Source: Octopus vulgaris
Taxonomy: Eukaryota
Direction of reading: 5' to 3'
Length of the DNA: 64,000 bases
Assembly: GCA_951406725.2 (NCBI GenBank)
Contig: OX597818.1
Coordinates: 95,604,001-95,668,000 of the forward strand
Numbering within the stretch: the first letter of the stretch is position 1; the number at the start of each line of letters is the position of its first letter. Positions 1 to 64,000 of the stretch are shown here, piece by piece. Position numbers and translations under genes: made by a program. The notes beneath the pieces are model-generated. The model saw only the letters and a list, made by a program, of their open reading frames with translations. It searched no databases and had not been told where the DNA came from.

Positions 1-360
1 GGAAAGTCATCCAGCTGTAGAAACTCTGCTAGATCAGATTGGAGTCTGGTGCAGCCTTCTGGTTCACCAGACCTCAGTCAAATCGTCCAACCCATGCTAG
101 CATGGAAAGCGGATGTTAAACAATGATGATGATGATGATGAATCTAATATCTATTAACTTCTTCATTAATTTCTTTGGTTTTCTAATTCTTTGAGGAGAA
201 TTACATCCCAAATCTTCATCGCAAGAGCTATCTATATCTCAAAATAGTAAAGAATTACAACAGTTGTTTGGGTTCTTTGCATTATAAGCAAATGGCTCTC
301 TTCTGACTGTTCAATAATTAGTCATTAGTGATGCAATATTCTGACTATCTAAGGATGATA

Positions 361-583
361 TAATCCTTTAGCATTTAAACTGGCCATACCTGACCCAAAT
401 AGTCTACCAGTTGCATGTTCGAATTGGCCAGATGCAGCCTCTCTCACCTACCCAACAATGTTATTCTAGAAATAAACAATTGTATCAAAATTTTGAAGCT
501 GTAAGATAATGCATGATTAATTCAAAACAGTGTGAATAAATAAGCATTACATTTGACAGAATAATTTGAATGCAAAAAGGATA
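361..583. mobile_element. piggyBac-like non-autonomous MITE, decayed; inverted copy of the element at 5194-5410
   Basis: Ends taatcctttagcattt / aatgcaaaaaggataa. The interior is the reverse complement of 5194-5410. Confidence 0.55.
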
Positions 584-1267
584 AAGTGTATCAATTCTGT
601 CAAAATAATTGACTGGGTGGATGTAGGTGCTATTAATAATGATGTGTCTGTTATCATTAAAATAGAGGTTATTAATGAAATTATTGGTGTAACATTATCA
701 CAAGGTTCCTAGACCTGTGGCATTTTTCTCAAGGTCTGGAAAAACTTTTACCGTATGAAAACATCATAACATATACCATGAACACCATCTTCCACCACCA
801 TCTTTATGTGAAAAAACATCACAATGACCACAACCAACAGTTGGAGAGTTGCTGCTGCTGCTAACCTAATGCCAAGCAGTTTAAAATAAAATAATGAGAT
901 CACTGTAACTACACATTTCTTGGACTACTTCCTACTGAAGATAGGTGTTTGTGCCCAAAATATAAAGGTCTTTTGTAAAACTTTCTGCATGGTTAGAAGC
1001 TTTTTTTTTATTTCTCTATGCTTGGATTTTCTACTTCTGGACTACAATGCTTCAAGCAAACTGCAATGCTTCAAATGAACTACAACACTCTTATTCTCTT
1101 ACCATATTGTCAAAAGAGCTTACACAGTTATAGAACTTGAGAAAAGTAAACATTTCTCAATTTTGTGACAGATGAAAGGTGCACTGTGTTTGACAATAAA
1201 AACTATAGAAAAATTTTATTATAGTGAAAAAATCCTTCACTAGCAAATCAAAATTTCTCTTCTTTTA

Positions 1268-2814
1268 TCTCTCTATATATAAAACTGAGAATGTGTGTCT
1301 GTCTGTCTGTCTGTATGTTTCCCTAAAACTTGAGAACTACACAACCAATTTCATTCAAATTTTACACATGCCTTACTTAGGGTCCATGTAGTTTCATGGG
1401 CAAAAAAAATGTTGAACTTCTTAGCAATATCATATCTTCTCCACTATTTCAGTATTACGTGTTAAAAGTGAAACAAAAATATTTCTCTATTTTATGTCAG
1501 ATGCTTTCACTTTAACAATAAAAATAATAATAACAATTGAATTATATGTAGTAAGTAATAATTAAAATCAAACTAAAGTATAATATTATCGTAACATAAC
1601 AAAAGTAAAAATAGCAATTGGTATAAAATTGCATCAATGACTTGAACTTGAATCAGTAGTTTCACATGAATGGGAATAAATAAAAAATAAAATTTAAGTG
1701 CAGAAATGGAATAGTCCAGATGGAGGTGTGCACGGCTTTTACATTAAATTATTTGCTAATTAGCTAGCATTAAGTATCTATATGAAGTTTGGCTGTATGT
1801 AATGTCTGTTTTCTCGAAAGATGCTTCTACTGAGTACCACTGTTGGTTTATTTCTGATCCATAAAGGCCTATAGCTTCAACAGAGTACTGCTTTTTGGTT
1901 TACCGTAAGGTTTGTTGTTATTATTATTTCTGTTTAACTATTGTTATCACGTTTGTTGGTTTCTCGTAAGGGAAGCGTTGTTGTGTTGTATTTGTTAAAT
2001 AATTGTAAACCGTACCCCCCCCCCCTTTGGTTATTGTTTAAAAATTGAATTGTGTCCCTGTTTGGGGAAATTGACAATATTTTCACCGTTTACACGGAAG
2101 CATTTTTGTTAAAATGTCTTCGATAGAAGAAAGTCCAAAAATGAATTTCGCTGCAGCCGTCGGCGGGCGGCGACTCATTAAAATTAAAATGGAAGAAATA
2201 CAAACCTATTTCGGATTGATCACCGACAAAGATGGTGAATCTAGGATAACACCACCAAACGAAATAAAAAATTAAATTAAAGAAAAGACTATTGCCTATA
2301 AAGTATACAATGTAGAGAAAAAAAACGATTTGAACGCCTGGAGGAAAGCACCATTGAAAAGTGTCTTGGTGCGACTATGAAAGATATCAAGTATCTAACC
2401 AGAGGCGGTAAATTCGCCACAATAGAAGCAAGATTCGAGTCAACAGAGCATGCAAGGGAGAACTTGACTCGAACCTTGCAAAGTGGAAATATTTTATTTT
2501 TACCTTTATATCTGGGACGTAGGATGTCCCGGATAAAAATTTTAAATGCCCCCCCCCCCCCCGAAGTAGAGGTAGGCTGGATTGTAGCCACACTTCTATA
2601 CAAGAGGGAGGACAAGATACAATTGATCGAAATTGCAAGAGACGGGCCTACAATTCCAGTCTGTTATATATTTTGAGTATTGTTATCACTAGCGATATCA
2701 AGATATAAATTTGTATTTTATGTGTAGATGTATATATATATAGATGTACATGTAATATGTAAACATATATATGCACTAGCACTATGACCCGGCAACGCCG
2801 GGTCATAATGCTAG
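1268..2814 (+). mobile_element. Non-autonomous Helitron
   Basis: Inserted at A|T with no TSD. 5' end TC..TATATATAAAA..(TGTC)n. 3' hairpin TATGACCCGGC-AAC-GCCGGGTCATA (2783-2807) followed by terminal CTAG (2811-2814) and then T. Gypsy homology resumes on both sides. Confidence 0.85.
2114..2660 (+). pseudogene. Fragment resembling a non-LTR retrotransposon ORF1 (L1/Tx1-like N-terminus), inside the Helitron
   Basis: MSSIEESPKMNFAAAVGG...*...MKDIKYLTRGGKFATIEARF...LGRRMSRIKILNAPPPPEVEVGWIVATL, with one stop and one frameshift. The FAAAV and RIKILNAPPEV-type motifs resemble L1/Tx1 ORF1. CpG-rich relative to the flanks. Confidence 0.5.
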
Positions 2815-4513
2815 TACTCTATAAACTAAAGACTTGGTTTGGAGAATCTTTCAACTCATCTCATTCTATTACTTCAACAATTATAAATGTAGAATTATTG
2901 TAGTATATCCTGGTATAAGAAAATTTTTTTCATTTTTTAAAAGTATATAACTTACTGTATTCCATTGAAAAAGTTCAGTGAGTTCGCACCAATTGTAATG
3001 TAATAAAATGAAGCTGTTTCTATAAAAGCTATTATCCTTTTGAATGTTTGTAGAATTTAAGAGATGTCTTCCTCACTCTAATAATTTTAATCTATTTTTA
3101 TGTATTATGACTGGTGAATTTTCTCACCTTTCATTCACTCCCTCCCTGCTGAGATACAAGTATTCCCATTGTTAGAAAATGTCTAATTCAGCTCTTCTTT
3201 AGTTTTGGAATGGTGGGGACCCCTTAATGTCTGTTGAATTGAATCAGTTCCTAAATAGTTATGAGATTTCTGCAATTTATGTGATTCCATATAATTCCTT
3301 ATGAAATTTGCAGTATGAAAAGTATACTGTGATTGTTTGAAATTATATAGAGTTAGCTCTTATAAAAAAAAAGCATTAAACATTTCACAGTGAAAGACGG
3401 TGTTACTGCATTCTCTACATTTTATACAACTGTTGCTATGCACAGTTATCAATGAGACACTTCATGAAAAGCTCTTCTCATTTTCTAGATAAACACTCCT
3501 CAATTAGCTTTCTGCATATGGTCCAGTTTATTTGTGGCATCATGTATGTTATTCAACATTTGAATTACTAGTGGAACCTGTTGAACTCCTAGAGGCTATT
3601 CCATATTATGCTCATGTCACATTCATAAATGATGAAGAAGATACAATTTCTATAAGAATTTTAGTTCCCTGTGGATATGACAGACATCAAACTATTTTAG
3701 TTTCTCACAACACAAAGCCTATTCAAACCAAAGCAGTAAATAAGTCAGCTGTGGTTCAAAAAGATCATGAAATAGATAGAATTATTCCCCTACCAGTACA
3801 CCTGTGTCTACATCAAATGTCCTTAGTCCTGTTTTAAAGAATTCCAGGTATATATCATTTCACAGATCACCTGGTTGAGCATTTAAAGTTATAAATTCTG
3901 TTGTTAATAAATTGGGGTTATAATTTTTTTCATTGGTTGCAAAATATCACTTTTATAATCGATAACAATGTGTAGTTGAAAGTTTGAGTTGTTTGTTACT
4001 ATAATTGTTTAGAATAAAAATAATGAAATAATATCCCTGTGTGTTTGATAAATGGCGCTAAAGAGTGTATAATGTGTGTTTTATTATACATACATATAGT
4101 CCAATCTATGCCTGCATGGAAAACAGATGTTAAATGATTAAATGATGATACATAAATAATAACTATTTATTAAATGGAGGAAACTGTTATGTTGAGAGCT
4201 GCTTATCTTTAAAAATAGTTATGCCTCTTGTATATACTTCTAATATTATGCTAGCAGATGGTCTCTTTCAACTTAGAGAATTATTTCTGGGATTTTCTTT
4301 ATCATAACAATTAGTGCCTCTAAATTATATAATAAGTAGTTTTAAATTATCTACTTTGTACCTAAATATTATCCAACTGCTTCAGTATTATATCTTTTAC
4401 TTCTCATATAAAATTCTTTCTGTTTGTGACTCTATATTTACTTATATTAGTGAAAATTTATATTCCTTTAGATTAATAAAAACCCTTACATTCTTACATT
4501 GCTGAAAACTTCC

Positions 4514-4737
4514 GTGAGCTGGCAAAATCGTTAGCACGCCGGGCGAAATGCCTAGTGGTATTTCGTCTGCCGTTACGTTCTGAGTTCAAATTCTGCCGAG
4601 GTCGACTTTGCCTTTCATCCTTTCGGGGTCGATTAAATAAGTACCAGTTACGTACTGGGGTCGATATAATCGACTTGATCCCCTTGTGTGTCCTTGTTTG
4701 TCCCCTCTATGTTTAGCCCCCTGTGGGCAATAAAGAA
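4514..4737 (+). mobile_element. SINE with a Meta-domain-like core, young copy
   Basis: gagctggcaaaatcgttagcacgccgggcgaaatg...gagttcaaatt (B-box-like)...gcctttcatcctttcggggtcgattaaataagtaccag. Related copies at ~7060-7210, 20318-20510, 21227-21420, 29460-29810, 32548-32760, 41100-41330(-), 52520-52740(-), 55180-55320(-), 59930-60120. Confidence 0.75.
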
Positions 4738-5193
4738 ATATATATTAGCAAAACTTAATAATCCCTTACCCTTGTGGAATTCCCTCTTCCTTTATATTAA
4801 TTGAATTCCCTATTCCCTCTACAGGAAATGTCTTATACTTAATTGTTGTATTTGGATTGCAAGATTCTTGATGTGAACCTCTGTGTTGGAGCAGGTTTTG
4901 TTGTATCTTGGGAGGGTCATTATGCCAATAATAAATGCATATACTGGTTTTATTTTTCTTATATTAGTCAACTAGTTAATATTTCAGTTCTATATTTAAG
5001 CAATGAGGAATTATGTACATTATTTACAATTGACGGATATTTGTCCTCATCTTGTTTGCTAATATTTAACCAATTAACTAATCAGTCTGCAAGATTTGTT
5101 GAAGTCCTTTTGTCACCATTCATGACCTCATCAGTGACATAGTGAAATTTCTGCTCCATTATATTAATGAAACTTCTTACTCCCTTACATTAC

Positions 5194-5410
5194 TTAACCC
5201 TTTAACATTCACATTACTCTGTGAAATGTAATGCTTATTTATCCACATTGTTTTGAATTAATCGTGGATTATCTTGTAGCTTTGGGGTCTTGATGATATG
5301 AATGTTTATTGTTACAATGACATTGTAGAGTAAGCCTGAGGGGCTGGGTCCAGCTGGTTTGAACATAATATTTGGGCTGGATATGGTCAGTTTAAATGCT
5401 GAAGGTTTAA
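5194..5410. mobile_element. piggyBac-like MITE
   Basis: TTAA-CCCTTTAACATT ... AATGCTGAAGGT-TTAA: TTAA flanks with imperfect TIRs. Confidence 0.6.
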
Positions 5411-5497
5411 ACTCCCTACCTTTTAGCATTCATGAAAGTCTATATACCCTTGTATGTTAATCAAAATGTTTTATTATTTGTATCTTTTTTCTTGTAG

Positions 5498-5732
5498 TTT
5501 CTACCAGAACATGTAGGTTGTTGCTCGGAGCCTTTGGAACATGATGTTGTTATTGGAACAATACCTTACGCAGGTGTCTCTGTACCACAATCAGAAGTCA
5601 ATGCTGCACATGATGCTTTACAAGATGCTGCAACAAATTTACCTCCACCACCATCTCAGTCAGTTGTCAGCATCCAACCTGGTCGTTTGCCTCCACCTCC
5701 ACCAGGTTTCATTATAGATCTTCCCTCCGAGG
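5498..5732 (+). CDS. Alpha-arrestin (arrestin domain-containing protein), penultimate coding exon
   Basis: Acceptor ttgtag|TTT, donor G|gtaatg. Reads FLPEHVGCCSEPLEHDVVIGTIPY...LPPPPPGFIIDLPSE. VIGTIP is the end-of-arrestin-C motif of ARRDC/TXNIP proteins. Upstream exons lie outside the window. Confidence 0.8.
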
Positions 5733-6479
5733 GTAATGTGGCACTTGTTTATTCACTTTTGTCTGTTTGTAAATTCATTGTGGAATCTAAGACTCTTATC
5801 TGTGATTAACATCATCATCATCTCTTAATATCTGTTTCCCATGCTGGTTTGGGTTGAACGGTTTGATAAGAACCAGGTTTTTACAGCTGGATGCCCTTCC
5901 TAACACCAACGACCTTACCAACTGTAAGCATTTTCATTGTGAGCTTTTCTTCCAACATCTCTACATCTTTCTTGTATCACTTCATTGTTGTGTGGTCAAA
6001 AAACCAGCTCTGATTGAACATCCTATAACACACATTTTCCCATATTTTCTGGCATACAACTTGACATTGTATATAGTGTAGATATGTAGTGTAAACATTC
6101 AAACATTATCACTATCATTCCAAATCATGTTGCATTTCACATGGAACTTTTGAGCCTCCAAAGTTGTCTTGGTGTATAAGTTGACCTGGGTTTTTTTACT
6201 GTAAATCTTGGCCTGAAAAATTTGACAGTAATCAGTCAGTCAAAAGACCAGGTGCAACACAAATCTGTTATTTCAATTATACCAATCTACCTGTATTAGC
6301 TCATGTTTCTCTCTTACTTGTTGCATCTTATTCTTCTCTCTGTTATTTTTAGCAAGCCCTGTGACTATGGGGAGGCTCCTTTATTGTCTTCATTAGAGAC
6401 AGTATATGTAAGATATGATTTTGTTAGCCTTGTTATAAGAATTATCATGAAGATGGCCGTGTGGGTTAGGTAAAAATCT

Positions 6480-6800
6480 GGTACTCTGTTGGTTATAACG
6501 ACAAGGGTTCCAGTTGATCTGACCAATGGAACAGCCTGCTCAGGAAATTAATATGCAAGTGGTTGAGCACATGACAGACATGCATGGCCTTAATGTAGTT
6601 CTCACAGAGATTCAGCATGATAGAATGTGACAAGGCTGGCCCTTCAAATTACAGGTACTGCTCGTTTTTGCGAATTGAGTGGACTGCAGTAATGTAAAAT
6701 AAAGTGTCTTGTTCAAGGACACATGAGTGGCTGGGAATCGAGCACATGACCTCATGATCATGAGCCAAATACCCTAACTACCAAGCCATGCACCTTTACT
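6480..6800 (-). mobile_element. tRNA-head SINE; second copy at 58530-58823
   Basis: About 300 bp similar to 58530-58823. On the - strand it has A-box-like (tggcttggtagttagg) and B-box-like (ctcgattccc) motifs. Confidence 0.6.
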
Positions 6801-7906
6801 ATGGATTAGGTATTGAGCTTGCAAATTAAAGAACACTATATTCTACCTTACTGCAGTTTATCTAGTCATTAGAAATAAGCAGCAGATTGTCTGGAAGTGT
6901 TAGCTGCAATAGACAGGTGCTTTGTTCAAGGAGAAAGAGTCAGCTTTCATTGGTTCATGTCAAAACTGGAGGAAAGTACCATCTTGTCTGAAGCCTAAGT
7001 GGCAAGTATTACAAGACATAATGGCATAATCATTAAAGCTTCAACAAAAAAAATGCTGTGGTATTTGTTTCTGTTCATTATGCTCTGAGTTCAAACTTCA
7101 CAAGTTCAACTCTGTTTTTCATCCTTTTGGGGGTTGATAAAACACAGTACTAGTCAAGTATTGGTGTTGATGGTATTAACTAATTTGCTCCCCTCAAAAT
7201 TTTACCTAAATTAGAAACCAATTTTAGTTATGTGTACCAAAAATACACATGTAATCTGTTTACCTTTTTTGTCTTTTACGTTTTACTCATAGGCTTGTGA
7301 CCCTGCTGGGATACTGCCTTGAAAGGTCTATAAGTTCAGTACTTATTTTTAAGCCTGGTACTTATTATATCAGTATCTTTTATGGAACCACTAAGTTACA
7401 GGGATGTAAACAAACCAACACCAGTTGTCAAGTAGTAGTGGTTTACAAACACATTCACTCATTCATTCATTCATTGTATAACCAGACTATCAGATGTTAT
7501 ATACTGCTGATAATAAAGCACTTCCAATTCTTTCTTAATTGTGCCCTTCTTTTCAACCTTGGCCTAAATTGTTGAACTAAATTGTTTTCCTATTATTGTG
7601 GACACCTTCTGAATGGCTTTCTCCAATCTTTTGGATACCATTTGGCAACTTCAAAAGTCCACCTGTTGTCTGTGAACATTCTGGCATGTTTGGCCCAGTG
7701 GAACTTATGCTCTCAGTTTTCTGTGATCACATCATTCACTACTCCTTTTCCAAATCACCTCATTTTAGATATGTTCTTGCAAGATATTCCTAAAATGGAT
7801 CTTTCTAAAGCCCTTTGTGTTGTTGCCATCAATATTCTTCCATCTTCTTAATATCCTACGTCACACTTGCATATATGAGTTTCAATTGAGAAGGGAGTCA
7901 AGCAAA

Positions 7907-8337
7907 GATATATATATATATATGGAAAAAAAAAAGTCAAGGTAGAAAGTGCTAAAATAATTTTATAAAAAACATTTCAGTACTGGTTTCAGTCATTGAA
8001 ACTTTTTCAACTGTGAGTATGGAAAACAATTAAATTTTGGAAAACTTAAAAGAAAAGTTTTTAAAAGAATATTTGCATAGTGTTCAAATACAGGTGGCAT
8101 TTTCCTTGTTTCTGCCTGTTTCTAACTCTCTTGTTCAGGCAAAAACAAGGAAAATGCCACCTGTATTTGAACACTATGCAAATATTCTTTTAAAAACTTT
8201 TCTTTTAAGTTTTCCAAAATTTAATTGTTTTCCATACTCACAGTTGAAAAAGTCTCAATGACTGAAACTGGTACTGATATGTTTTTTATAAAATTATTTT
8301 AGCATTTTCTACCTTGACTTTTTTTCCCATATATATC
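7907..8337. repeat. Long inverted repeat (about 205-bp arms, 17-nt loop) derived from a Penelope-like pLTR, each arm with a hammerhead motif
   Basis: 7907-8118 is the near-perfect reverse complement of 8136-8337. The ORF track shows a self-complementary reading here. Confidence 0.9.
8241..8276 (+). ncRNA. Minimal type-I hammerhead ribozyme variant (U3-A8 core)
   Basis: cag-TTGAAAA-agtc-tcaat-gact-GAAA-ctgg-TA-ctg: stem I cag/ctg, stem II agtc/gact, short stem III, GUA triplet. A mirror copy lies on the - strand at ~7978-8013. Confidence 0.6.
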
Positions 8338-8789
8338 AACTCGTGTGTTCCTTTTCAACCTACACACACACACACACACATATATAGGTGCAGGTGAGGC
8401 TGTGTGGGAAGAAATTTGGTTCATGACCTCATGGTTCTGGGTTCATTCTCATTGTGTAGCACCTTGGCTAATTGTCTTCTACTGTAGCTTCTGGTCTGCC
8501 AAAGCCTTCTGAGTGGATTTGGCAGGCAGAAACTGAAAGAAGCCCATTGTATGTATGTATATATATATATATATATATGAGAGGCTTCTACACAGTTTCT
8601 GTCTAAATTCTCTCACAAGGCTTAGAGTTATACTAGAAGATACTTGCCCAAGTTACCAAGCAGTGGGACTGAACCCTAAACCTTGTGGTTTTGTAAAGCA
8701 AGCTTTTTAGCCACACAGCTATGCTTGTGCCTATATAGGCTTTATTTTTTCTTATGTAACTTAAAAGTTATTTTGCTATTTCATTACAG

Positions 8790-9061
8790 ACCCTCCGTCC
8801 TACACAGAATGTCTCTTGCAAGATCTGGCTGCAGCACGAGCCTCAGCTTCACAGAACATACAAAAGGAGAAAATGGAATTAGGTACTGTACCTTCAGAGA
8901 AGCCACCAATCTCTTCTTACACACCCAGTTTCCCTACTGATGATGAACTGACTGGATTGATGAATCATTCAAGCCGTACTACCACCATCACCACCACCAC
9001 CACCAATACAAACGTTAACATTAATTCAACCACAGCCGACAGTGACTTTGATCATATTTAA
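8790..9061 (+). CDS. Alpha-arrestin, last coding exon (PPxY tail)
   Basis: Acceptor cattacag|AC joins the phase-1 G to give EDPPSYTECLLQDLAAA...DFDHI*. PPSY is the NEDD4/WW-binding motif typical of alpha-arrestins. Confidence 0.8.
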
Positions 9062-9104
9062 TAACAAGCACTAAATCCATATACTCCACTGTATCTCTGA
9101 TCAG

Positions 9105-9146
<42 letters not shown>

Positions 9147-9980
9147 AAAGTGAGCTCTTGATAACCTTGTTTCCACTACTAATACAAGCATTAATGACAG
9201 TTCAAGAAATTTTGACTGTTTTTAATTATATGGGCTAATAATAATAACTAATACTAAATGAATTTCCATCCTATCTTTGATCTGAGTAAGAGAGCGAAAG
9301 GTAACCCATAATAACTTAGTTAACTCCACCAGTATAACCATTAACAACAACTTAACCACTGTTCACAGTGGTTTCAATAATATGGTTTAATAATACTAAC
9401 TAACACTAAATTCATTAGTTCCCATCTTACCTCTGATCTGAGAGAGTGAGAGAGCAAAAAAGAACTAACGATAACTTTGTTACCATCACTAGTATAAGTA
9501 TTAATGACAATTTAACCAGTGCTGACAATAATTTCAGTAATATGCATTAATAATAATATCTAATGTTAAATTCATTAATTCATTCTGTATCTCTGATCAG
9601 AGAGGGAGGGAGAAAGAGTGAAAGAGAGCCCCTAATAACTTAGTTACCACTACTTAAAATATAACTGACTCTTCAACACTGTGCAGTTAGTTTTTTCATT
9701 AATATGGATTAATTATAACTAGTGCTAAATTGATTAACCCCTATCTTATCTCTGATCAGAGAGAGAGAGAGAGAGAGAGTGAAAGAGAGCCCTCAAATAG
9801 CTTTGTTACCACTATTAATACAGATATTAATGACAATTGAATAAATTTTGACAGTTTTCATTAATATGGATTGATAATAACTAGCACTAAATTCATTCAG
9901 TCCCACTGTATCTCAGATCAGAGAGAGGGAGAGAGAGAAAAAGAAAGAAAAAGTGCAAAGGAGTGTCCTCAATAATTTTG
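9000..9980 (+). repeat. Diverged tandem repeat, about 6 units of 150-180 bp, spanning the arrestin stop codon and 3' UTR
   Basis: Recurring actaaattcatt...tatctctgatcag(ag)n...gaaagagagccc..ataacttwgttaccact..aatac..attaatgac..aatatgg..taataa units starting near 9070, 9253, 9405, 9563, 9724 and 9886. Confidence 0.85.
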
Positions 9981-12900
9981 GCCATGGCCTTTCCACTTTA
10001 AATGTTGCTACATCCAAACTAAAACATTGAAGTGAAAAGAAAACTGGTTCAAACTTGCATAACCTTTATAGAGGAATAGATGTTTAGTTTGCTACCAAAC
10101 TGTGTAATTGAGAAGATGAAACTGAATTGTAATGCTGAAATGATGGAAAATTATGATTATGTTGATAATTCTTCAAAAGATTCCCTCCGTTTTTCAGAAA
10201 ATATCTGTCCACAAAACTATTTCTTCTCTATCAAAAGCGCCACCTTTTTTATCACTTCATGATTCTGTTTCTGTTTTCAAGTGTCTATGTCTTCTGTCTA
10301 TATCAGTCTAAATATATTGTGATATCAGTTTGGACACCCACTCTGCTACACAGCTTTAATATTGAACGTTTCATTGGTTACATATAAAGGTCTGTGAATT
10401 AGTGCATAACGATGATGTTGAAGAAACAAACTAAAAAATATTACATTTCAGTTTCTTCCTGTTGCTCAGGGCATTGTGGGTACTTTTATGCATGCACACA
10501 CACACGCACACACTGTATTTGCTGGTCTATAAGACACTCTTTCATAAGACAAACCCATACTTTTTTGTGGAGAAAAAGGTATATTTTGTGTATAAACGAA
10601 TTTAATATGCTTCATCATACACTCATCCACTCACTATCCCACCTGTAATACAATTGCATTAGATGCATACCAATGTTTTTTTACAATTCAAAATAAAAAT
10701 GCTCATCTGATACACTGGCGAATTCGGTGGATACACATACATATACGTACATATATATGTGAATGCACACACACACACATATGTATGTATAAACATAAAA
10801 TATTTATATAGAATTTATCTCCTTGATTAACAAACCAAAGGGTGGTGCCATGTGAAAAGCGCCCACCATACTCTGTAAAGTGGCTGGTGTTTGGAAGGGC
10901 ATCCAGCCATAACAACCAAGCCAAATAACACTGGAACCTGGTGCAGCTGTCCTGCTTGCCAGCTCTGGTAAAACTGTCCAATCCATGCCAATATGGAAAA
11001 TGGATGTTAAAGGATGATGCTGATAAAGATGATGAATACATTATGTAACTTTACATCTCAATTGATTTCTGTCTTCTTCATTTTTTAAGTAAGAGTACTT
11101 GGAAGATATATAATATTTAATGCTGCCCTTATATTTCTGGAAATCATGACCGAGCAAAAATTATAGTAAAGTGAAAGGTAAATTACATGGTCAGAACCCA
11201 ATAGCATTGTAACATGATTTTTGTCTTTCAGTAGTAACTGTTATTTCCTCTTTGCTTACTCCCAGAAAGTATGAAAAATGGCTAATATTTCCTTCAAACT
11301 TTGCTTTTGTTACATTTATTCAAACCTCAAAGTATGCCTCTCAACACATAGCTACGATGCTCCCCCATTACTCCTGCTCATGATCAGAGATGCATGTATT
11401 GTCAGCCACTAAGGGGCATGCTCAAGTGATTAAGTCCAAGCCACTGATAAGTAAATCTGGTATTGAGCAGAATATCTGCTATGATATTTCTGCTTCGGCA
11501 ACTCAGCACTGAATCTATCTGAAATGTAATGGAAAATAGGTCAGTTTCAAAACAATGATGTCCAGGTCTCAGAAGCAAAATTTAAAGGGAATAGTAGTAA
11601 TTTCCTTTGATTTCTAGATAGAAGCAAATAGGAAATAACACTCACTGGCCAAAAACAAAAACAAAAAAATTATTATACAATGTAATCTATACTACAAAAT
11701 TAATAATAGTAAAATAAAAAAGAACAAAAACAAAAATAAATAATAGCATAAGCAATAATAAACAAGTGGACTAATGAAATAAATAAATCAACTCGATCTA
11801 ATTTGGACTATGAATATATTAAAAACCCATTAATGATAAATTCTAGATTTTGTAGGTTTTAAGCCTATTGAAATAATCAAAGAAGTTAAAGCATATGTAA
11901 TGTTGTATTTGACTGAGTCATCTGCATGAAACCCTCAGCCCTTGAGTCACTCTGTGATCAATTCTGTTAAGATTGATCCTGATCCTCATGGAATAGATGA
12001 AAAACTGAGACGATTGGCAGTTTACTGTGCTTGAGAAGATCAGTCTATTACAGCAAAAAATAATGTTCTAAAAGCTTTCTGTTCATGCTTGTAATCCACT
12101 CTGCTACATCAAGCATCCCCCACATTTCATTTCCCTAACACCTAGCTCTTTACCACTCCTCTGTCTATGGCACTACTCAGCAACTGTAATCTTGAGAGCA
12201 GAATTGGCACATATTTACTCTCTCCTCATTTCTTTGCACTGTTGCCTCCTCCACCCCTCCATTGGAACCTTCTATCCCTTATTATCCTCTCTTCCCTTCC
12301 CACTCTAATTTCATTGATCACTTCCTTTCTGTGCCTTCAATTATTTCTCTCCTCTGCCATATTCCATTTTAACACCCTTCTCATGTCAGCCATCACACCC
12401 ACACACTATAGCAACCCTATATCTTCCTCCCCATCACTCTTACATCTTCTGATCTATTCTCCTCCCTTAGCCACTTATATTTCTCACCTTATTCATCTCC
12501 ATACTATTTCCCATCAACTGCACTTCCCCACTTATTCATCATCCACTACCTTAACCCCACCCCCCTCCTAACCATCTGTTATCTCCTCTCACACTCTGTT
12601 GAAACTACCTGTGCTTTCATCCATTGTCCATATCATCTTTTCTGCTCACCTTCTTGTACCATGAGAGTTTTCTCCATCATCCTCTCCCTACAATCTTTAA
12701 CTTCTCAGCTACTCCCACCCCACCTTATATAATATTGGATAGCCATGTCTCCTTTATAGCAAGACACCTGTGCTTGTCCCTCTATCATACTTTAGTCTTT
12801 CAAAGACTGGCATAAAGCCACTTACCTGTCAAATACTCATAGGATCCTTCCTTTTTCCGTCTTGCAAGTTACTAAGCAACATCACTGGTGCTGGTAGCAT

Positions 12901-14691
12901 TAAAGAAAAGCACCCAATACATACTGTAAAGTGGTTAGCATAAGTTAAGGGCTTCCAGCCATAGAAACCATACCAAAGCTGACACAAGAGCTAAGTGTAG
13001 CTTTGCAGCTTACCAGATCTTGTCAAACCATTCAACCCATGCCAGAATGATACAAGAACATTAAATGATGATAATATATTTGTGAATCATTGTTTTAATG
13101 GCCTCCTGTCCATGTTTGCATGGATTGGACAGAGTTTATATCCATATCTGCAGATTTTCTATGACTGGATACCTTTCTGTCACCAGCCAGCACCTGTTTT
13201 CTTGCTAGTTTTTATTTCCTTATAGCCAGACATGTTTTCACAGAAGATTGGAAATGAAGTACATCTAGAGGAGTAGTAACTCTAAATGACTTGGGTTCTA
13301 GTAACGTGTCCAGTCCATGCCACCATGGAAAAGTAGGAAAGTAGGTGCAAAATGATGATGATCATTATTATTCTATTTGAAGAACTTTCAATATTTCTGG
13401 TTATTTGCAGATAATTATGCAAGTTTTAATGGATTTAAATATGACAAATTTGTAAAATTCTACAATTTTGTACTTTTACCCAAGAGATTATTTCATATAA
13501 GCTTTAACTAAAAGAGAAAATCAATTTGCTATTTTCTTAAAACTATTTCTATATTGCTTCAATAGCCTTAAAACCATTTTTATACAGCTTTTTGTTGTTA
13601 GTAAATAATATTTAATCTAAAAAAAAAATGGTGCCATATATGAAAGACGTGTTTTATATTTGATTATTTATATGAAATATCTCTATGTATTCTTCTTTAT
13701 GTCATCAAATCTAGACAGCCAACACTGTCAGCCATCATCACTATTTGTCATCACTATCAGCTTGGCCATCAATTCATTGATTCAATACTCATTTTTTAAA
13801 ATTCTATTTTAGCTTCCCACAAGACTATTCTTACTAGAGTTCTCTCGTGACATTTTTCTCTTCCATTTTACTGGACATTTCTTACCCTAAGGGTGGTTTT
13901 GTTATTTCTTCTTTCCCTTTTTAAAACAGCTCATCATCACAAAAAAAAAACACAAAAAAACTATGATGAATATGATAGATGATTGGTGGGTACAGACATG
14001 TCTTTAATATAATATTTTTCTTTCATCTTATGCTTAAAATTGCATAAATTTCATGCTTTTATTTTTTTCTTCAGATATTTCCAAATGAATTTTGTATATT
14101 TTAAAAAATATTTACCTCTACCAAATCATTGTTGCTGATTCATCATTATTGTAACATATTTATTTTTGCTCATCTTTAATTCTGTAATATTTTCTGATCT
14201 GTTTTACAAGTGCCATGCAATATTGCATTTCTGTAACTGCAGCAAGTCTTTTCAGTTGCGATTTCAAATGTGTATCAAATTATTATCTCAAGTAAAATAT
14301 TGTTGAATACTGTTGAAAATATGTTGCCCTTATATATATATGTGTTTACACACAACGGCCTTCTTTCATTTTCTGTATATCAGATCTAGTCACAAAGCTT
14401 TGGTCAGCAAAGAGTTTTGTATGTGTGTGTGTGGGTGTGCATGCATGTATCTGTATTTCACCTGTCTTTACTTGTCCACTGACTGTATACAAAAGCAACA
14501 AACCGTGAAATTACATCTGGACTTCTTGACATGTCTTGACATGCTGTGTGATCTTTATGAACAGAAACGACTTGTAACCATGTCCTGACTGTTTTGGCAA
14601 CAAAAAGAATATCTGGCTGTAGAAAATTTGCCTCAATGAATTCTGTCTGCCCCATGCAAGCATGGAAAGTGGACATTAACATGATGACAGT

Positions 14692-14730
<39 letters not shown>

Positions 14731-15330
14731 ATGCATTTGTCCTTGCATGAAACACCCAGTGCACAATAATTATCATTTAGAAATGAAAATTTGTTGCATA
14801 TAATCTATATCTGTTGATTTTTATTGGCAGATTTTGTTTTTCTATATCTGACTGTATGTTTTTTTTAATCAAAACACAAATGTGGTGTACTCCTTCACAT
14901 ACACACACACTTGGTAAATTATTAAAACAACAGGAAAAATCATGATTTCTGTTTTATTAAGAAATGTATGTAAAGTATTTTTACAAAATGATATAAATTA
15001 TTATAATAAGAGCTATGTTAAAATCCGCCCCCACCAAAACGGGAAAACAATATTGACGTATAAATCATATAAAGATGTCAAAATATAAATAGGATTATTA
15101 AGTTTGATAATGTTTTGGTGACTATTTGGTATTAGCATGGAATGATTTGTCAACACTGAGGTGACATGTGGCACAATAAGATAAATGGCCTCAGTGTCAA
15201 TGCTCTGACAGAGAGGTCTTGCAATGGCTTTGATATCGTGTTTGTACATGACTCGGAGAGCTTTATATAAAATGTGAATTAAGATTCTGAATGGTTTTCA
15301 TAAATAGAGATGGCAGGTGTGGGTTAAGAA

Positions 15331-15414
15331 TCATTTGAGTGTGTAATCAGCAAGGTACTGTGAACGTTCTAGAGTTGCCAAGTAGAGATTTTCTCCAAAC
15401 AAAAATTCCTGGTC
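15331..15414 (-). CDS. FBF1: FBF1 last coding exon
   Basis: ctggacag|GAC CAG GAA TTT... DQEFLFGENLYLATLERSQYLADYTLK*. Confidence 0.8.
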   Translation of the reverse strand, partial: DQEFLFGENLYLATLERSQYLADYTLK

Positions 15415-18400
15415 CTGTCCAGAAAAGCAAAAACATGTATTTCATTATTTCATATAATAAAGGCAATTTGCAGCAAAAATTTTATAGTTGGGTATTAAAG
15501 GTATATTAAATCAGATACATCTGGTCACTTAAGTACAAATTTCCCACCAGGCAGGATTAGGTAGATTAAGAGCAGCCAATATCTTACAGCTCTTTCATTT
15601 GTATAAAAGACATTTCAGCACCTTTCTGAGTAGAATGTTTTGAAATTGTATACAGCACAGATATGATTGTATAGTTGAAACCCCCATAAACATGACTGTC
15701 TTAAATCACACTCTACTGTGTTATGAATGTATACATGAGCCAATGAAGTAGACTTCTGTGTGTTAGCTAGGCCTGCAATAAAAAACAGTCAAGTCATCCT
15801 TAAATTATACCTACTATCTTGTATATGTATGTATAAGGGTGACCTTTGTGTGGTAGCTCAACTTGTATGAAACAGAAGCTGAATCATCCTCAATTCCCAC
15901 ACAAGCCTTATGTATGTGTGTATGTATGTGTTGACTTGATAGAAATAGCAACCAGATTACCTTCAAGTTACTCTCTTATGTGTATATATATAATAAATAC
16001 ATGATTCAAAGGCAGAGATCTCTACATTGTAGCCAGATCTGATAGAATAGAATAGCAGCCAAATCTCTCTCACATCAAAGTCTATTATGTATAATCTAAA
16101 AAAGAACACTATATAGTAGCACAACCTACTAAAAATAGTAGCTAATTTATCATATTACACTATTGTTTTACTGTGTGTGTGTGTATATATAGTTCAAATG
16201 TACAGAAAACAAAAGACAAAGATAGGTGAGGGAACAACAAGCAGGTGTATTAGTTTGATTCTTGGGAAGAATGGAAAAGTCTCTGATGTTTCAAGCCTAT
16301 GCTCTTTGACAGAAAGGGACGAGAGAGAAAAACAAATTATACATACAGGTAATCGAGGTAGTCAGAGATAAGGTAATCGAGGTAGTCAGAGTAAGTGATA
16401 AAGTACTTAAGATTAGATTAGTGCTTCACCATAGGTCAACTACCATCATCTCAGCATATGCCCCTCAACCAGGGCTACCGGAAGGACAGAAAGACCAATT
16501 CTATGACACCCTATTGCGGACTACCTCGTTGACAAATGACAGTGACCTTCTCTTTATGGCAGGTGATTTCAATGGACATGTTGGACGGCATGTCGGGGGC
16601 TTCCATGGCGTTCATGGAGGCTACGGTTTTGGCTCTCGAAATGAGGAGGGAACCAGGCTGCTGGAGTTCTGCGATGCAAATGACCTTATGGTTTGCAATA
16701 CCAACTTCAGGAAACCCACCTCTCACCTAGTCACCTACCGTTCTGGCAGACACACTAGTCAGATTGACTGCATCCTCGCCAGAAAGAGGGAAAGAGGGCT
16801 GCTTATAAATGCCAAAACCTTTCCAGGCGAAGAATGTACTCCTCAACATAGATTAGTAGTTAGCGACATCAGGATCAGAGCTAAATGGTTGCCCAGAAGA
16901 AGACCAGCTTGGAGGAGAAGGGTCTGGAAGCTTAAAGATCCTGCAAATGGACAGAGATTTAGAGACATACTACTCGAAGCCTTTGACGAAATAGAAGGGG
17001 ATATAGCTTCACTTAATGTGGAAGACAACTGGAGATTTCTACGGGACAATCTGCTGACAGCCACTGACCAGATCTGTGGATGGAGCAAAGTCCCATCTCA
17101 ATCCAGAGTAACGTGGTGGTGGAACAGTGTGGTTGACAGGGCTATTAGACAAAAGAAACAGGCTTGGAGGGACTGGAAGAACGGTGGTAGCAGGGAATTG
17201 TATCAGACAGCCAGAAGGGAAGCTAGGAGACAGGTTTATTTAGCCAAAGGGGAAGCGGATAAGAAAAAATTTGCCAATGTTCTGCGCCGTGAGGATGAAA
17301 GACTTGAGATATTTCGTGTTGCAAGACAGTGTGTGAGAGAGAATCGTGATGTGTTAGGAGAGAAATGTGTCCGCATGGATGATGGTTCACTTGCGCTAAA
17401 TGAGGATGCAAAGAGAGAGGTTTGGAGATGCCACTATGAAAGGTTGCTGAATAAAGAAAATGAATGGGATAAAGAGAGTCTGCCAAATGTCAACCCAACA
17501 GAGGGACTAGCCATCCAAGTTGACAATTCTTTGATAGTTAAAGCAATTAGAAGCATGAAGACAGGGAAAGCCCCAGGCCCATCAGGAATTACTGCAGAGA
17601 TGCTCAAAATATCTGGCAGTGTCGGCTATAACCTAGTCACCCGTATAGTTAACCAGGTGATACACGAAGGAGTCATACCCAATGACTGGTGTAGCAGCAT
17701 ACTAGTCAACTGCTACAAAGGTAAAGGAGACGCCCTAGATACAAATAATTATAGAGGTATCAAGCTGTTGGATCAGGTAATGAAGGTTACAGAGAAGGTC
17801 ATAGCCCAACTGGTTAGGGAGAGAGTCAACTTGGACGAGATGCAGTTTGGTTTCATGCCAGGGAAAAGCACCACTGATGCCATATTTCTGGTGAGACAGC
17901 TGCAGGAGAAATACCTAGCCAAAGATAAGCCCCTGTACCTGGCTTTTGTTGACATGGAGAAAGCCTTTGACAGGGTCCCCCGATCCCTTATCTGGTGGTC
18001 AATGAGGAAACTAGGGATAGACGAATGGCTGGTGAGGGCTGTGCAAGCCATGTACAGGGATGCCGTAAGTAAGGTTAGGGTTGGCAACATGTACACAGAA
18101 GAATTCAAAGTAGAGGTTGGGGTCCACCAGGGTTCAGTACTCAGCCCCTCCTATTTATCATAGTCCTCCAGGCAATTACGGAGGAATTCAAGACAGGTTG
18201 CCCCTGGGAGCTCCTATATGCTGACGACCTTGCTCTAATTGCTGAGTCACTATCAGAACTGGAGGAGAAGTTCCAGGTGTGGAAGGAAAGTCTAGAATCG
18301 AGGGGCCTTAGAGTCAACCTAGCTAAAACCAAAGTACTAATAAGTAGGAAGGTAGACAATCCACAAATGTCTTCAGGAAGATGGCCCTGTTCGATCTGTA

Positions 18401-21400
18401 GAAAAGGTGTAGGTAGAAACTCTATAAGATGTACCCAGTGTAAGCTATGGACACATAAGAGGTGCAGCAATATCAAAGGAAGGCTAACTGGGAAAATAGT
18501 TTTTATATGTGGCAGATGCTCAGGAGCAATAAACACCTGAAAATGTGCAGAGAACAACTTCCGCCATATTCCAGGGAGAAAAACTAGAAGTAGTTGATAG
18601 CTTCCGTTATCTTGGTGACCAAGTCAGTAGTGGGGGTGGGTGTGCTGAAAGTGTAATGGCTAGAGTAAGAATAGCCTGGGCAAAGTTTAGGGAGCTCTTA
18701 CCTCTGTTGGTGACTAAAGGCCTCTCGCTCAGAGTAAAAGGCAGACTGTATGATGCATGTGTACGAACAGCCATGCTACATGGCAGTGAAACATGGGCCG
18801 TGACTGCTGAGGACATGCGTAAGTATGCTCTGATGGATGTGTAATGTCAGTGTGCATGCTCGACAGAGCGTTAGTACCCTGAGAGAAATGTTGGACCTAA
18901 GGAGCATCAGTTGTGGTGTGCAAGAGAGACGATTGCGCTGGTATGGTCATGTGGCGAGAATGGATGAAGATAGGTGTGTGAAAAAGTGCCAATCCCTAGC
19001 AGTGGAGGGAACCCGTGGAAGAGGTAGACCCAGGAAAACTTGGGCTGAGGTGGTGAAGCACGACCTTCGAACTTTAGGTCTCACTGAGGAAATGACCTGC
19101 AACCGAGACCTTTGGAGATATGCTGTGCATGAAAAGACCAGGCAGGACAAGTGAGTCCAGCCCACTTATGCATGCCTTTCCTCCCTTGGACACACAAAGA
19201 CCTGTTGAGGCAAGCGAAGTCGATATCGAACCTCATCCGACGACAGGTACCTATGCCAACCCCACTTTGCTTGCGAAGACCTGTTGGGGCAAGTGAAATC
19301 GAAATCGAAATTGAACCAATCCTATGACTGGCATCCGGCAGATGCCAGGACCCCTGGACTGGAGATACGTAAAGAGCACTATCCGAATCGTGGCCGATGC
19401 CAGTGCCGCCTCGACTGGCTTCTGTGTCGGTGGCACGTAAAAAGCACCATCCGAATCATGGCTGAAGCCAGTGCCGCCTCGACTGGCTTCTGTGCAGGTG
19501 GCACGTAAAATGCACCAACCCAACCGTGGCCGATGCCAGCCTCGCCTGGCTCCAGTGCAGGTGGCACGTAAAAAGCACCCACTACACTCACGGAGTGGTT
19601 GGCGTTAGGAAGGGCATCCAGCTGTAGAAACATTGCCAGATAAGACCGGAGCCTGGTGCAGCCTCCTGGCTTCCCAGATCCCCGGTTGAACCGTCCAACC
19701 CATGCTAGCATGGAGAACGGACGTTAAACGATGATGATGATGATGATGATATATAGGAACCTAGAAGAGAGCCTCTACACGATATAAGTACCAATTTGAG
19801 ATAGGAAAAGAAAAGGACTCAAACTACATATCTATTGTTCTTACTTTTGTGGTTAAGGAGTGTCTCTGTAACTCTAGGCTGATAAAAAACTAGTCAATGG
19901 ATTTGGCGGACAGAAACTAAAAGAAGCCAGTCATATGTTTGTACATATTTATATGTAATGTATGTATGATGTGCATGTGTCTTAAATATTCTCCAATTAT
20001 TGTGAGCTACAAGTGGTGACATTGCTGTGATTTCTCCTGTTAACAAATCACCTGCTGCTTAGTGACAGGAAGGACATTTGGCTGTAGAACAATACTTAAT
20101 ACATTCATCTACCACATGCTGGCATGGGAAAAATAGACATAAAAATTAAATTGCGTACTAGGCTTACTGTGTTATGCTGTAGAATGCCTGTTATTGATTC
20201 TAAAATTAAGTATGATAAATGTTTATCTGCTCTTTAATCATACTGTTTAACATCTCATTTGGTTCATAGATAATTGGACAGACACTCAGTACTAGCAAAG
20301 AATATTAACACAACAAAGGGCGGCGAGCTGGCAGAAACATTAGCACGCCGGGTGAAATGCTTAGCAGCATTCCGCCGAGGCTGACTTTGCCTTTCATCCT
20401 TTTAGGGTCGATTAAATAAGTACCAGTTACGCAGTGAGGTCGATATAATTGACTTAATCCGTTTGTTTGTCCCCTTTGTGTGTAGCCCCTTGTGGGCAGT
20501 AAAAAAATAAGAATACTAACACAACAAGAAAACCACATTTTAGAAGACTGCAATGAAAATCAGTTCCCAAAACAAATCATAAATAAATCTGGTTTTTATT
20601 TTATCTTTCATCTTTTACTTGTTTCAGTCACTGGACTACAGCCATGCTGGAGCACCACCTTGAAGGGGTTAGTCAAACAAATCGATCCTAGTACTTATTT
20701 TTTAAAGTTTAGTACTTACTGAACTGCTAAGTTATGGGGATGTAAATAAACCAATATTGATTGTCAAGCAGTGGAGAAAAAACAAACACACACACACATG
20801 ATGGGCTTTCACATAGTTTCTGATTATCAGATTCACTCACAAGACACTGGGTGGCCAGGAGCCATGGTAAAGAAACTTGCTCAAGGTGCTGTGCAGTGGG
20901 ACTGAACCTTGTAGTTGCAAAAAGAGCTTAACCACACTGTCATACCTACAGCTACTATGGTTAAGATTTTTCAATAAATGATAGACAATATATAAACACA
21001 ATATGAGTCAGACAAAAAGATTAAATAACAAATAAATATTTATAGTTCTTTTCTTTTAGAAATTGAGACAAAAGCTCTGTAGTATAAACAGCAATGTATT
21101 TGTTGGCAAATGATAGATTTGTGGTTCGAGACTCATCATTGAGCATGTTTTTGTGTTTTAAATGAGTGATTATAATGACTAATGTAATTTATATTAAAAT
21201 CTTAGGTGCTAATTTATTATGTTTAAGGCAGTGAGCTGGCAGAATTGTTTACTGTGCCAGACAAAATACTTGACAGCGTTTCTTTTGGCTTTATGCTCTG
21301 AGTTCAAATGTCATTGAGGTTAACTTGGCCTTTCATCAATTTTGGGTCACTAAAATAAATACCAGTTCAGCACTGGCTTGATGGAATTGACCAGTCCTTC

Positions 21401-24400
21401 CCCACAACATGTCTTGTGTCTATAGTAAAAAGCTAGAGAAATAATGGTTGTGACTAGTGTTAGTGACAAGTAAAAGGCATCCAGTAACTATGTAGAGTGG
21501 TCAACATTAAAAAGGGTATCCAGTCACAGAAACCAAGCCAAAACAGATGACTGGAGCCTGGAGCAGCTCTCTGGCTTACCAGCTCTGATCAAACTGACAA
21601 ACCCATGCTAGCATGGCAAACAGATGTTAAATGAAGATAATTGTGTGAGTTGTTTTTTTTTAGCTCACCTCTCTACTCTCTATAATATAGAGACTTCTTT
21701 TGTTCCCAGTAACTGTGTAATGCCAATGGGAATTTATTAGCTAAGTTCACTTCATGTATTATGTAGAGAAATGACTTATCAGCCATAGTGAAAGTGATCT
21801 TTCAAGGAAGTCAGGCACTCGGAACAAACACAACAGTGATAATAGAGGAGAGATTCCTCAAGCTGCAGTGTGGGCAATTTGTCTGTAAACACTGATACAG
21901 ATTAGATAGGAGTTATTAGACCATCTGTAAACAATCTACCAAGATACTACTTGAAGCATGCTAAAATATACCCAGTCCATGTTGTAAAGAAGTTAGTGTT
22001 AGCTGTAAAAAATAATCAACAAACAATAAAACATGACATGCATAACAATGATAGCAGTTTTGTTGTGGCATGTACTAAATGACAAAAGACTGGGTCAAGT
22101 GATAAGATACTGAGAGACCAATCTTACTCATGTCAACAGAAAAACAAAATCTAAAATGATGATGATGGTGACATATATAGGCATAGGAGTGGCTGTGTGG
22201 TAAGTAGCTTGCTTACGAACCACATGGTTCTGGGTTCAGTTCCATTGCATGGCATCTTAGGCAAGTGTCTTCTACTATAGCCTTGGGCTGACCAAAGCCT
22301 TGTGAGTGGATTTGGTAGACAGAAACTGAAAGAAGCCCCCGTTGTATATATGTATATATATATGTATGTGTGTATGTTTGTGTGTCCCCCCCAACATCAC
22401 TTGACAACCAATGCTGGTGTGTTTACGTCCCCATAACTTTCCTGGTTCAGCAAAAGAGACCGATAGAATAAGTACTAGGCTTACAAAGAATAAGTCCTAG
22501 GGTCAATTTGCTCGACTAAAGGCAGTGCTCCAGCATGGCCACAGCCAAATGGCTGAAACAAGTAAAAGAGTATATATATTATATTAGTCTTACCTTAAGA
22601 GAATGTATCTTCCATTGTGTTAGCCAGTTGTCAGTTACCATACTGTCCAATGTATCTTGGAAGTTTGTCTGTTGCAGTGTGTTGCTCACTTGGACAGGAA
22701 CAAACATAGATGGAAGTTTCTCTGAAGTTTTTAAACTTGCAGCCATAGTGGAAAGTCCTTGAGTTGCCAACTTGGTTTCAGTCATTGGTACTCGGCACCG
22801 GAAGCAAAGATGGCTCTTACGTAGTTCTTCCAAACCCTGTCTCTCATGATGCATTTTGATCTGTTGTTCAGCCAGTTCTTTTTCCCTTTCAGTCAACAAA
22901 TCCATCTGCTTCAGCAAGTCTTTCCATCGTTGTTTATGCTCCATATCAAGTTTGCTGCTTTTGGTGAGGGCTAACTCACCTTCGTCTTTTACTCTGTTGG
23001 CATTCTAAATTGGGAAAGACAACAAGAAAATCACCGTCAGCAGCTGGTGAGAGAGAGATCATCCCACTGGCTTTAATGAAATACCAGTAATACACTGAAT
23101 TAAAAAAAAAAACATCTATACACCTTTAGCCTCTTCAAAGTAAGGGGAAAGAGTACTGCACCAAAGAAAGATATAAAATATTGTTGGGAAAGGTTGACAG
23201 TGTAAAAAGACTTCTTGTTTTGGCAAGGACTGTATTATAATTCTCACCATTCTTTAATTCCACCATTCATCTCCCAAACACTCATTCCCTTTTCTTATCA
23301 ACTGTATTATTCTGCTGTCATAAGTAATGAAAGCAGAACTTATTACTGTATACAATATAATATCATCATTTTTGTACTGCCACCTCTACTCTCAGTCACC
23401 ACTCCCTCTCCTCTGAGCTACTCCACTCATTCTTATCCCCATCTCATTATTACCACCAACCACCCCCATCTCAGTCTTCCATATACTATGTTTACTCCTA
23501 TAAACATCTGACTACCTCAATCCCATATTTTCTATCCATCCCTCACACTCTTACAACCTTATCCACCCTTGATTCTTCTGTCTCTATGCTCTTTTCTAGT
23601 CACCTTGTTAGATACATTATGTTGAGGGTACACTCTGGCACCTCATCACCACAATGTACACCTCTTCTTTCGATACCACTCCTGCCACTCCCACCAACCT
23701 ATGTAAAATGTGAAGCAGCCACAAATCTCTCCCTACACTTTTGAAGAAGACAGCAGGAAAAAAACAGAAGAAAGAGAGGTATGAAATGGTAAGGGCACTG
23801 AGGTGAGTTGTGTATAGGGGATCCAGAGCTATACTCATATAAAGGCAAGTATGGACAAAAGGTGCAAGGGAACATGAAAACATGAAGAAGAGAAATAGAT
23901 TAGGGTGGTGAGGATTCAGAGAGAGCCATTGAAGGAAAGAGAGGTGAGAGATATGGCAGGTAGGTGAATGAGGGAGAGATGAAAAAATGTTGAGGTAGCA
24001 GAGAAACTGTGGGAAGACTGCAAGAGAAAATGAAGCAGAGAGAGAGAGAGAGAGAGAGAGAGAGTGTGTGATGGAAATATGGACTGAACAGTGACAACAC
24101 TAACATTATCACTTTGAGAGAGCTTTCAAGGTCATCAAGATAATTGAAAGAAAGAAAAAGACTGCAGTTAATCAATGGAAGATATTGCCATGGACATGGT
24201 ACAAATGAATCCCCAAACCCATCATCATCATCTGCTGCTGCTTGGGTCAGACAAGATTTGTTCAGGCAGATTTTTTACAGTTAGATGATCTTCCCGTCAC
24301 CAACCTTCAAATGTTTCCAACCAAGATGTTTCACACGGTCAGACATGCTTTCACAGAAGACTGCAAATAAACAACACTACTTGTATGGCGAGAATGTTAA

Positions 24401-27400
24401 TTTTAAAAATACCACATGACACAATAAGACACACACATATTTATATATAGACACATGCATACACACACACACATATACACATACATACACATGTGTGTAT
24501 ATATATATTCACCTGTATATGTGTATATATACACAATATCTATCTATCTCTATATATATATATATATAAAATATATACATATATACAAAACACACACATA
24601 CAATGGGTTTCTTTCAGTTTACAAAATCCACTCGCAAGGTTTTGGTTTACCCAGGGATACAGTAAAAGACATTCACCCAAGCTGCCATGCAGTGGGACAG
24701 AAACTGAAACCATATGGTTGGGAAGCAAGCTTCTTAACCACACAACCACGCCTGCACCTAAAATGACAGCACTGAAATAATAGCTGCATTAGTTATGCAG
24801 TGTAGTAACCATTGTAACATTTCCCTGACCTTTGTGGTAAATAACAAATGTTGTATCAACTTACTGTATATAAAGACTCTACTTGTAAAGACCGTTCTCT
24901 GATCTCAGCTGCCATTTTGAAAACTTGGGACTTTTCTTCTTCAAACAGTGACTTCTCTTTGTTCATTTTTTTCTGTTCTTTTTCCAACATCCTCTGTTCT
25001 GTCTCTAGAATCTCTTTCTGTTTGGCACGTTTTTCGTTTTCTTCAGAAAGGGCCTTCATTGTCACATCAAACTCAGTTTCAATCTGTAAGCAACAGCAAA
25101 AACAATCAACTATGTGTGTGTGCACACACACACAACACAAGAGGCTGATAATGAGAATATAATATTGTATTTTGTTAAAAATATGTTCACTCTATTAATG
25201 AGAGTGCCTGTTTTTTTTTGACTCATGGATTTTTATGCAACCCTCCCTCTCTCTAAGTGCATATATATATATATATATATATATGTATCATCATCATCAT
25301 CATTTAATGTCCATTTTCAATGCTGGCATGGGCTAAACAGTTTGACTTGAGGTGGTAAGCCAGAGAGTTGCACCAGCACCAGTCTGTTTTGGAATGGTTT
25401 CTGCAGCTGGACACCCTTCCTAACACCAACCACTCTAGAGAGTGTACTGGGTACCTTTAATGTGTCACCAACATGAGTGCCTTTTATGTATCACTGGCAT
25501 ACATGTCATCAGCATGGGTGTCTTTTACATAAAAATATATATATATATATATATAGGTGCAGGAGTGGCCTGTATGTATTATAGGCGCAGGAGTGGCTGT
25601 GTGGTAAGAAGCTTGCTTCCCAACCACTTGGTTCCCGGTTCAGTCCTACTGCGTGGCACCTTGGGCAAGTGTCTTCTGCTATAGCCTCGGGCTGACCAAA
25701 GCTTTGTGAGTGGATTTGGTAGACAGAAACTGAAAGAAGCTTGTCGTATATATATCTATATGTATATATATGTATGTATGTGTTTGTTGTTTGTGTCTGT
25801 CCCCCCACCAATGCTTGACAACTGATGCTGGTGTGTCTACATCCCCGTCACTTAGCAGTTCGGCAAAAAAAGAGACCGATAGAATAAGTACTAGGCTTAC
25901 AAAGAATAAGTCCTGGGGTCGATTTTATTTGACTAAAGGTGGTGCCCCAGCATGACCGCAGTCAAATGACTGAAACAAGTAAAAGAGTAAAGAGATATAT
26001 ATATATATATATAGAGAGTTTTCATCTAGAACTGGATACAAACCCACAAGGTTGGGCAACAGACTTCTTAACCACAGAGCCATATACAAGTAGATATATA
26101 AGAAAAATTTAAAGACAAAACAAGGAAATGTAGACAGTCAACATTACCACTTTACCTTGGCAGCCTTCACAATATTTTGATGTTCTCGTTCTTTCCACAA
26201 TTTCTGTGACACATCTGCTTGGATTTTCTCCTCAGCCAAAGCTCGTCGTTCCTCAACTAATTGTGTCATTAGTCTCTTCTGTTCTTCCAAAAGATCTTTC
26301 TATCATCAATAGAACAAACATATACAGAATTAGAGCCATATTTAACATCCATAACTGCAACCAACCATCACCAACGAGGAAGCTTGTATGCCAGAAATAG
26401 CAATTAAGTCTCACAAGCCACACCCAGTTGTCTTAAAAATGGAAAACACATCAGATAATGTAATCTTATATATATATATATATATATATTATGACTGAGT
26501 AAAAGATGGTCATATTTGGAGCATCTTTGATCATACATCTGTTAGTTCAGGACTGGCCTGAGGTTAGATAATAACCACCGTCCCAATCACCATTTTTCAA
26601 AATCACATCATCTTTTCATTTCCATCACTGCCACCATCATCATTATGACATTCATCTGTCCTCCAATCCACCACATCATACATAAATACATATACATCTG
26701 TACACAAGTTAGAGACATCCTAATTGAGAAATTTGATGAGAGAGAGGAGGAGCTACAGACTTGTGACATAGAGGGAATTCTTGAGGGACAGCTTGCTGAG
26801 TGCCACAGACCAAATGTGGTGGAATGATGCTGTACAGAGCCATTAGAGCAAAGAAACAGGCCTAAAAGAGTAGGGGTAGCAGAGAACAGTATCAGATAGC
26901 CAGAAGGGAAGCTAGGAGACAGGTATATCTAGCCAAAATAAAAAGTTTGCCTAGCAAAAAATAAGTTTTCCAGTATTCAGAAACATGAGCACCAAAGAAC
27001 TGAAGTGTTTTGGATTGCAAGACAATGTGCGAGAGAAAATTGTGATGTCATGGGAGAGAAATGTATCCACATGGATGATGGTGCACTTGCATCTAATGAT
27101 TTTGCAAAGAAAGAGGCTTGAAAATGCCATTATGAAAAACTGCTAAATGTAAAGAGTAAATGAGAGGAGGAAAGTCTGCCAAATGTTGACCCAATTGAGG
27201 AACCAGCTACCCGAATTGATAGTACCTTGGTAGATAAAGCAATTAAGGATGTGAAGACAAGGAAAGCTCCCAGCCCATCAGAAATCACTTCTGAGATGCT
27301 TAAAATATCTAACGGTATGGGTTATGGTCTAGTCACTCGCATTGTAAATCAGGTGGTTCATGAAGGAGTCACACCCAATGACTGGTGTAGCAGCATCATA

Positions 27401-30400
27401 GTCAACTGCTACAAAGGTAAAGGTGATGCCTTAGATAGAAATAATTATAGAGGTATCAAATTGTTGGATGAGGTGATGAAAGTTACAGAGTCATAGCCTG
27501 ACTAATTAGGGAGAGAGTTAGTCTAGATGAGATGCAGTTTGGTTTTGTGCCAGGGAGAAGCACAACTGATGCTATATTTCTGGTAAGGCAGCTGCAAGAG
27601 AAATACATAGCCAAAGATAAACCCTTTGGCAGGGTCCTCCAATCCCTTATCTGGTGGTCAATACAGAAACCAGGGATAGACAAGTGGTTGGTGAGAGCTG
27701 TACAAACCATGTACAGGGACACTATCAGTAAGGTGAGAGTTGGCAACGAGTACAGTGAAGAATTCAGGGTACGAGTAGGGGTTCACCAAGGATTGGTCCT
27801 CAGCCCCCTCTTGTTGAACATTGTCCTCCAGGCAATAACAGAGGAATTTAAGATAGGCTGCCCCTGGGGGCTCCTCTATGCTGAATACCTTGTCCTTGTA
27901 GCTGAATCACTACCACAACTAGAGAAGTTTTAGGTAAGGAAGCAAGGTCTAGAATTGAAGGGCCTTAGAGTTAACCTAGCAAAAAACAAAGTCTTAGTAA
28001 GTAAGAAGGCAGAAAAATTACAAATCTCTTCAGGTAGATGGTCCTGCTTGATCTGTGGAAAAGGCGTAGGTAGAAACTCCATAAGATACACCCAATGTAA
28101 GCTTTGGACACATAAAAGGTGCAGCAATATCAGAGGAAGGTTAAAGGGGAAAATAGCTTTTGTATGTAGAAGATGCACAAGTACAATAAACACTAAAAAT
28201 GCACAGAAAATAGACTCCATCAACTGCCAAGGGGATTAAGCTAGAGGTAGCAGATAGCTTCTGTTATCTAGGTGACCAAGTTAGTAGCAGAGGTGGATGC
28301 TCTGAGAGCATAGCTGTGAGAATAAGATTAGTCTGGGCAAAGTTCAGAGAGCATTTACCCCTGCTTGCAACAAAGGGCCTCTCTCTCAGATGGCAGTGAA
28401 ACATGAGCTGTGACAGCTGTGAAAGAAATGAAGCCAGTATGCTTCACTGGATGTGCAATGTCAGTGTGCATGTCCGTCAGAATGCAAGCATCTTGAGAAA
28501 AAAGTTGGGAATAAGAGGCATCAGATGTGGTGTGCACTGAGAGTTGACTGCACTGGTATAGTCATGTGATGCATATGGATGAGGACAGCTGTGTAAAGAA
28601 GTGCCAATCTCTAACTGTGGAGGGAACCTGTGGTAGAGGTAGACTCAGGAAGATATGGAACGAGGTAGTGAAGCATCATCTTTGAAGTTTAGGCTTCATG
28701 GAGGCAATGACTAGCAACCAAGACCTTTGGCAATGTGCTGTGCTTAAGAGGATCTGTCAAGGCAAGTGAAATCATAGTCGTGGCTGATGCTGGTATCATG
28801 TCACTGGCACTGTGCCAGTGGCACGTAAAAAACACCTTTTGAGCACTGGGCTTCACGGAGTGGCCGAGTTCCTTTCAAGTGTTTTGCCTCACAGAGGCAA
28901 CAACCGAGACATTATGTCATGCTTGAAAAGCAGACCCGTAAAGAGCACCTTATGTCATGCTTGAGAAGAAGACCTGTAAAAAGTACCTTTCGAGCGTTGG
29001 GCCTCACAAAGGCAAAGTGGCTGAGCTCTTTTCGAGTTTGGCCTCACGGAGGCAATGACCGAGACCTTTGGATTGTCAAGCTTGAGAAGAAGACCCATCA
29101 AGCCAAGCAAAACCGCAGTCATGGCAGATACTAGTGTCATGCATCCATGCCAGTGGCATGTAAAAGCACCCATTATGCTCTCGGAGTGGTTGACATTAGG
29201 AAGGGCATCCAACCATAGAAACCATGCCAAATCAGACTGGAGTCTGGTGCAGCCTTCCAGCTAGCCAACCCTGGTCAAACCATCTAACCCACAATGCCAG
29301 CATGGACAATGGACGTTAAATGATGATGATGTACACAAGTACATATATACATGCTGCTTTGTTATATTTCAGATTTGTCAAATAGTTAAAGTTCATATAT
29401 ATATTAACTATTTGACAAATCTGAAATATAACAAAGCAGCATCTTTCAAACATTATTTGGCTTTTTTACGTTCTGAGTTCATATTCTGCTGGAGTTAACT
29501 TTGACCCTTATCCATTCAGGACTAATAAGCTCAGCACTGGTGTCAATGTAATTGACTTACCATTTGCCTTTAAAATTGCTGACCTTGTGCCTAAAATTGA
29601 AACCATGGTGAGCTGGCAGAAGCATTTGCATTCTGACCAAAATGGTTAGTGGCGTTTTGTCTGTCTTTATGTTCTGAGTTCAAATTCTCTCAAGGTTGAG
29701 TTTGCCTTTGATACTTTTGAGATCAATGAAATAAATACCAGTCAAGCAATGGAGTTGATGTAATCGACTAGCTCCTTCCCCAAAATTTCAGACCTTGTGT
29801 CTATGATAGAAAAAAATTATTATTATTATTATCATCATCATAAAAGATGATGGACTATTAGACAAAATATCTTTTAGTATTTAGTTACATTAAAGAATTC
29901 AAATCCTGTCAAAGTTAATTTTGTTTCTTATTCTTCTGGGGTCAATAGAACAAGCTCCAGTCAAATCCTGGGTTTAATTTAACTAACTGTATACACTTTA
30001 TCCCAAATTTTGTGGCCTTGTGTCTATGTTAAGAACCAATATTTTCACCACATTTCACTACAATATATGTGTCTGTTGATTGACATACAACTAATTAAAA
30101 ATGTGTACTTACCCTGCATTTATCAAGACCAGCCTTCTCTCTGGCCTGCTCTTCTTCCCACAACCGTTTCTCAGCCTCAACAGATACCTGCAATGCCTGG
30201 TACTTGTTCACCTCTTGCTTCACTTTCCATTTCTCGTCCTCCAACAGCTGGGTCTGACTGTGAAGTTGACACTCCAGTCTTTCAATCAGGCCCTCCAGTC
30301 GTAGTCTCTCACGTCCATTTTCTTCCTGCTGCCTGTTCAACCTTACTTGCAACATCTTCAGCTGTTCATCACGGTTGCGCATTGACACTTCTCTCTCATC

Positions 30401-33400
30401 CAGCCCTTGACTCTGCCATCTGTCTAACTTCTGTTGAAACTGACCCAGTTCTTCAGCATTTGTATTCATTTTCTCCATCACAATATTTAGAGATCTATAA
30501 AGATAACAGTGGATAATCTGAAGCACGCGTGATGCCAGTTGATGGTAATTAGGCCTGGCCCTATGATGGTAGATAAGGTAGAAGTAAGAGACAAAGATAT
30601 GTAATAGTAGAGGCTGGTAGCTACAATAGAAGTAGATGATGGTGTTATAGACTTATAACAGAAATGGACAGTAATAAGGGTAAAAGTTGGTGAAGGTGTT
30701 TCAGACATGTGATGGTAGTAAGAGTAAAGAAAGATAAAAGTAATATGGTCGTATGGTAGTAGAATATAATATAATAGAGAAAGGTGCAAACATGTGATGA
30801 TATCTACAGTAGAGGTGATAGTGGTATGGCCTATAATGATTGTAAGAGTATAGGCAGGTGTAGGCAAAAGATGGTAGAGCATGATAAGTAAAGTAGAAGT
30901 TGGTTATGGCGTTATGGCCACATGATATTAGTGAATGGTACCTACAGCAGAGGAAATTGATCGTAGCATGGTTGTGTGATGGTAGTAGATGTAGAAGTTA
31001 TGTTGAGGTTATGTGATGAAGTATAGTTATATAATAGTTGAATAAGAGTCCAAATTTTTGAGAGAGACAAAGACAGAGGAATTCTGACAGGATTCATCAT
31101 CATCATCATTATCATCAACACTGTTTGTTTTCCATGTTGGCATGAATTGGACAGTTTGACCAGAGATGGTCAGCCAGAGAGCTGCACCAGGCTTCAGTCA
31201 TCTGTTTTGGCTTGGTTTCTACAGCTGGATGCCTTTCCTAATGCCAACCACTTTACATAGTGTACTGGGTGTCTATTATGTGACAAAGGCAATGATGTTA
31301 AAGAAATATAAGAGATTTTCATGGGCCATCTTACCTGTTTGTTGACTGGAAATTGTTAATTGCTTCCAATTCTTGAAGCTTTGCTTCCTTCACTCTGTTG
31401 ATTGTCTCAGTAAAATCTTGCCTTTCCTGCTGCAAAGTTAGACGATGGGCTTCACGTAGTTGCTGCATCTCGGCAGCTTTCCCTTCCTCAAATACTGCCA
31501 GTGCTGCATAATGACGTTGTATCAAAGCAGATTTCTCATCTTCAAGGCGACAGATTTTTTCAAGATTTTGTTTGAGGAGTTCTTCATTTTCTTTCCTCAA
31601 TCTAACCTCTCTTTCCTGCTGGGTATCCTCCATCAACTGAAATCTGGATCTGGAAAGGAATAAAAACGCTTCTAAATATCTCCAGTTGTCCTTTGGTTGA
31701 GTATGTTACATTTCTTTAACATTTTAAGAGCAAAGAGACAAAGATGGAAGGTGGAGACAGGCAGATAATAATCAGAGGGAGAACAAGAAAGACAGAAAAA
31801 CTAAGAGAGACGGGGAGACATACATATACACACAGGCAACCATCAGAGAAAGAGAGGAGAGAAGAGGAGAAAGAGAGGAGAGGAAGATGGGAAAGAGAGG
31901 AGAGGGTTGAAAGAGAAAAGAGAGGTGAGAGAAACTGAGAAAGATAAGCACATGAAAACGGGGAGAAAGAATGAAAATGAAAAAGAAAAAGAGACAGAAC
32001 ATCTAACAAGAGTGGAAAGGAGAGAGAGAGGTCAGTGTGTGTAACTCACTTATATGATTGTTCAACAGCTTTTATCTCTTCATTGCATCGTTTCTGGATA
32101 GTTTCATTTAACATAGTCAAATGTTCCTTCTCTATTTGAAGACGGTGTATCTATTGAGATACATAAACACAGAAGATAGAAGCAGACCACACTGGGGGTA
32201 CACAGAATATATATAGGAGGTTACACAGGGGTGCAGAAATATGGTACAGTGAATAGAGGTGATATTGGAAAACAGTATTTAACCCTTTATCATCATTTTT
32301 CTGTTGAAATATGGAATATATCTCTAACAACATGACTAATACTAAATAAAAGAATTTGTACAAATAAATAATCATCTTGTCTCTGAATATAATTATATAT
32401 TATAAGAACCCTGATGCATCCACTTTTTAAGACCTGTCTATTACAGGGTACAACAAGAACACCAGATTGCCTTTCGTTACCATATTTATGCTGAAATAAA
32501 ATACCTTTGTTTCAGTTTTCAAAATAACGAAGAATTTAGTAAAATAGGCAGCAAGCTGGCAAAATTGTTGGCATGCTGGATGAAATGCTTAGTGGTATTT
32601 CGCCCATCACTACGTTCTGAGTTCAAATTCCACCGAGGTCAACTTTGCCTTTCATCCTTGCGGAATTGATTAAATAAGTACCAGTTACAGACTGGGGTCA
32701 ATGTAGTCGAATAGTCTCCTCCTCCCCAAATTTCAGGCTTTGTGCCTATAGTAAAAAGGATTATTAAGCTGGTGCTTGGAATAAATGAACATGAAATTTT
32801 GAAGAAAGATTTTAATGTAGATCATTTCAAAACAGGAATTTTGAATCATAGAACAAGTAATGATCAGTGGGTTGGTGTCATAAGAGTTATGTGCCTGTTT
32901 TTCCATGCATAAACAAGTGTATCTGCATGTAGGAGTTGTATATGTAAACGCAAATATGTACTGCATGTATAATTGATTGCATGTATAATGTATAATCAAC
33001 CATGTAATATGTGTGCAAGTATAAACGTAAACACATCCCACACATGTGCATTACCTTAATCTCAGCTTCAGCTAGTGTGGCTAAGGAACCATCTAAGGGT
33101 CCCTTAGTAATGTTTGGCACAATGTGAAAACTAGGTTTTGGAGCATTTAGTTCTGTAAGAACCTGCATACTTTGTTGCTTGAAATCTTGTGAGCTATTTT
33201 GGTTATCAGCAGTTTGATAAGTACTGTAGCTGTCCCTGCGCTTAGGTCGGTCCTCTTTAGTGACATGTGGTGGTTTCTGTGAGGGTTTCACTGCTGGCTC
33301 AGCTGATGCAGATGCTGCTAACTTTGGAGATTTCACCTGTTAAAAGAAAATTAGTTATATACATATAGTCCTACCCATGCCAGCATGGAAGTTGGATGTT

Positions 33401-33830
33401 AAGCAACGATGACGATGATGAGATATACATATATATATCACTTTTAAGTTTATCTCTTCACAAATTTTCTATAGACTGAAAGTTATGACATTTTATATAC
33501 GAATACATCTATGTAAACAATGTAATTGGAGATAGAAAAAGAGGTAATGGGTGTATATGCACATTTCAGGAATTATTGCCTTTTCATCAGCACCACATCC
33601 ATTGCTTAAATACCCACTAAATTTAGCAGTGTAAAACTACTGGATAGACTAATTTACATATTAAATACATTCCTGACAAATGGTACATATATATTAATTG
33701 GAGGAAGAGACACTGTATTTTGTTAGGCAACCATAATATACAAACAAGGATATTAAAGGTTTATAAGTCAATAATGTGTCCTACTTTTGTGTTAGCAGTG
33801 TAATACAATAACTTTTAAGACTGCATATAC

Positions 33831-33865
<35 letters not shown>

Positions 33866-36800
33866 CGTACACACACACATCTATGTACACATATATACAC
33901 ACACATATGTATATACATCACCAGTCTCCAATCTTGATTTAGCTGTAGAAACTCTGCCAAATCAAGACTGGAGACTGGTGCAACCATCTGGTTTGCCAGC
34001 CCTCAGTCAAAATCGTCCAACCCATGCTAGCATGGAAAGCAGACGTTAAACGATGATGATGATGATACATATACACACACATGTATATATACATACATAC
34101 ACACACATACATACCATACACACATACGTATGTATGTATGTACATACATACATACATACATACAGGGTGCAGTGAAAATGTGTTCTAAATTACACAAAAA
34201 TGAAAATAACACTGACATCTCATTTTAACAGATATATTTACCAAAATTACATTAAAATTTCTTGAAATACTAAAGATTAAATTTATTCAATAAAATCAAC
34301 ATTGGCTTCAACCACGGCCTCCATATGACTTTAGAATCTCCTGCAACTCTTCTGGACAGTCTCCTTGTTGGTGAATGTTGCCATAATCCTTGCCTTCAGT
34401 TCATCTTTAGTGTTACAAGGAGTTTTGTTGGTCTCTTGTTCAACTGCACCCCAACACATAATAATCAAGAGGGTTGCAGTCTGGGGAGTTAGGTGGCCAG
34501 ATGTTAGGGGTGATGTGGTTGCAGAAATTGTCTGAGAGCCATGACTAGGTTCTCCTGCTTGTGTAGCATGGTGCAGAGTCCTGTTGTCACTTGATGTAAG
34601 CCTCTGTGTTAAATCTGAGGCTATGTGGGAAGATGAATGGAGGCATAACATCATCACTAGTGATCACTCCAAACACCATGATGTTGAGTGGATGTTTGAT
34701 TTTCATCACTCTTGGTACATGTTTTGGGGACATGGCAAGCCAATGGTTGTTCTGTGTGTTCACCATCTGTTTGTATTGGAGCTTCCAGCGTGAATGTCAA
34801 GCAGTACAGCATGTTGTTTCCAAATTTCTGGCAGAGTGAATTATGTCATGGTGCTGTTTTTCTCACAAACGGTGCCCAACTGACCCTACTATACTGCAGA
34901 CAGATATATTGACAGATATTAATCAAGTTTCTTCTATATCTTTGCCTTTTGGAATCTGATTCTGAAGGAATGTTTTTGTGAACTAGCATGTCTTTTAAGT
35001 CCAGATACTGTCTTACAAGTTTTGTGACATATAACACAAGTCCTAAGAGTCAGTTGGTGTCCAAGATCATTACCTACCCGGGCATTTCGATTTTCATGTG
35101 ACTTCATATGATACACATATCCTGCTTTTGATAACAGAACATGATCATATATAATAGCCCTATTAAGCTCAGAGTGCTGAATCCTCTTTTCCTCCCAGGC
35201 ATTGCAACCAGTCCTAACAGCACCTCTCCATTTGTTCCGATCTAGAACATCCTTTTCCCAATCACTTTTGTTCATATCTAGTTTCTTCAGGTTTTCCTTC
35301 ACAGTCTTTATACATGCATACATACTCACACATATATACACACACACATATATACATACATACATACATATAAACATACATATATATATATATATCAGTG
35401 GCGTGCGGTGACTTCCGGCGTTGGGCATGCAATTAATTTCATTGCCCCCCCGGCAATTTTTCAGTAAAACATTTTCGTATTCCTACGATTTACATATAAG
35501 AGATTCTGAATATGCAGAATAAACAGGGAATAAAAAATGGCTGTGCAGAGATGATCCTGAAATAAGTGTATTGTTTGTATTATTCTTTGCTCTTCGAAAC
35601 GTCAGTACTTTCCCATCCTCATTCTCCCTTAGAAAAGTCTAAAAATCATAAGTGAAATGTAATAAAGATGAAATTGGATTCTGTCAATATTTTTGCATAT
35701 TCAGAATCTCTGTTAAAGGTAGGAATCCGAAAAAAATTTTCACATAAATTCGTTTTTCAAAGGGGTGCGATTCTGCATTAGCCCCTATACCTATCAGTTG
35801 AGCTGAATGAAATGATTTAATTAAAAGAACACATTTAGTTACATTATATGGCCATGGTTTTAGATCGTTACGCTCTCGAAGACAAGTCAGGTTCTTTATC
35901 ATGCTACTTGTCAATTCCGGGAAAATTATTGACTGTTCTGAGACTTACTGAACTCCGTACATTAAAGGACTACGTCTCACGCACAAACATTGAAAATACA
36001 CACATATACATGAATACGCACACAATGAAAGACAGCGAAAATTCAACATTGTAAAAAGCCTCCCAAAACTGTTGTGGCAGAAGTCAACATCTCTGAGATT
36101 GAAAAAAGACACTTATTGAAAGTGAAACAAAACACTTATTTATGGCCGTAAATAGACTACACCCAGCAGCACAGAAAGGGAAATCTATGTAGGTAGGTTT
36201 CACGAAGAAATCAAAACATTTCTCCTGCGAAACAATACTGATGTAAGAAGGTCGAACCTTACGTTATAACAAACACTAAGCAAAACCTGTAATATATGCT
36301 CTTTAATATATATTTTTTTTAATGTTTTAAAATGTTACTTAGCTCATTTATAAATTAATTCAATTCTTCGATCTTTCTGGGCAAATATATCTATCACATT
36401 TTCATAGAAATCTTCTCTTTTCATCAATTCTTGTAATAAATCTTTTTCAATTGACATTAGTGCTAACCCAGACAGTCTTCTTTCTCCTGTCGCATTTCTT
36501 TGGTATGTTTTAATTCTACTTAATGCAGAAAAGGATCGCTCTACAGAAGCAGTGGTAGACGGAATTGTCAAAATCAACTTGCACAGATTAAAGAGTTCTG
36601 GCATAGCTTCAACAAGATCAGTGCTGTTAATGTAACTCATTAAATGACTTACACTTGGTTTTTTAAAATCTTTCATTGAATACATCACATTGAGCTCACT
36701 TTGTAATCGTATTACATCAAAAAATCTGCCATAAGTTGTTCTTAAAGAATCTAAAGAGTCCACAGGAAATTGTTTGCAATACTCATCAACTTTGTTGAAA

Positions 36801-39190
36801 TTCAAAAGTTCCATGAATTTAAACTCTTCTAAGGATGAATATCGTGCTTTTATTTGGTCAACTATCGTACTTATAATTTTGTTATAAAGCGTTCTATAAT
36901 GTCGTTGGGGATCAATAGATATATTCTTGGATCTCTGAATTCCGATTCCTGCATCGACTCCATATTTTTCCCCTAACCTATCATAAAAGACTGAAAAATT
37001 ATCAAGTTTGTTTTCGAGTACAGTTCTAGTTTTATCTATTTGCTGTTTACAATACACTATGTCATGACTTTTACTCTGGAGTATGTTAAATAAGACGTCA
37101 GTAAAAGAAAAAATGTCACTGAATACCTCTAACAAAAATAAGAAATCAGGAGCTTTTAAAGTGTGTAAGAATCCAATTGCTGAATTTATGGTGGTCTCAT
37201 CCCATGCTTCAGGATTTTCAATGATGTGTTCAAAAAGGCTGATTATGAAATTATAATTTTCCTTTGTGGTAATAATAAGACGTGAGGAGTAATTCCATCT
37301 AGTTGCTGTTGCTTTCGGAAATCTTTTTTTAACAATATTATCTAATGCATTAGTCCTTTTCGGTGATTTCGTAAAAAATGTACCGAGTCCATTTATTGTA
37401 GAAAAAAATATCTTGCATTCTTTCATAGCAGAGCATGATTGTGAAAGAACTAAATTTAGGATATGGGCACAACAATGAATAAAGATCGCACATTCATATT
37501 TCTTTCTTACTTTTGCCTGTAACCCATTTAGTTGTCCTGCCATTGTAGCGGCACCATCATATGTCTGCGCAATCAATTTGTTTCCACATTCCCACGTCTC
37601 AATGCATTTAAAAACATGTTCAGATAAAGCATTTGCAGATCGATCTGCACTAACATCACTAAAACCGATAAATCGTTCTTTCGTCACACAGTCTTCTGTA
37701 ACATAACGTAAAACTGTTGACAGTTGTGAAGATGCTGAGACATCAGATGTCTCATCAACAAGAATAGAAACAAACTTAGCTTGGTCAATTTCCTTCTGCA
37801 TCTCATTCAACATAACTTTATGAATTGCTTCGATCAAGTCATTTTGAACTCTGTTCGACAGACCAGTGAAGATAGAAGCTGTATCTAAATGACTTTCCAT
37901 TTGTTTGTCATACTTACTGATCAAATAAACGAGTTCTTTATAATTTCCCCGATTATTAGAGCCTTCAGATTCAAAATGACCCCGAAACGATAATTCCTGG
38001 AGGCCTAAAAAAATAACAACATCGATCAATCATTGCAGAATGGATCTGTTTCGTCGAACTTTCTCATTATGCTGTTGTATGCTTTGATTTTTACGTGCAT
38101 CTAATTGTAAGTCTATGCGAACATTCCCGAATATTTTAAGGTCTATCAAACATTTTATATGCCTTTGAGAACGCTCGTGCTTTAGCATAGCCATATGTAA
38201 ATTATTTAAATCATCATAGCCTTTATCATTCCAAACATTTTTTTCTAAGCCAAAAAGTAAACACGGCCAACAGAATAATTTATTAAGAGCAACACTTCCA
38301 GTTAACCATTTCTTCTTTTCATACGAATTAACCTGAAATTGTCTCGTGAATTTCTTGTTGTAGCTTCGCAAATTAGGTAAATTCGGTGTTGGTCTCCCGC
38401 GATTTATAATTAATTTTTTCCCATCGAAGTCCCTTTTAGAAAAACTAGTTCTCAAAATATCGTTTATAGCACACATTTCACTCATTTTGAAAAAGGCTGC
38501 TCTTATTTAAGGACCCACGTGGAAGCGCCGGCGTAAATTTTAAGTCAATTTCAACAAAACGGAAAAATACCCTTTGTTAAATTAATTTAAGATTAATTAG
38601 CTATTTCTGAAATAAGAAATATAATGTAGATATTTTTGCTTTCAAAACTTTCTAAAAATATGATAGTGCAAACGGATGTTTTGGATAACAAATTTCAAAC
38701 TTACATGCGAAGGCTATTCCAACATTTCAGCTGGCTAAAACAAGAATTATGGGACGGCTCTTGTTCCGGTCAAAATAGCCAGAGAGGCGTGATATGCGAT
38801 CTAAGCACAGCATGACACGCCAAACTGAATTTGTCGAATCGCTGAGAGAGAAGGGGGTGACCATTCCTCGTAGTATATCTTTTAAACAAAGAAAGAGGGA
38901 GAAGGGACAAACTATCAAAGACAGAGAGAAGGGACTCATGCTGTCTTCCCAACGCATGACAAGCGATAAATTTATCGAGTCACTAAGATAGAGAGAGAGA
39001 GAGAGAGAGAGAAGGAAGGACAAACTAATACAGACAGAGAGGGAGTGTGTATCATGCGATCTTCTAAAAGCATTTATCAAAGCAGATGTACGAAGTGGAG
39101 ACAATATTTCTAAAACAACTGGACGTATTTTCTTTGAAACAAGGAAGGCATGCAGCGCATACCTTGCATTGCTGAGAGTGCACGCCCCTG

Positions 39191-39221
<31 letters not shown>

Positions 39222-42061
39222 CATATGTACACAGACATATACACACATATACATACACACATACACATGTACATGCACACATACATACACACACATATAC
39301 ACATACACTCACACACACACACACACGAAGCCTGGTTCAGCCTTCTGGCTTGCCAGACCTCAGTCAAACCATCCAACCCATACCAGCATGGAAAGCGGAT
39401 GTTAAATGACAATGATGACCATGATGATGATATAGTTGAAAGAGTCCATACAAATCAAAAAATATGGTTAAAAATGTAAATAAATTTGGAAAAAGCACAA
39501 AAGTATATTTTAGAGACAGTTTAATATTTTTGTTACAGCAAGTGATTTAAAATATAACTGGTTTCGATGTGCTTATCTTATCAAATATTAAAAAGACTTT
39601 TTTAGGAAGTCAAAAAGAAAAAAAATTAGGGGTTAACAGTTTGTACCATAAAATCATTAAATATACAAGAGATAGATCTTGCTCTGGACAGGTTACTAGG
39701 AGAAACTGAATCCCATATTACAAGCTTACAAATCACTTGTATCTGCTGCTGCTGTTTCCTACAGGAATGGTTTATACTAGCCAACAGTATCTATTTATGA
39801 CTATGACAACCCTGTAGGAGATACTTAGAGCTAGGTCAAGTGAACTTTTCAGAGCTTAATGCCTTGACAACAGACACAAGCTGATGGCAACAAGCTATCA
39901 TTATTGTGTTTGTATTCAGTTACCAATACAGTTTATCATTTATTCCAGTATGCCATCAACTCAACCATCTAAACTCAGTGCAATAATAAAAGCTTTGTTC
40001 AGCTTCAGTTTAACATCCACTTTCCCATGATAGCATGGGTCAGTAGGAATTCATTGAAGCTAATTTTCTATTGTCTGGTGCTGTTCCTGTTGCTAACTAA
40101 ACCAGTTTGCAAGCAAGATAATATTTCACCATTACCAGACACGTTTCCACATAAGGTTGGATGCAAATAACACCACTTGTGTGGTGGTGATGCTCACTTA
40201 CAATTAACATGTGATGTTAAGAGAAGGACACATTAACTCTGACACACACACACACATATACAATGAGCTTCTTTTAGTTTCCTTCTACCAAATCTACTCA
40301 CTCACAAGGCATTGGTTGGCCTGGGGGGTGGATATAATAGAAGACATTTGTTCAAAGTGCCATACAGTGGGACTGAACACAAAATCACACAGTTGGGAAG
40401 CAAGCTTCTCAACTACACAGTCATAACCCACGCCTATATTTATAAAATAACCAAGCATTTACCGTTATTTCCTCAGGTTTTTCTTGGACTGTATTATGTT
40501 GAAAAAAAAAGGGTTCAGATTTTGATAAGGCACTTGATTTCTCCAGGCCCCCACTTGGTTGAATGGTTGGTTCTGATTTAGTTAAAACACTCGATTTTCC
40601 TTGGACGGCACTTGCTTTTGGGGTGATGTTAAATTCAAAACTTTCATCAGACTTCGATTTTTCAACTTTCCCAGGGGTTTCTGTCTTAAGTGGAAGAACA
40701 TCTTTAAGAGTCAAACTTGGTTTAGCTGGGTGAGAGATCTCGGTTTTGAGCGATTCATTTAATTCAGTATCAGTTGTGGACTTCTTAATTCCTAACCAGT
40801 CATCATCATCATCATCATCATCTAAAACAATTTCTTTACTCTTCTTTTCTTCTACTGTTGGTTTCGTTGTCTTCTTTGTTTCATGAGATGTGGAAGATTT
40901 TACTGAGCTCTTTTCTTTACTTATTCCCATTAACCAATCAAAGGTATCATCATCATCATCGTTAATATCATCCAGAGATGTCTTTAGAAAGGACCCTCTT
41001 CGTTTAGATGAATTATCTGACAACAGGGAAGATTTACTTTCACTTTTATCAAGCACTCTATCAATGAGACAAAGAAAATTGGAAATATAACAACAACATA
41101 AACAATAATTGCTTCTAACATAGGTACAAGGCCTAAAATGTGGATCTTGTTGGAGTGTGGGGTAGATAGCTGATTACATTGATCCCAGTAACTAACTAGT
41201 ACTTACCCTGGAGGGATGAAAGGCAAAGTTGATCCCAGCTGAATTTGAATTCAGAACCTAAAGTACTGGTACAAATGCTGCAAGATATTTTTTCTTGTAC
41301 TCTAATGATTCTGCTGGCCCACCATCTTAACAACAAAGATGGCTTTCAATAGTACTGGTGCTACATAAAGCACTCTGTACGAAAAGTGATTGGTAATCAA
41401 TTCAAGCTGTGACAATAAAGAGCCTGAGAAGGCTCTTTAGGCTTACTGATGGCAAGGTGACCTCTATAGTGTTGGTACCAAGAAAAAAATGTACCTGATA
41501 CATTCTGTAAAATGGTTGGTGTTAGGAAGGGGATCCAGCCTTAGAAACCATGCAAAAAAAACAAAAAACATTTGAGCAAGATGTGGATCTCCAATCCATT
41601 GAGTCTTGTTAAACCATCCTACCTATGCCAAAATGGGAATTTTAAGGAAAATAACTGCAATGAATAGGTGTTTTGTCTATGGGAAGATTTATGTTTCATC
41701 CGTCAATTACCATAGAATCAGAGCTAAGAAATGGCTCTGAAAGGTCCTTTGGACTTCATCTACAAAGATACTTTCATTTCATTGCACAACTGCAAGGCTT
41801 GTAGTGCAAGATGTTTTATAAAGGTCATGATGATAAGATGAAAGTGATAACGAAAGTAGTAATAATGATGATGACAAGTACTACATAATCCAGTGTGACT
41901 TTTTGTTTCATTTTTTAAGATAGTATTGTTTGGATCAATGTGGCTGCTATTTCTAGTTTGGTTAATTTAAGATGTAGAGGCTACATCATGGGCTCAAGTG
42001 ATGTTGCTGTTATTGATAACAATGACAATGGTGGTAATGATAATGATGAAAGTTGTGTCAT

Positions 42062-42092
<31 letters not shown>

Positions 42093-45000
42093 AGAGAGAG
42101 AGCAGAGCAATCAATGTGGCTCACCTTCCGCTCCTTGTAGTTGATAATGAGGATGATGATGCAGCGACAGAAGGTACATATGAGCCAAAAACGGCGTCTT
42201 CTTCCTTGTTCTTTCCCTGCTCTGATGCTGGCAGTAATAATGAGAGAACATTAATATAATAGGCCAGCCTTAATGAGAAAACATTAATATTATTGCAGTG
42301 TTGGAAGGTGTTTATAAGCCGTTTAAGAAAAACACAAAATCCGTTAGATTCACTTCAACATTTAATTTGTCAAAATATTTTTGTCGCTTTGAGACCACAA
42401 CCTGTTCATTGAGAAAATTCTGTGATGCAGCATGGAATTTTCTCAGTGAACAGGTCGTGATCTCAAAGCGATGGAAATATTTTGACAAATTAAATTTAAA
42501 TGTTGAAGTGAACCTAACGGATTTTGTGTTTTTCTTAAATGGCTTATAAACACCTTCCACACTGCAATTGTTTTCATTCCAGCACACGATCTCAGATCAG
42601 GTCACTTGCTATGCAAGTACATCTCTGTAATTAATATTATTATTATTTTAATATTGTTAAGGCAGCAAACTAGCAGTCGTTTCCATTGTGTATAAGTGAC
42701 TTAGATCACTGTATTCCCCTGAATAGGACACCAGTCTGTCACAGGGTTATTCATTTACAGTTGAGTGGACTGGAAACAAAGTGTTTTACACTAGTACATA
42801 ACACACCACCCAGTCCAGGAATCAAAACCATGATCTTGTTTGCGATCCTGAATGCAACACCCTAACCACTGGGCTATGTGCCTTCACCAAGATGTAAGGA
42901 GGTGAAACAAATACTGCAAAGTATTTTGATCAACATTCTAATGAATTTGAACAACAACAATATCCCACCCCTATCTCACTATCCTCTTATCAGTAAGGTT
43001 GATAAGAAATCTAAGCAATAGCAATTAACTGCTAATAAAGCATTGATTACTGTTGTTCAAGCTAGCAGAATAAAAGATAATTATACACAAACTTACAATT
43101 AGTAACATGTTTACCCTTCAAAAGATCATCAACCAGGGATTTTTTGTCTTTAGAACCGCCAAAAGTTTCAGTTGGGGAAGATCTTCCAAAAAGATAATCA
43201 AGATTAGATTTTGAAGATTGAGTATTTTCTTGTGGACTGTCATTTAGACCAAGCTCATCAAATATATCATCTTCATTGTTAAATGTCACAGCCTTTTTGG
43301 TAGCAGGTCCTGGAAAAGTTAAAAAAAAAAAAAATGTTTACTGGATATTTCAATTATTGTTGCATGAACTGAATTAGTTGAATACTAACCAAATACTTGT
43401 TGGTATAAAATACACTCGAAAATTAGTAACCCTTGTAGTGTATTCCCTTGATTTTAGGGGCTGAGCTCCAGCTTTTGCTGTTAATACTGTTGATCCAACT
43501 GGATCAGTTGTCAAATTTATTAATTTTCAGAGATTGTTTGAGAAGTTGTGGATTCTACCGTACTATGGTACACAAAGACAGTTAAAATTTCAGTACATCA
43601 GATGTAATCTACTTAAGTATATTTCTAAATATCTAAGACAAAAATACAAAACTAAAGTCATCTGCATACAGTATCTCCATTAATAGTACCTCTCTTGCAC
43701 TCTCCGTCACCACATCAACCACTATTGCACACAATAATGGTGACAACACAGATCCCTGATGCACACCAACCTTCACCGCAAACTCCTCCGACTGCTCTGA
43801 TCCAATTGTCACTCTTGTCTTTACCCCCTCATACAAACTCATCACTGCTCTCACTATTACCTCTAGTACACCTCTCTTCCTCAATGCCCACTCAATCACC
43901 TCCCTTGGAACCCTATCAAATGCCTTCTCCAGATGAACGAAGTACATGTACAACTCCTTCCCCTTATCTCGGTATTCCTCCTGCAATCTCCTTGCAATGA
44001 ACACTGCATCTATTGTCCCCCTGCCTGGCATAAAACGAAATTGCATCTCATCCACATCCACCCCTTTCTGAATTCTCTTCTCCAACACCCCTTCCACTAT
44101 CTTCATTGCATGCTCCAATAACTTCACTCCTCTATATGCCCCACAACTCATTGCATCCCCCTTCCCATTGAAGATCGGTACCACCACACTTAGTGCCCAA
44201 TCATCTGGCATTTCTCTTCCATCAAGCATGCCCTGTCAGAACTCCATCATCACAACAATCCCTATCTCTCCACTTGCAGTTATCATTTCCACACTTACTT
44301 CTGATGGACCAGCTGCCTCTCCTGTTTTCATTTCCTTCATTGCCTCCACTACTTCTTCCTGACTAACCCTCTCCACTGGCACCCTTTACCACAGTAACTT
44401 CCATCCTCTGATCCCATTCATACTCCTCATTCATAAATCCCTACATATGTTCCTTCCAAACTCTTCCCCTGTCCTTCTCACTAAAATTCAACCTTCCATC
44501 ATTCCCACTCACACATCTTCCTCCCTCAACATCTCTTCCATCATTTTTCATTGATTTAATAAACCTAAACACCCTATCTGGGTTCTCATTAAGCCTGCAC
44601 AACCTCTCCTAAGCCTCTTTCCTCATAGATCTCACAACCACCCTCTTTGCATGATTTGCTCAGTCCTATAATTACATAAAGCTTTGTGTGCCTCCTTTTT
44701 CCTCGCTATTGCATCCCTCACCTCCTCATTCCACCACCACATATTTCTTTGATCTCTCCTACCCTTTGTCCTTCCACACATTTCATCACATACCTTTAGT
44801 ACCCCTTCTTTAAAAGACTTCCACAAAGCCGGTGCATCAATGCTTACCAACTCCCCAACTCTCTCCTCAAACCTTGCTCTTGTTTCTTCTTCCTTCAGTT
44901 TCCACACCTTTCCCCTCTCAACCATTCCCTTTCTCACACGTTTTTTAACTTTCCTTTTATTCAAGTCAGCAACCACCAACCTGTGCTCCAACTCCCTTGG

Positions 45001-45799
45001 TATTGCCTTCATATCTCTCAGATATTTTCTTTTTTGTCTGCCAACCGACACGAAATCAATCTCTATTTCATCCCCTCCTGTGCTGAAAGTCACCTTCCTT
45101 TTCTGTTTTCCTAAACCATGTATTTGCCACACACAACTCTTTCTCATCACAAAACTCCAACAGGATCCTTCCTTCCATATTTCTCTCCCCAATTCCATTT
45201 TCCCCATGTACAGTCTCAAAGCCCTGGATCCATTTCCCAACATGTCCATTAAAATCACCCATGCCCCAAACCAATTCATCTACCTTTTAAGTCCCACTCA
45301 TTCGCCATTTCATCAAAGAACTGCTCTTTCTCAGTGATCCCTCTTCCATTTTCTGTGGACCATACCCACAAATTACCCTTACCACTTCTTCCTCAAATGC
45401 TAACGCTACTGTTGTGACTCTGTCACTCTTTCTCCTTACCTCCACCACCTTCTCACAGATTTCTTCCTTCACTAAAACTCCCACACCTCCAGTTCCCCTG
45501 CTATTTCCTGACCACAATGCAGTTTATATTTCTTGCTTAGGGTTCTACTAGCTGTTATAATAAAATAGCGAGATCATTACCTCGCATGGAAACAGGTGTG
45601 GCCTGCCACCAGGAAGGGTATCCTGGACATAGAAACCTGTCCCAACAGGCGTGTCTGTGTGGTTAAGAAGTTTTCTTCCCACACAGTTTCTGGTTCAGTT
45701 CCACTATTTGGCACTATGGGTGAGAGTCTTCTACTATAGCCTAGGGCTGACAAAAGCCTTGTGAGTAGATTTGGTAGATGGAAGCTGAAGGAAGCCCTT

Positions 45800-45842
<43 letters not shown>

Positions 45843-46055
45843 GTGTCATGCATGAGCACTGCCTTTTTGCTCAAAATGAAAAAAGAAATATGCACATAAA
45901 TGCAGATATTCAAACTCACACATGCAAGCGCCTGAACACAAACATGAAAGACAATAGAGAAAACTCCATCATTTTCCCCTTAGATTGTTAGAGACTTAAA
46001 ATATATTTACTTTACCTTTAGTTTCTTTCACTTTCGATATACTGGGAGTATTTGA

Positions 46056-46086
<31 letters not shown>

Positions 46087-49000
46087 TGTATGTATGTATG
46101 TATGTATGTATGTATGTATGTATGTATGTATGTATGTATGTACAACAAAGATAAATGTATGTATGTTTAGGGTTAAGCTGAGTATCAACTTTTATAGACT
46201 TAGAAAATGAAGGACCACTATGTATGTAGTGTATGTATGTATGTATGTATGTATGTATGTATGTATGTATGTATGTATGTATGTATGTATGTATGTATGT
46301 ATGTATGTATGTATGTATGTATGTATGTATGTATGTATGTATGTATGTATGTATGTATGTATGTATGTATGTATGTATGTATGTATGTATGTATGTATGT
46401 ATGTATGTATGTATGTATGTATGTATGTATGTATGTATGTATGTATGTATGTATGTATGTATGTATGTATGTATGTATGTATGTATGTATGTATGTATGT
46501 ATGTATGTATGTATGTATGTATGTATGTATGTATGTATGTATGTATGTATGTATGTATGTATGTATGTATGTATGTATGTATGTATGTATGTATGTATGT
46601 ATGTATGTATGTATGTATGTATGTATGTATGTATGTATGTATGTATGTATGTATGTATGTATGTATGTATGTATGTATGTATGTATGTATGTATGTATGT
46701 ATGTATGTATGTATGTATGTATGTATGTATGTATGTATGTATGTATGTATGTATGTATGTATGTATGTATGTATGTATGTATGTATGTATGTATGTATGT
46801 ATGTATGTATGTATGTATGTATGTATGTATGTATGTATGTATGTATGTATGTATGTATGTATGTATGTATGTATGTATGTATGTATGTATGTATGTATGT
46901 ATGTATGTATGTATGTATGTATGTATGTATGTATGTATGTATGTATGTATGTATGTATGTATGTATGTATGTATGTATGTATGTATGTATGTATGTATGT
47001 ATGTATGTATGTATGTATGTATGTATGTATGTATGTATGTATGTAGTGGTTGTATGTATAGCAATAACACTGTCCCAGACGTGGGGTTAGTACTGCAATG
47101 TGGGTCAACTCATGCTTTGTTGAAGATCACCATCCCCATTTTCCTGATTTGGCCCCATCTGACAATGATCTGTTCCCAACATGAAAAAACACTTAGCTGG
47201 GAACCATTATCATAGTGATAATGACATCATATCTGTTGTTGATAACTTTTTTGAGCAACAGGATGAAAGCTTCTTCACCAATGTGATCCAAGCACTGCAG
47301 CACCAATGGAAGTGTGTGGACCACAAAGAGATAATGCTGAAAAATAAATTTCATTTGGTCATATTCTATGAGAGTATCTTGGCCTGCCTATGAGCTTTTC
47401 ATATATTTATTTTCTTTTATTGAGTTGATCTTTCAGCATAAATGATTAGTAACATTATGCTTAGTAAATACACTGGACTTGTTGAGCCTGAATGTCAGTG
47501 AAAATAGTGCCTGTCTAATTAGGCAATAAACATATAAGTTTGCTCAATGAATTAAAAATCATTTACTTCTTCATGGACGTGATGAGACTGAGACATCTGG
47601 TGATTTGCTGTACTTGAGAAGACATGACAAGTGATATCATGGTTGTGGCCAGTGATAGTGTAATTGAAGGAATCTAATTTGTGGTGTTAGGAAAAAAACT
47701 TATACCGTTTCCATATACACACTCACACGTGTACACATGTGCAAAAAAATGATAAAAAAGAAAACAACTTCGAAAGTGATTTACATTTTGATTCTTGATT
47801 CTTCAATGTTGAAGCTGTTTTTGGTGGTTCATCATTTGTCTGTTGTGTTGCTTCTTGATCTTGGCTCCCATCTCTGCTAGGAGGATGGTGGGACTCTGAA
47901 GTACCTGCTGAACTTGATTTCTGTGGTGCCTTGCTGTCAGAGTCTTTCTTCCGCCCACCAAATAGATCTGCATCCATGTCATCCAAATCCTACAATAAAT
48001 AAATAACCATCTTGAAAACAACTTTGTTTTACCTTATTACAAAGACCTAGAATCTGTAATGTTCAGGGTTAGATAGCTACAAGGCTAAGAGACTTGATAC
48101 TTTCGTTTGATACTAACTGTTTGTATAATGGATTGGAAAACTTTGTGGTTAAGGAGTTGAATAGCTCTAAAGCTAAGGCATTTGAGGGGTTGGGCAACTG
48201 TACTATTTCAGTTTCATGGTTGAGTGTTGTTAGGTGGCTATCCATCCCTAAAACTGTTCCAATAATTCATGAAAATGAGCAAATTTGTGATGAAAAAGAT
48301 AGACATAAAAAAATTTATGCATTTGTCTCCATCATTTTCCAAAAGTTTAACCAAAACATACTAAGGAAAATAATGTACTTAAGTTAAAAATAACATCTGT
48401 TCTTAGATTTTAACTTCTTACCATTTGGTTTGGCAGTCTAACATTGTAACCTTCAAGCTATATGACCAGACTGATGTAATAGTAATTTTTCTTCTAAATT
48501 TCCAAGAATGAGTGTTAAATGTTTCACTCATCAAAAGCTATCACAACCATAGTAAAGATAAGATGGTAACAGTTATATGTATCAAAGATTCAATATTTTG
48601 ATTTATTACCCCTGTATCAAACCTCTACTTTAGCAGAATTGACTGAGGCTACTCTATAACACTACCAAATTTGGGTATGCGGGTAATTTGAAAATATCTT
48701 ATGGAGTGATGACTGTCCCATGCATAGTAACAGGCAGCCCTTTGGCAAGGTATAGCACCCATTCAGCCACCCTGCCAAGGATATGTCGAAGTCATGGGAC
48801 TGCAGCATAGTGGATTGTGAAGTGGTAGTGGAAAAGCTCAATTGAGCCAATGGTGCTTCTTACATTGATGCTGAGCGAAGAAATCCTAGAAGATTAATGG
48901 TCAGGATCATCAAGCTCTATCAAGAGCTTGAAGCTCTGCAAAGCATTCATGGTTGTGTAATCACTTTGACCCAAGCTTCCAATTCAAATTCATAATGGAA

Positions 49001-52000
49001 TTGGATGGTGACAGACAGTCATAGGAATTGGCAAAAGCAGCGAAAAAAATATAACGGCTTAAATCATACTTCAATTGAAACTTTTGTGTCATACTGAGGC
49101 TACTCAATAACAATACTATCAAAAGGGTTAACAAGGTGGACTTACAGCCAATGACTTAGCCAATTGGTCAGCATCAACATCTGATAAGCTTAAGTCAGAT
49201 TCTTCTTCAGCTACTGCAGCCATGTTTGCATAGAAATCTTCACTGCTAAATGAAAAGGAATTGAAAATATTGTAACAGGATCTGGTATCGGTATCACTGA
49301 AAGGGTGTCGATCCGATCCCGTCACATACAATTTAGTAAGACATAACAGACGAAGTCAGGTTATCGGTGAAAGACAGCAGTTTGTTTATTAATTGCGATG
49401 GTGTACGTATATCTGATGGGAAAACAACAGCCTTCTGATGTACAGCTTCTTGTTCGTTGGTTGAAGTGGTTCGATGTCGTTCGCGGCTAAGTCGGTGAGG
49501 TTATCAGAGTCTACCAAATGCACGTCTGTTCACGTTGGCTGACGGCCAGAGAGAATGAATCGAGTTTGGCGGGCCTTAGGGATCGTTTCCCGCATATGCG
49601 CATGGGGAAGACTTCCGGTGGCCACCCAGAAGTAGTCCCATTCTGCGCATGCGCGCTGAACCCTACACAGTAGCACCACTACAATATAATGCACTGGTGG
49701 GAGTAGAAACACTAGACTGTTATAATGAAGGGAAATAACTAGAAAGAGATTAAAAAAGTAGGAAAAAAAGTAGTGTATGCATGGAGGGAAGCATTCTAAT
49801 TAAGTGTTTATTGTAATGAGTAATATTTTTTGGCTGAATGTCGAAAGTATGTAATGTCAAAAATATCAACTCTAAAGGTAAGAGGGAATAGTAAGTTTAT
49901 ATAAAGTTTAGTCTGAATAAGAGGTGCAGAATCTATAGCTCTTGAGATCCTTCTGGACAGCTGAAGTTGATGCAACTTGTGTTTAGACTGATTTTTGCAG
50001 AGAGTGTATGCAGGAAGGAGATTCCAGAGGAGACTGAAGCTATAGGGAAGAACTTTTGTAGACAAAGAAATAAAAGATGAGATTAAGGTATGAAAGGAAA
50101 ATATTTACGTACCTGATACTTGGCTTAGGTTTATCATTGTCCTATCAAAATATAACATAATTAGAAATAGGGTGATATCTTGGGTGGGTGACAATAGAAG
50201 CTTAGTCAACAACATTAAACAGTACAGAACTTGATTGAGATAACTGGAAACACCACCACCAACTTAAAACTCTAAATTGGTGTCAATCTTTTCTATGTTC
50301 TTTGATGGGTCAAGATGATTCAGAAAAAGATTATCGTCTTGTAATCATTACCCAATACACAATGAATAATATGACCAAAAATGGTAAAGCACCAACATTA
50401 AATTACATGTATAAGTAAAATGATGCTGTCACACAGAGCTGTCTAATTTCATGATTGCTGAACAAGGCGATTATTATATCATTAATGGTGGTGGTGGAGA
50501 TGACAACAACGATAATGAAGATACTGATTATTGCTAACAAGAAAATTGCAAAATCAAAAAATCAAATGGAAATTGTAGTTGTGATACCTGTGCTGGTGGC
50601 ATGTAAAAAGCACCATCTGAACGTGGCTGATGCCAGCGCCGCCTTGACAGGCTTCCGTGCCGGTGGCACGTAAAAAGCACCAACCGATCGTGGCCGTTGC
50701 CAGCTTCCCCTGGTATCTGTGCCGGTGGCACATAAAAAGCACGGAGTGGTTGGCGTTAGGATGGGCATCCAGCTGTAGAAACATTGCCAGATCAGACTGG
50801 AGCCTGGTGCAGCCTCCTGGCTTCCCAGACCCCACGGAAGTTAAACGATAATGATGATGATAAAGAAAATTGTTTTAACTCTGTCACTGTCACAAGTGAC
50901 TAGACAGCATGTGACAGTAAAAAAAAGTAACAAACATTCATTTAAGCCACTCAGTGTTGCTCAGTGCATCCGGATAATGTTCCTTGTCTTTATTAAGGAA
51001 ATGGACAAACGATACTCAGTTTATAACAAGTAATAAGTTTAAATGGTGTTACAGGCATTGTGTGGTAAACTTTTAGACATGACACATTAGTAGACTTGTT
51101 TTGATATACCAAACTGTTAAGTGCTACAGCCAGCGTTATAGCAGAATATGTGTAACTATGAAAAAAAATACATTCAAAAGTCTCAAATTTAAAACTATTT
51201 ATTTTATGTTCATATCATGCTGAGCCAATTGAATTGTCTAGCTGTATTTGCATTGATACTAAAAGCATGGCCCTGCATCAAAAGATTACTAGTCATACTA
51301 CTAACTAGACAGTAACGACCTCTCAGTGTATCTAATGTACAACAGGGAAATAAGAACAAATTAATGTTATTGATGTTACTTACCAAAGGTCTTCTAGCAG
51401 TCTTAGGTCCTGAAAATCAAGAATAATAATAATAATGAAGAGGATGATAATGATGGCGATAATTTCTAACTTTAACACAAGACAACAAATTTAAGGAGTG
51501 GGTCTAGCCAATTTAATGTACTCAAGTATATTCATCAGCATCGGTTTTAATGTCTATGCTTCCATGCTTGCATGGGTCAGAAAAAATTTTTGTGGTTGAT
51601 ATTCTATGGCTGGATGCCCTTGTCACCAAACCCTTACCTGTTTCCAGGCAAGGTAGTGCTTCCCCCATAACTGTACATGTTTTCACAGAAGATTGGAAAT
51701 AAAGGATGCACTTGTATGAGGGGGACACTCATCTACACCTATCATGCAATATCAAGACATGAAGAATCAAACATACTTACACTATATATATATATATATA
51801 TATAATGGACTTCTTTCAGTTTCTGTCTATCAAATCCACCCACAAGGCTTTGGTCAATTAGTTAACTTGGAGTTATAGTATAAGACATTTGTCTAAGATG
51901 CTTTGCAGTGGAATTGAACCTGAAAATGTGGTTGCTAAGTGAACTTCTTAATCACACATCCATGCCAGCACTTTATAAGGTACTTATATAAGCATCTTAT

Positions 52001-54559
52001 CACTACTTAGTTTATGGATCACAGAGAGATGAAAATCAGAATTGATCCCAGAAGGATCTGAACACAATATAAAAGAGAATGTAACTAAATGCATGGTCTC
52101 TACATCACTGAAGTTGTTGACTATATACCATCTGTATCTTATCCCATTTAATACAGATCTAATTTTATCATTTTGCATCTGGCATGTCCCACTTTACTAA
52201 CTTAGTATTAAACACTTTTATTCTGTACATCTTGAGAGTTATCTCTCTCTGGAACTCTCTTAAGATGTATTTTCTCACTCACAGTTAATCCCTAATAATT
52301 CAACTTGAACATAAATCATACTAATTGCACTTAATTATCACCAACACCTAGTCTCAAATGGCCTGAAATGACTGTAGATGCTATCCTTCCTCATTGAGTT
52401 GAAAATAAAATTTTAAAAATATATAAAAATATTTACTTACGTGTGACCATCCTGCTGACTTGTGGCTGAAATAGTTAAAAGAAATTTAGTAGAATAATTA
52501 CATAAATTTAAATATTAATAATAGTTTCACATCTTCGCACAAGGCCAGCAATTTTTTTAGGAGTGGGGATAAATCAATTACATCAATTCCAGTGCTCAAA
52601 TGGTACTTAATTTATTGACCTGAAAAGTATGAAAGGTAAAGCTGAGCTTAACGGAGTTTGAACTTAGAATGTAAAGCCAGAAAAACTGCTGCTAAATATT
52701 TTGTCCAGCATGGAAACAATTCTGCCAGCTTGCCACTTTACTTTAAATAATAATACAAGACCCAAATTTTGGGAAGAGGTATAAGGTGATTAAACTTTAC
52801 CAGTAGTTATTTTATTGATCCTTTAGGGTGAAAGATAAAGCTGAATTTGGTGGGATTTAAACTTAGAACATGAAAGACAAACCTAAATATAAGCCATTGT
52901 CTGCTAATCTACTGCTTCAGTCTGGCACAAAGGCACAAATAGTGCAAGGATATAGTTGAATTAATCTATTGTCTAGTTTAACACCAGTACATAGTTCTTG
53001 GGTGCCTTTGGCAGGGGCCACCCTGTTGCAAACATTTGGGCTGAGGTCTCTCATCAGATGACGATTTTCACCAGTTTCAGGGGTCAGAGACCAAACTACT
53101 GTATGAAATTTAATCCAGAGAAACGAAAGGCAAAGTTCCTAAAATAAATAACTCTCAGTCAAATACAAAGTTATTTCCAACAACAGTGCTCCACACCCTA
53201 CAAAATATGAGGTATTGTGTAAATGTTAAACATTATCATCTACATCAGGGGGTCACTAATCACCGGGGCATGAAAGAATAAATTTTAAAGTTTAATTTCT
53301 ATTTTATTGACTATTGCTTTCTGTGGAGTATTTTTTGCATTATATATGTAATAATTAAATTATATATTATGAACTTTATTGTCTTTTATTATGCTCGTGA
53401 TCCTCCGATTCGTGGTACAAAAAAAAAAGTTCTAAAGAAACTTCGCACCTACCCCCACCGCGCACAATTTTGTAGTAAAAAGATGCATTTTTGAAAACTT
53501 AAATTGTATTTCACATATCTCATTTTTTACAATTTAATTGATTAGTTGTCAAAAAAAAATTTCGTCCGTTTAAGGCAAACCAATTTTAAAAAACATTTTT
53601 AATTATAAAATTTCATTACAGATGCTGATTCTTCGTTTTCAACTTTTGACAAACTTATAAATTTGAAAATAAAAACAAAATACTAAAAAAAAAATAAATA
53701 AATAAAATTTCTAGGAAATTTCACAAGGGAAATTCCCTGTACCAATGAATCAAAACAAAAGAAATGAAATTTTAAAGTTTTCAATTTCATTTTTAAAACC
53801 TTAGTTTATTTTTTTCAATGACTTTCGTTCAATTTAAATTCCGACAAAATAAATACAATTATATAAACACAGAAAATGATTTGAAACATCTTAAATTTTA
53901 GACTTCGAACCTCTAAACAAATGCAGCGAGCAAAGAATCCATCCGAATTATTGGTTTCTTTTGATAAATGAAGGAATACTAACCATGAATTGAAACCGCA
54001 TCGTCGTCACACCTCACAGGGAACTAATTACACTGATCATTTAATCGATTTCCATTACTTATGCTACAGATTTATGAGACTAACGTCAATTTTCACAATA
54101 GCATCAACAATGTAAATCAATCTCAACAAAGATATGTGAGAATTCCATCGATCAACAAGAGGCCATTCGTATAAATTATTGAAGGAACATACAGGACAAG
54201 ATTAGGAGCCATGGAAACTGGGAATCGATTACCAATAAAGGATTTCGAGTCACAGACAACAAACTAATTACAGAATAAACTTGTTAGATATTAGAACATT
54301 CGTTATAAAAGTTCCCCTCTAATATGCAGAAAAGGTAGGCCGATGTAAATAATCAACAAGTTATAATTTCCTAAAACTTTGTGTAGAGATATTGTTCCTT
54401 TTGTTTCCTTTCTGACGAATTTTTAAAGACACGAACATCAGTGAAACGTCATTAATTCCCGACTTAGATACACAATTAACAAAAGTTTACAACTTAATTA
54501 ACCAGGTCCCTAAGTGAACCGGTGTCGGTAGAAATGTCTTCCTGGAACATAGGGTCCAT
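15331..54559 (-). CDS. FBF1: Fas-binding factor 1 homolog (ciliary transition-fibre/distal appendage protein), spliced gene of about 1,090 codons
   Basis: Phase-consistent GT-AG exons (5'->3'): 54503-54559, 52441-52465, 51384-51409, 50113-50141, 49146-49245, 47785-47989, [unresolved exon ending at 46016], 43115-43309, 42125-42227, 40463-41057, 33055-33336, 32050-32150, 31335-31649, 30113-30494, 26156-26299, 24865-25083, 22594-23004, 15331-15414. Motifs EDFYANMAAVAEEESDLSLSDVDADQLAKSLADLDDMDADLFG, VTFNNEDDIFDELGLNDSP, FGSYVPSV, DDWLG, a long C-terminal coiled coil and terminal DQEFLFGENLYLATL parallel vertebrate FBF1 as recalled. Confidence 0.88.
16190..16345 (-). mobile_element. Penelope-like pLTR fragment with a degenerate hammerhead motif (16281-16316)
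   Basis: On the - strand: cttt-CTGTCAA-a-gagc-atag-gctt-GAAA-ca-TC-agag. Confidence 0.4.
16347..19750 (+). mobile_element. RTE-clade LINE, 5'-truncated and young (APE-RT-PHD-C-terminus, 3' UTR, (GAT)n tail)
   Basis: ORF 16421-18163 has APE motifs (AYAPQ, GDFNGHVG, SQIDCIL, PQHRLVV) and RT motifs (NYRGIKLL, QFGFMPGKST, AFVDMEKAFD, GVHQGSVLSP). YADD follows a frameshift (~18217). Later pieces at 18277-18540, 18545-18844 and 18837-19154 (RLRWYGHVARM, RGRGRPRKTW). The 3' UTR ends ccatgctagcatgg..gacgttaaac(gat)n. Confidence 0.95.
22180..22568 (+). mobile_element. tRNA-head SINE (tggctgtgtgg A-box / ggttcagt B-box family) with an internal TA/TG microsatellite
   Basis: Highly similar to 25584-25990. 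Other copies at ~8388-8548, 8580-8735(-), 20800-20950(-), 24600-24758(-), 40260-40435(-), 45650-45800, 51805-51968(-), 62553-62815, 63540-63920(-). Confidence 0.75.
22594..23004 (-). CDS. FBF1: FBF1 exon (coiled coil, HLCFRCR)
   Basis: atttag|AAT...AAG|gtaaga, 411 nt, phase 0/0. Matches ORF 22579-22944. Confidence 0.88.
24865..25083 (-). CDS. FBF1: FBF1 exon
   Basis: cttacag|ATT...ACA|gtaagt, 219 nt. IETEFDVTMKALSEE...VESLYT. Confidence 0.88.
25584..25990 (+). mobile_element. tRNA-head SINE, full-length young copy
   Basis: ggcgcaggagtggctgtgtggtaagaagcttgcttccc...ggttcagtcc...caccttgggcaagtg...gactgaaacaagtaaaagag. Confidence 0.75.
26156..26299 (-). CDS. FBF1: FBF1 exon
   Basis: gatag|AAA...AAG|gtaaag, 144 nt. 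KDLLEEQKRLMTQLVEERRALAEEK... Confidence 0.85.
26710..29330 (+). mobile_element. RTE-clade LINE, degraded copy of the same family as 16347-19750
   Basis: Broken ORFs 27227-27496, 27532-27933 and 27955-28239 align to the first copy (NYRGIKLL, QFGFVPGRST, WSCLICGKGVGRNSI). Same 3' UTR motifs and (GAT)n tail. Confidence 0.92.
29351..29442. repeat. Perfect inverted repeat with 39-bp arms and a 14-nt loop
   Basis: atgctgctttgttatatttcagatttgtcaaatagttaa (29351-29389) is the exact reverse complement of 29404-29442. Confidence 0.95.
30113..30494 (-). CDS. FBF1: FBF1 exon
   Basis: ttatag|A TCT...AGG|gtaagt, 382 nt. SLNIVMEKM...ERLRLEGLIERLE... Confidence 0.88.
31335..31649 (-). CDS. FBF1: FBF1 exon
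   Basis: ttccag|A TCC...AG|gtaaga, 315 nt. SRFQLMEDTQQEREVRLRKENEEL... Confidence 0.88.
32050..32150 (-). CDS. FBF1: FBF1 exon
   Basis: caatag|ATA...AA|gtgagt, 101 nt. IHRLQIEKEHLTMLNETIQKRCNEEIKAVEQSY. Confidence 0.85.
33055..33336 (-). CDS. FBF1: FBF1 exon
   Basis: ttaacag|GTG...AAG|gtaatg, 282 nt. Ends LATLAEAEIK. Confidence 0.82.
34161..34915 (-). mobile_element. Tc1/mariner-superfamily transposon relic (maT/DD37D-like), 3' part
   Basis: - strand reads WPPNSPDCNPLDYYVLGAVEQETNKTPCNTKDELKARIMATF. Terminus TA-CAGGGTG at 34161. Confidence 0.8.
34934..35310 (-). mobile_element. 3' fragment of a different LINE (RTE/BovB-like C-terminus with C2H2-like fingers)
   Basis: VKENLKKLDMNKSDWEKDVLDRNKWRGAVRTG...KAGYVYHMKSH...CVICHKTCKTVSGLKRH. 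Confidence 0.7.
35396..39190 (-). mobile_element. Full-length hAT DNA transposon (3,795 bp)
   Basis: TIRs CAGTGGCGTGC (35396) and GCACGCCCCTG (ending 39190) match at 10/11. Flanked by 8-bp ATATATAT within a TA microsatellite. Internal transposase. Confidence 0.92.
36344..38485 (-). pseudogene. hAT transposase (ZMYM1-like: TTF-type Zn finger, DUF4371, hATC dimerisation domain), 713 codons with a single in-frame TGA
   Basis: ORFs 38030-38485 and 36344-38029 are in one frame, separated only by TGA at 38030-38032. Motifs LFCWPCLLF, LSFRGH, ILVDETSDVS, QTYDGAATMAG, FIHCCAHILNL, TRWN, STTASVERSFSAL, RLSGLALMSIE. Confidence 0.9.
39551..39589 (-). ncRNA. Minimal type-I hammerhead ribozyme variant (U3-A8) in a Penelope-like repeat (~39430-39660)
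   Basis: aatat-TTGATAA-gat-aagcac-atc-GAAA-ccag-TT-atatt: stem I 5 bp, stem II 3 bp, GUU triplet. Confidence 0.55.
40463..41057 (-). CDS. FBF1: FBF1 exon (disordered region with DDWLG motifs)
   Basis: gatag|A GTG...ACG|gtaaat, 595 nt. Matches ORF 40421-41056. Confidence 0.85.
42125..42227 (-). CDS. FBF1: FBF1 exon
   Basis: tgccag|CA...AG|gtgagc, 103 nt. EEDAVFGSYVPSVAASSS. Confidence 0.82.
42292..42568. repeat. Long inverted repeat (about 130-bp arms), Penelope-like, with a hammerhead-like motif
   Basis: ORFs 42298-42549(+) and 42312-42587(-) are near-identical translations, showing self-complementarity. A unique tail continues to ~42632. Confidence 0.9.
43115..43309 (-). CDS. FBF1: FBF1 exon
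   Basis: ttccag|GA...G|gtaaac, 195 nt. PATKKAVTFNNEDDIFDELGLNDSP... Confidence 0.85.
43655..45517 (-). mobile_element. RTE-clade LINE of a second subfamily, degraded and truncated just after YADD
   Basis: GGVGVLV..RRKSDRV, GDFNGHVG, EHRLVVAD, WWWNEEV, YRGVKLL, QFRFMPGRGT, GVHQGSVLSPLL and LYADD in broken - strand ORFs. Confidence 0.92.
46057..47045. repeat. (TATG)n microsatellite: about 85 bp run at 46057-46142 and about 815 bp uninterrupted run at 46231-47045
   Basis: Read directly. It produces the spurious YIHT/MYVC ORFs. Confidence 0.98.
47046..47401 (+). mobile_element. Mariner (DD34D-type) transposase 3' relic
   Basis: HPHFPDLAPSD.DLFP / MKKHLAGNHYHSDNDIISVVDNFFEQQDESFFTNVIQALQHQWKCVD. 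Confidence 0.85.
47785..47989 (-). CDS. FBF1: FBF1 exon
   Basis: ttgtag|GAT...T|gtaaat, 205 nt. DLDDMDADLFGGRKK... Confidence 0.85.
49146..49245 (-). CDS. FBF1: FBF1 exon
   Basis: catttag|C AGT...GCT|gtaagt, 100 nt. SEDFYANMAAVAEEESDLSLSDVDADQLAKSLA. Confidence 0.85.
49271..49683 (-). mobile_element. Solo LTR (413 bp), young
   Basis: TGTA...TACA termini. 4-bp TSD ATAT at 49267-49270 and 49684-49687. AATAAA on the - strand (~49385-49390). CpG-rich against a CpG-poor background. Confidence 0.8.
50113..50141 (-). CDS. FBF1: FBF1 micro-exon (29 nt)
   Basis: ttgatag|GAC AAT GAT AAA CCT AAG CCA AGT ATC AG|gtacgt. Phase 0/2 fits both neighbours. Confidence 0.7.
50585..50862 (+). mobile_element. 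RTE 3'-UTR-derived short element
   Basis: Three gtgcNggtggcaYRtaaaaagcac units, then ggagtggttggcgttagg..ccagctgtagaaac and a (gat)n tail, as at 19360-19750. Similar 3'-end fragments at 1-140, 10840-11030, 12880-13075, 25290-25520(-), 31095-31290(-), 33935-34065, 60600-60735(-), 63040-63250. Confidence 0.8.
51384..51409 (-). CDS. FBF1: FBF1 micro-exon (26 nt)
   Basis: ttttcag|GA CCT AAG ACT GCT AGA AGA CCT TTG|gtaagt. Phase 1/0. Confidence 0.7.
52441..52465 (-). CDS. FBF1: FBF1 micro-exon (25 nt)
   Basis: atttcag|CCA CAA GTC AGC AGG ATG GTC ACA C|gtaagt. Phase 0/1. Confidence 0.7.
54205..54218. promoter_or_regulatory. RFX X-box-like motif in the FBF1 5' region
   Basis: GGAGCCATGGAAAC, with a strong ATGGAAAC half-site, about 220 bp upstream of the ATG|gttagt candidate first exon. 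Confidence 0.35.
54503..54559 (-). CDS. FBF1: FBF1 candidate first coding exon; an alternative is an ATG-only exon end at 53984-53986
   Basis: gcagcgATG GAC CCT ATG TTC...GAC CTG|gttaat (MDPMFQEDISTDTGSLRDL), phase 0, in a CpG-containing promoter-like region. Confidence 0.5.
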
Positions 54560-56281
54560 CGCTGCCACAACAAATTCATGACCAAACGATATAATGGGGT
54601 ATCTGCGCTTTTACGTTCCTAAATTCAAAATTGGCCCTAAATATGTATACATGTATTTATGTATATTTTGTTGTTATTTACTTCCCAAAGAACTGGGGAC
54701 CAACAATGAAACACATGCAGATGGAATTTAGGATCGTTAAAGTGGAGGATACCCTAAAAATGTAACAAAATGAACGGACAGAGTCGATAGTCACTGAGAC
54801 GGTTGCAAAAAAATGCAACGAAAGAGCTTTGACAAAAAAAATTGGTTATTTAATAAATGAGAGGAATTGAACCAGTGTGTGTGTGTTAATTATAGTGGCA
54901 TGATGACTCTCCATAGACGTAACAAAATAAATTACCAGATCAATGACATTAATTACGTCAATATTTACGGAAAGTTCATAAGAGTAAAACAAAATAATTT
55001 TGGTGTGAGGAAAACATTGCATCTCTCTTCTACAAAGATTTGTTTTTCCCCACGAAATGTCTTCTTTTCCTTCATAACAACATAGTTTATTCCACTTCAC
55101 AAACTTTTCACTATTTGGTTTTCACTATTTGCCGACGACACAGACTGTTACTAGTTGCATTGGATAAATAGTTTCTGATTTAGGCACAAAGCCGGCAATT
55201 TTTAGGAAAGGGGTTGGTCGATACCATCGTTCTCAGTACTTAACTGGTACTTTATTTTATTGTCCCCCAGGGTGCAAAATGAAAGACAAAGTTAACTTTG
55301 ACAGGATTTACCTCAGAAACATTTGCATCTTTTTACTGATTTCTTTTTTCTTTTATTCTTTTTATTTCTGCATTTTCTTCCTGTTTACTTTTGAATATTT
55401 ATAATAATAATTGTCCATTATAAATATTGCATATATATTTAATTTTGTACAATATACATAGTTAAAAACGATTTTTTTTGTTGCATAAATTTAAATCTAA
55501 TTTCGATTTTTTTAATAGTCAGAATCAAATGCTTTTACTTCTAGGTATTCCAGCTTGACATCCAAAAGTTCATTATCGTCTGTTATTTTACAGGGCTGTA
55601 ACAGACTTGATAGAATGAGTAATGATCACCTGGTAGAAATAACTTAATTTCCCTCAAATCACATCCAGCATAACAGGGGTGGGGTGCCAAACTGTAGTTA
55701 TGCCTCCTCATCCTACAGTCTCAAAACACGGGACAGTGACATCTGGAATGTCTTTGATCATATGTTTGTTGGATCAAGACTATCGTAAAGTTAAACAATA
55801 ACTTCATTAATTTAGCAATAAATGCTACTGTAATTTAAACTAAAATCTGTGTATTTGGTGTTGTAACACCATATTCGGTTAACTTGGTGAGTTTGTTTCA
55901 ATTAAGGAAACTATATATAAACTATGCTAACAAAATTTAAAATACGTATCAAATTATGATGAAATATGTCCAAAGTAAGAGATAGAAAGTTCAAATACAG
56001 ATTTATATTATTGAAGTAAAAAAATATTTGAAATATTTTTTATCAGACATATCATCATTATTTTAACTGAAAAGTTAAATCTTCGAATTTATAAAATAAT
56101 ATTAAAACAAAGATAAGTTGTTATTAGATAAGGAAAAAGCAGACAGACGGTATAATTATGTATAATTGAACTTCACCTGATTTCAGACACCGGCCCCAGG
56201 ATGGTAGCTGTTACTGTTGGTGGTGTCCATTTATTTATGATAGAGTCACAACTGACATTTTTCGCTCGCTGCTACGTCATT

Positions 56282-56295
56282 GCTGTCATAGCAAC
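56282..56295. promoter_or_regulatory. RFX X-box-like motif upstream of NME5
   Basis: GCTGTCATAGCAAC has one mismatch to GTHNYYATRRNAAC and lies about 310 bp before the NME5 ATG. A TACGTCA CRE-like half site is adjacent. Confidence 0.5.
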
Positions 56296-56605
56296 TACTA
56301 ACACAACAATGTTGGAAAGAAGGGAACGATTAGTAAAAGAATGAGAAAGATAAAGCGGAGGAGAAAGAGAGGGTGAGAAAAAGAGAGACAAAGACAAAGG
56401 GTTTGAAAGAGAGGGAGAGGAATAGGGGGAGAGAATGAAAAGGAGAAAGATATGAAGGAAAATAAGAGAGCGAGTGTTGAGTAATATCATGAAAAAGAAA
56501 AATATAGAGGGAAGATAGGGACAGTTTGAGAGAGAGAGAGAGAGAAAGAGAGAGAGTGAGTGTTTATTGAATATATAGAACCATAACTGAAATAAAACTT
56601 CAGCA

Positions 56606-56740
56606 ATGACTGAAAAAGTAAAAAGATGTCATCCCAAAGCCTATGTTGATAAAACTTTAGCTATCATTAAACCAGAAGCTGTGAAATATGCTGATGTTAT
56701 AGAAGATATTATTCTACGGACAGGTTTCACTATTGTCAAT
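56606..56740 (+). CDS. NME5: Nucleoside diphosphate kinase homolog 5, first coding exon
   Basis: MTEKVKRCHPKAYVDKTLAIIKPEAVKYADVIEDIILRTGFTIVN|gtaagt matches the NME5 N-terminal pattern YVEKTLAIIKP..IILRSGFTIV. Confidence 0.92.
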
Positions 56741-56959
56741 GTAAGTACCTCAAATGTTGCACATATATGTTGATAGTCTCTTCCTTCTGTTTTTGGTTGC
56801 CTACCACTTTAATGTTTGGTAGTGATGGTATTGGTGGTGGAGTTTTTCAGTACATATTCTAGGTCAGCCCTTATCCAACATATCTATAATTTAAGACATT
56901 TTAGCCGTGACTATCTGTTGTTTTTATATCGTGGATCACTTTGTTTAAAGTATCCTTCT

Positions 56960-57114
56960 CAGGCGCGATCCTAGGAATTTTTCGAAGAAAGGGCACAAGG
57001 TCAGAAGGAATACAATTCTAGGAGAAAAGAGCGTAATAACATTATTTAGAAAGGCACACTTCTTTTCTTGAGGAGGGCACGTATCCCACAACCCTCCACC
57101 TGGGTCCGCCCCTG
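56960..57114. mobile_element. Short hAT-like MITE
   Basis: Imperfect TIRs CAGGCGCGATCC / GGTCCGCCCCTG with internal AGGGCAC repeats. No clear TSD. Confidence 0.45.
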
Positions 57115-58211
57115 CTTCTTTATTTAAGGTGGTAGAGTTTAGATTTAAAGATTTGACTACTATTTCTTGCAGGTCGAGCGATCACTTACAGGCTCCCCCG
57201 CCCCCGTTTCTATGTCTAAGGCATTTCAGGCAAGACCATCTTGTCTTTTTTTTACAACCAGTACTATATTATTGAGGGTGCCACTGGATTTTTTTTAGAT
57301 AGCAGGATATATTTTAAAACGAGATTTACCAGCTGATTCATGTTGGTTGAATGACTATGTAGAAGCTCCATTATTAGCTCATGCTGTGGTATTGACTGTG
57401 ATGTTGTCAATGATGGAGAAATAATGAAGACAATGGTGATGATGGTGGTGATAGCAATAGTTTTAATAGTTTCAGTCAGGATGTGGTAGAAAGCCTCAGT
57501 ATTTTGATGATCCTTATAGAGACACAAAGTGATTAATTCAAGGCCTGAGAGAGGTAGTGACAAATCAAGAAGAAATGGGTATGTCAAGCTATTTAGCTCC
57601 TCTACAGTAAGAAGCCTGTTCTGTTTTGGCCCTTTCTTATACTTGAACCCCTCATCACCTAGCACAAATCTGTTTCCCTCTCTACTGCAGCCCAGTCTGT
57701 CAAAGGAGATCATAGTTTTGTAAGTCACATGGCGACCTCACTAGTGCTGGTGCCATGAAAAAGCACCCAATACAGTCTGTAAAGTGGTTGGCATGCAGCT
57801 ATAGAGAACATGTCAAAGCAGATACTGGAGCCAGCATGTAAGACATATATTAAAAGATGACAATGAGGATGATAATGAATTTTATCAACATGTAACCTCC
57901 TCTTTAGCATATAAATAACCCTCATGTTTAACACCACCACTTGAGTGTTGGAAAGCTTGGATCACAACTCTAGTTCTCTTCCTATCTATGATTTTTTTAC
58001 ACACATTGATCTTTAGATGCATATTTTGAGCTGCAGCAGCATCAGTGTCACCTGAGTGAGAGAGAGAGGTAGTAATACAAGTTATAGAGCATGGTACTGC
58101 CTCTCCTCTCCTCTCCTCTCCTAATTAACTTATTAAAGGAAATGTTACACACTGCCCACCCAACATACATGTATCACCAACTACCTGCTCAAGAAGCCAT
58201 ATCAACCTTAA

Positions 58212-58431
58212 CCCTTCCGTTACTGTATTTATTTTGAGATGCTCTATGTTTCTTTCAATTACTTTAATTATAACAAAGAATTTAGTAAAATAACTTAGTT
58301 ATCATTCAGCTGGTGTTAGGAACATAAAGTGTGACTAAGGTTTGGTGGAAGATTTTAATTAAAATCTTATGAAAACAAAACATTTGTACTCAGAGCCAGA
58401 GCCGGTTTCAGCCGGGTTGGTAACGAAAGGA
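58212..58431. mobile_element. piggyBac-type MITE
   Basis: TTAA-CCCTTCCGTTAC ... GTAACGAAAGGA-TTAA. Confidence 0.75.
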
Positions 58432-58954
58432 TTAACTAATGTGACAAACTAGCAAAAGTTACAGAGTCAGAAAAAAATCCTTTGCAGTATTTCAAATCCT
58501 ACTGAGGCCAGCTTTGTCTTTCTTCCCTTGACTGGCACTCTGTCAGTTATGACGACAAGAGTTCCAGTTGATCTGATCCACAAAACAGCCAGCTCATAAA
58601 ATCAATGTCTACAGCACAATTACTCTTAACATAGATCTTAGGGAGATTCAGCATGATACAGAATGTGACAAGGCCAGCCCTTTTGAATTACAGGTACAAC
58701 TTATTTTGGTGAGCTGAGTAGACTGGAGCAACATGAAATAAAGTGTTCTGCTCACAGATACAACATGTCTGGGAATCGAACTCACGATCATGAACCAATT
58801 ACCCTAACCACTAAGCTACGCGCCTTCCCTTTGGTGTCAATAAAGTAAAGTAGCAGTCATATACTGGTGTTAGCAGAATTGACTAATCTTCTCCCTTCAA
58901 AATTGCTGGCCATATGCCTAAATCAGAGACTATTATCTCAACTATTTATTTCAG

Positions 58955-59160
58955 AGACGCCGTGTTCACATGACACCAGAACAAGCCAGCGACTTCTATA
59001 GCGAACATTTTGGTAAGATGTTCTTCACCAAACTGGTGGAATATATGAGCCAGGGACCCATTATCTGCCTTATAATAGCAAGGGACAATGCTATCACCAC
59101 TTGGGAGGAGCTGATGGGGCCTACAAATACATTCAATGCACGAGAAACCTATCCAGACAG
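58955..59160 (+). CDS. NME5: NME5 second coding exon; remaining exons lie beyond the window
   Basis: tttcag|AGA CGC CGT...GAC AG|gtagaa. RRRVHMTPEQASDFYSEHFGKMFFTKLVEYMSQGPII...LMGPTNTFNARETYPD. GKMFF is characteristic of NME5. Confidence 0.93.
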
Positions 59161-59334
59161 GTAGAAACTATTATTATTATTAATATTATTATTCATTTCA
59201 TCATTTAATATTGTCCTAAATGTTTTGGGCCCTTGTGGTCTATAAAACAAATTATTATTACCATTGTCATTGTTGTTGTTGTTGTTGTTCTTCTTCTTCT
59301 TCTTAGTGGTTAATAAAGAAAGTATTATTATTAT

Positions 59335-59915
59335 TGTTTTACTTCTCAGAGCGCTCAGTCTTGTTTGCTCTCATTGATTTTGTGAGAGTGGACAGCAGTC
59401 ATTTGTCAGGTGTCTCACGGGGTCTCTTTTCACACATTATAAGCTTTGATACTAGGTTGTTAATTACCGTGGAAGACATTCAACATCCAAGTACCAATCT
59501 CAAAATCCTAGCTGTCAGCAGCAGAGCAATTTTGGAGGTTTGCTCTGCTCTCATGTCAATTCCGATTTTTCTGTTATATTTCTTGAACTTGGTTCTTATT
59601 GGTCTGAGTGCCCCTTATTATTACTATTATTATTGTTTTTTAACTGAGGTTTTGTTGGAACCCCTGGAGTCTTGCATGTGTAGCAGTTTCACTGCCTCTA
59701 GCGTACAACACTATGCTATCTGTTCTTTTCAGCTATCTAATATTTTCCTGATTATTCTGGCTGTGCCAAGGAGGCAAACCTTTTGTAGAAGTTCTACTGG
59801 GCACTCTATTCCAATTTAACTTCATATTCCTCTTGATGCCTTCTGATACTGTCCCCAAGGACCCAACTATAATTGGCACTATCTTCACCTTCTTCATTTT
59901 CTATACCCTAGCTAT
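59335..59915 (-). mobile_element. Two tandem 3' fragments of R4/Dong-like (RLE-type) non-LTR elements in (TAA)n runs
   Basis: - strand reads VKIVPIIVGSLGTVS..IGIECPVELLQKVCLLGTARIIRKILDS* and GALRPIRTKFKKYNRKIGIDMRAEQTSKIALLLTARILRLVLGC*. Each is followed by a short UTR and TAA repeats. Confidence 0.7.
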
Positions 59916-61243
59916 TTTGTTGTTGCTGGCACAATCATTAGCATGCTGGACAAAATGCTGCTAAGCATCTTTGTGTTCTAAGTTCAAATTCCACCAAGGT
60001 TGACTTTGCCTTTCATCCCTTTGGGGTCAATGAAATAAGTGTCAATCAAGCACTGGGTTCGATGTAATTGACTTACCCCTCCCCCAAAATTTCAGGCCTT
60101 GTGCCTATAATAGAAAGGATTATTATTATTATTATTAATTTTATTATCATTTGTTGTTGGATTTTGACAAGAAAGTCACATTTCATGGTGGCTCAGTCAA
60201 TTTTCTGAAAATGTCATCATTTTTGCTTGCCTGAAAATTTACCCTTACTGTTTCCTATTGTGAATTGCACTGTAGAGTTCACCCACATCTCTTTGGTGTG
60301 ATTTTCCTTTTTGCCTGACTCACCCTTTCAAAGGAATCATCTATTTCAAATTTGGGTTATCTAAACTTCATAATTCCTTTAAAATATATCTGTACCAAGA
60401 GAGTTGATATATACATAAAAAAAATAAAATGAATTCATAGTAATTAAGAGCCCAATTAATAACGTTGTTGAACTCCAATGTTATTACATTGCAGTAAATC
60501 GAAATAGAATCAACTTCTATCTATATATATAATCAGCTAAAACAATCTTTTACCACAACATATTTAGAATAAAAAGCAGAAAAGCATAAATTTCACATAT
60601 ATCATCATCGTTTAACGTCCGCTTTCCATGTTAGCATGGGTTGGACGATTTGACTGAGGTCTGGCGAATCAGATGGCTGCACCAGACTCCAATCTGATCT
60701 GGCAGAGTTTCTACAGCTGGATGTCCTTCCTTAATGATATAATTATACTCAACAACTGTTTCATTAGCATGAGCATCATTAAATCCATAATTACAGAGTT
60801 AAGATACATAATTAATTTATGTAAATTAAATTAATTTAAAAGCAATGTTTACACAGATCATCAGCAGTACTACATAATGCTTTAGGTAAACATTACTTTC
60901 AAATTCATTTAAAATAAATTAATTATATGTCTTGGTTGCATAATCATGAAATTAATGATATTTATGCTGCCGAAACAACTATTGAGCAAAATTAAATGAT
61001 GAACTATGTATGAAATTTATGCTTTTCTGCTTCTTATTTTAAATATGAATATTACATTTCTAAATATCTCAAAGAGATATAAGCAGTGGTGGTACGATAG
61101 AGTAGTTGTATACTGTCAACTTAATGTGACAGTCCCATGAAGGGAATCGCACCACTGTTATTTAGCCCTAGGAAGCATCATATTTCCTGTTTCCTTATAT
61201 TTACAAGGGGGAGACAAGTACCCCCACCCAGCAAAGCCTGCAA

Positions 61244-61284
61244 CCAGAGACTAGTTTCTGAGTATTTGCTCATCATCAGTCTGG
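61244..61284 (-). ncRNA. Minimal type-I hammerhead ribozyme (canonical core), antisense copy
   Basis: - strand: ccaga-CTGATGA-tgag-caaata-ctca-GAAA-ctag-TC-tctgg. Confidence 0.85.
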
Positions 61285-61531
61285 AGTAGCATGGCCTGCT
61301 AGCTGGAGATGCCTGTCTAGCCCTTGTAAACATATAAGAATTCTAGTGAAATAAATCCACTGATTACAAAAATAGAAATATTACATTTCTAAATATCTCA
61401 GAGAGATATAAGTAGTAGTGGTATGATAGAGTAGTTGTATTCTGTCAACCTAATGTGACAGTCCCATGAAGGGAATGACAGCACTGCTATTTAGCCCTAA
61501 AAAGCATCTCCAGCTAGCAGGCCATGCTACT

Positions 61532-61572
61532 CCAGACTGATGACGAGCAAAGACTCAGAAACTAGTCTCTGG
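61532..61572 (+). ncRNA. Minimal type-I hammerhead ribozyme (canonical core)
   Basis: ccaga-CTGATGA-c-gag-caaaga-ctc-a-GAAA-ctag-TC-tctgg. Palindromic ACTAGT stem III. Predicted cleavage after GUC at 61567. Confidence 0.85.
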
Positions 61573-64000
61573 ATGCAGGCTTAGCTGGGTGGGGGTGCTT
61601 GTCTCCCCTTTGTAAACATAAGGACACAGGAAATGTGTCAAGGCCAACAGGAAGCATTGATGCTTCCTAGGGCTAAATATATAGCAGTGGTGTGATTCCC
61701 TTCATGGGACTGTCACATTAAGTTGACAGTATACAACTACTCTATTTTAAATATGTTTATTAATAAAAAGAAAAAAACAACAGAGATCCTCATGAAAAGA
61801 ATAATAATGTTCATGGAGAAAAGTGAGATAGAGGAAGTGAATAAGAAAAGAGACATTAGACGTGAAGAAAAAATGCCAAGAAAGTGGGGCTTACACACTC
61901 ACACACATACATACACATATATATTATCATACACATATATATTATTATCATCATTTCTTTCTCATAACAATTGAAATTATTGGACTCTTCCACAAACCTT
62001 TCTTATCAACAAATTGTTGCTAATGGAAACCATCACCAGATTTTGCCTTGTCAATTAAATCAGCTCTTACGCAAGACCTTATAAAAACCTATTCTTCTTA
62101 ACAATAGTATCATAGTTACTCTTGCTGCTGCTGTTGCTGCTGCTGCTGTTGTTGTTGTTGTTGTTGTTTAACTCCAGTTTAGTATTGATTTAATTGCAGG
62201 TTGAGAGTTGATCGACCAACAATGCCCATTGTTCTATATTGACTTTTCAGTATTCAGCTGATGAACCAGCTGTGACCATCCCATTTTTATTCAGGTTTAG
62301 TGTATATAGAAATATTTAATCCATGTGTTCTTGAATTTTTTTTAAGACAATAGGCTGTGATTTAAGGGAGGTTAAGGGACCAACTACAAGCTCTGTTAAC
62401 GATCTCATGTTGTGGTTTGGTCCTTGGTCAGCTCTACATGTTCCAGCTGTGATCTTTCTCTCTTTATTTAGATATAGTGTGTCTTGGACCACATTAAAAA
62501 AAATAGTAGGATGTCATTTGAAGGAGATTTGGTTTCTATTTCTAACAGATATTGGCTGTGTAGTTAAGAAGCTTGTTTCCCAACCATGTTGTTCTGAGTT
62601 CAGTCTGACTGTGTGGCTCCTTGGGCAAGTGTTCTCTATTATAACCTCAAGGTGACCAAAGCCTTGTGAATGGGTTCAGCAGATGGAAAAGGAAAGACGC
62701 CCATCATTTGTGTGGCACCATCACCAGCAGGGCCACCAAGTAACTTGCAAGGCAAGGAATTTTCAGGGTGGTGCCCCAGCATGACTGCAGTCTAGTGACT
62801 GAAACAAATAAAAGATAGACTTTTCAATGCTTGCACAGGTCAGACTGTATTTGGAGGCAGATATTCTACAGCTGGATGTCCTTCCTGTTGCCAACCCTTA
62901 CCTGTTTCCAAATATGGTAATGTTTCTGCATAGCCAGACATATTTTGTGAAAGACTGGAAATGAACAGCATCAAATCTACACTGTGAAATGGTTGGCATT
63001 TTGAACAGCATCCAGCTATAAAAACCATGCCAAAACTGACCTCACCTGTGCTGGTGCCATGTGAAAAGCACTCAATCCACTCTACAGAGTGGTTGGTGTT
63101 AGAAAGGGCATTCAACTGTAAAAAACCATACCAAAACAGACACAGAAGTCTGGTGTAGTCTTCTATCTGGCCAGCCCCTGTCAAACCACCCAACCCATGC
63201 CAGTATGGAAGATGATTAAATGATGATATGATAATGATGATGATGATGTATATATATATACACACACACACACACACATATACACACATGTCCATATAGT
63301 TGTATATATATATGTATGTGTGTGTGTGTTTGTATATCCTTGTTTGCCATCATGTGATGATTGTAAACAAGCATCACTGTCATACAAGTGATGTTGTTTG
63401 TTTCCAGTCTTCTACAAAATATATGTCTGGCCATGGGGAAATACAACCTTCTTTGGAACCAGGTGAGGGTTGGTAACAGCTGTAGAATATCTGCCTCAGT
63501 AAATTTTGTCTGACTTGTGCAAGCATTGAAAAGTGGATCTTTTATCTTTTACTTGTTTCAGTCATTAGACTGTGGCCATGCTGGGGTACCACCCTGAAAA
63601 ACTTTTAGTTCAATGAGTTGACCTCAGTACTATTTTTTTTAAAGCCTGGTATTTATTCTATTGTTCCCTTTTGCCAAACTTCTAAGTTATAGGGATGTAA
63701 ACACACCAATGCTGGTTGTCAAGCAGTGGTGGTGGGGAACATATACACACACACACACAACAGGCATCTTTTAGTTTCTGTCTACCAAATCCACTCACAA
63801 GGCTTTGGTCAGCCCAAGGCTAAGTAGAAGTTACTTGCCCAAGCTGCCACGCAGTGGGACTGAACCCAGAACCATGTAATTGAAAAGCAAGCCTTTTATC
63901 ATGCAGCCATGTCTGCACCATGCCTGAATGTTAAAAAAATGATGATGAGTGTAATTTCGTGATGGTTTAGCCATTGCCTCACCAAACCTCCTTTTGTTTT

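Follow-up and report, generated by a model that had tools for sequence, protein, structure and literature searches.

An aged, probably Penelope-written insertion of a high-copy hammerhead repeat in an octopus NME5 intron, with a sense ribozyme predicted to be silent

Metazoan non-LTR retrozymes are non-coding tandem repeats with type I hammerhead ribozymes, of which the mussel repeats of 350-390 bp and the axolotl HHR_Amex1/2 reported by Cervera and de la Pena 2020 (PMC7229834) are examples. As described in that paper, they share with the octopus repeat analysed here a unit of ~330-350 nt with a GC content of ~40%, target-site duplications (TSDs) of more than 4 bp, a very high copy number and a weak, palindromic helix III. 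More recently, animal retrozymes have been proposed to be non-autonomous derivatives of Penelope-like elements (PLEs) by Li, Clavereau and Pollet 2026 (bioRxiv 10.64898/2026.07.22.740005), a preprint that, in its accessible text, places 42-44% of the Xenopus retrozyme copies in introns and reports no cleavage for eight of the nine dimers tested. In the case of the PLEs themselves, insertions characteristically comprise a partial tandem, an inverted 5'-truncated copy and a one-sided tail (Craig et al. 2021, PMC8557442), and this tail lies between two start sites of the reverse transcriptase (Frangieh et al. 2024, PMC11167929). Sense self-cleaving motifs inside introns, such as the one described below, are also known from the amniote RECK/CTCL hammerheads (PMC6155905) and from Cpeb3 (PMC10919898), but those ribozymes are presented as single-copy and conserved across species, whereas the octopus copy is one of thousands and predicted to be blocked. 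With a probability of roughly 80%, the octopus locus represents a single old insertion of a non-coding hammerhead repeat with a high copy number, likely written by a Penelope-type machinery and carrying a sense ribozyme predicted to be silent.

The sequence-only reading of the 64-kb window (the whole stretch of Octopus vulgaris DNA that was analysed) had described a rearranged unit with an A-B'-A-B-A' pattern. Its inverted arms of 134 nt (93% identity) and its direct repeat of 139 nt (90%) are as it described them, but a single insertion of 695 bp flanked by 13-bp TSDs explains the pattern better, and three features had been overlooked: the TSD, a tandem period of 329 nt and a one-sided tail. 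The left TSD (61035..61047, plus strand) is AT-rich and matches exactly the right one (61743..61755, plus strand), the first 3 nt of which also equal the element end; none of 400 random AT-rich 46-mers shared 13 bp with the left flank. Between them, 1.4 tandem monomers on the minus strand are followed by a head-to-head inverted copy of 0.7 monomer. The long arm (461 nt, 61048..61508, minus strand) points left and contains the direct repeat with period 329; the short inverted arm (239 nt, 61504..61742, plus strand) is 5'-truncated and tail-less, and aligns to 61312-61097 of the minus strand with 91% column identity. The two arm coordinates overlap at the head-to-head junction in a 5-nt microhomology (61504..61508). 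One monomer (61048..61376, minus strand) is non-coding and spans 329 nt with 40% GC; it lacks 22 nt present in the other arm at 61637-61658, so that the full unit is ~351 nt. The tail of ~49-52 nt (61048..61096, minus strand), as defined by a three-way alignment of the A copies, occurs at the left arm end and is absent from the right arm. Within the unit, a rod hairpin of ~150 nt (61191..61340, minus strand; MFE -76.3 kcal/mol) is predicted to carry the hammerhead at its tip, and the stability calculated for 61175-61320 (z = -4.4) was equalled by none of 200 shuffles. No stop-free frame of 60 codons was found inside the insert and, with no long frame, no ORF for a reverse transcriptase plus GIY-YIG endonuclease. 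A rearranged unit is not supported, the inverted 5'-truncated arm being an ordinary product of Penelope-type insertion according to PMC8557442.

When the window was scanned on both strands with a hammerhead descriptor, exactly two type I hammerheads and no further copies of the element were detected, confirming that two cores lie on opposite strands. Their CUGAUGA boxes map to 61537-61543 (plus) and 61279-61273 (minus), with C17 at 61567 and 61249, respectively. Among 60 dinucleotide-shuffled windows (mean of 0.08 matches), one match was obtained in five and two in none, although the two real matches count as one event because both are copies of one repeat. The hammerhead antisense to NME5 (61243..61291, minus strand) has a 5-bp stem I, an ACUAGU helix III and a helix II of 4 bp closed by a U-A pair and capped by a hexaloop, and differs from the family majority by private changes at 61243, 61264 and 61219. 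The sense hammerhead (61525..61577, plus strand) shows a 6-bp stem I followed by a UAC/U internal loop, the same ACUAGU helix III and a hexaloop, with a predicted cut 3' of C61567; a C.A mismatch at the base of its helix II leaves only 3 bp. The GUC with C17 at 61567, the palindrome and the extended stem I agree with the sequence-only reading, which had called both cores intact. The CUGANGA, GAAA and NUH motifs and the motif-closing stem I are present in both copies; the Watson-Crick pair closing helix II is U-A in the minus copy and absent from the plus copy. Each hammerhead caps a rod of ~105-150 nt, which goes beyond a short bulged extension of stem I. The label of minimal hammerhead is also doubtful, because the hexaloop 2 (CAANNA) and the UAC/U loop that follows 6 bp of stem I are similar to the CAAAUA and UCCA:GUAC loops of the full-length, Schistosoma-type layout (PMC2632901). 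The exact CAAAUA loop is a private change of the minus copy, with 92% of the family having another base at 61264, and was accordingly discarded as a tie to the Schistosoma ribozyme. The hammerheads of PLE pseudo-LTRs (pLTRs), as described in PMC6155905, usually lack both helix III and such loops, whereas the octopus motif keeps its helix III and loops that resemble those of the full-length type. Rfam hammerhead models, by which the ribozymes were to be verified, gave no match in either of two scans (E up to 5 and up to 10), and the Rfam miRNA and snoRNA matches were dismissed as lying far below the gathering score and reflecting the inverted repeat or microsatellites.

In public DNA sequencing runs, the repeat reaches thousands of times the depth of its flank. 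In run X3, depth is 190,000-226,000 over the ribozyme and 57-66 in the flanks, which points roughly to thousands of copies but is a depth and no copy count. The spacer lies at 35,000-43,000 in the same run; with a ribozyme depth about five times higher, most family copies appear to be shorter than one monomer, and tandem arrays are not taken as the rule. The stretch 61626-61658 belongs to the most deeply covered parts of the element. The monomer seam was spanned by 7 among the 33 contigs listed, with all four DNA runs represented and at least 31 letters on each side; their 11-31 differing letters indicate that other loci have this seam as well. Near both ends of the element, family contigs run out into diverse flanks, and in run X1 these ends recur at 61374 in 14 contigs (agreement 0.5) and at 61745 in 15 (agreement 0.54). 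At the two junctions of the NME5 insertion, contigs enter the element by just 26-30 letters, below the 31-letter rule, and the presence of this insertion in the samples is only suggested. Conservation of the core among the genomic copies, which the sequence-only reading had made a condition of its proposal, was observed in X3: with a cut-off of 8%, 18 of 74 neighbouring positions vary but none of the 27 that make up the core, helix III and the inner part of stem I, and core changes stay at 0.03-0.7%. The Fisher p of 0.003 overstates the case, as the variable sites mostly mark two subfamilies and are not independent, and a stretch outside the core, 61285-61295, is likewise invariant. The closing pair of helix II is usually mismatched in the family (position 10.1: U 58, C 35, A 7%; position 11.1: U 57, A 43%), and the C.A of the plus copy was therefore discarded as a sign of decay, being a common state. 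It parallels the U.U of HHR_Amex2 reported in PMC7229834, where a retrozyme ribozyme with U.U at the base of helix II still cleaves, albeit slowly. Of 20 variants examined in the rod, 9 preserve a pair or form a new one, 8 disrupt pairing and 3 fall on unpaired positions, a count in which linkage between the two sides is not visible.

The repeat is assigned to the non-LTR retrozymes: its unit of 329-351 nt with 40% GC and one type I hammerhead falls within the range of 170-400 nt and GC below 50% that defines them, and a high copy number and a TSD longer than 4 bp accompany it. The octopus element differs from the retrozymes described in PMC7229834 in its cephalopod host, in its hammerhead, which sits on top of a 150-nt rod, and in an inverted arm and a tail, which that description does not include; moreover, it comprises only 1.4 units. 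With one hammerhead per strand, it lacks the two consecutive hammerheads by which Li et al. recognise an active retrozyme, and the locus is therefore classed as truncated and not as an active source. The footprint of the insertion is of the Penelope type. The partial tandem, the inverted and 5'-truncated copy at its 5' side, the tail at one end, the AT-rich target and an uncleaved RNA template are all shared with endonuclease-bearing PLE insertions as reported in PMC8557442 and PMC11167929, which differ in having a reverse transcriptase/GIY-YIG ORF. The earlier attribution to a Penelope/retrozyme-type element is supported. The length of the tail, above the 30-40 nt given in those two papers, counts against the Penelope model.

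Such a footprint could also be left by an autonomous PLE of which just the pLTR region with its hammerhead remains, and the repeat would then have no independent retrozyme cycle. PLE insertions are mostly 5'-truncated (PMC8557442), many family contigs stop at 61305-61336, and homology to pLTRs is reported for the retrozymes of Xenopus (bioRxiv 10.64898/2026.07.22.740005). This origin is nevertheless unlikely: upstream of the rod there is a 42-nt spacer and then the tail of the previous unit instead of the end of an ORF, the insert has no stop-free frame of the length given above, the seam recurs in other copies, and the spacer has a high depth. A stepwise history, in which a single-armed insertion was followed by local inversion or duplication, or in which two separate insertions occurred, might be read from the uneven divergence of the three A copies and from the 22-nt deletion in one arm only. 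It appears highly improbable, given that a single TSD brackets the whole 695 bp and both outer ends coincide with recurrent family ends. Sibling segments differ by as little as 2.5% (80 nt compared) and as much as 9.1% (132 nt compared), a spread that chance or gene conversion would explain, but so would more than one template.

The tandem unit, the TSD, the head-to-head arms, the one-sided tail and the family-wide core conservation are what is observed, and from them it is likely that a Penelope-type reverse transcriptase-endonuclease wrote the insertion from both cut DNA strands. The enzyme would have nicked an AT-rich site on both strands, and each 3' end would have started synthesis on RNA of the same kind, from either of two fixed positions separated by ~50 nt. 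On one strand, 461 nt would have been copied, which is more than one unit and runs through an uncut hammerhead, implying a circle or an uncleaved multimer as template, whereas the other would have copied 239 nt, and the two cDNAs would have been joined at the 5-nt microhomology. In tandem transcripts of the family itself, hammerheads would pair through the ACUAGU palindrome, cleave in this dimeric form and release monomers.

The location in an NME5 intron was also borne out. A 67-aa query was 100% identical over its full length to NME5 of Octopus sinensis, and two exons in the window were matched to this 207-aa protein (P0001) by tblastn: the first coding exon (56606..56740, plus strand; 100% to residues 1-45) and coding exon 2 (58955..59160, plus strand), for which the best PDB matches are also NME5 (E 6e-22). 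The insertion lies 1.9 kb downstream of exon 2, and residues 113/114-207 match nowhere in the window, which places it in intron 2; an alternative exon 3 upstream of the element was dropped for the same reason. In the NME5 pre-mRNA, the antisense arm would always be made ahead of the sense hammerhead and would zip with it into a long duplex. As proposed by the sequence-only reading, folding predicts that the arm sequesters the ribozyme, in a duplex of ~211 bp rather than the suggested 130 bp. These are equilibrium predictions at 37 C, in which, for all three transcript lengths tried, 61-63 kcal/mol separate the hammerhead register from the MFE and, in the whole-unit fold, there is a stem I probability of 0.000 with the antisense arm and 0.75 without it. 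Even without the arm the ribozyme is predicted to be weak, with a core that pairs with the cleavage-site strand in the free monomer and one copy per strand. Co-folding of two plus copies predicts a double hammerhead with a 6-bp helix III (-27.0 vs 2 x -11.3 kcal/mol), consistent with the dimer requirement claimed for helix III, but each strand of the locus has a single hammerhead and palindrome and thus no dimer partner in cis. From this and the predicted burial, the sense ribozyme is likely silent.

The same elements had been read as an evolved off switch, in which the sense hammerhead would cut intron 2 co-transcriptionally and the antisense arm, which ADAR editing might loosen, would turn it off or on. 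The sense orientation, the real intron with at least 2.2 kb left to transcribe before exon 3 and the intact core are compatible with such regulation of NME5. Octopus is known for heavy RNA editing, and the 211-bp duplex is a plausible ADAR substrate. There is also a precedent in Cpeb3, fast intronic ribozymes being able to impair splicing (PMC10919898, citing Fong et al. 2009). According to the same paper, slow ribozymes leave splicing unaffected, and the mismatched C.A that closes helix II, the self-pairing monomer and the missing cis dimer all stand against the proposal; many edits would be needed to close the energy gap, and the arms have drifted 7% apart in a layout explicable without selection. 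A regulatory role has thus a very small chance. The block by the arm is predicted to be constitutive rather than switchable, a by-product of the ordinary Penelope-type layout rather than a switch for NME5, and nothing supports a regulated one. The insertion is likely a tolerated passenger and no regulator, and the locus probably a neutral one.

A wider proposal, that head-to-head Penelope-type insertions silence their own ribozymes whichever strand the host gene transcribes, is rather doubtful. If true, introns would tolerate two-armed copies with both arms reaching the ribozyme, whereas selection would remove sense copies with a single arm. The inverted arm would then license ribozyme retroelements, by their own structure, to spread into genes, and octopus pre-mRNAs would contain long dsRNAs by the thousand as substrates for editing. 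The locus thereby raises a question for the whole genome, namely whether an inverted arm renders a ribozyme in an intron tolerable. It is a clean record of the movement of an animal retrozyme, as a non-coding hammerhead unit with the full Penelope insertion signature, and its anatomy supports a mobilisation route so far proposed from co-occurrence and phylogeny. In the accessible text of Li et al. (bioRxiv 10.64898/2026.07.22.740005), the case is made from co-occurrence and the pLTR phylogeny, with no mollusc sampled, whereas the octopus case comes from insertion anatomy. No description of an octopus retrozyme was found in the open literature, subscription papers, repeat databases and supplements lying outside this scope.

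A pattern scan of metagenomes gave three distinct loci that share just the hammerhead; they were rejected as relatives and belong to another element family, and viral contigs gave no matches. Three runs, presumed to be of RNA, hold the family sequence in 76, 63 and 10 contigs, none of them tied to the NME5 locus; these contigs carry no strand, end or circle information, and the presence of the family there is no evidence of transcription. A>G or T>C changes reach a higher share in two of these runs at 61230, 61256 and 61301, but were not counted as editing, as they concern one or two contigs each and the divergent contigs carry other types of change.

A 695-bp insertion occupies the second intron of NME5. 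The exon at 58955-59160 has NME5 as its best match among solved structures and is 100% identical across 67 aa to a 207-aa Octopus sinensis protein named NME5, residues 1-113 of which map to two exons within the window. For residues 113-207, no frame of the window contains a match of 6 residues, so the element is placed in intron 2, at least 2.2 kb upstream of exon 3 on the sense (+) strand of the gene, which confirms the intronic location proposed by the sequence-only reading. The insertion is flanked on both sides by an exact 13-bp target-site duplication (TSD), a match to the flank equalled by 0 of 400 random AT-rich windows. A repeat finder recovered inverted arms of 134 nt (93% identity), a direct repeat of 139 nt spaced by 329 (90% identity) and a 68-nt inverted copy of the A block; the repeats of the five-block pattern described earlier are thus real, while their layout resolves to two arms. 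The long arm runs from 61508 to 61048 on the - strand and holds 1.4 copies of a 329-nt unit, and the short arm (61504-61742, +) is a 5′-truncated 0.7 copy carrying 22 nt absent from the long one, which brings the full unit to about 351 nt. The arms are joined head to head through 5 nt of microhomology, and the left one extends about 50 nt past the end point of the right. Sibling segments diverge by 2.5-9.1%, indicating that the insertion is not recent. An inverted repeat of 43 nt (91%, 60559-60601 and 61005-61047), part of an older AT-rich element, abuts the left TSD. Beyond its end, the partner copy reads like the right flank for 2 nt, which would weakly favour an empty-site reading.

Scanned on both strands with a descriptor, the whole window yields exactly two type I hammerheads, on opposite strands as anticipated, with cores at 61537 (+; 6-bp stem I, helix II closed by C.A) and 61279 (-; 5-bp stem I, helix II closed by U-A), against a mean of 0.08 matches in shuffled windows, where two matches occurred in 0 of 60 trials. 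The Rfam search suggested in the same reading matched no hammerhead family in either of two scans, and the assignment therefore derives from the descriptor together with conservation in the family. In public run X3, no variation of 8% or above occurs at any of the 27 positions that make up the core, inner stem I and helix III, whereas 18 of 74 nearby positions reach that level (Fisher p 0.003, with variable sites that mostly mark two subfamilies and are not independent, and with two variants near the stretch edge, recorded in another read survey, absent from the count). Among the 27, variation peaks at 7.5% at the stem I edge and at 0.7% in the core, in keeping with the expected conservation among genomic copies. 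The closing pair of helix II is polymorphic (10.1: U 58, C 35, A 7%; 11.1: U 57, A 43%), making the mismatch a family trait, and U.U and C.A subfamilies are suggested by the agreement of these frequencies. This parallels the U.U of the axolotl HHR_Amex2, for which PMC7229834 gives 22% monomer cleavage in one hour and more efficient cleavage of the dimer. A UAC/U internal loop interrupts stem I beyond 6 bp, and loop 2 is a hexaloop; both resemble the Schistosoma loops described in PMC2632901, so that the octopus motif may not belong to the minimal type of the terminal repeats (pLTRs) of Penelope-like elements (PLEs). Each hammerhead is predicted to form the tip of an extended rod (z of -3.3 and -4.4 against shuffles), for which the family variants give a mixed picture (of 20, nine keep or create a pair, eight break one and three are unpaired). 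Loose contig ends at 61305-61336 suggest a subfamily with a different, still complementary, rod base.

Element depth is far above flank depth in four DNA or unlabelled runs, reaching 190,000-226,000 over the ribozyme in X3 against 57-66 in the flanks, a ratio that is not a copy number but points to a family of thousands of copies. The monomer seam is spanned by at least seven contigs, among 33 listed of about 16,000, with at least 31 letters on each side and 11-31 differences, which makes the tandem unit common to the family. In another public run, X1, contigs run out of the element near 61374 (n=14) and near 61745 (n=15) into flanks unlike one another; the two arm ends are therefore recurrent, being used at further loci as well. 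Spacer depth is about one fifth of ribozyme depth, which makes a length below one unit likely for most copies. The start of the short arm in the NME5 insertion corresponds to 61305-61314, where numerous copies in the family terminate or invert.

The element fits a truncated, inactive copy of the kind of metazoan non-LTR retrozymes described in PMC7229834. Among the matches listed, no description of an octopus retrozyme was found in the open-access literature. PLE insertions as described by Craig et al. (PMC8557442) show partial tandems, a 5′-located copy that is inverted and 5′-truncated, and, at one end, a tail of 30-40 bp; the octopus insertion has this layout, with a tail of about 50 nt. 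Frangieh et al. (PMC11167929) assign that tail to the interval separating two internal RT start sites; the main PLE template in their work is uncleaved RNA. Beside the unit, TSD, arms, tail and conserved core, which are directly observed, we infer a Penelope-type RT-endonuclease that would cut both strands 13 bp apart, each cut strand priming on the RNA of the family at two fixed starts. Of the two cDNAs, one would run 461 nt through the seam, which requires a circle or an uncleaved multimer as template, and the two would finally join at the 5-nt microhomology. No partner element encoding such an enzyme was found, the insert itself containing no long reading frame. By its anatomy, this footprint lends support to the link with PLEs for which Li et al. 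2026 argue.

Possible cleavage of the NME5 pre-mRNA by the sense copy was assessed from predicted folds. The best predicted fold of a lone monomer pairs the core to the cleavage-site strand, and co-folding of two copies is predicted to give a double hammerhead whose helix III has 6 bp. The insert, however, carries just one hammerhead per strand. In the full transcript, 128 B-arm pairs and 211 pairs overall are predicted, and the probability of stem I drops from 0.75 to 0.000 with the arm present. The antisense arm precedes the sense arm in transcription, and in every prefix tested the latter is predicted to be almost fully paired to the former, the hammerhead register lying 61-63 kcal/mol higher; the minus-strand copy would likewise be blocked in a read-through antisense transcript. 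The predicted pairing thus agrees with the proposed sequestration of the ribozyme by the upstream arm, but an off switch is not supported: the modelled block looks constant; it follows from the insertion geometry and is explained without selection. Slow intronic ribozymes have been reported without effect on splicing (Fong et al. 2009, as cited in PMC10919898). A testable point is that self-silencing by an inverted arm may let such elements persist in introns.

Hammerheads also occur in three metagenome contigs (L001:634-667; L002:319-351 and 1046-1078; L003:770-802), which share stem I and the ACUAGU helix III with the octopus motif but have a G-C-closed helix II. Their sequences are 68-87% alike, in patches, with repeat periods of 1021 nt (L001) and 727 nt (L002) and no stop-free frame over 113 aa in any of the three, and possibly represent a family of their own, made up of larger retrozymes or circular RNAs.

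Elsewhere in the window, a nearly complete LINE with frameshifted endonuclease and RT frames (16310-19154, +), which we take to be RTE-like, has decayed relatives at 27164-28239 and 43633-45279. At 36344-38506 (-), a single stop divides two transposase-like frames, 158 and 561 aa long, which are presumably hAT-like. Exons of a coiled-coil protein gene, which we assume to resemble FBF1, run away from NME5 at 22579-47989 (-), and a four-base microsatellite of about 900 bp spans 46200-47090.
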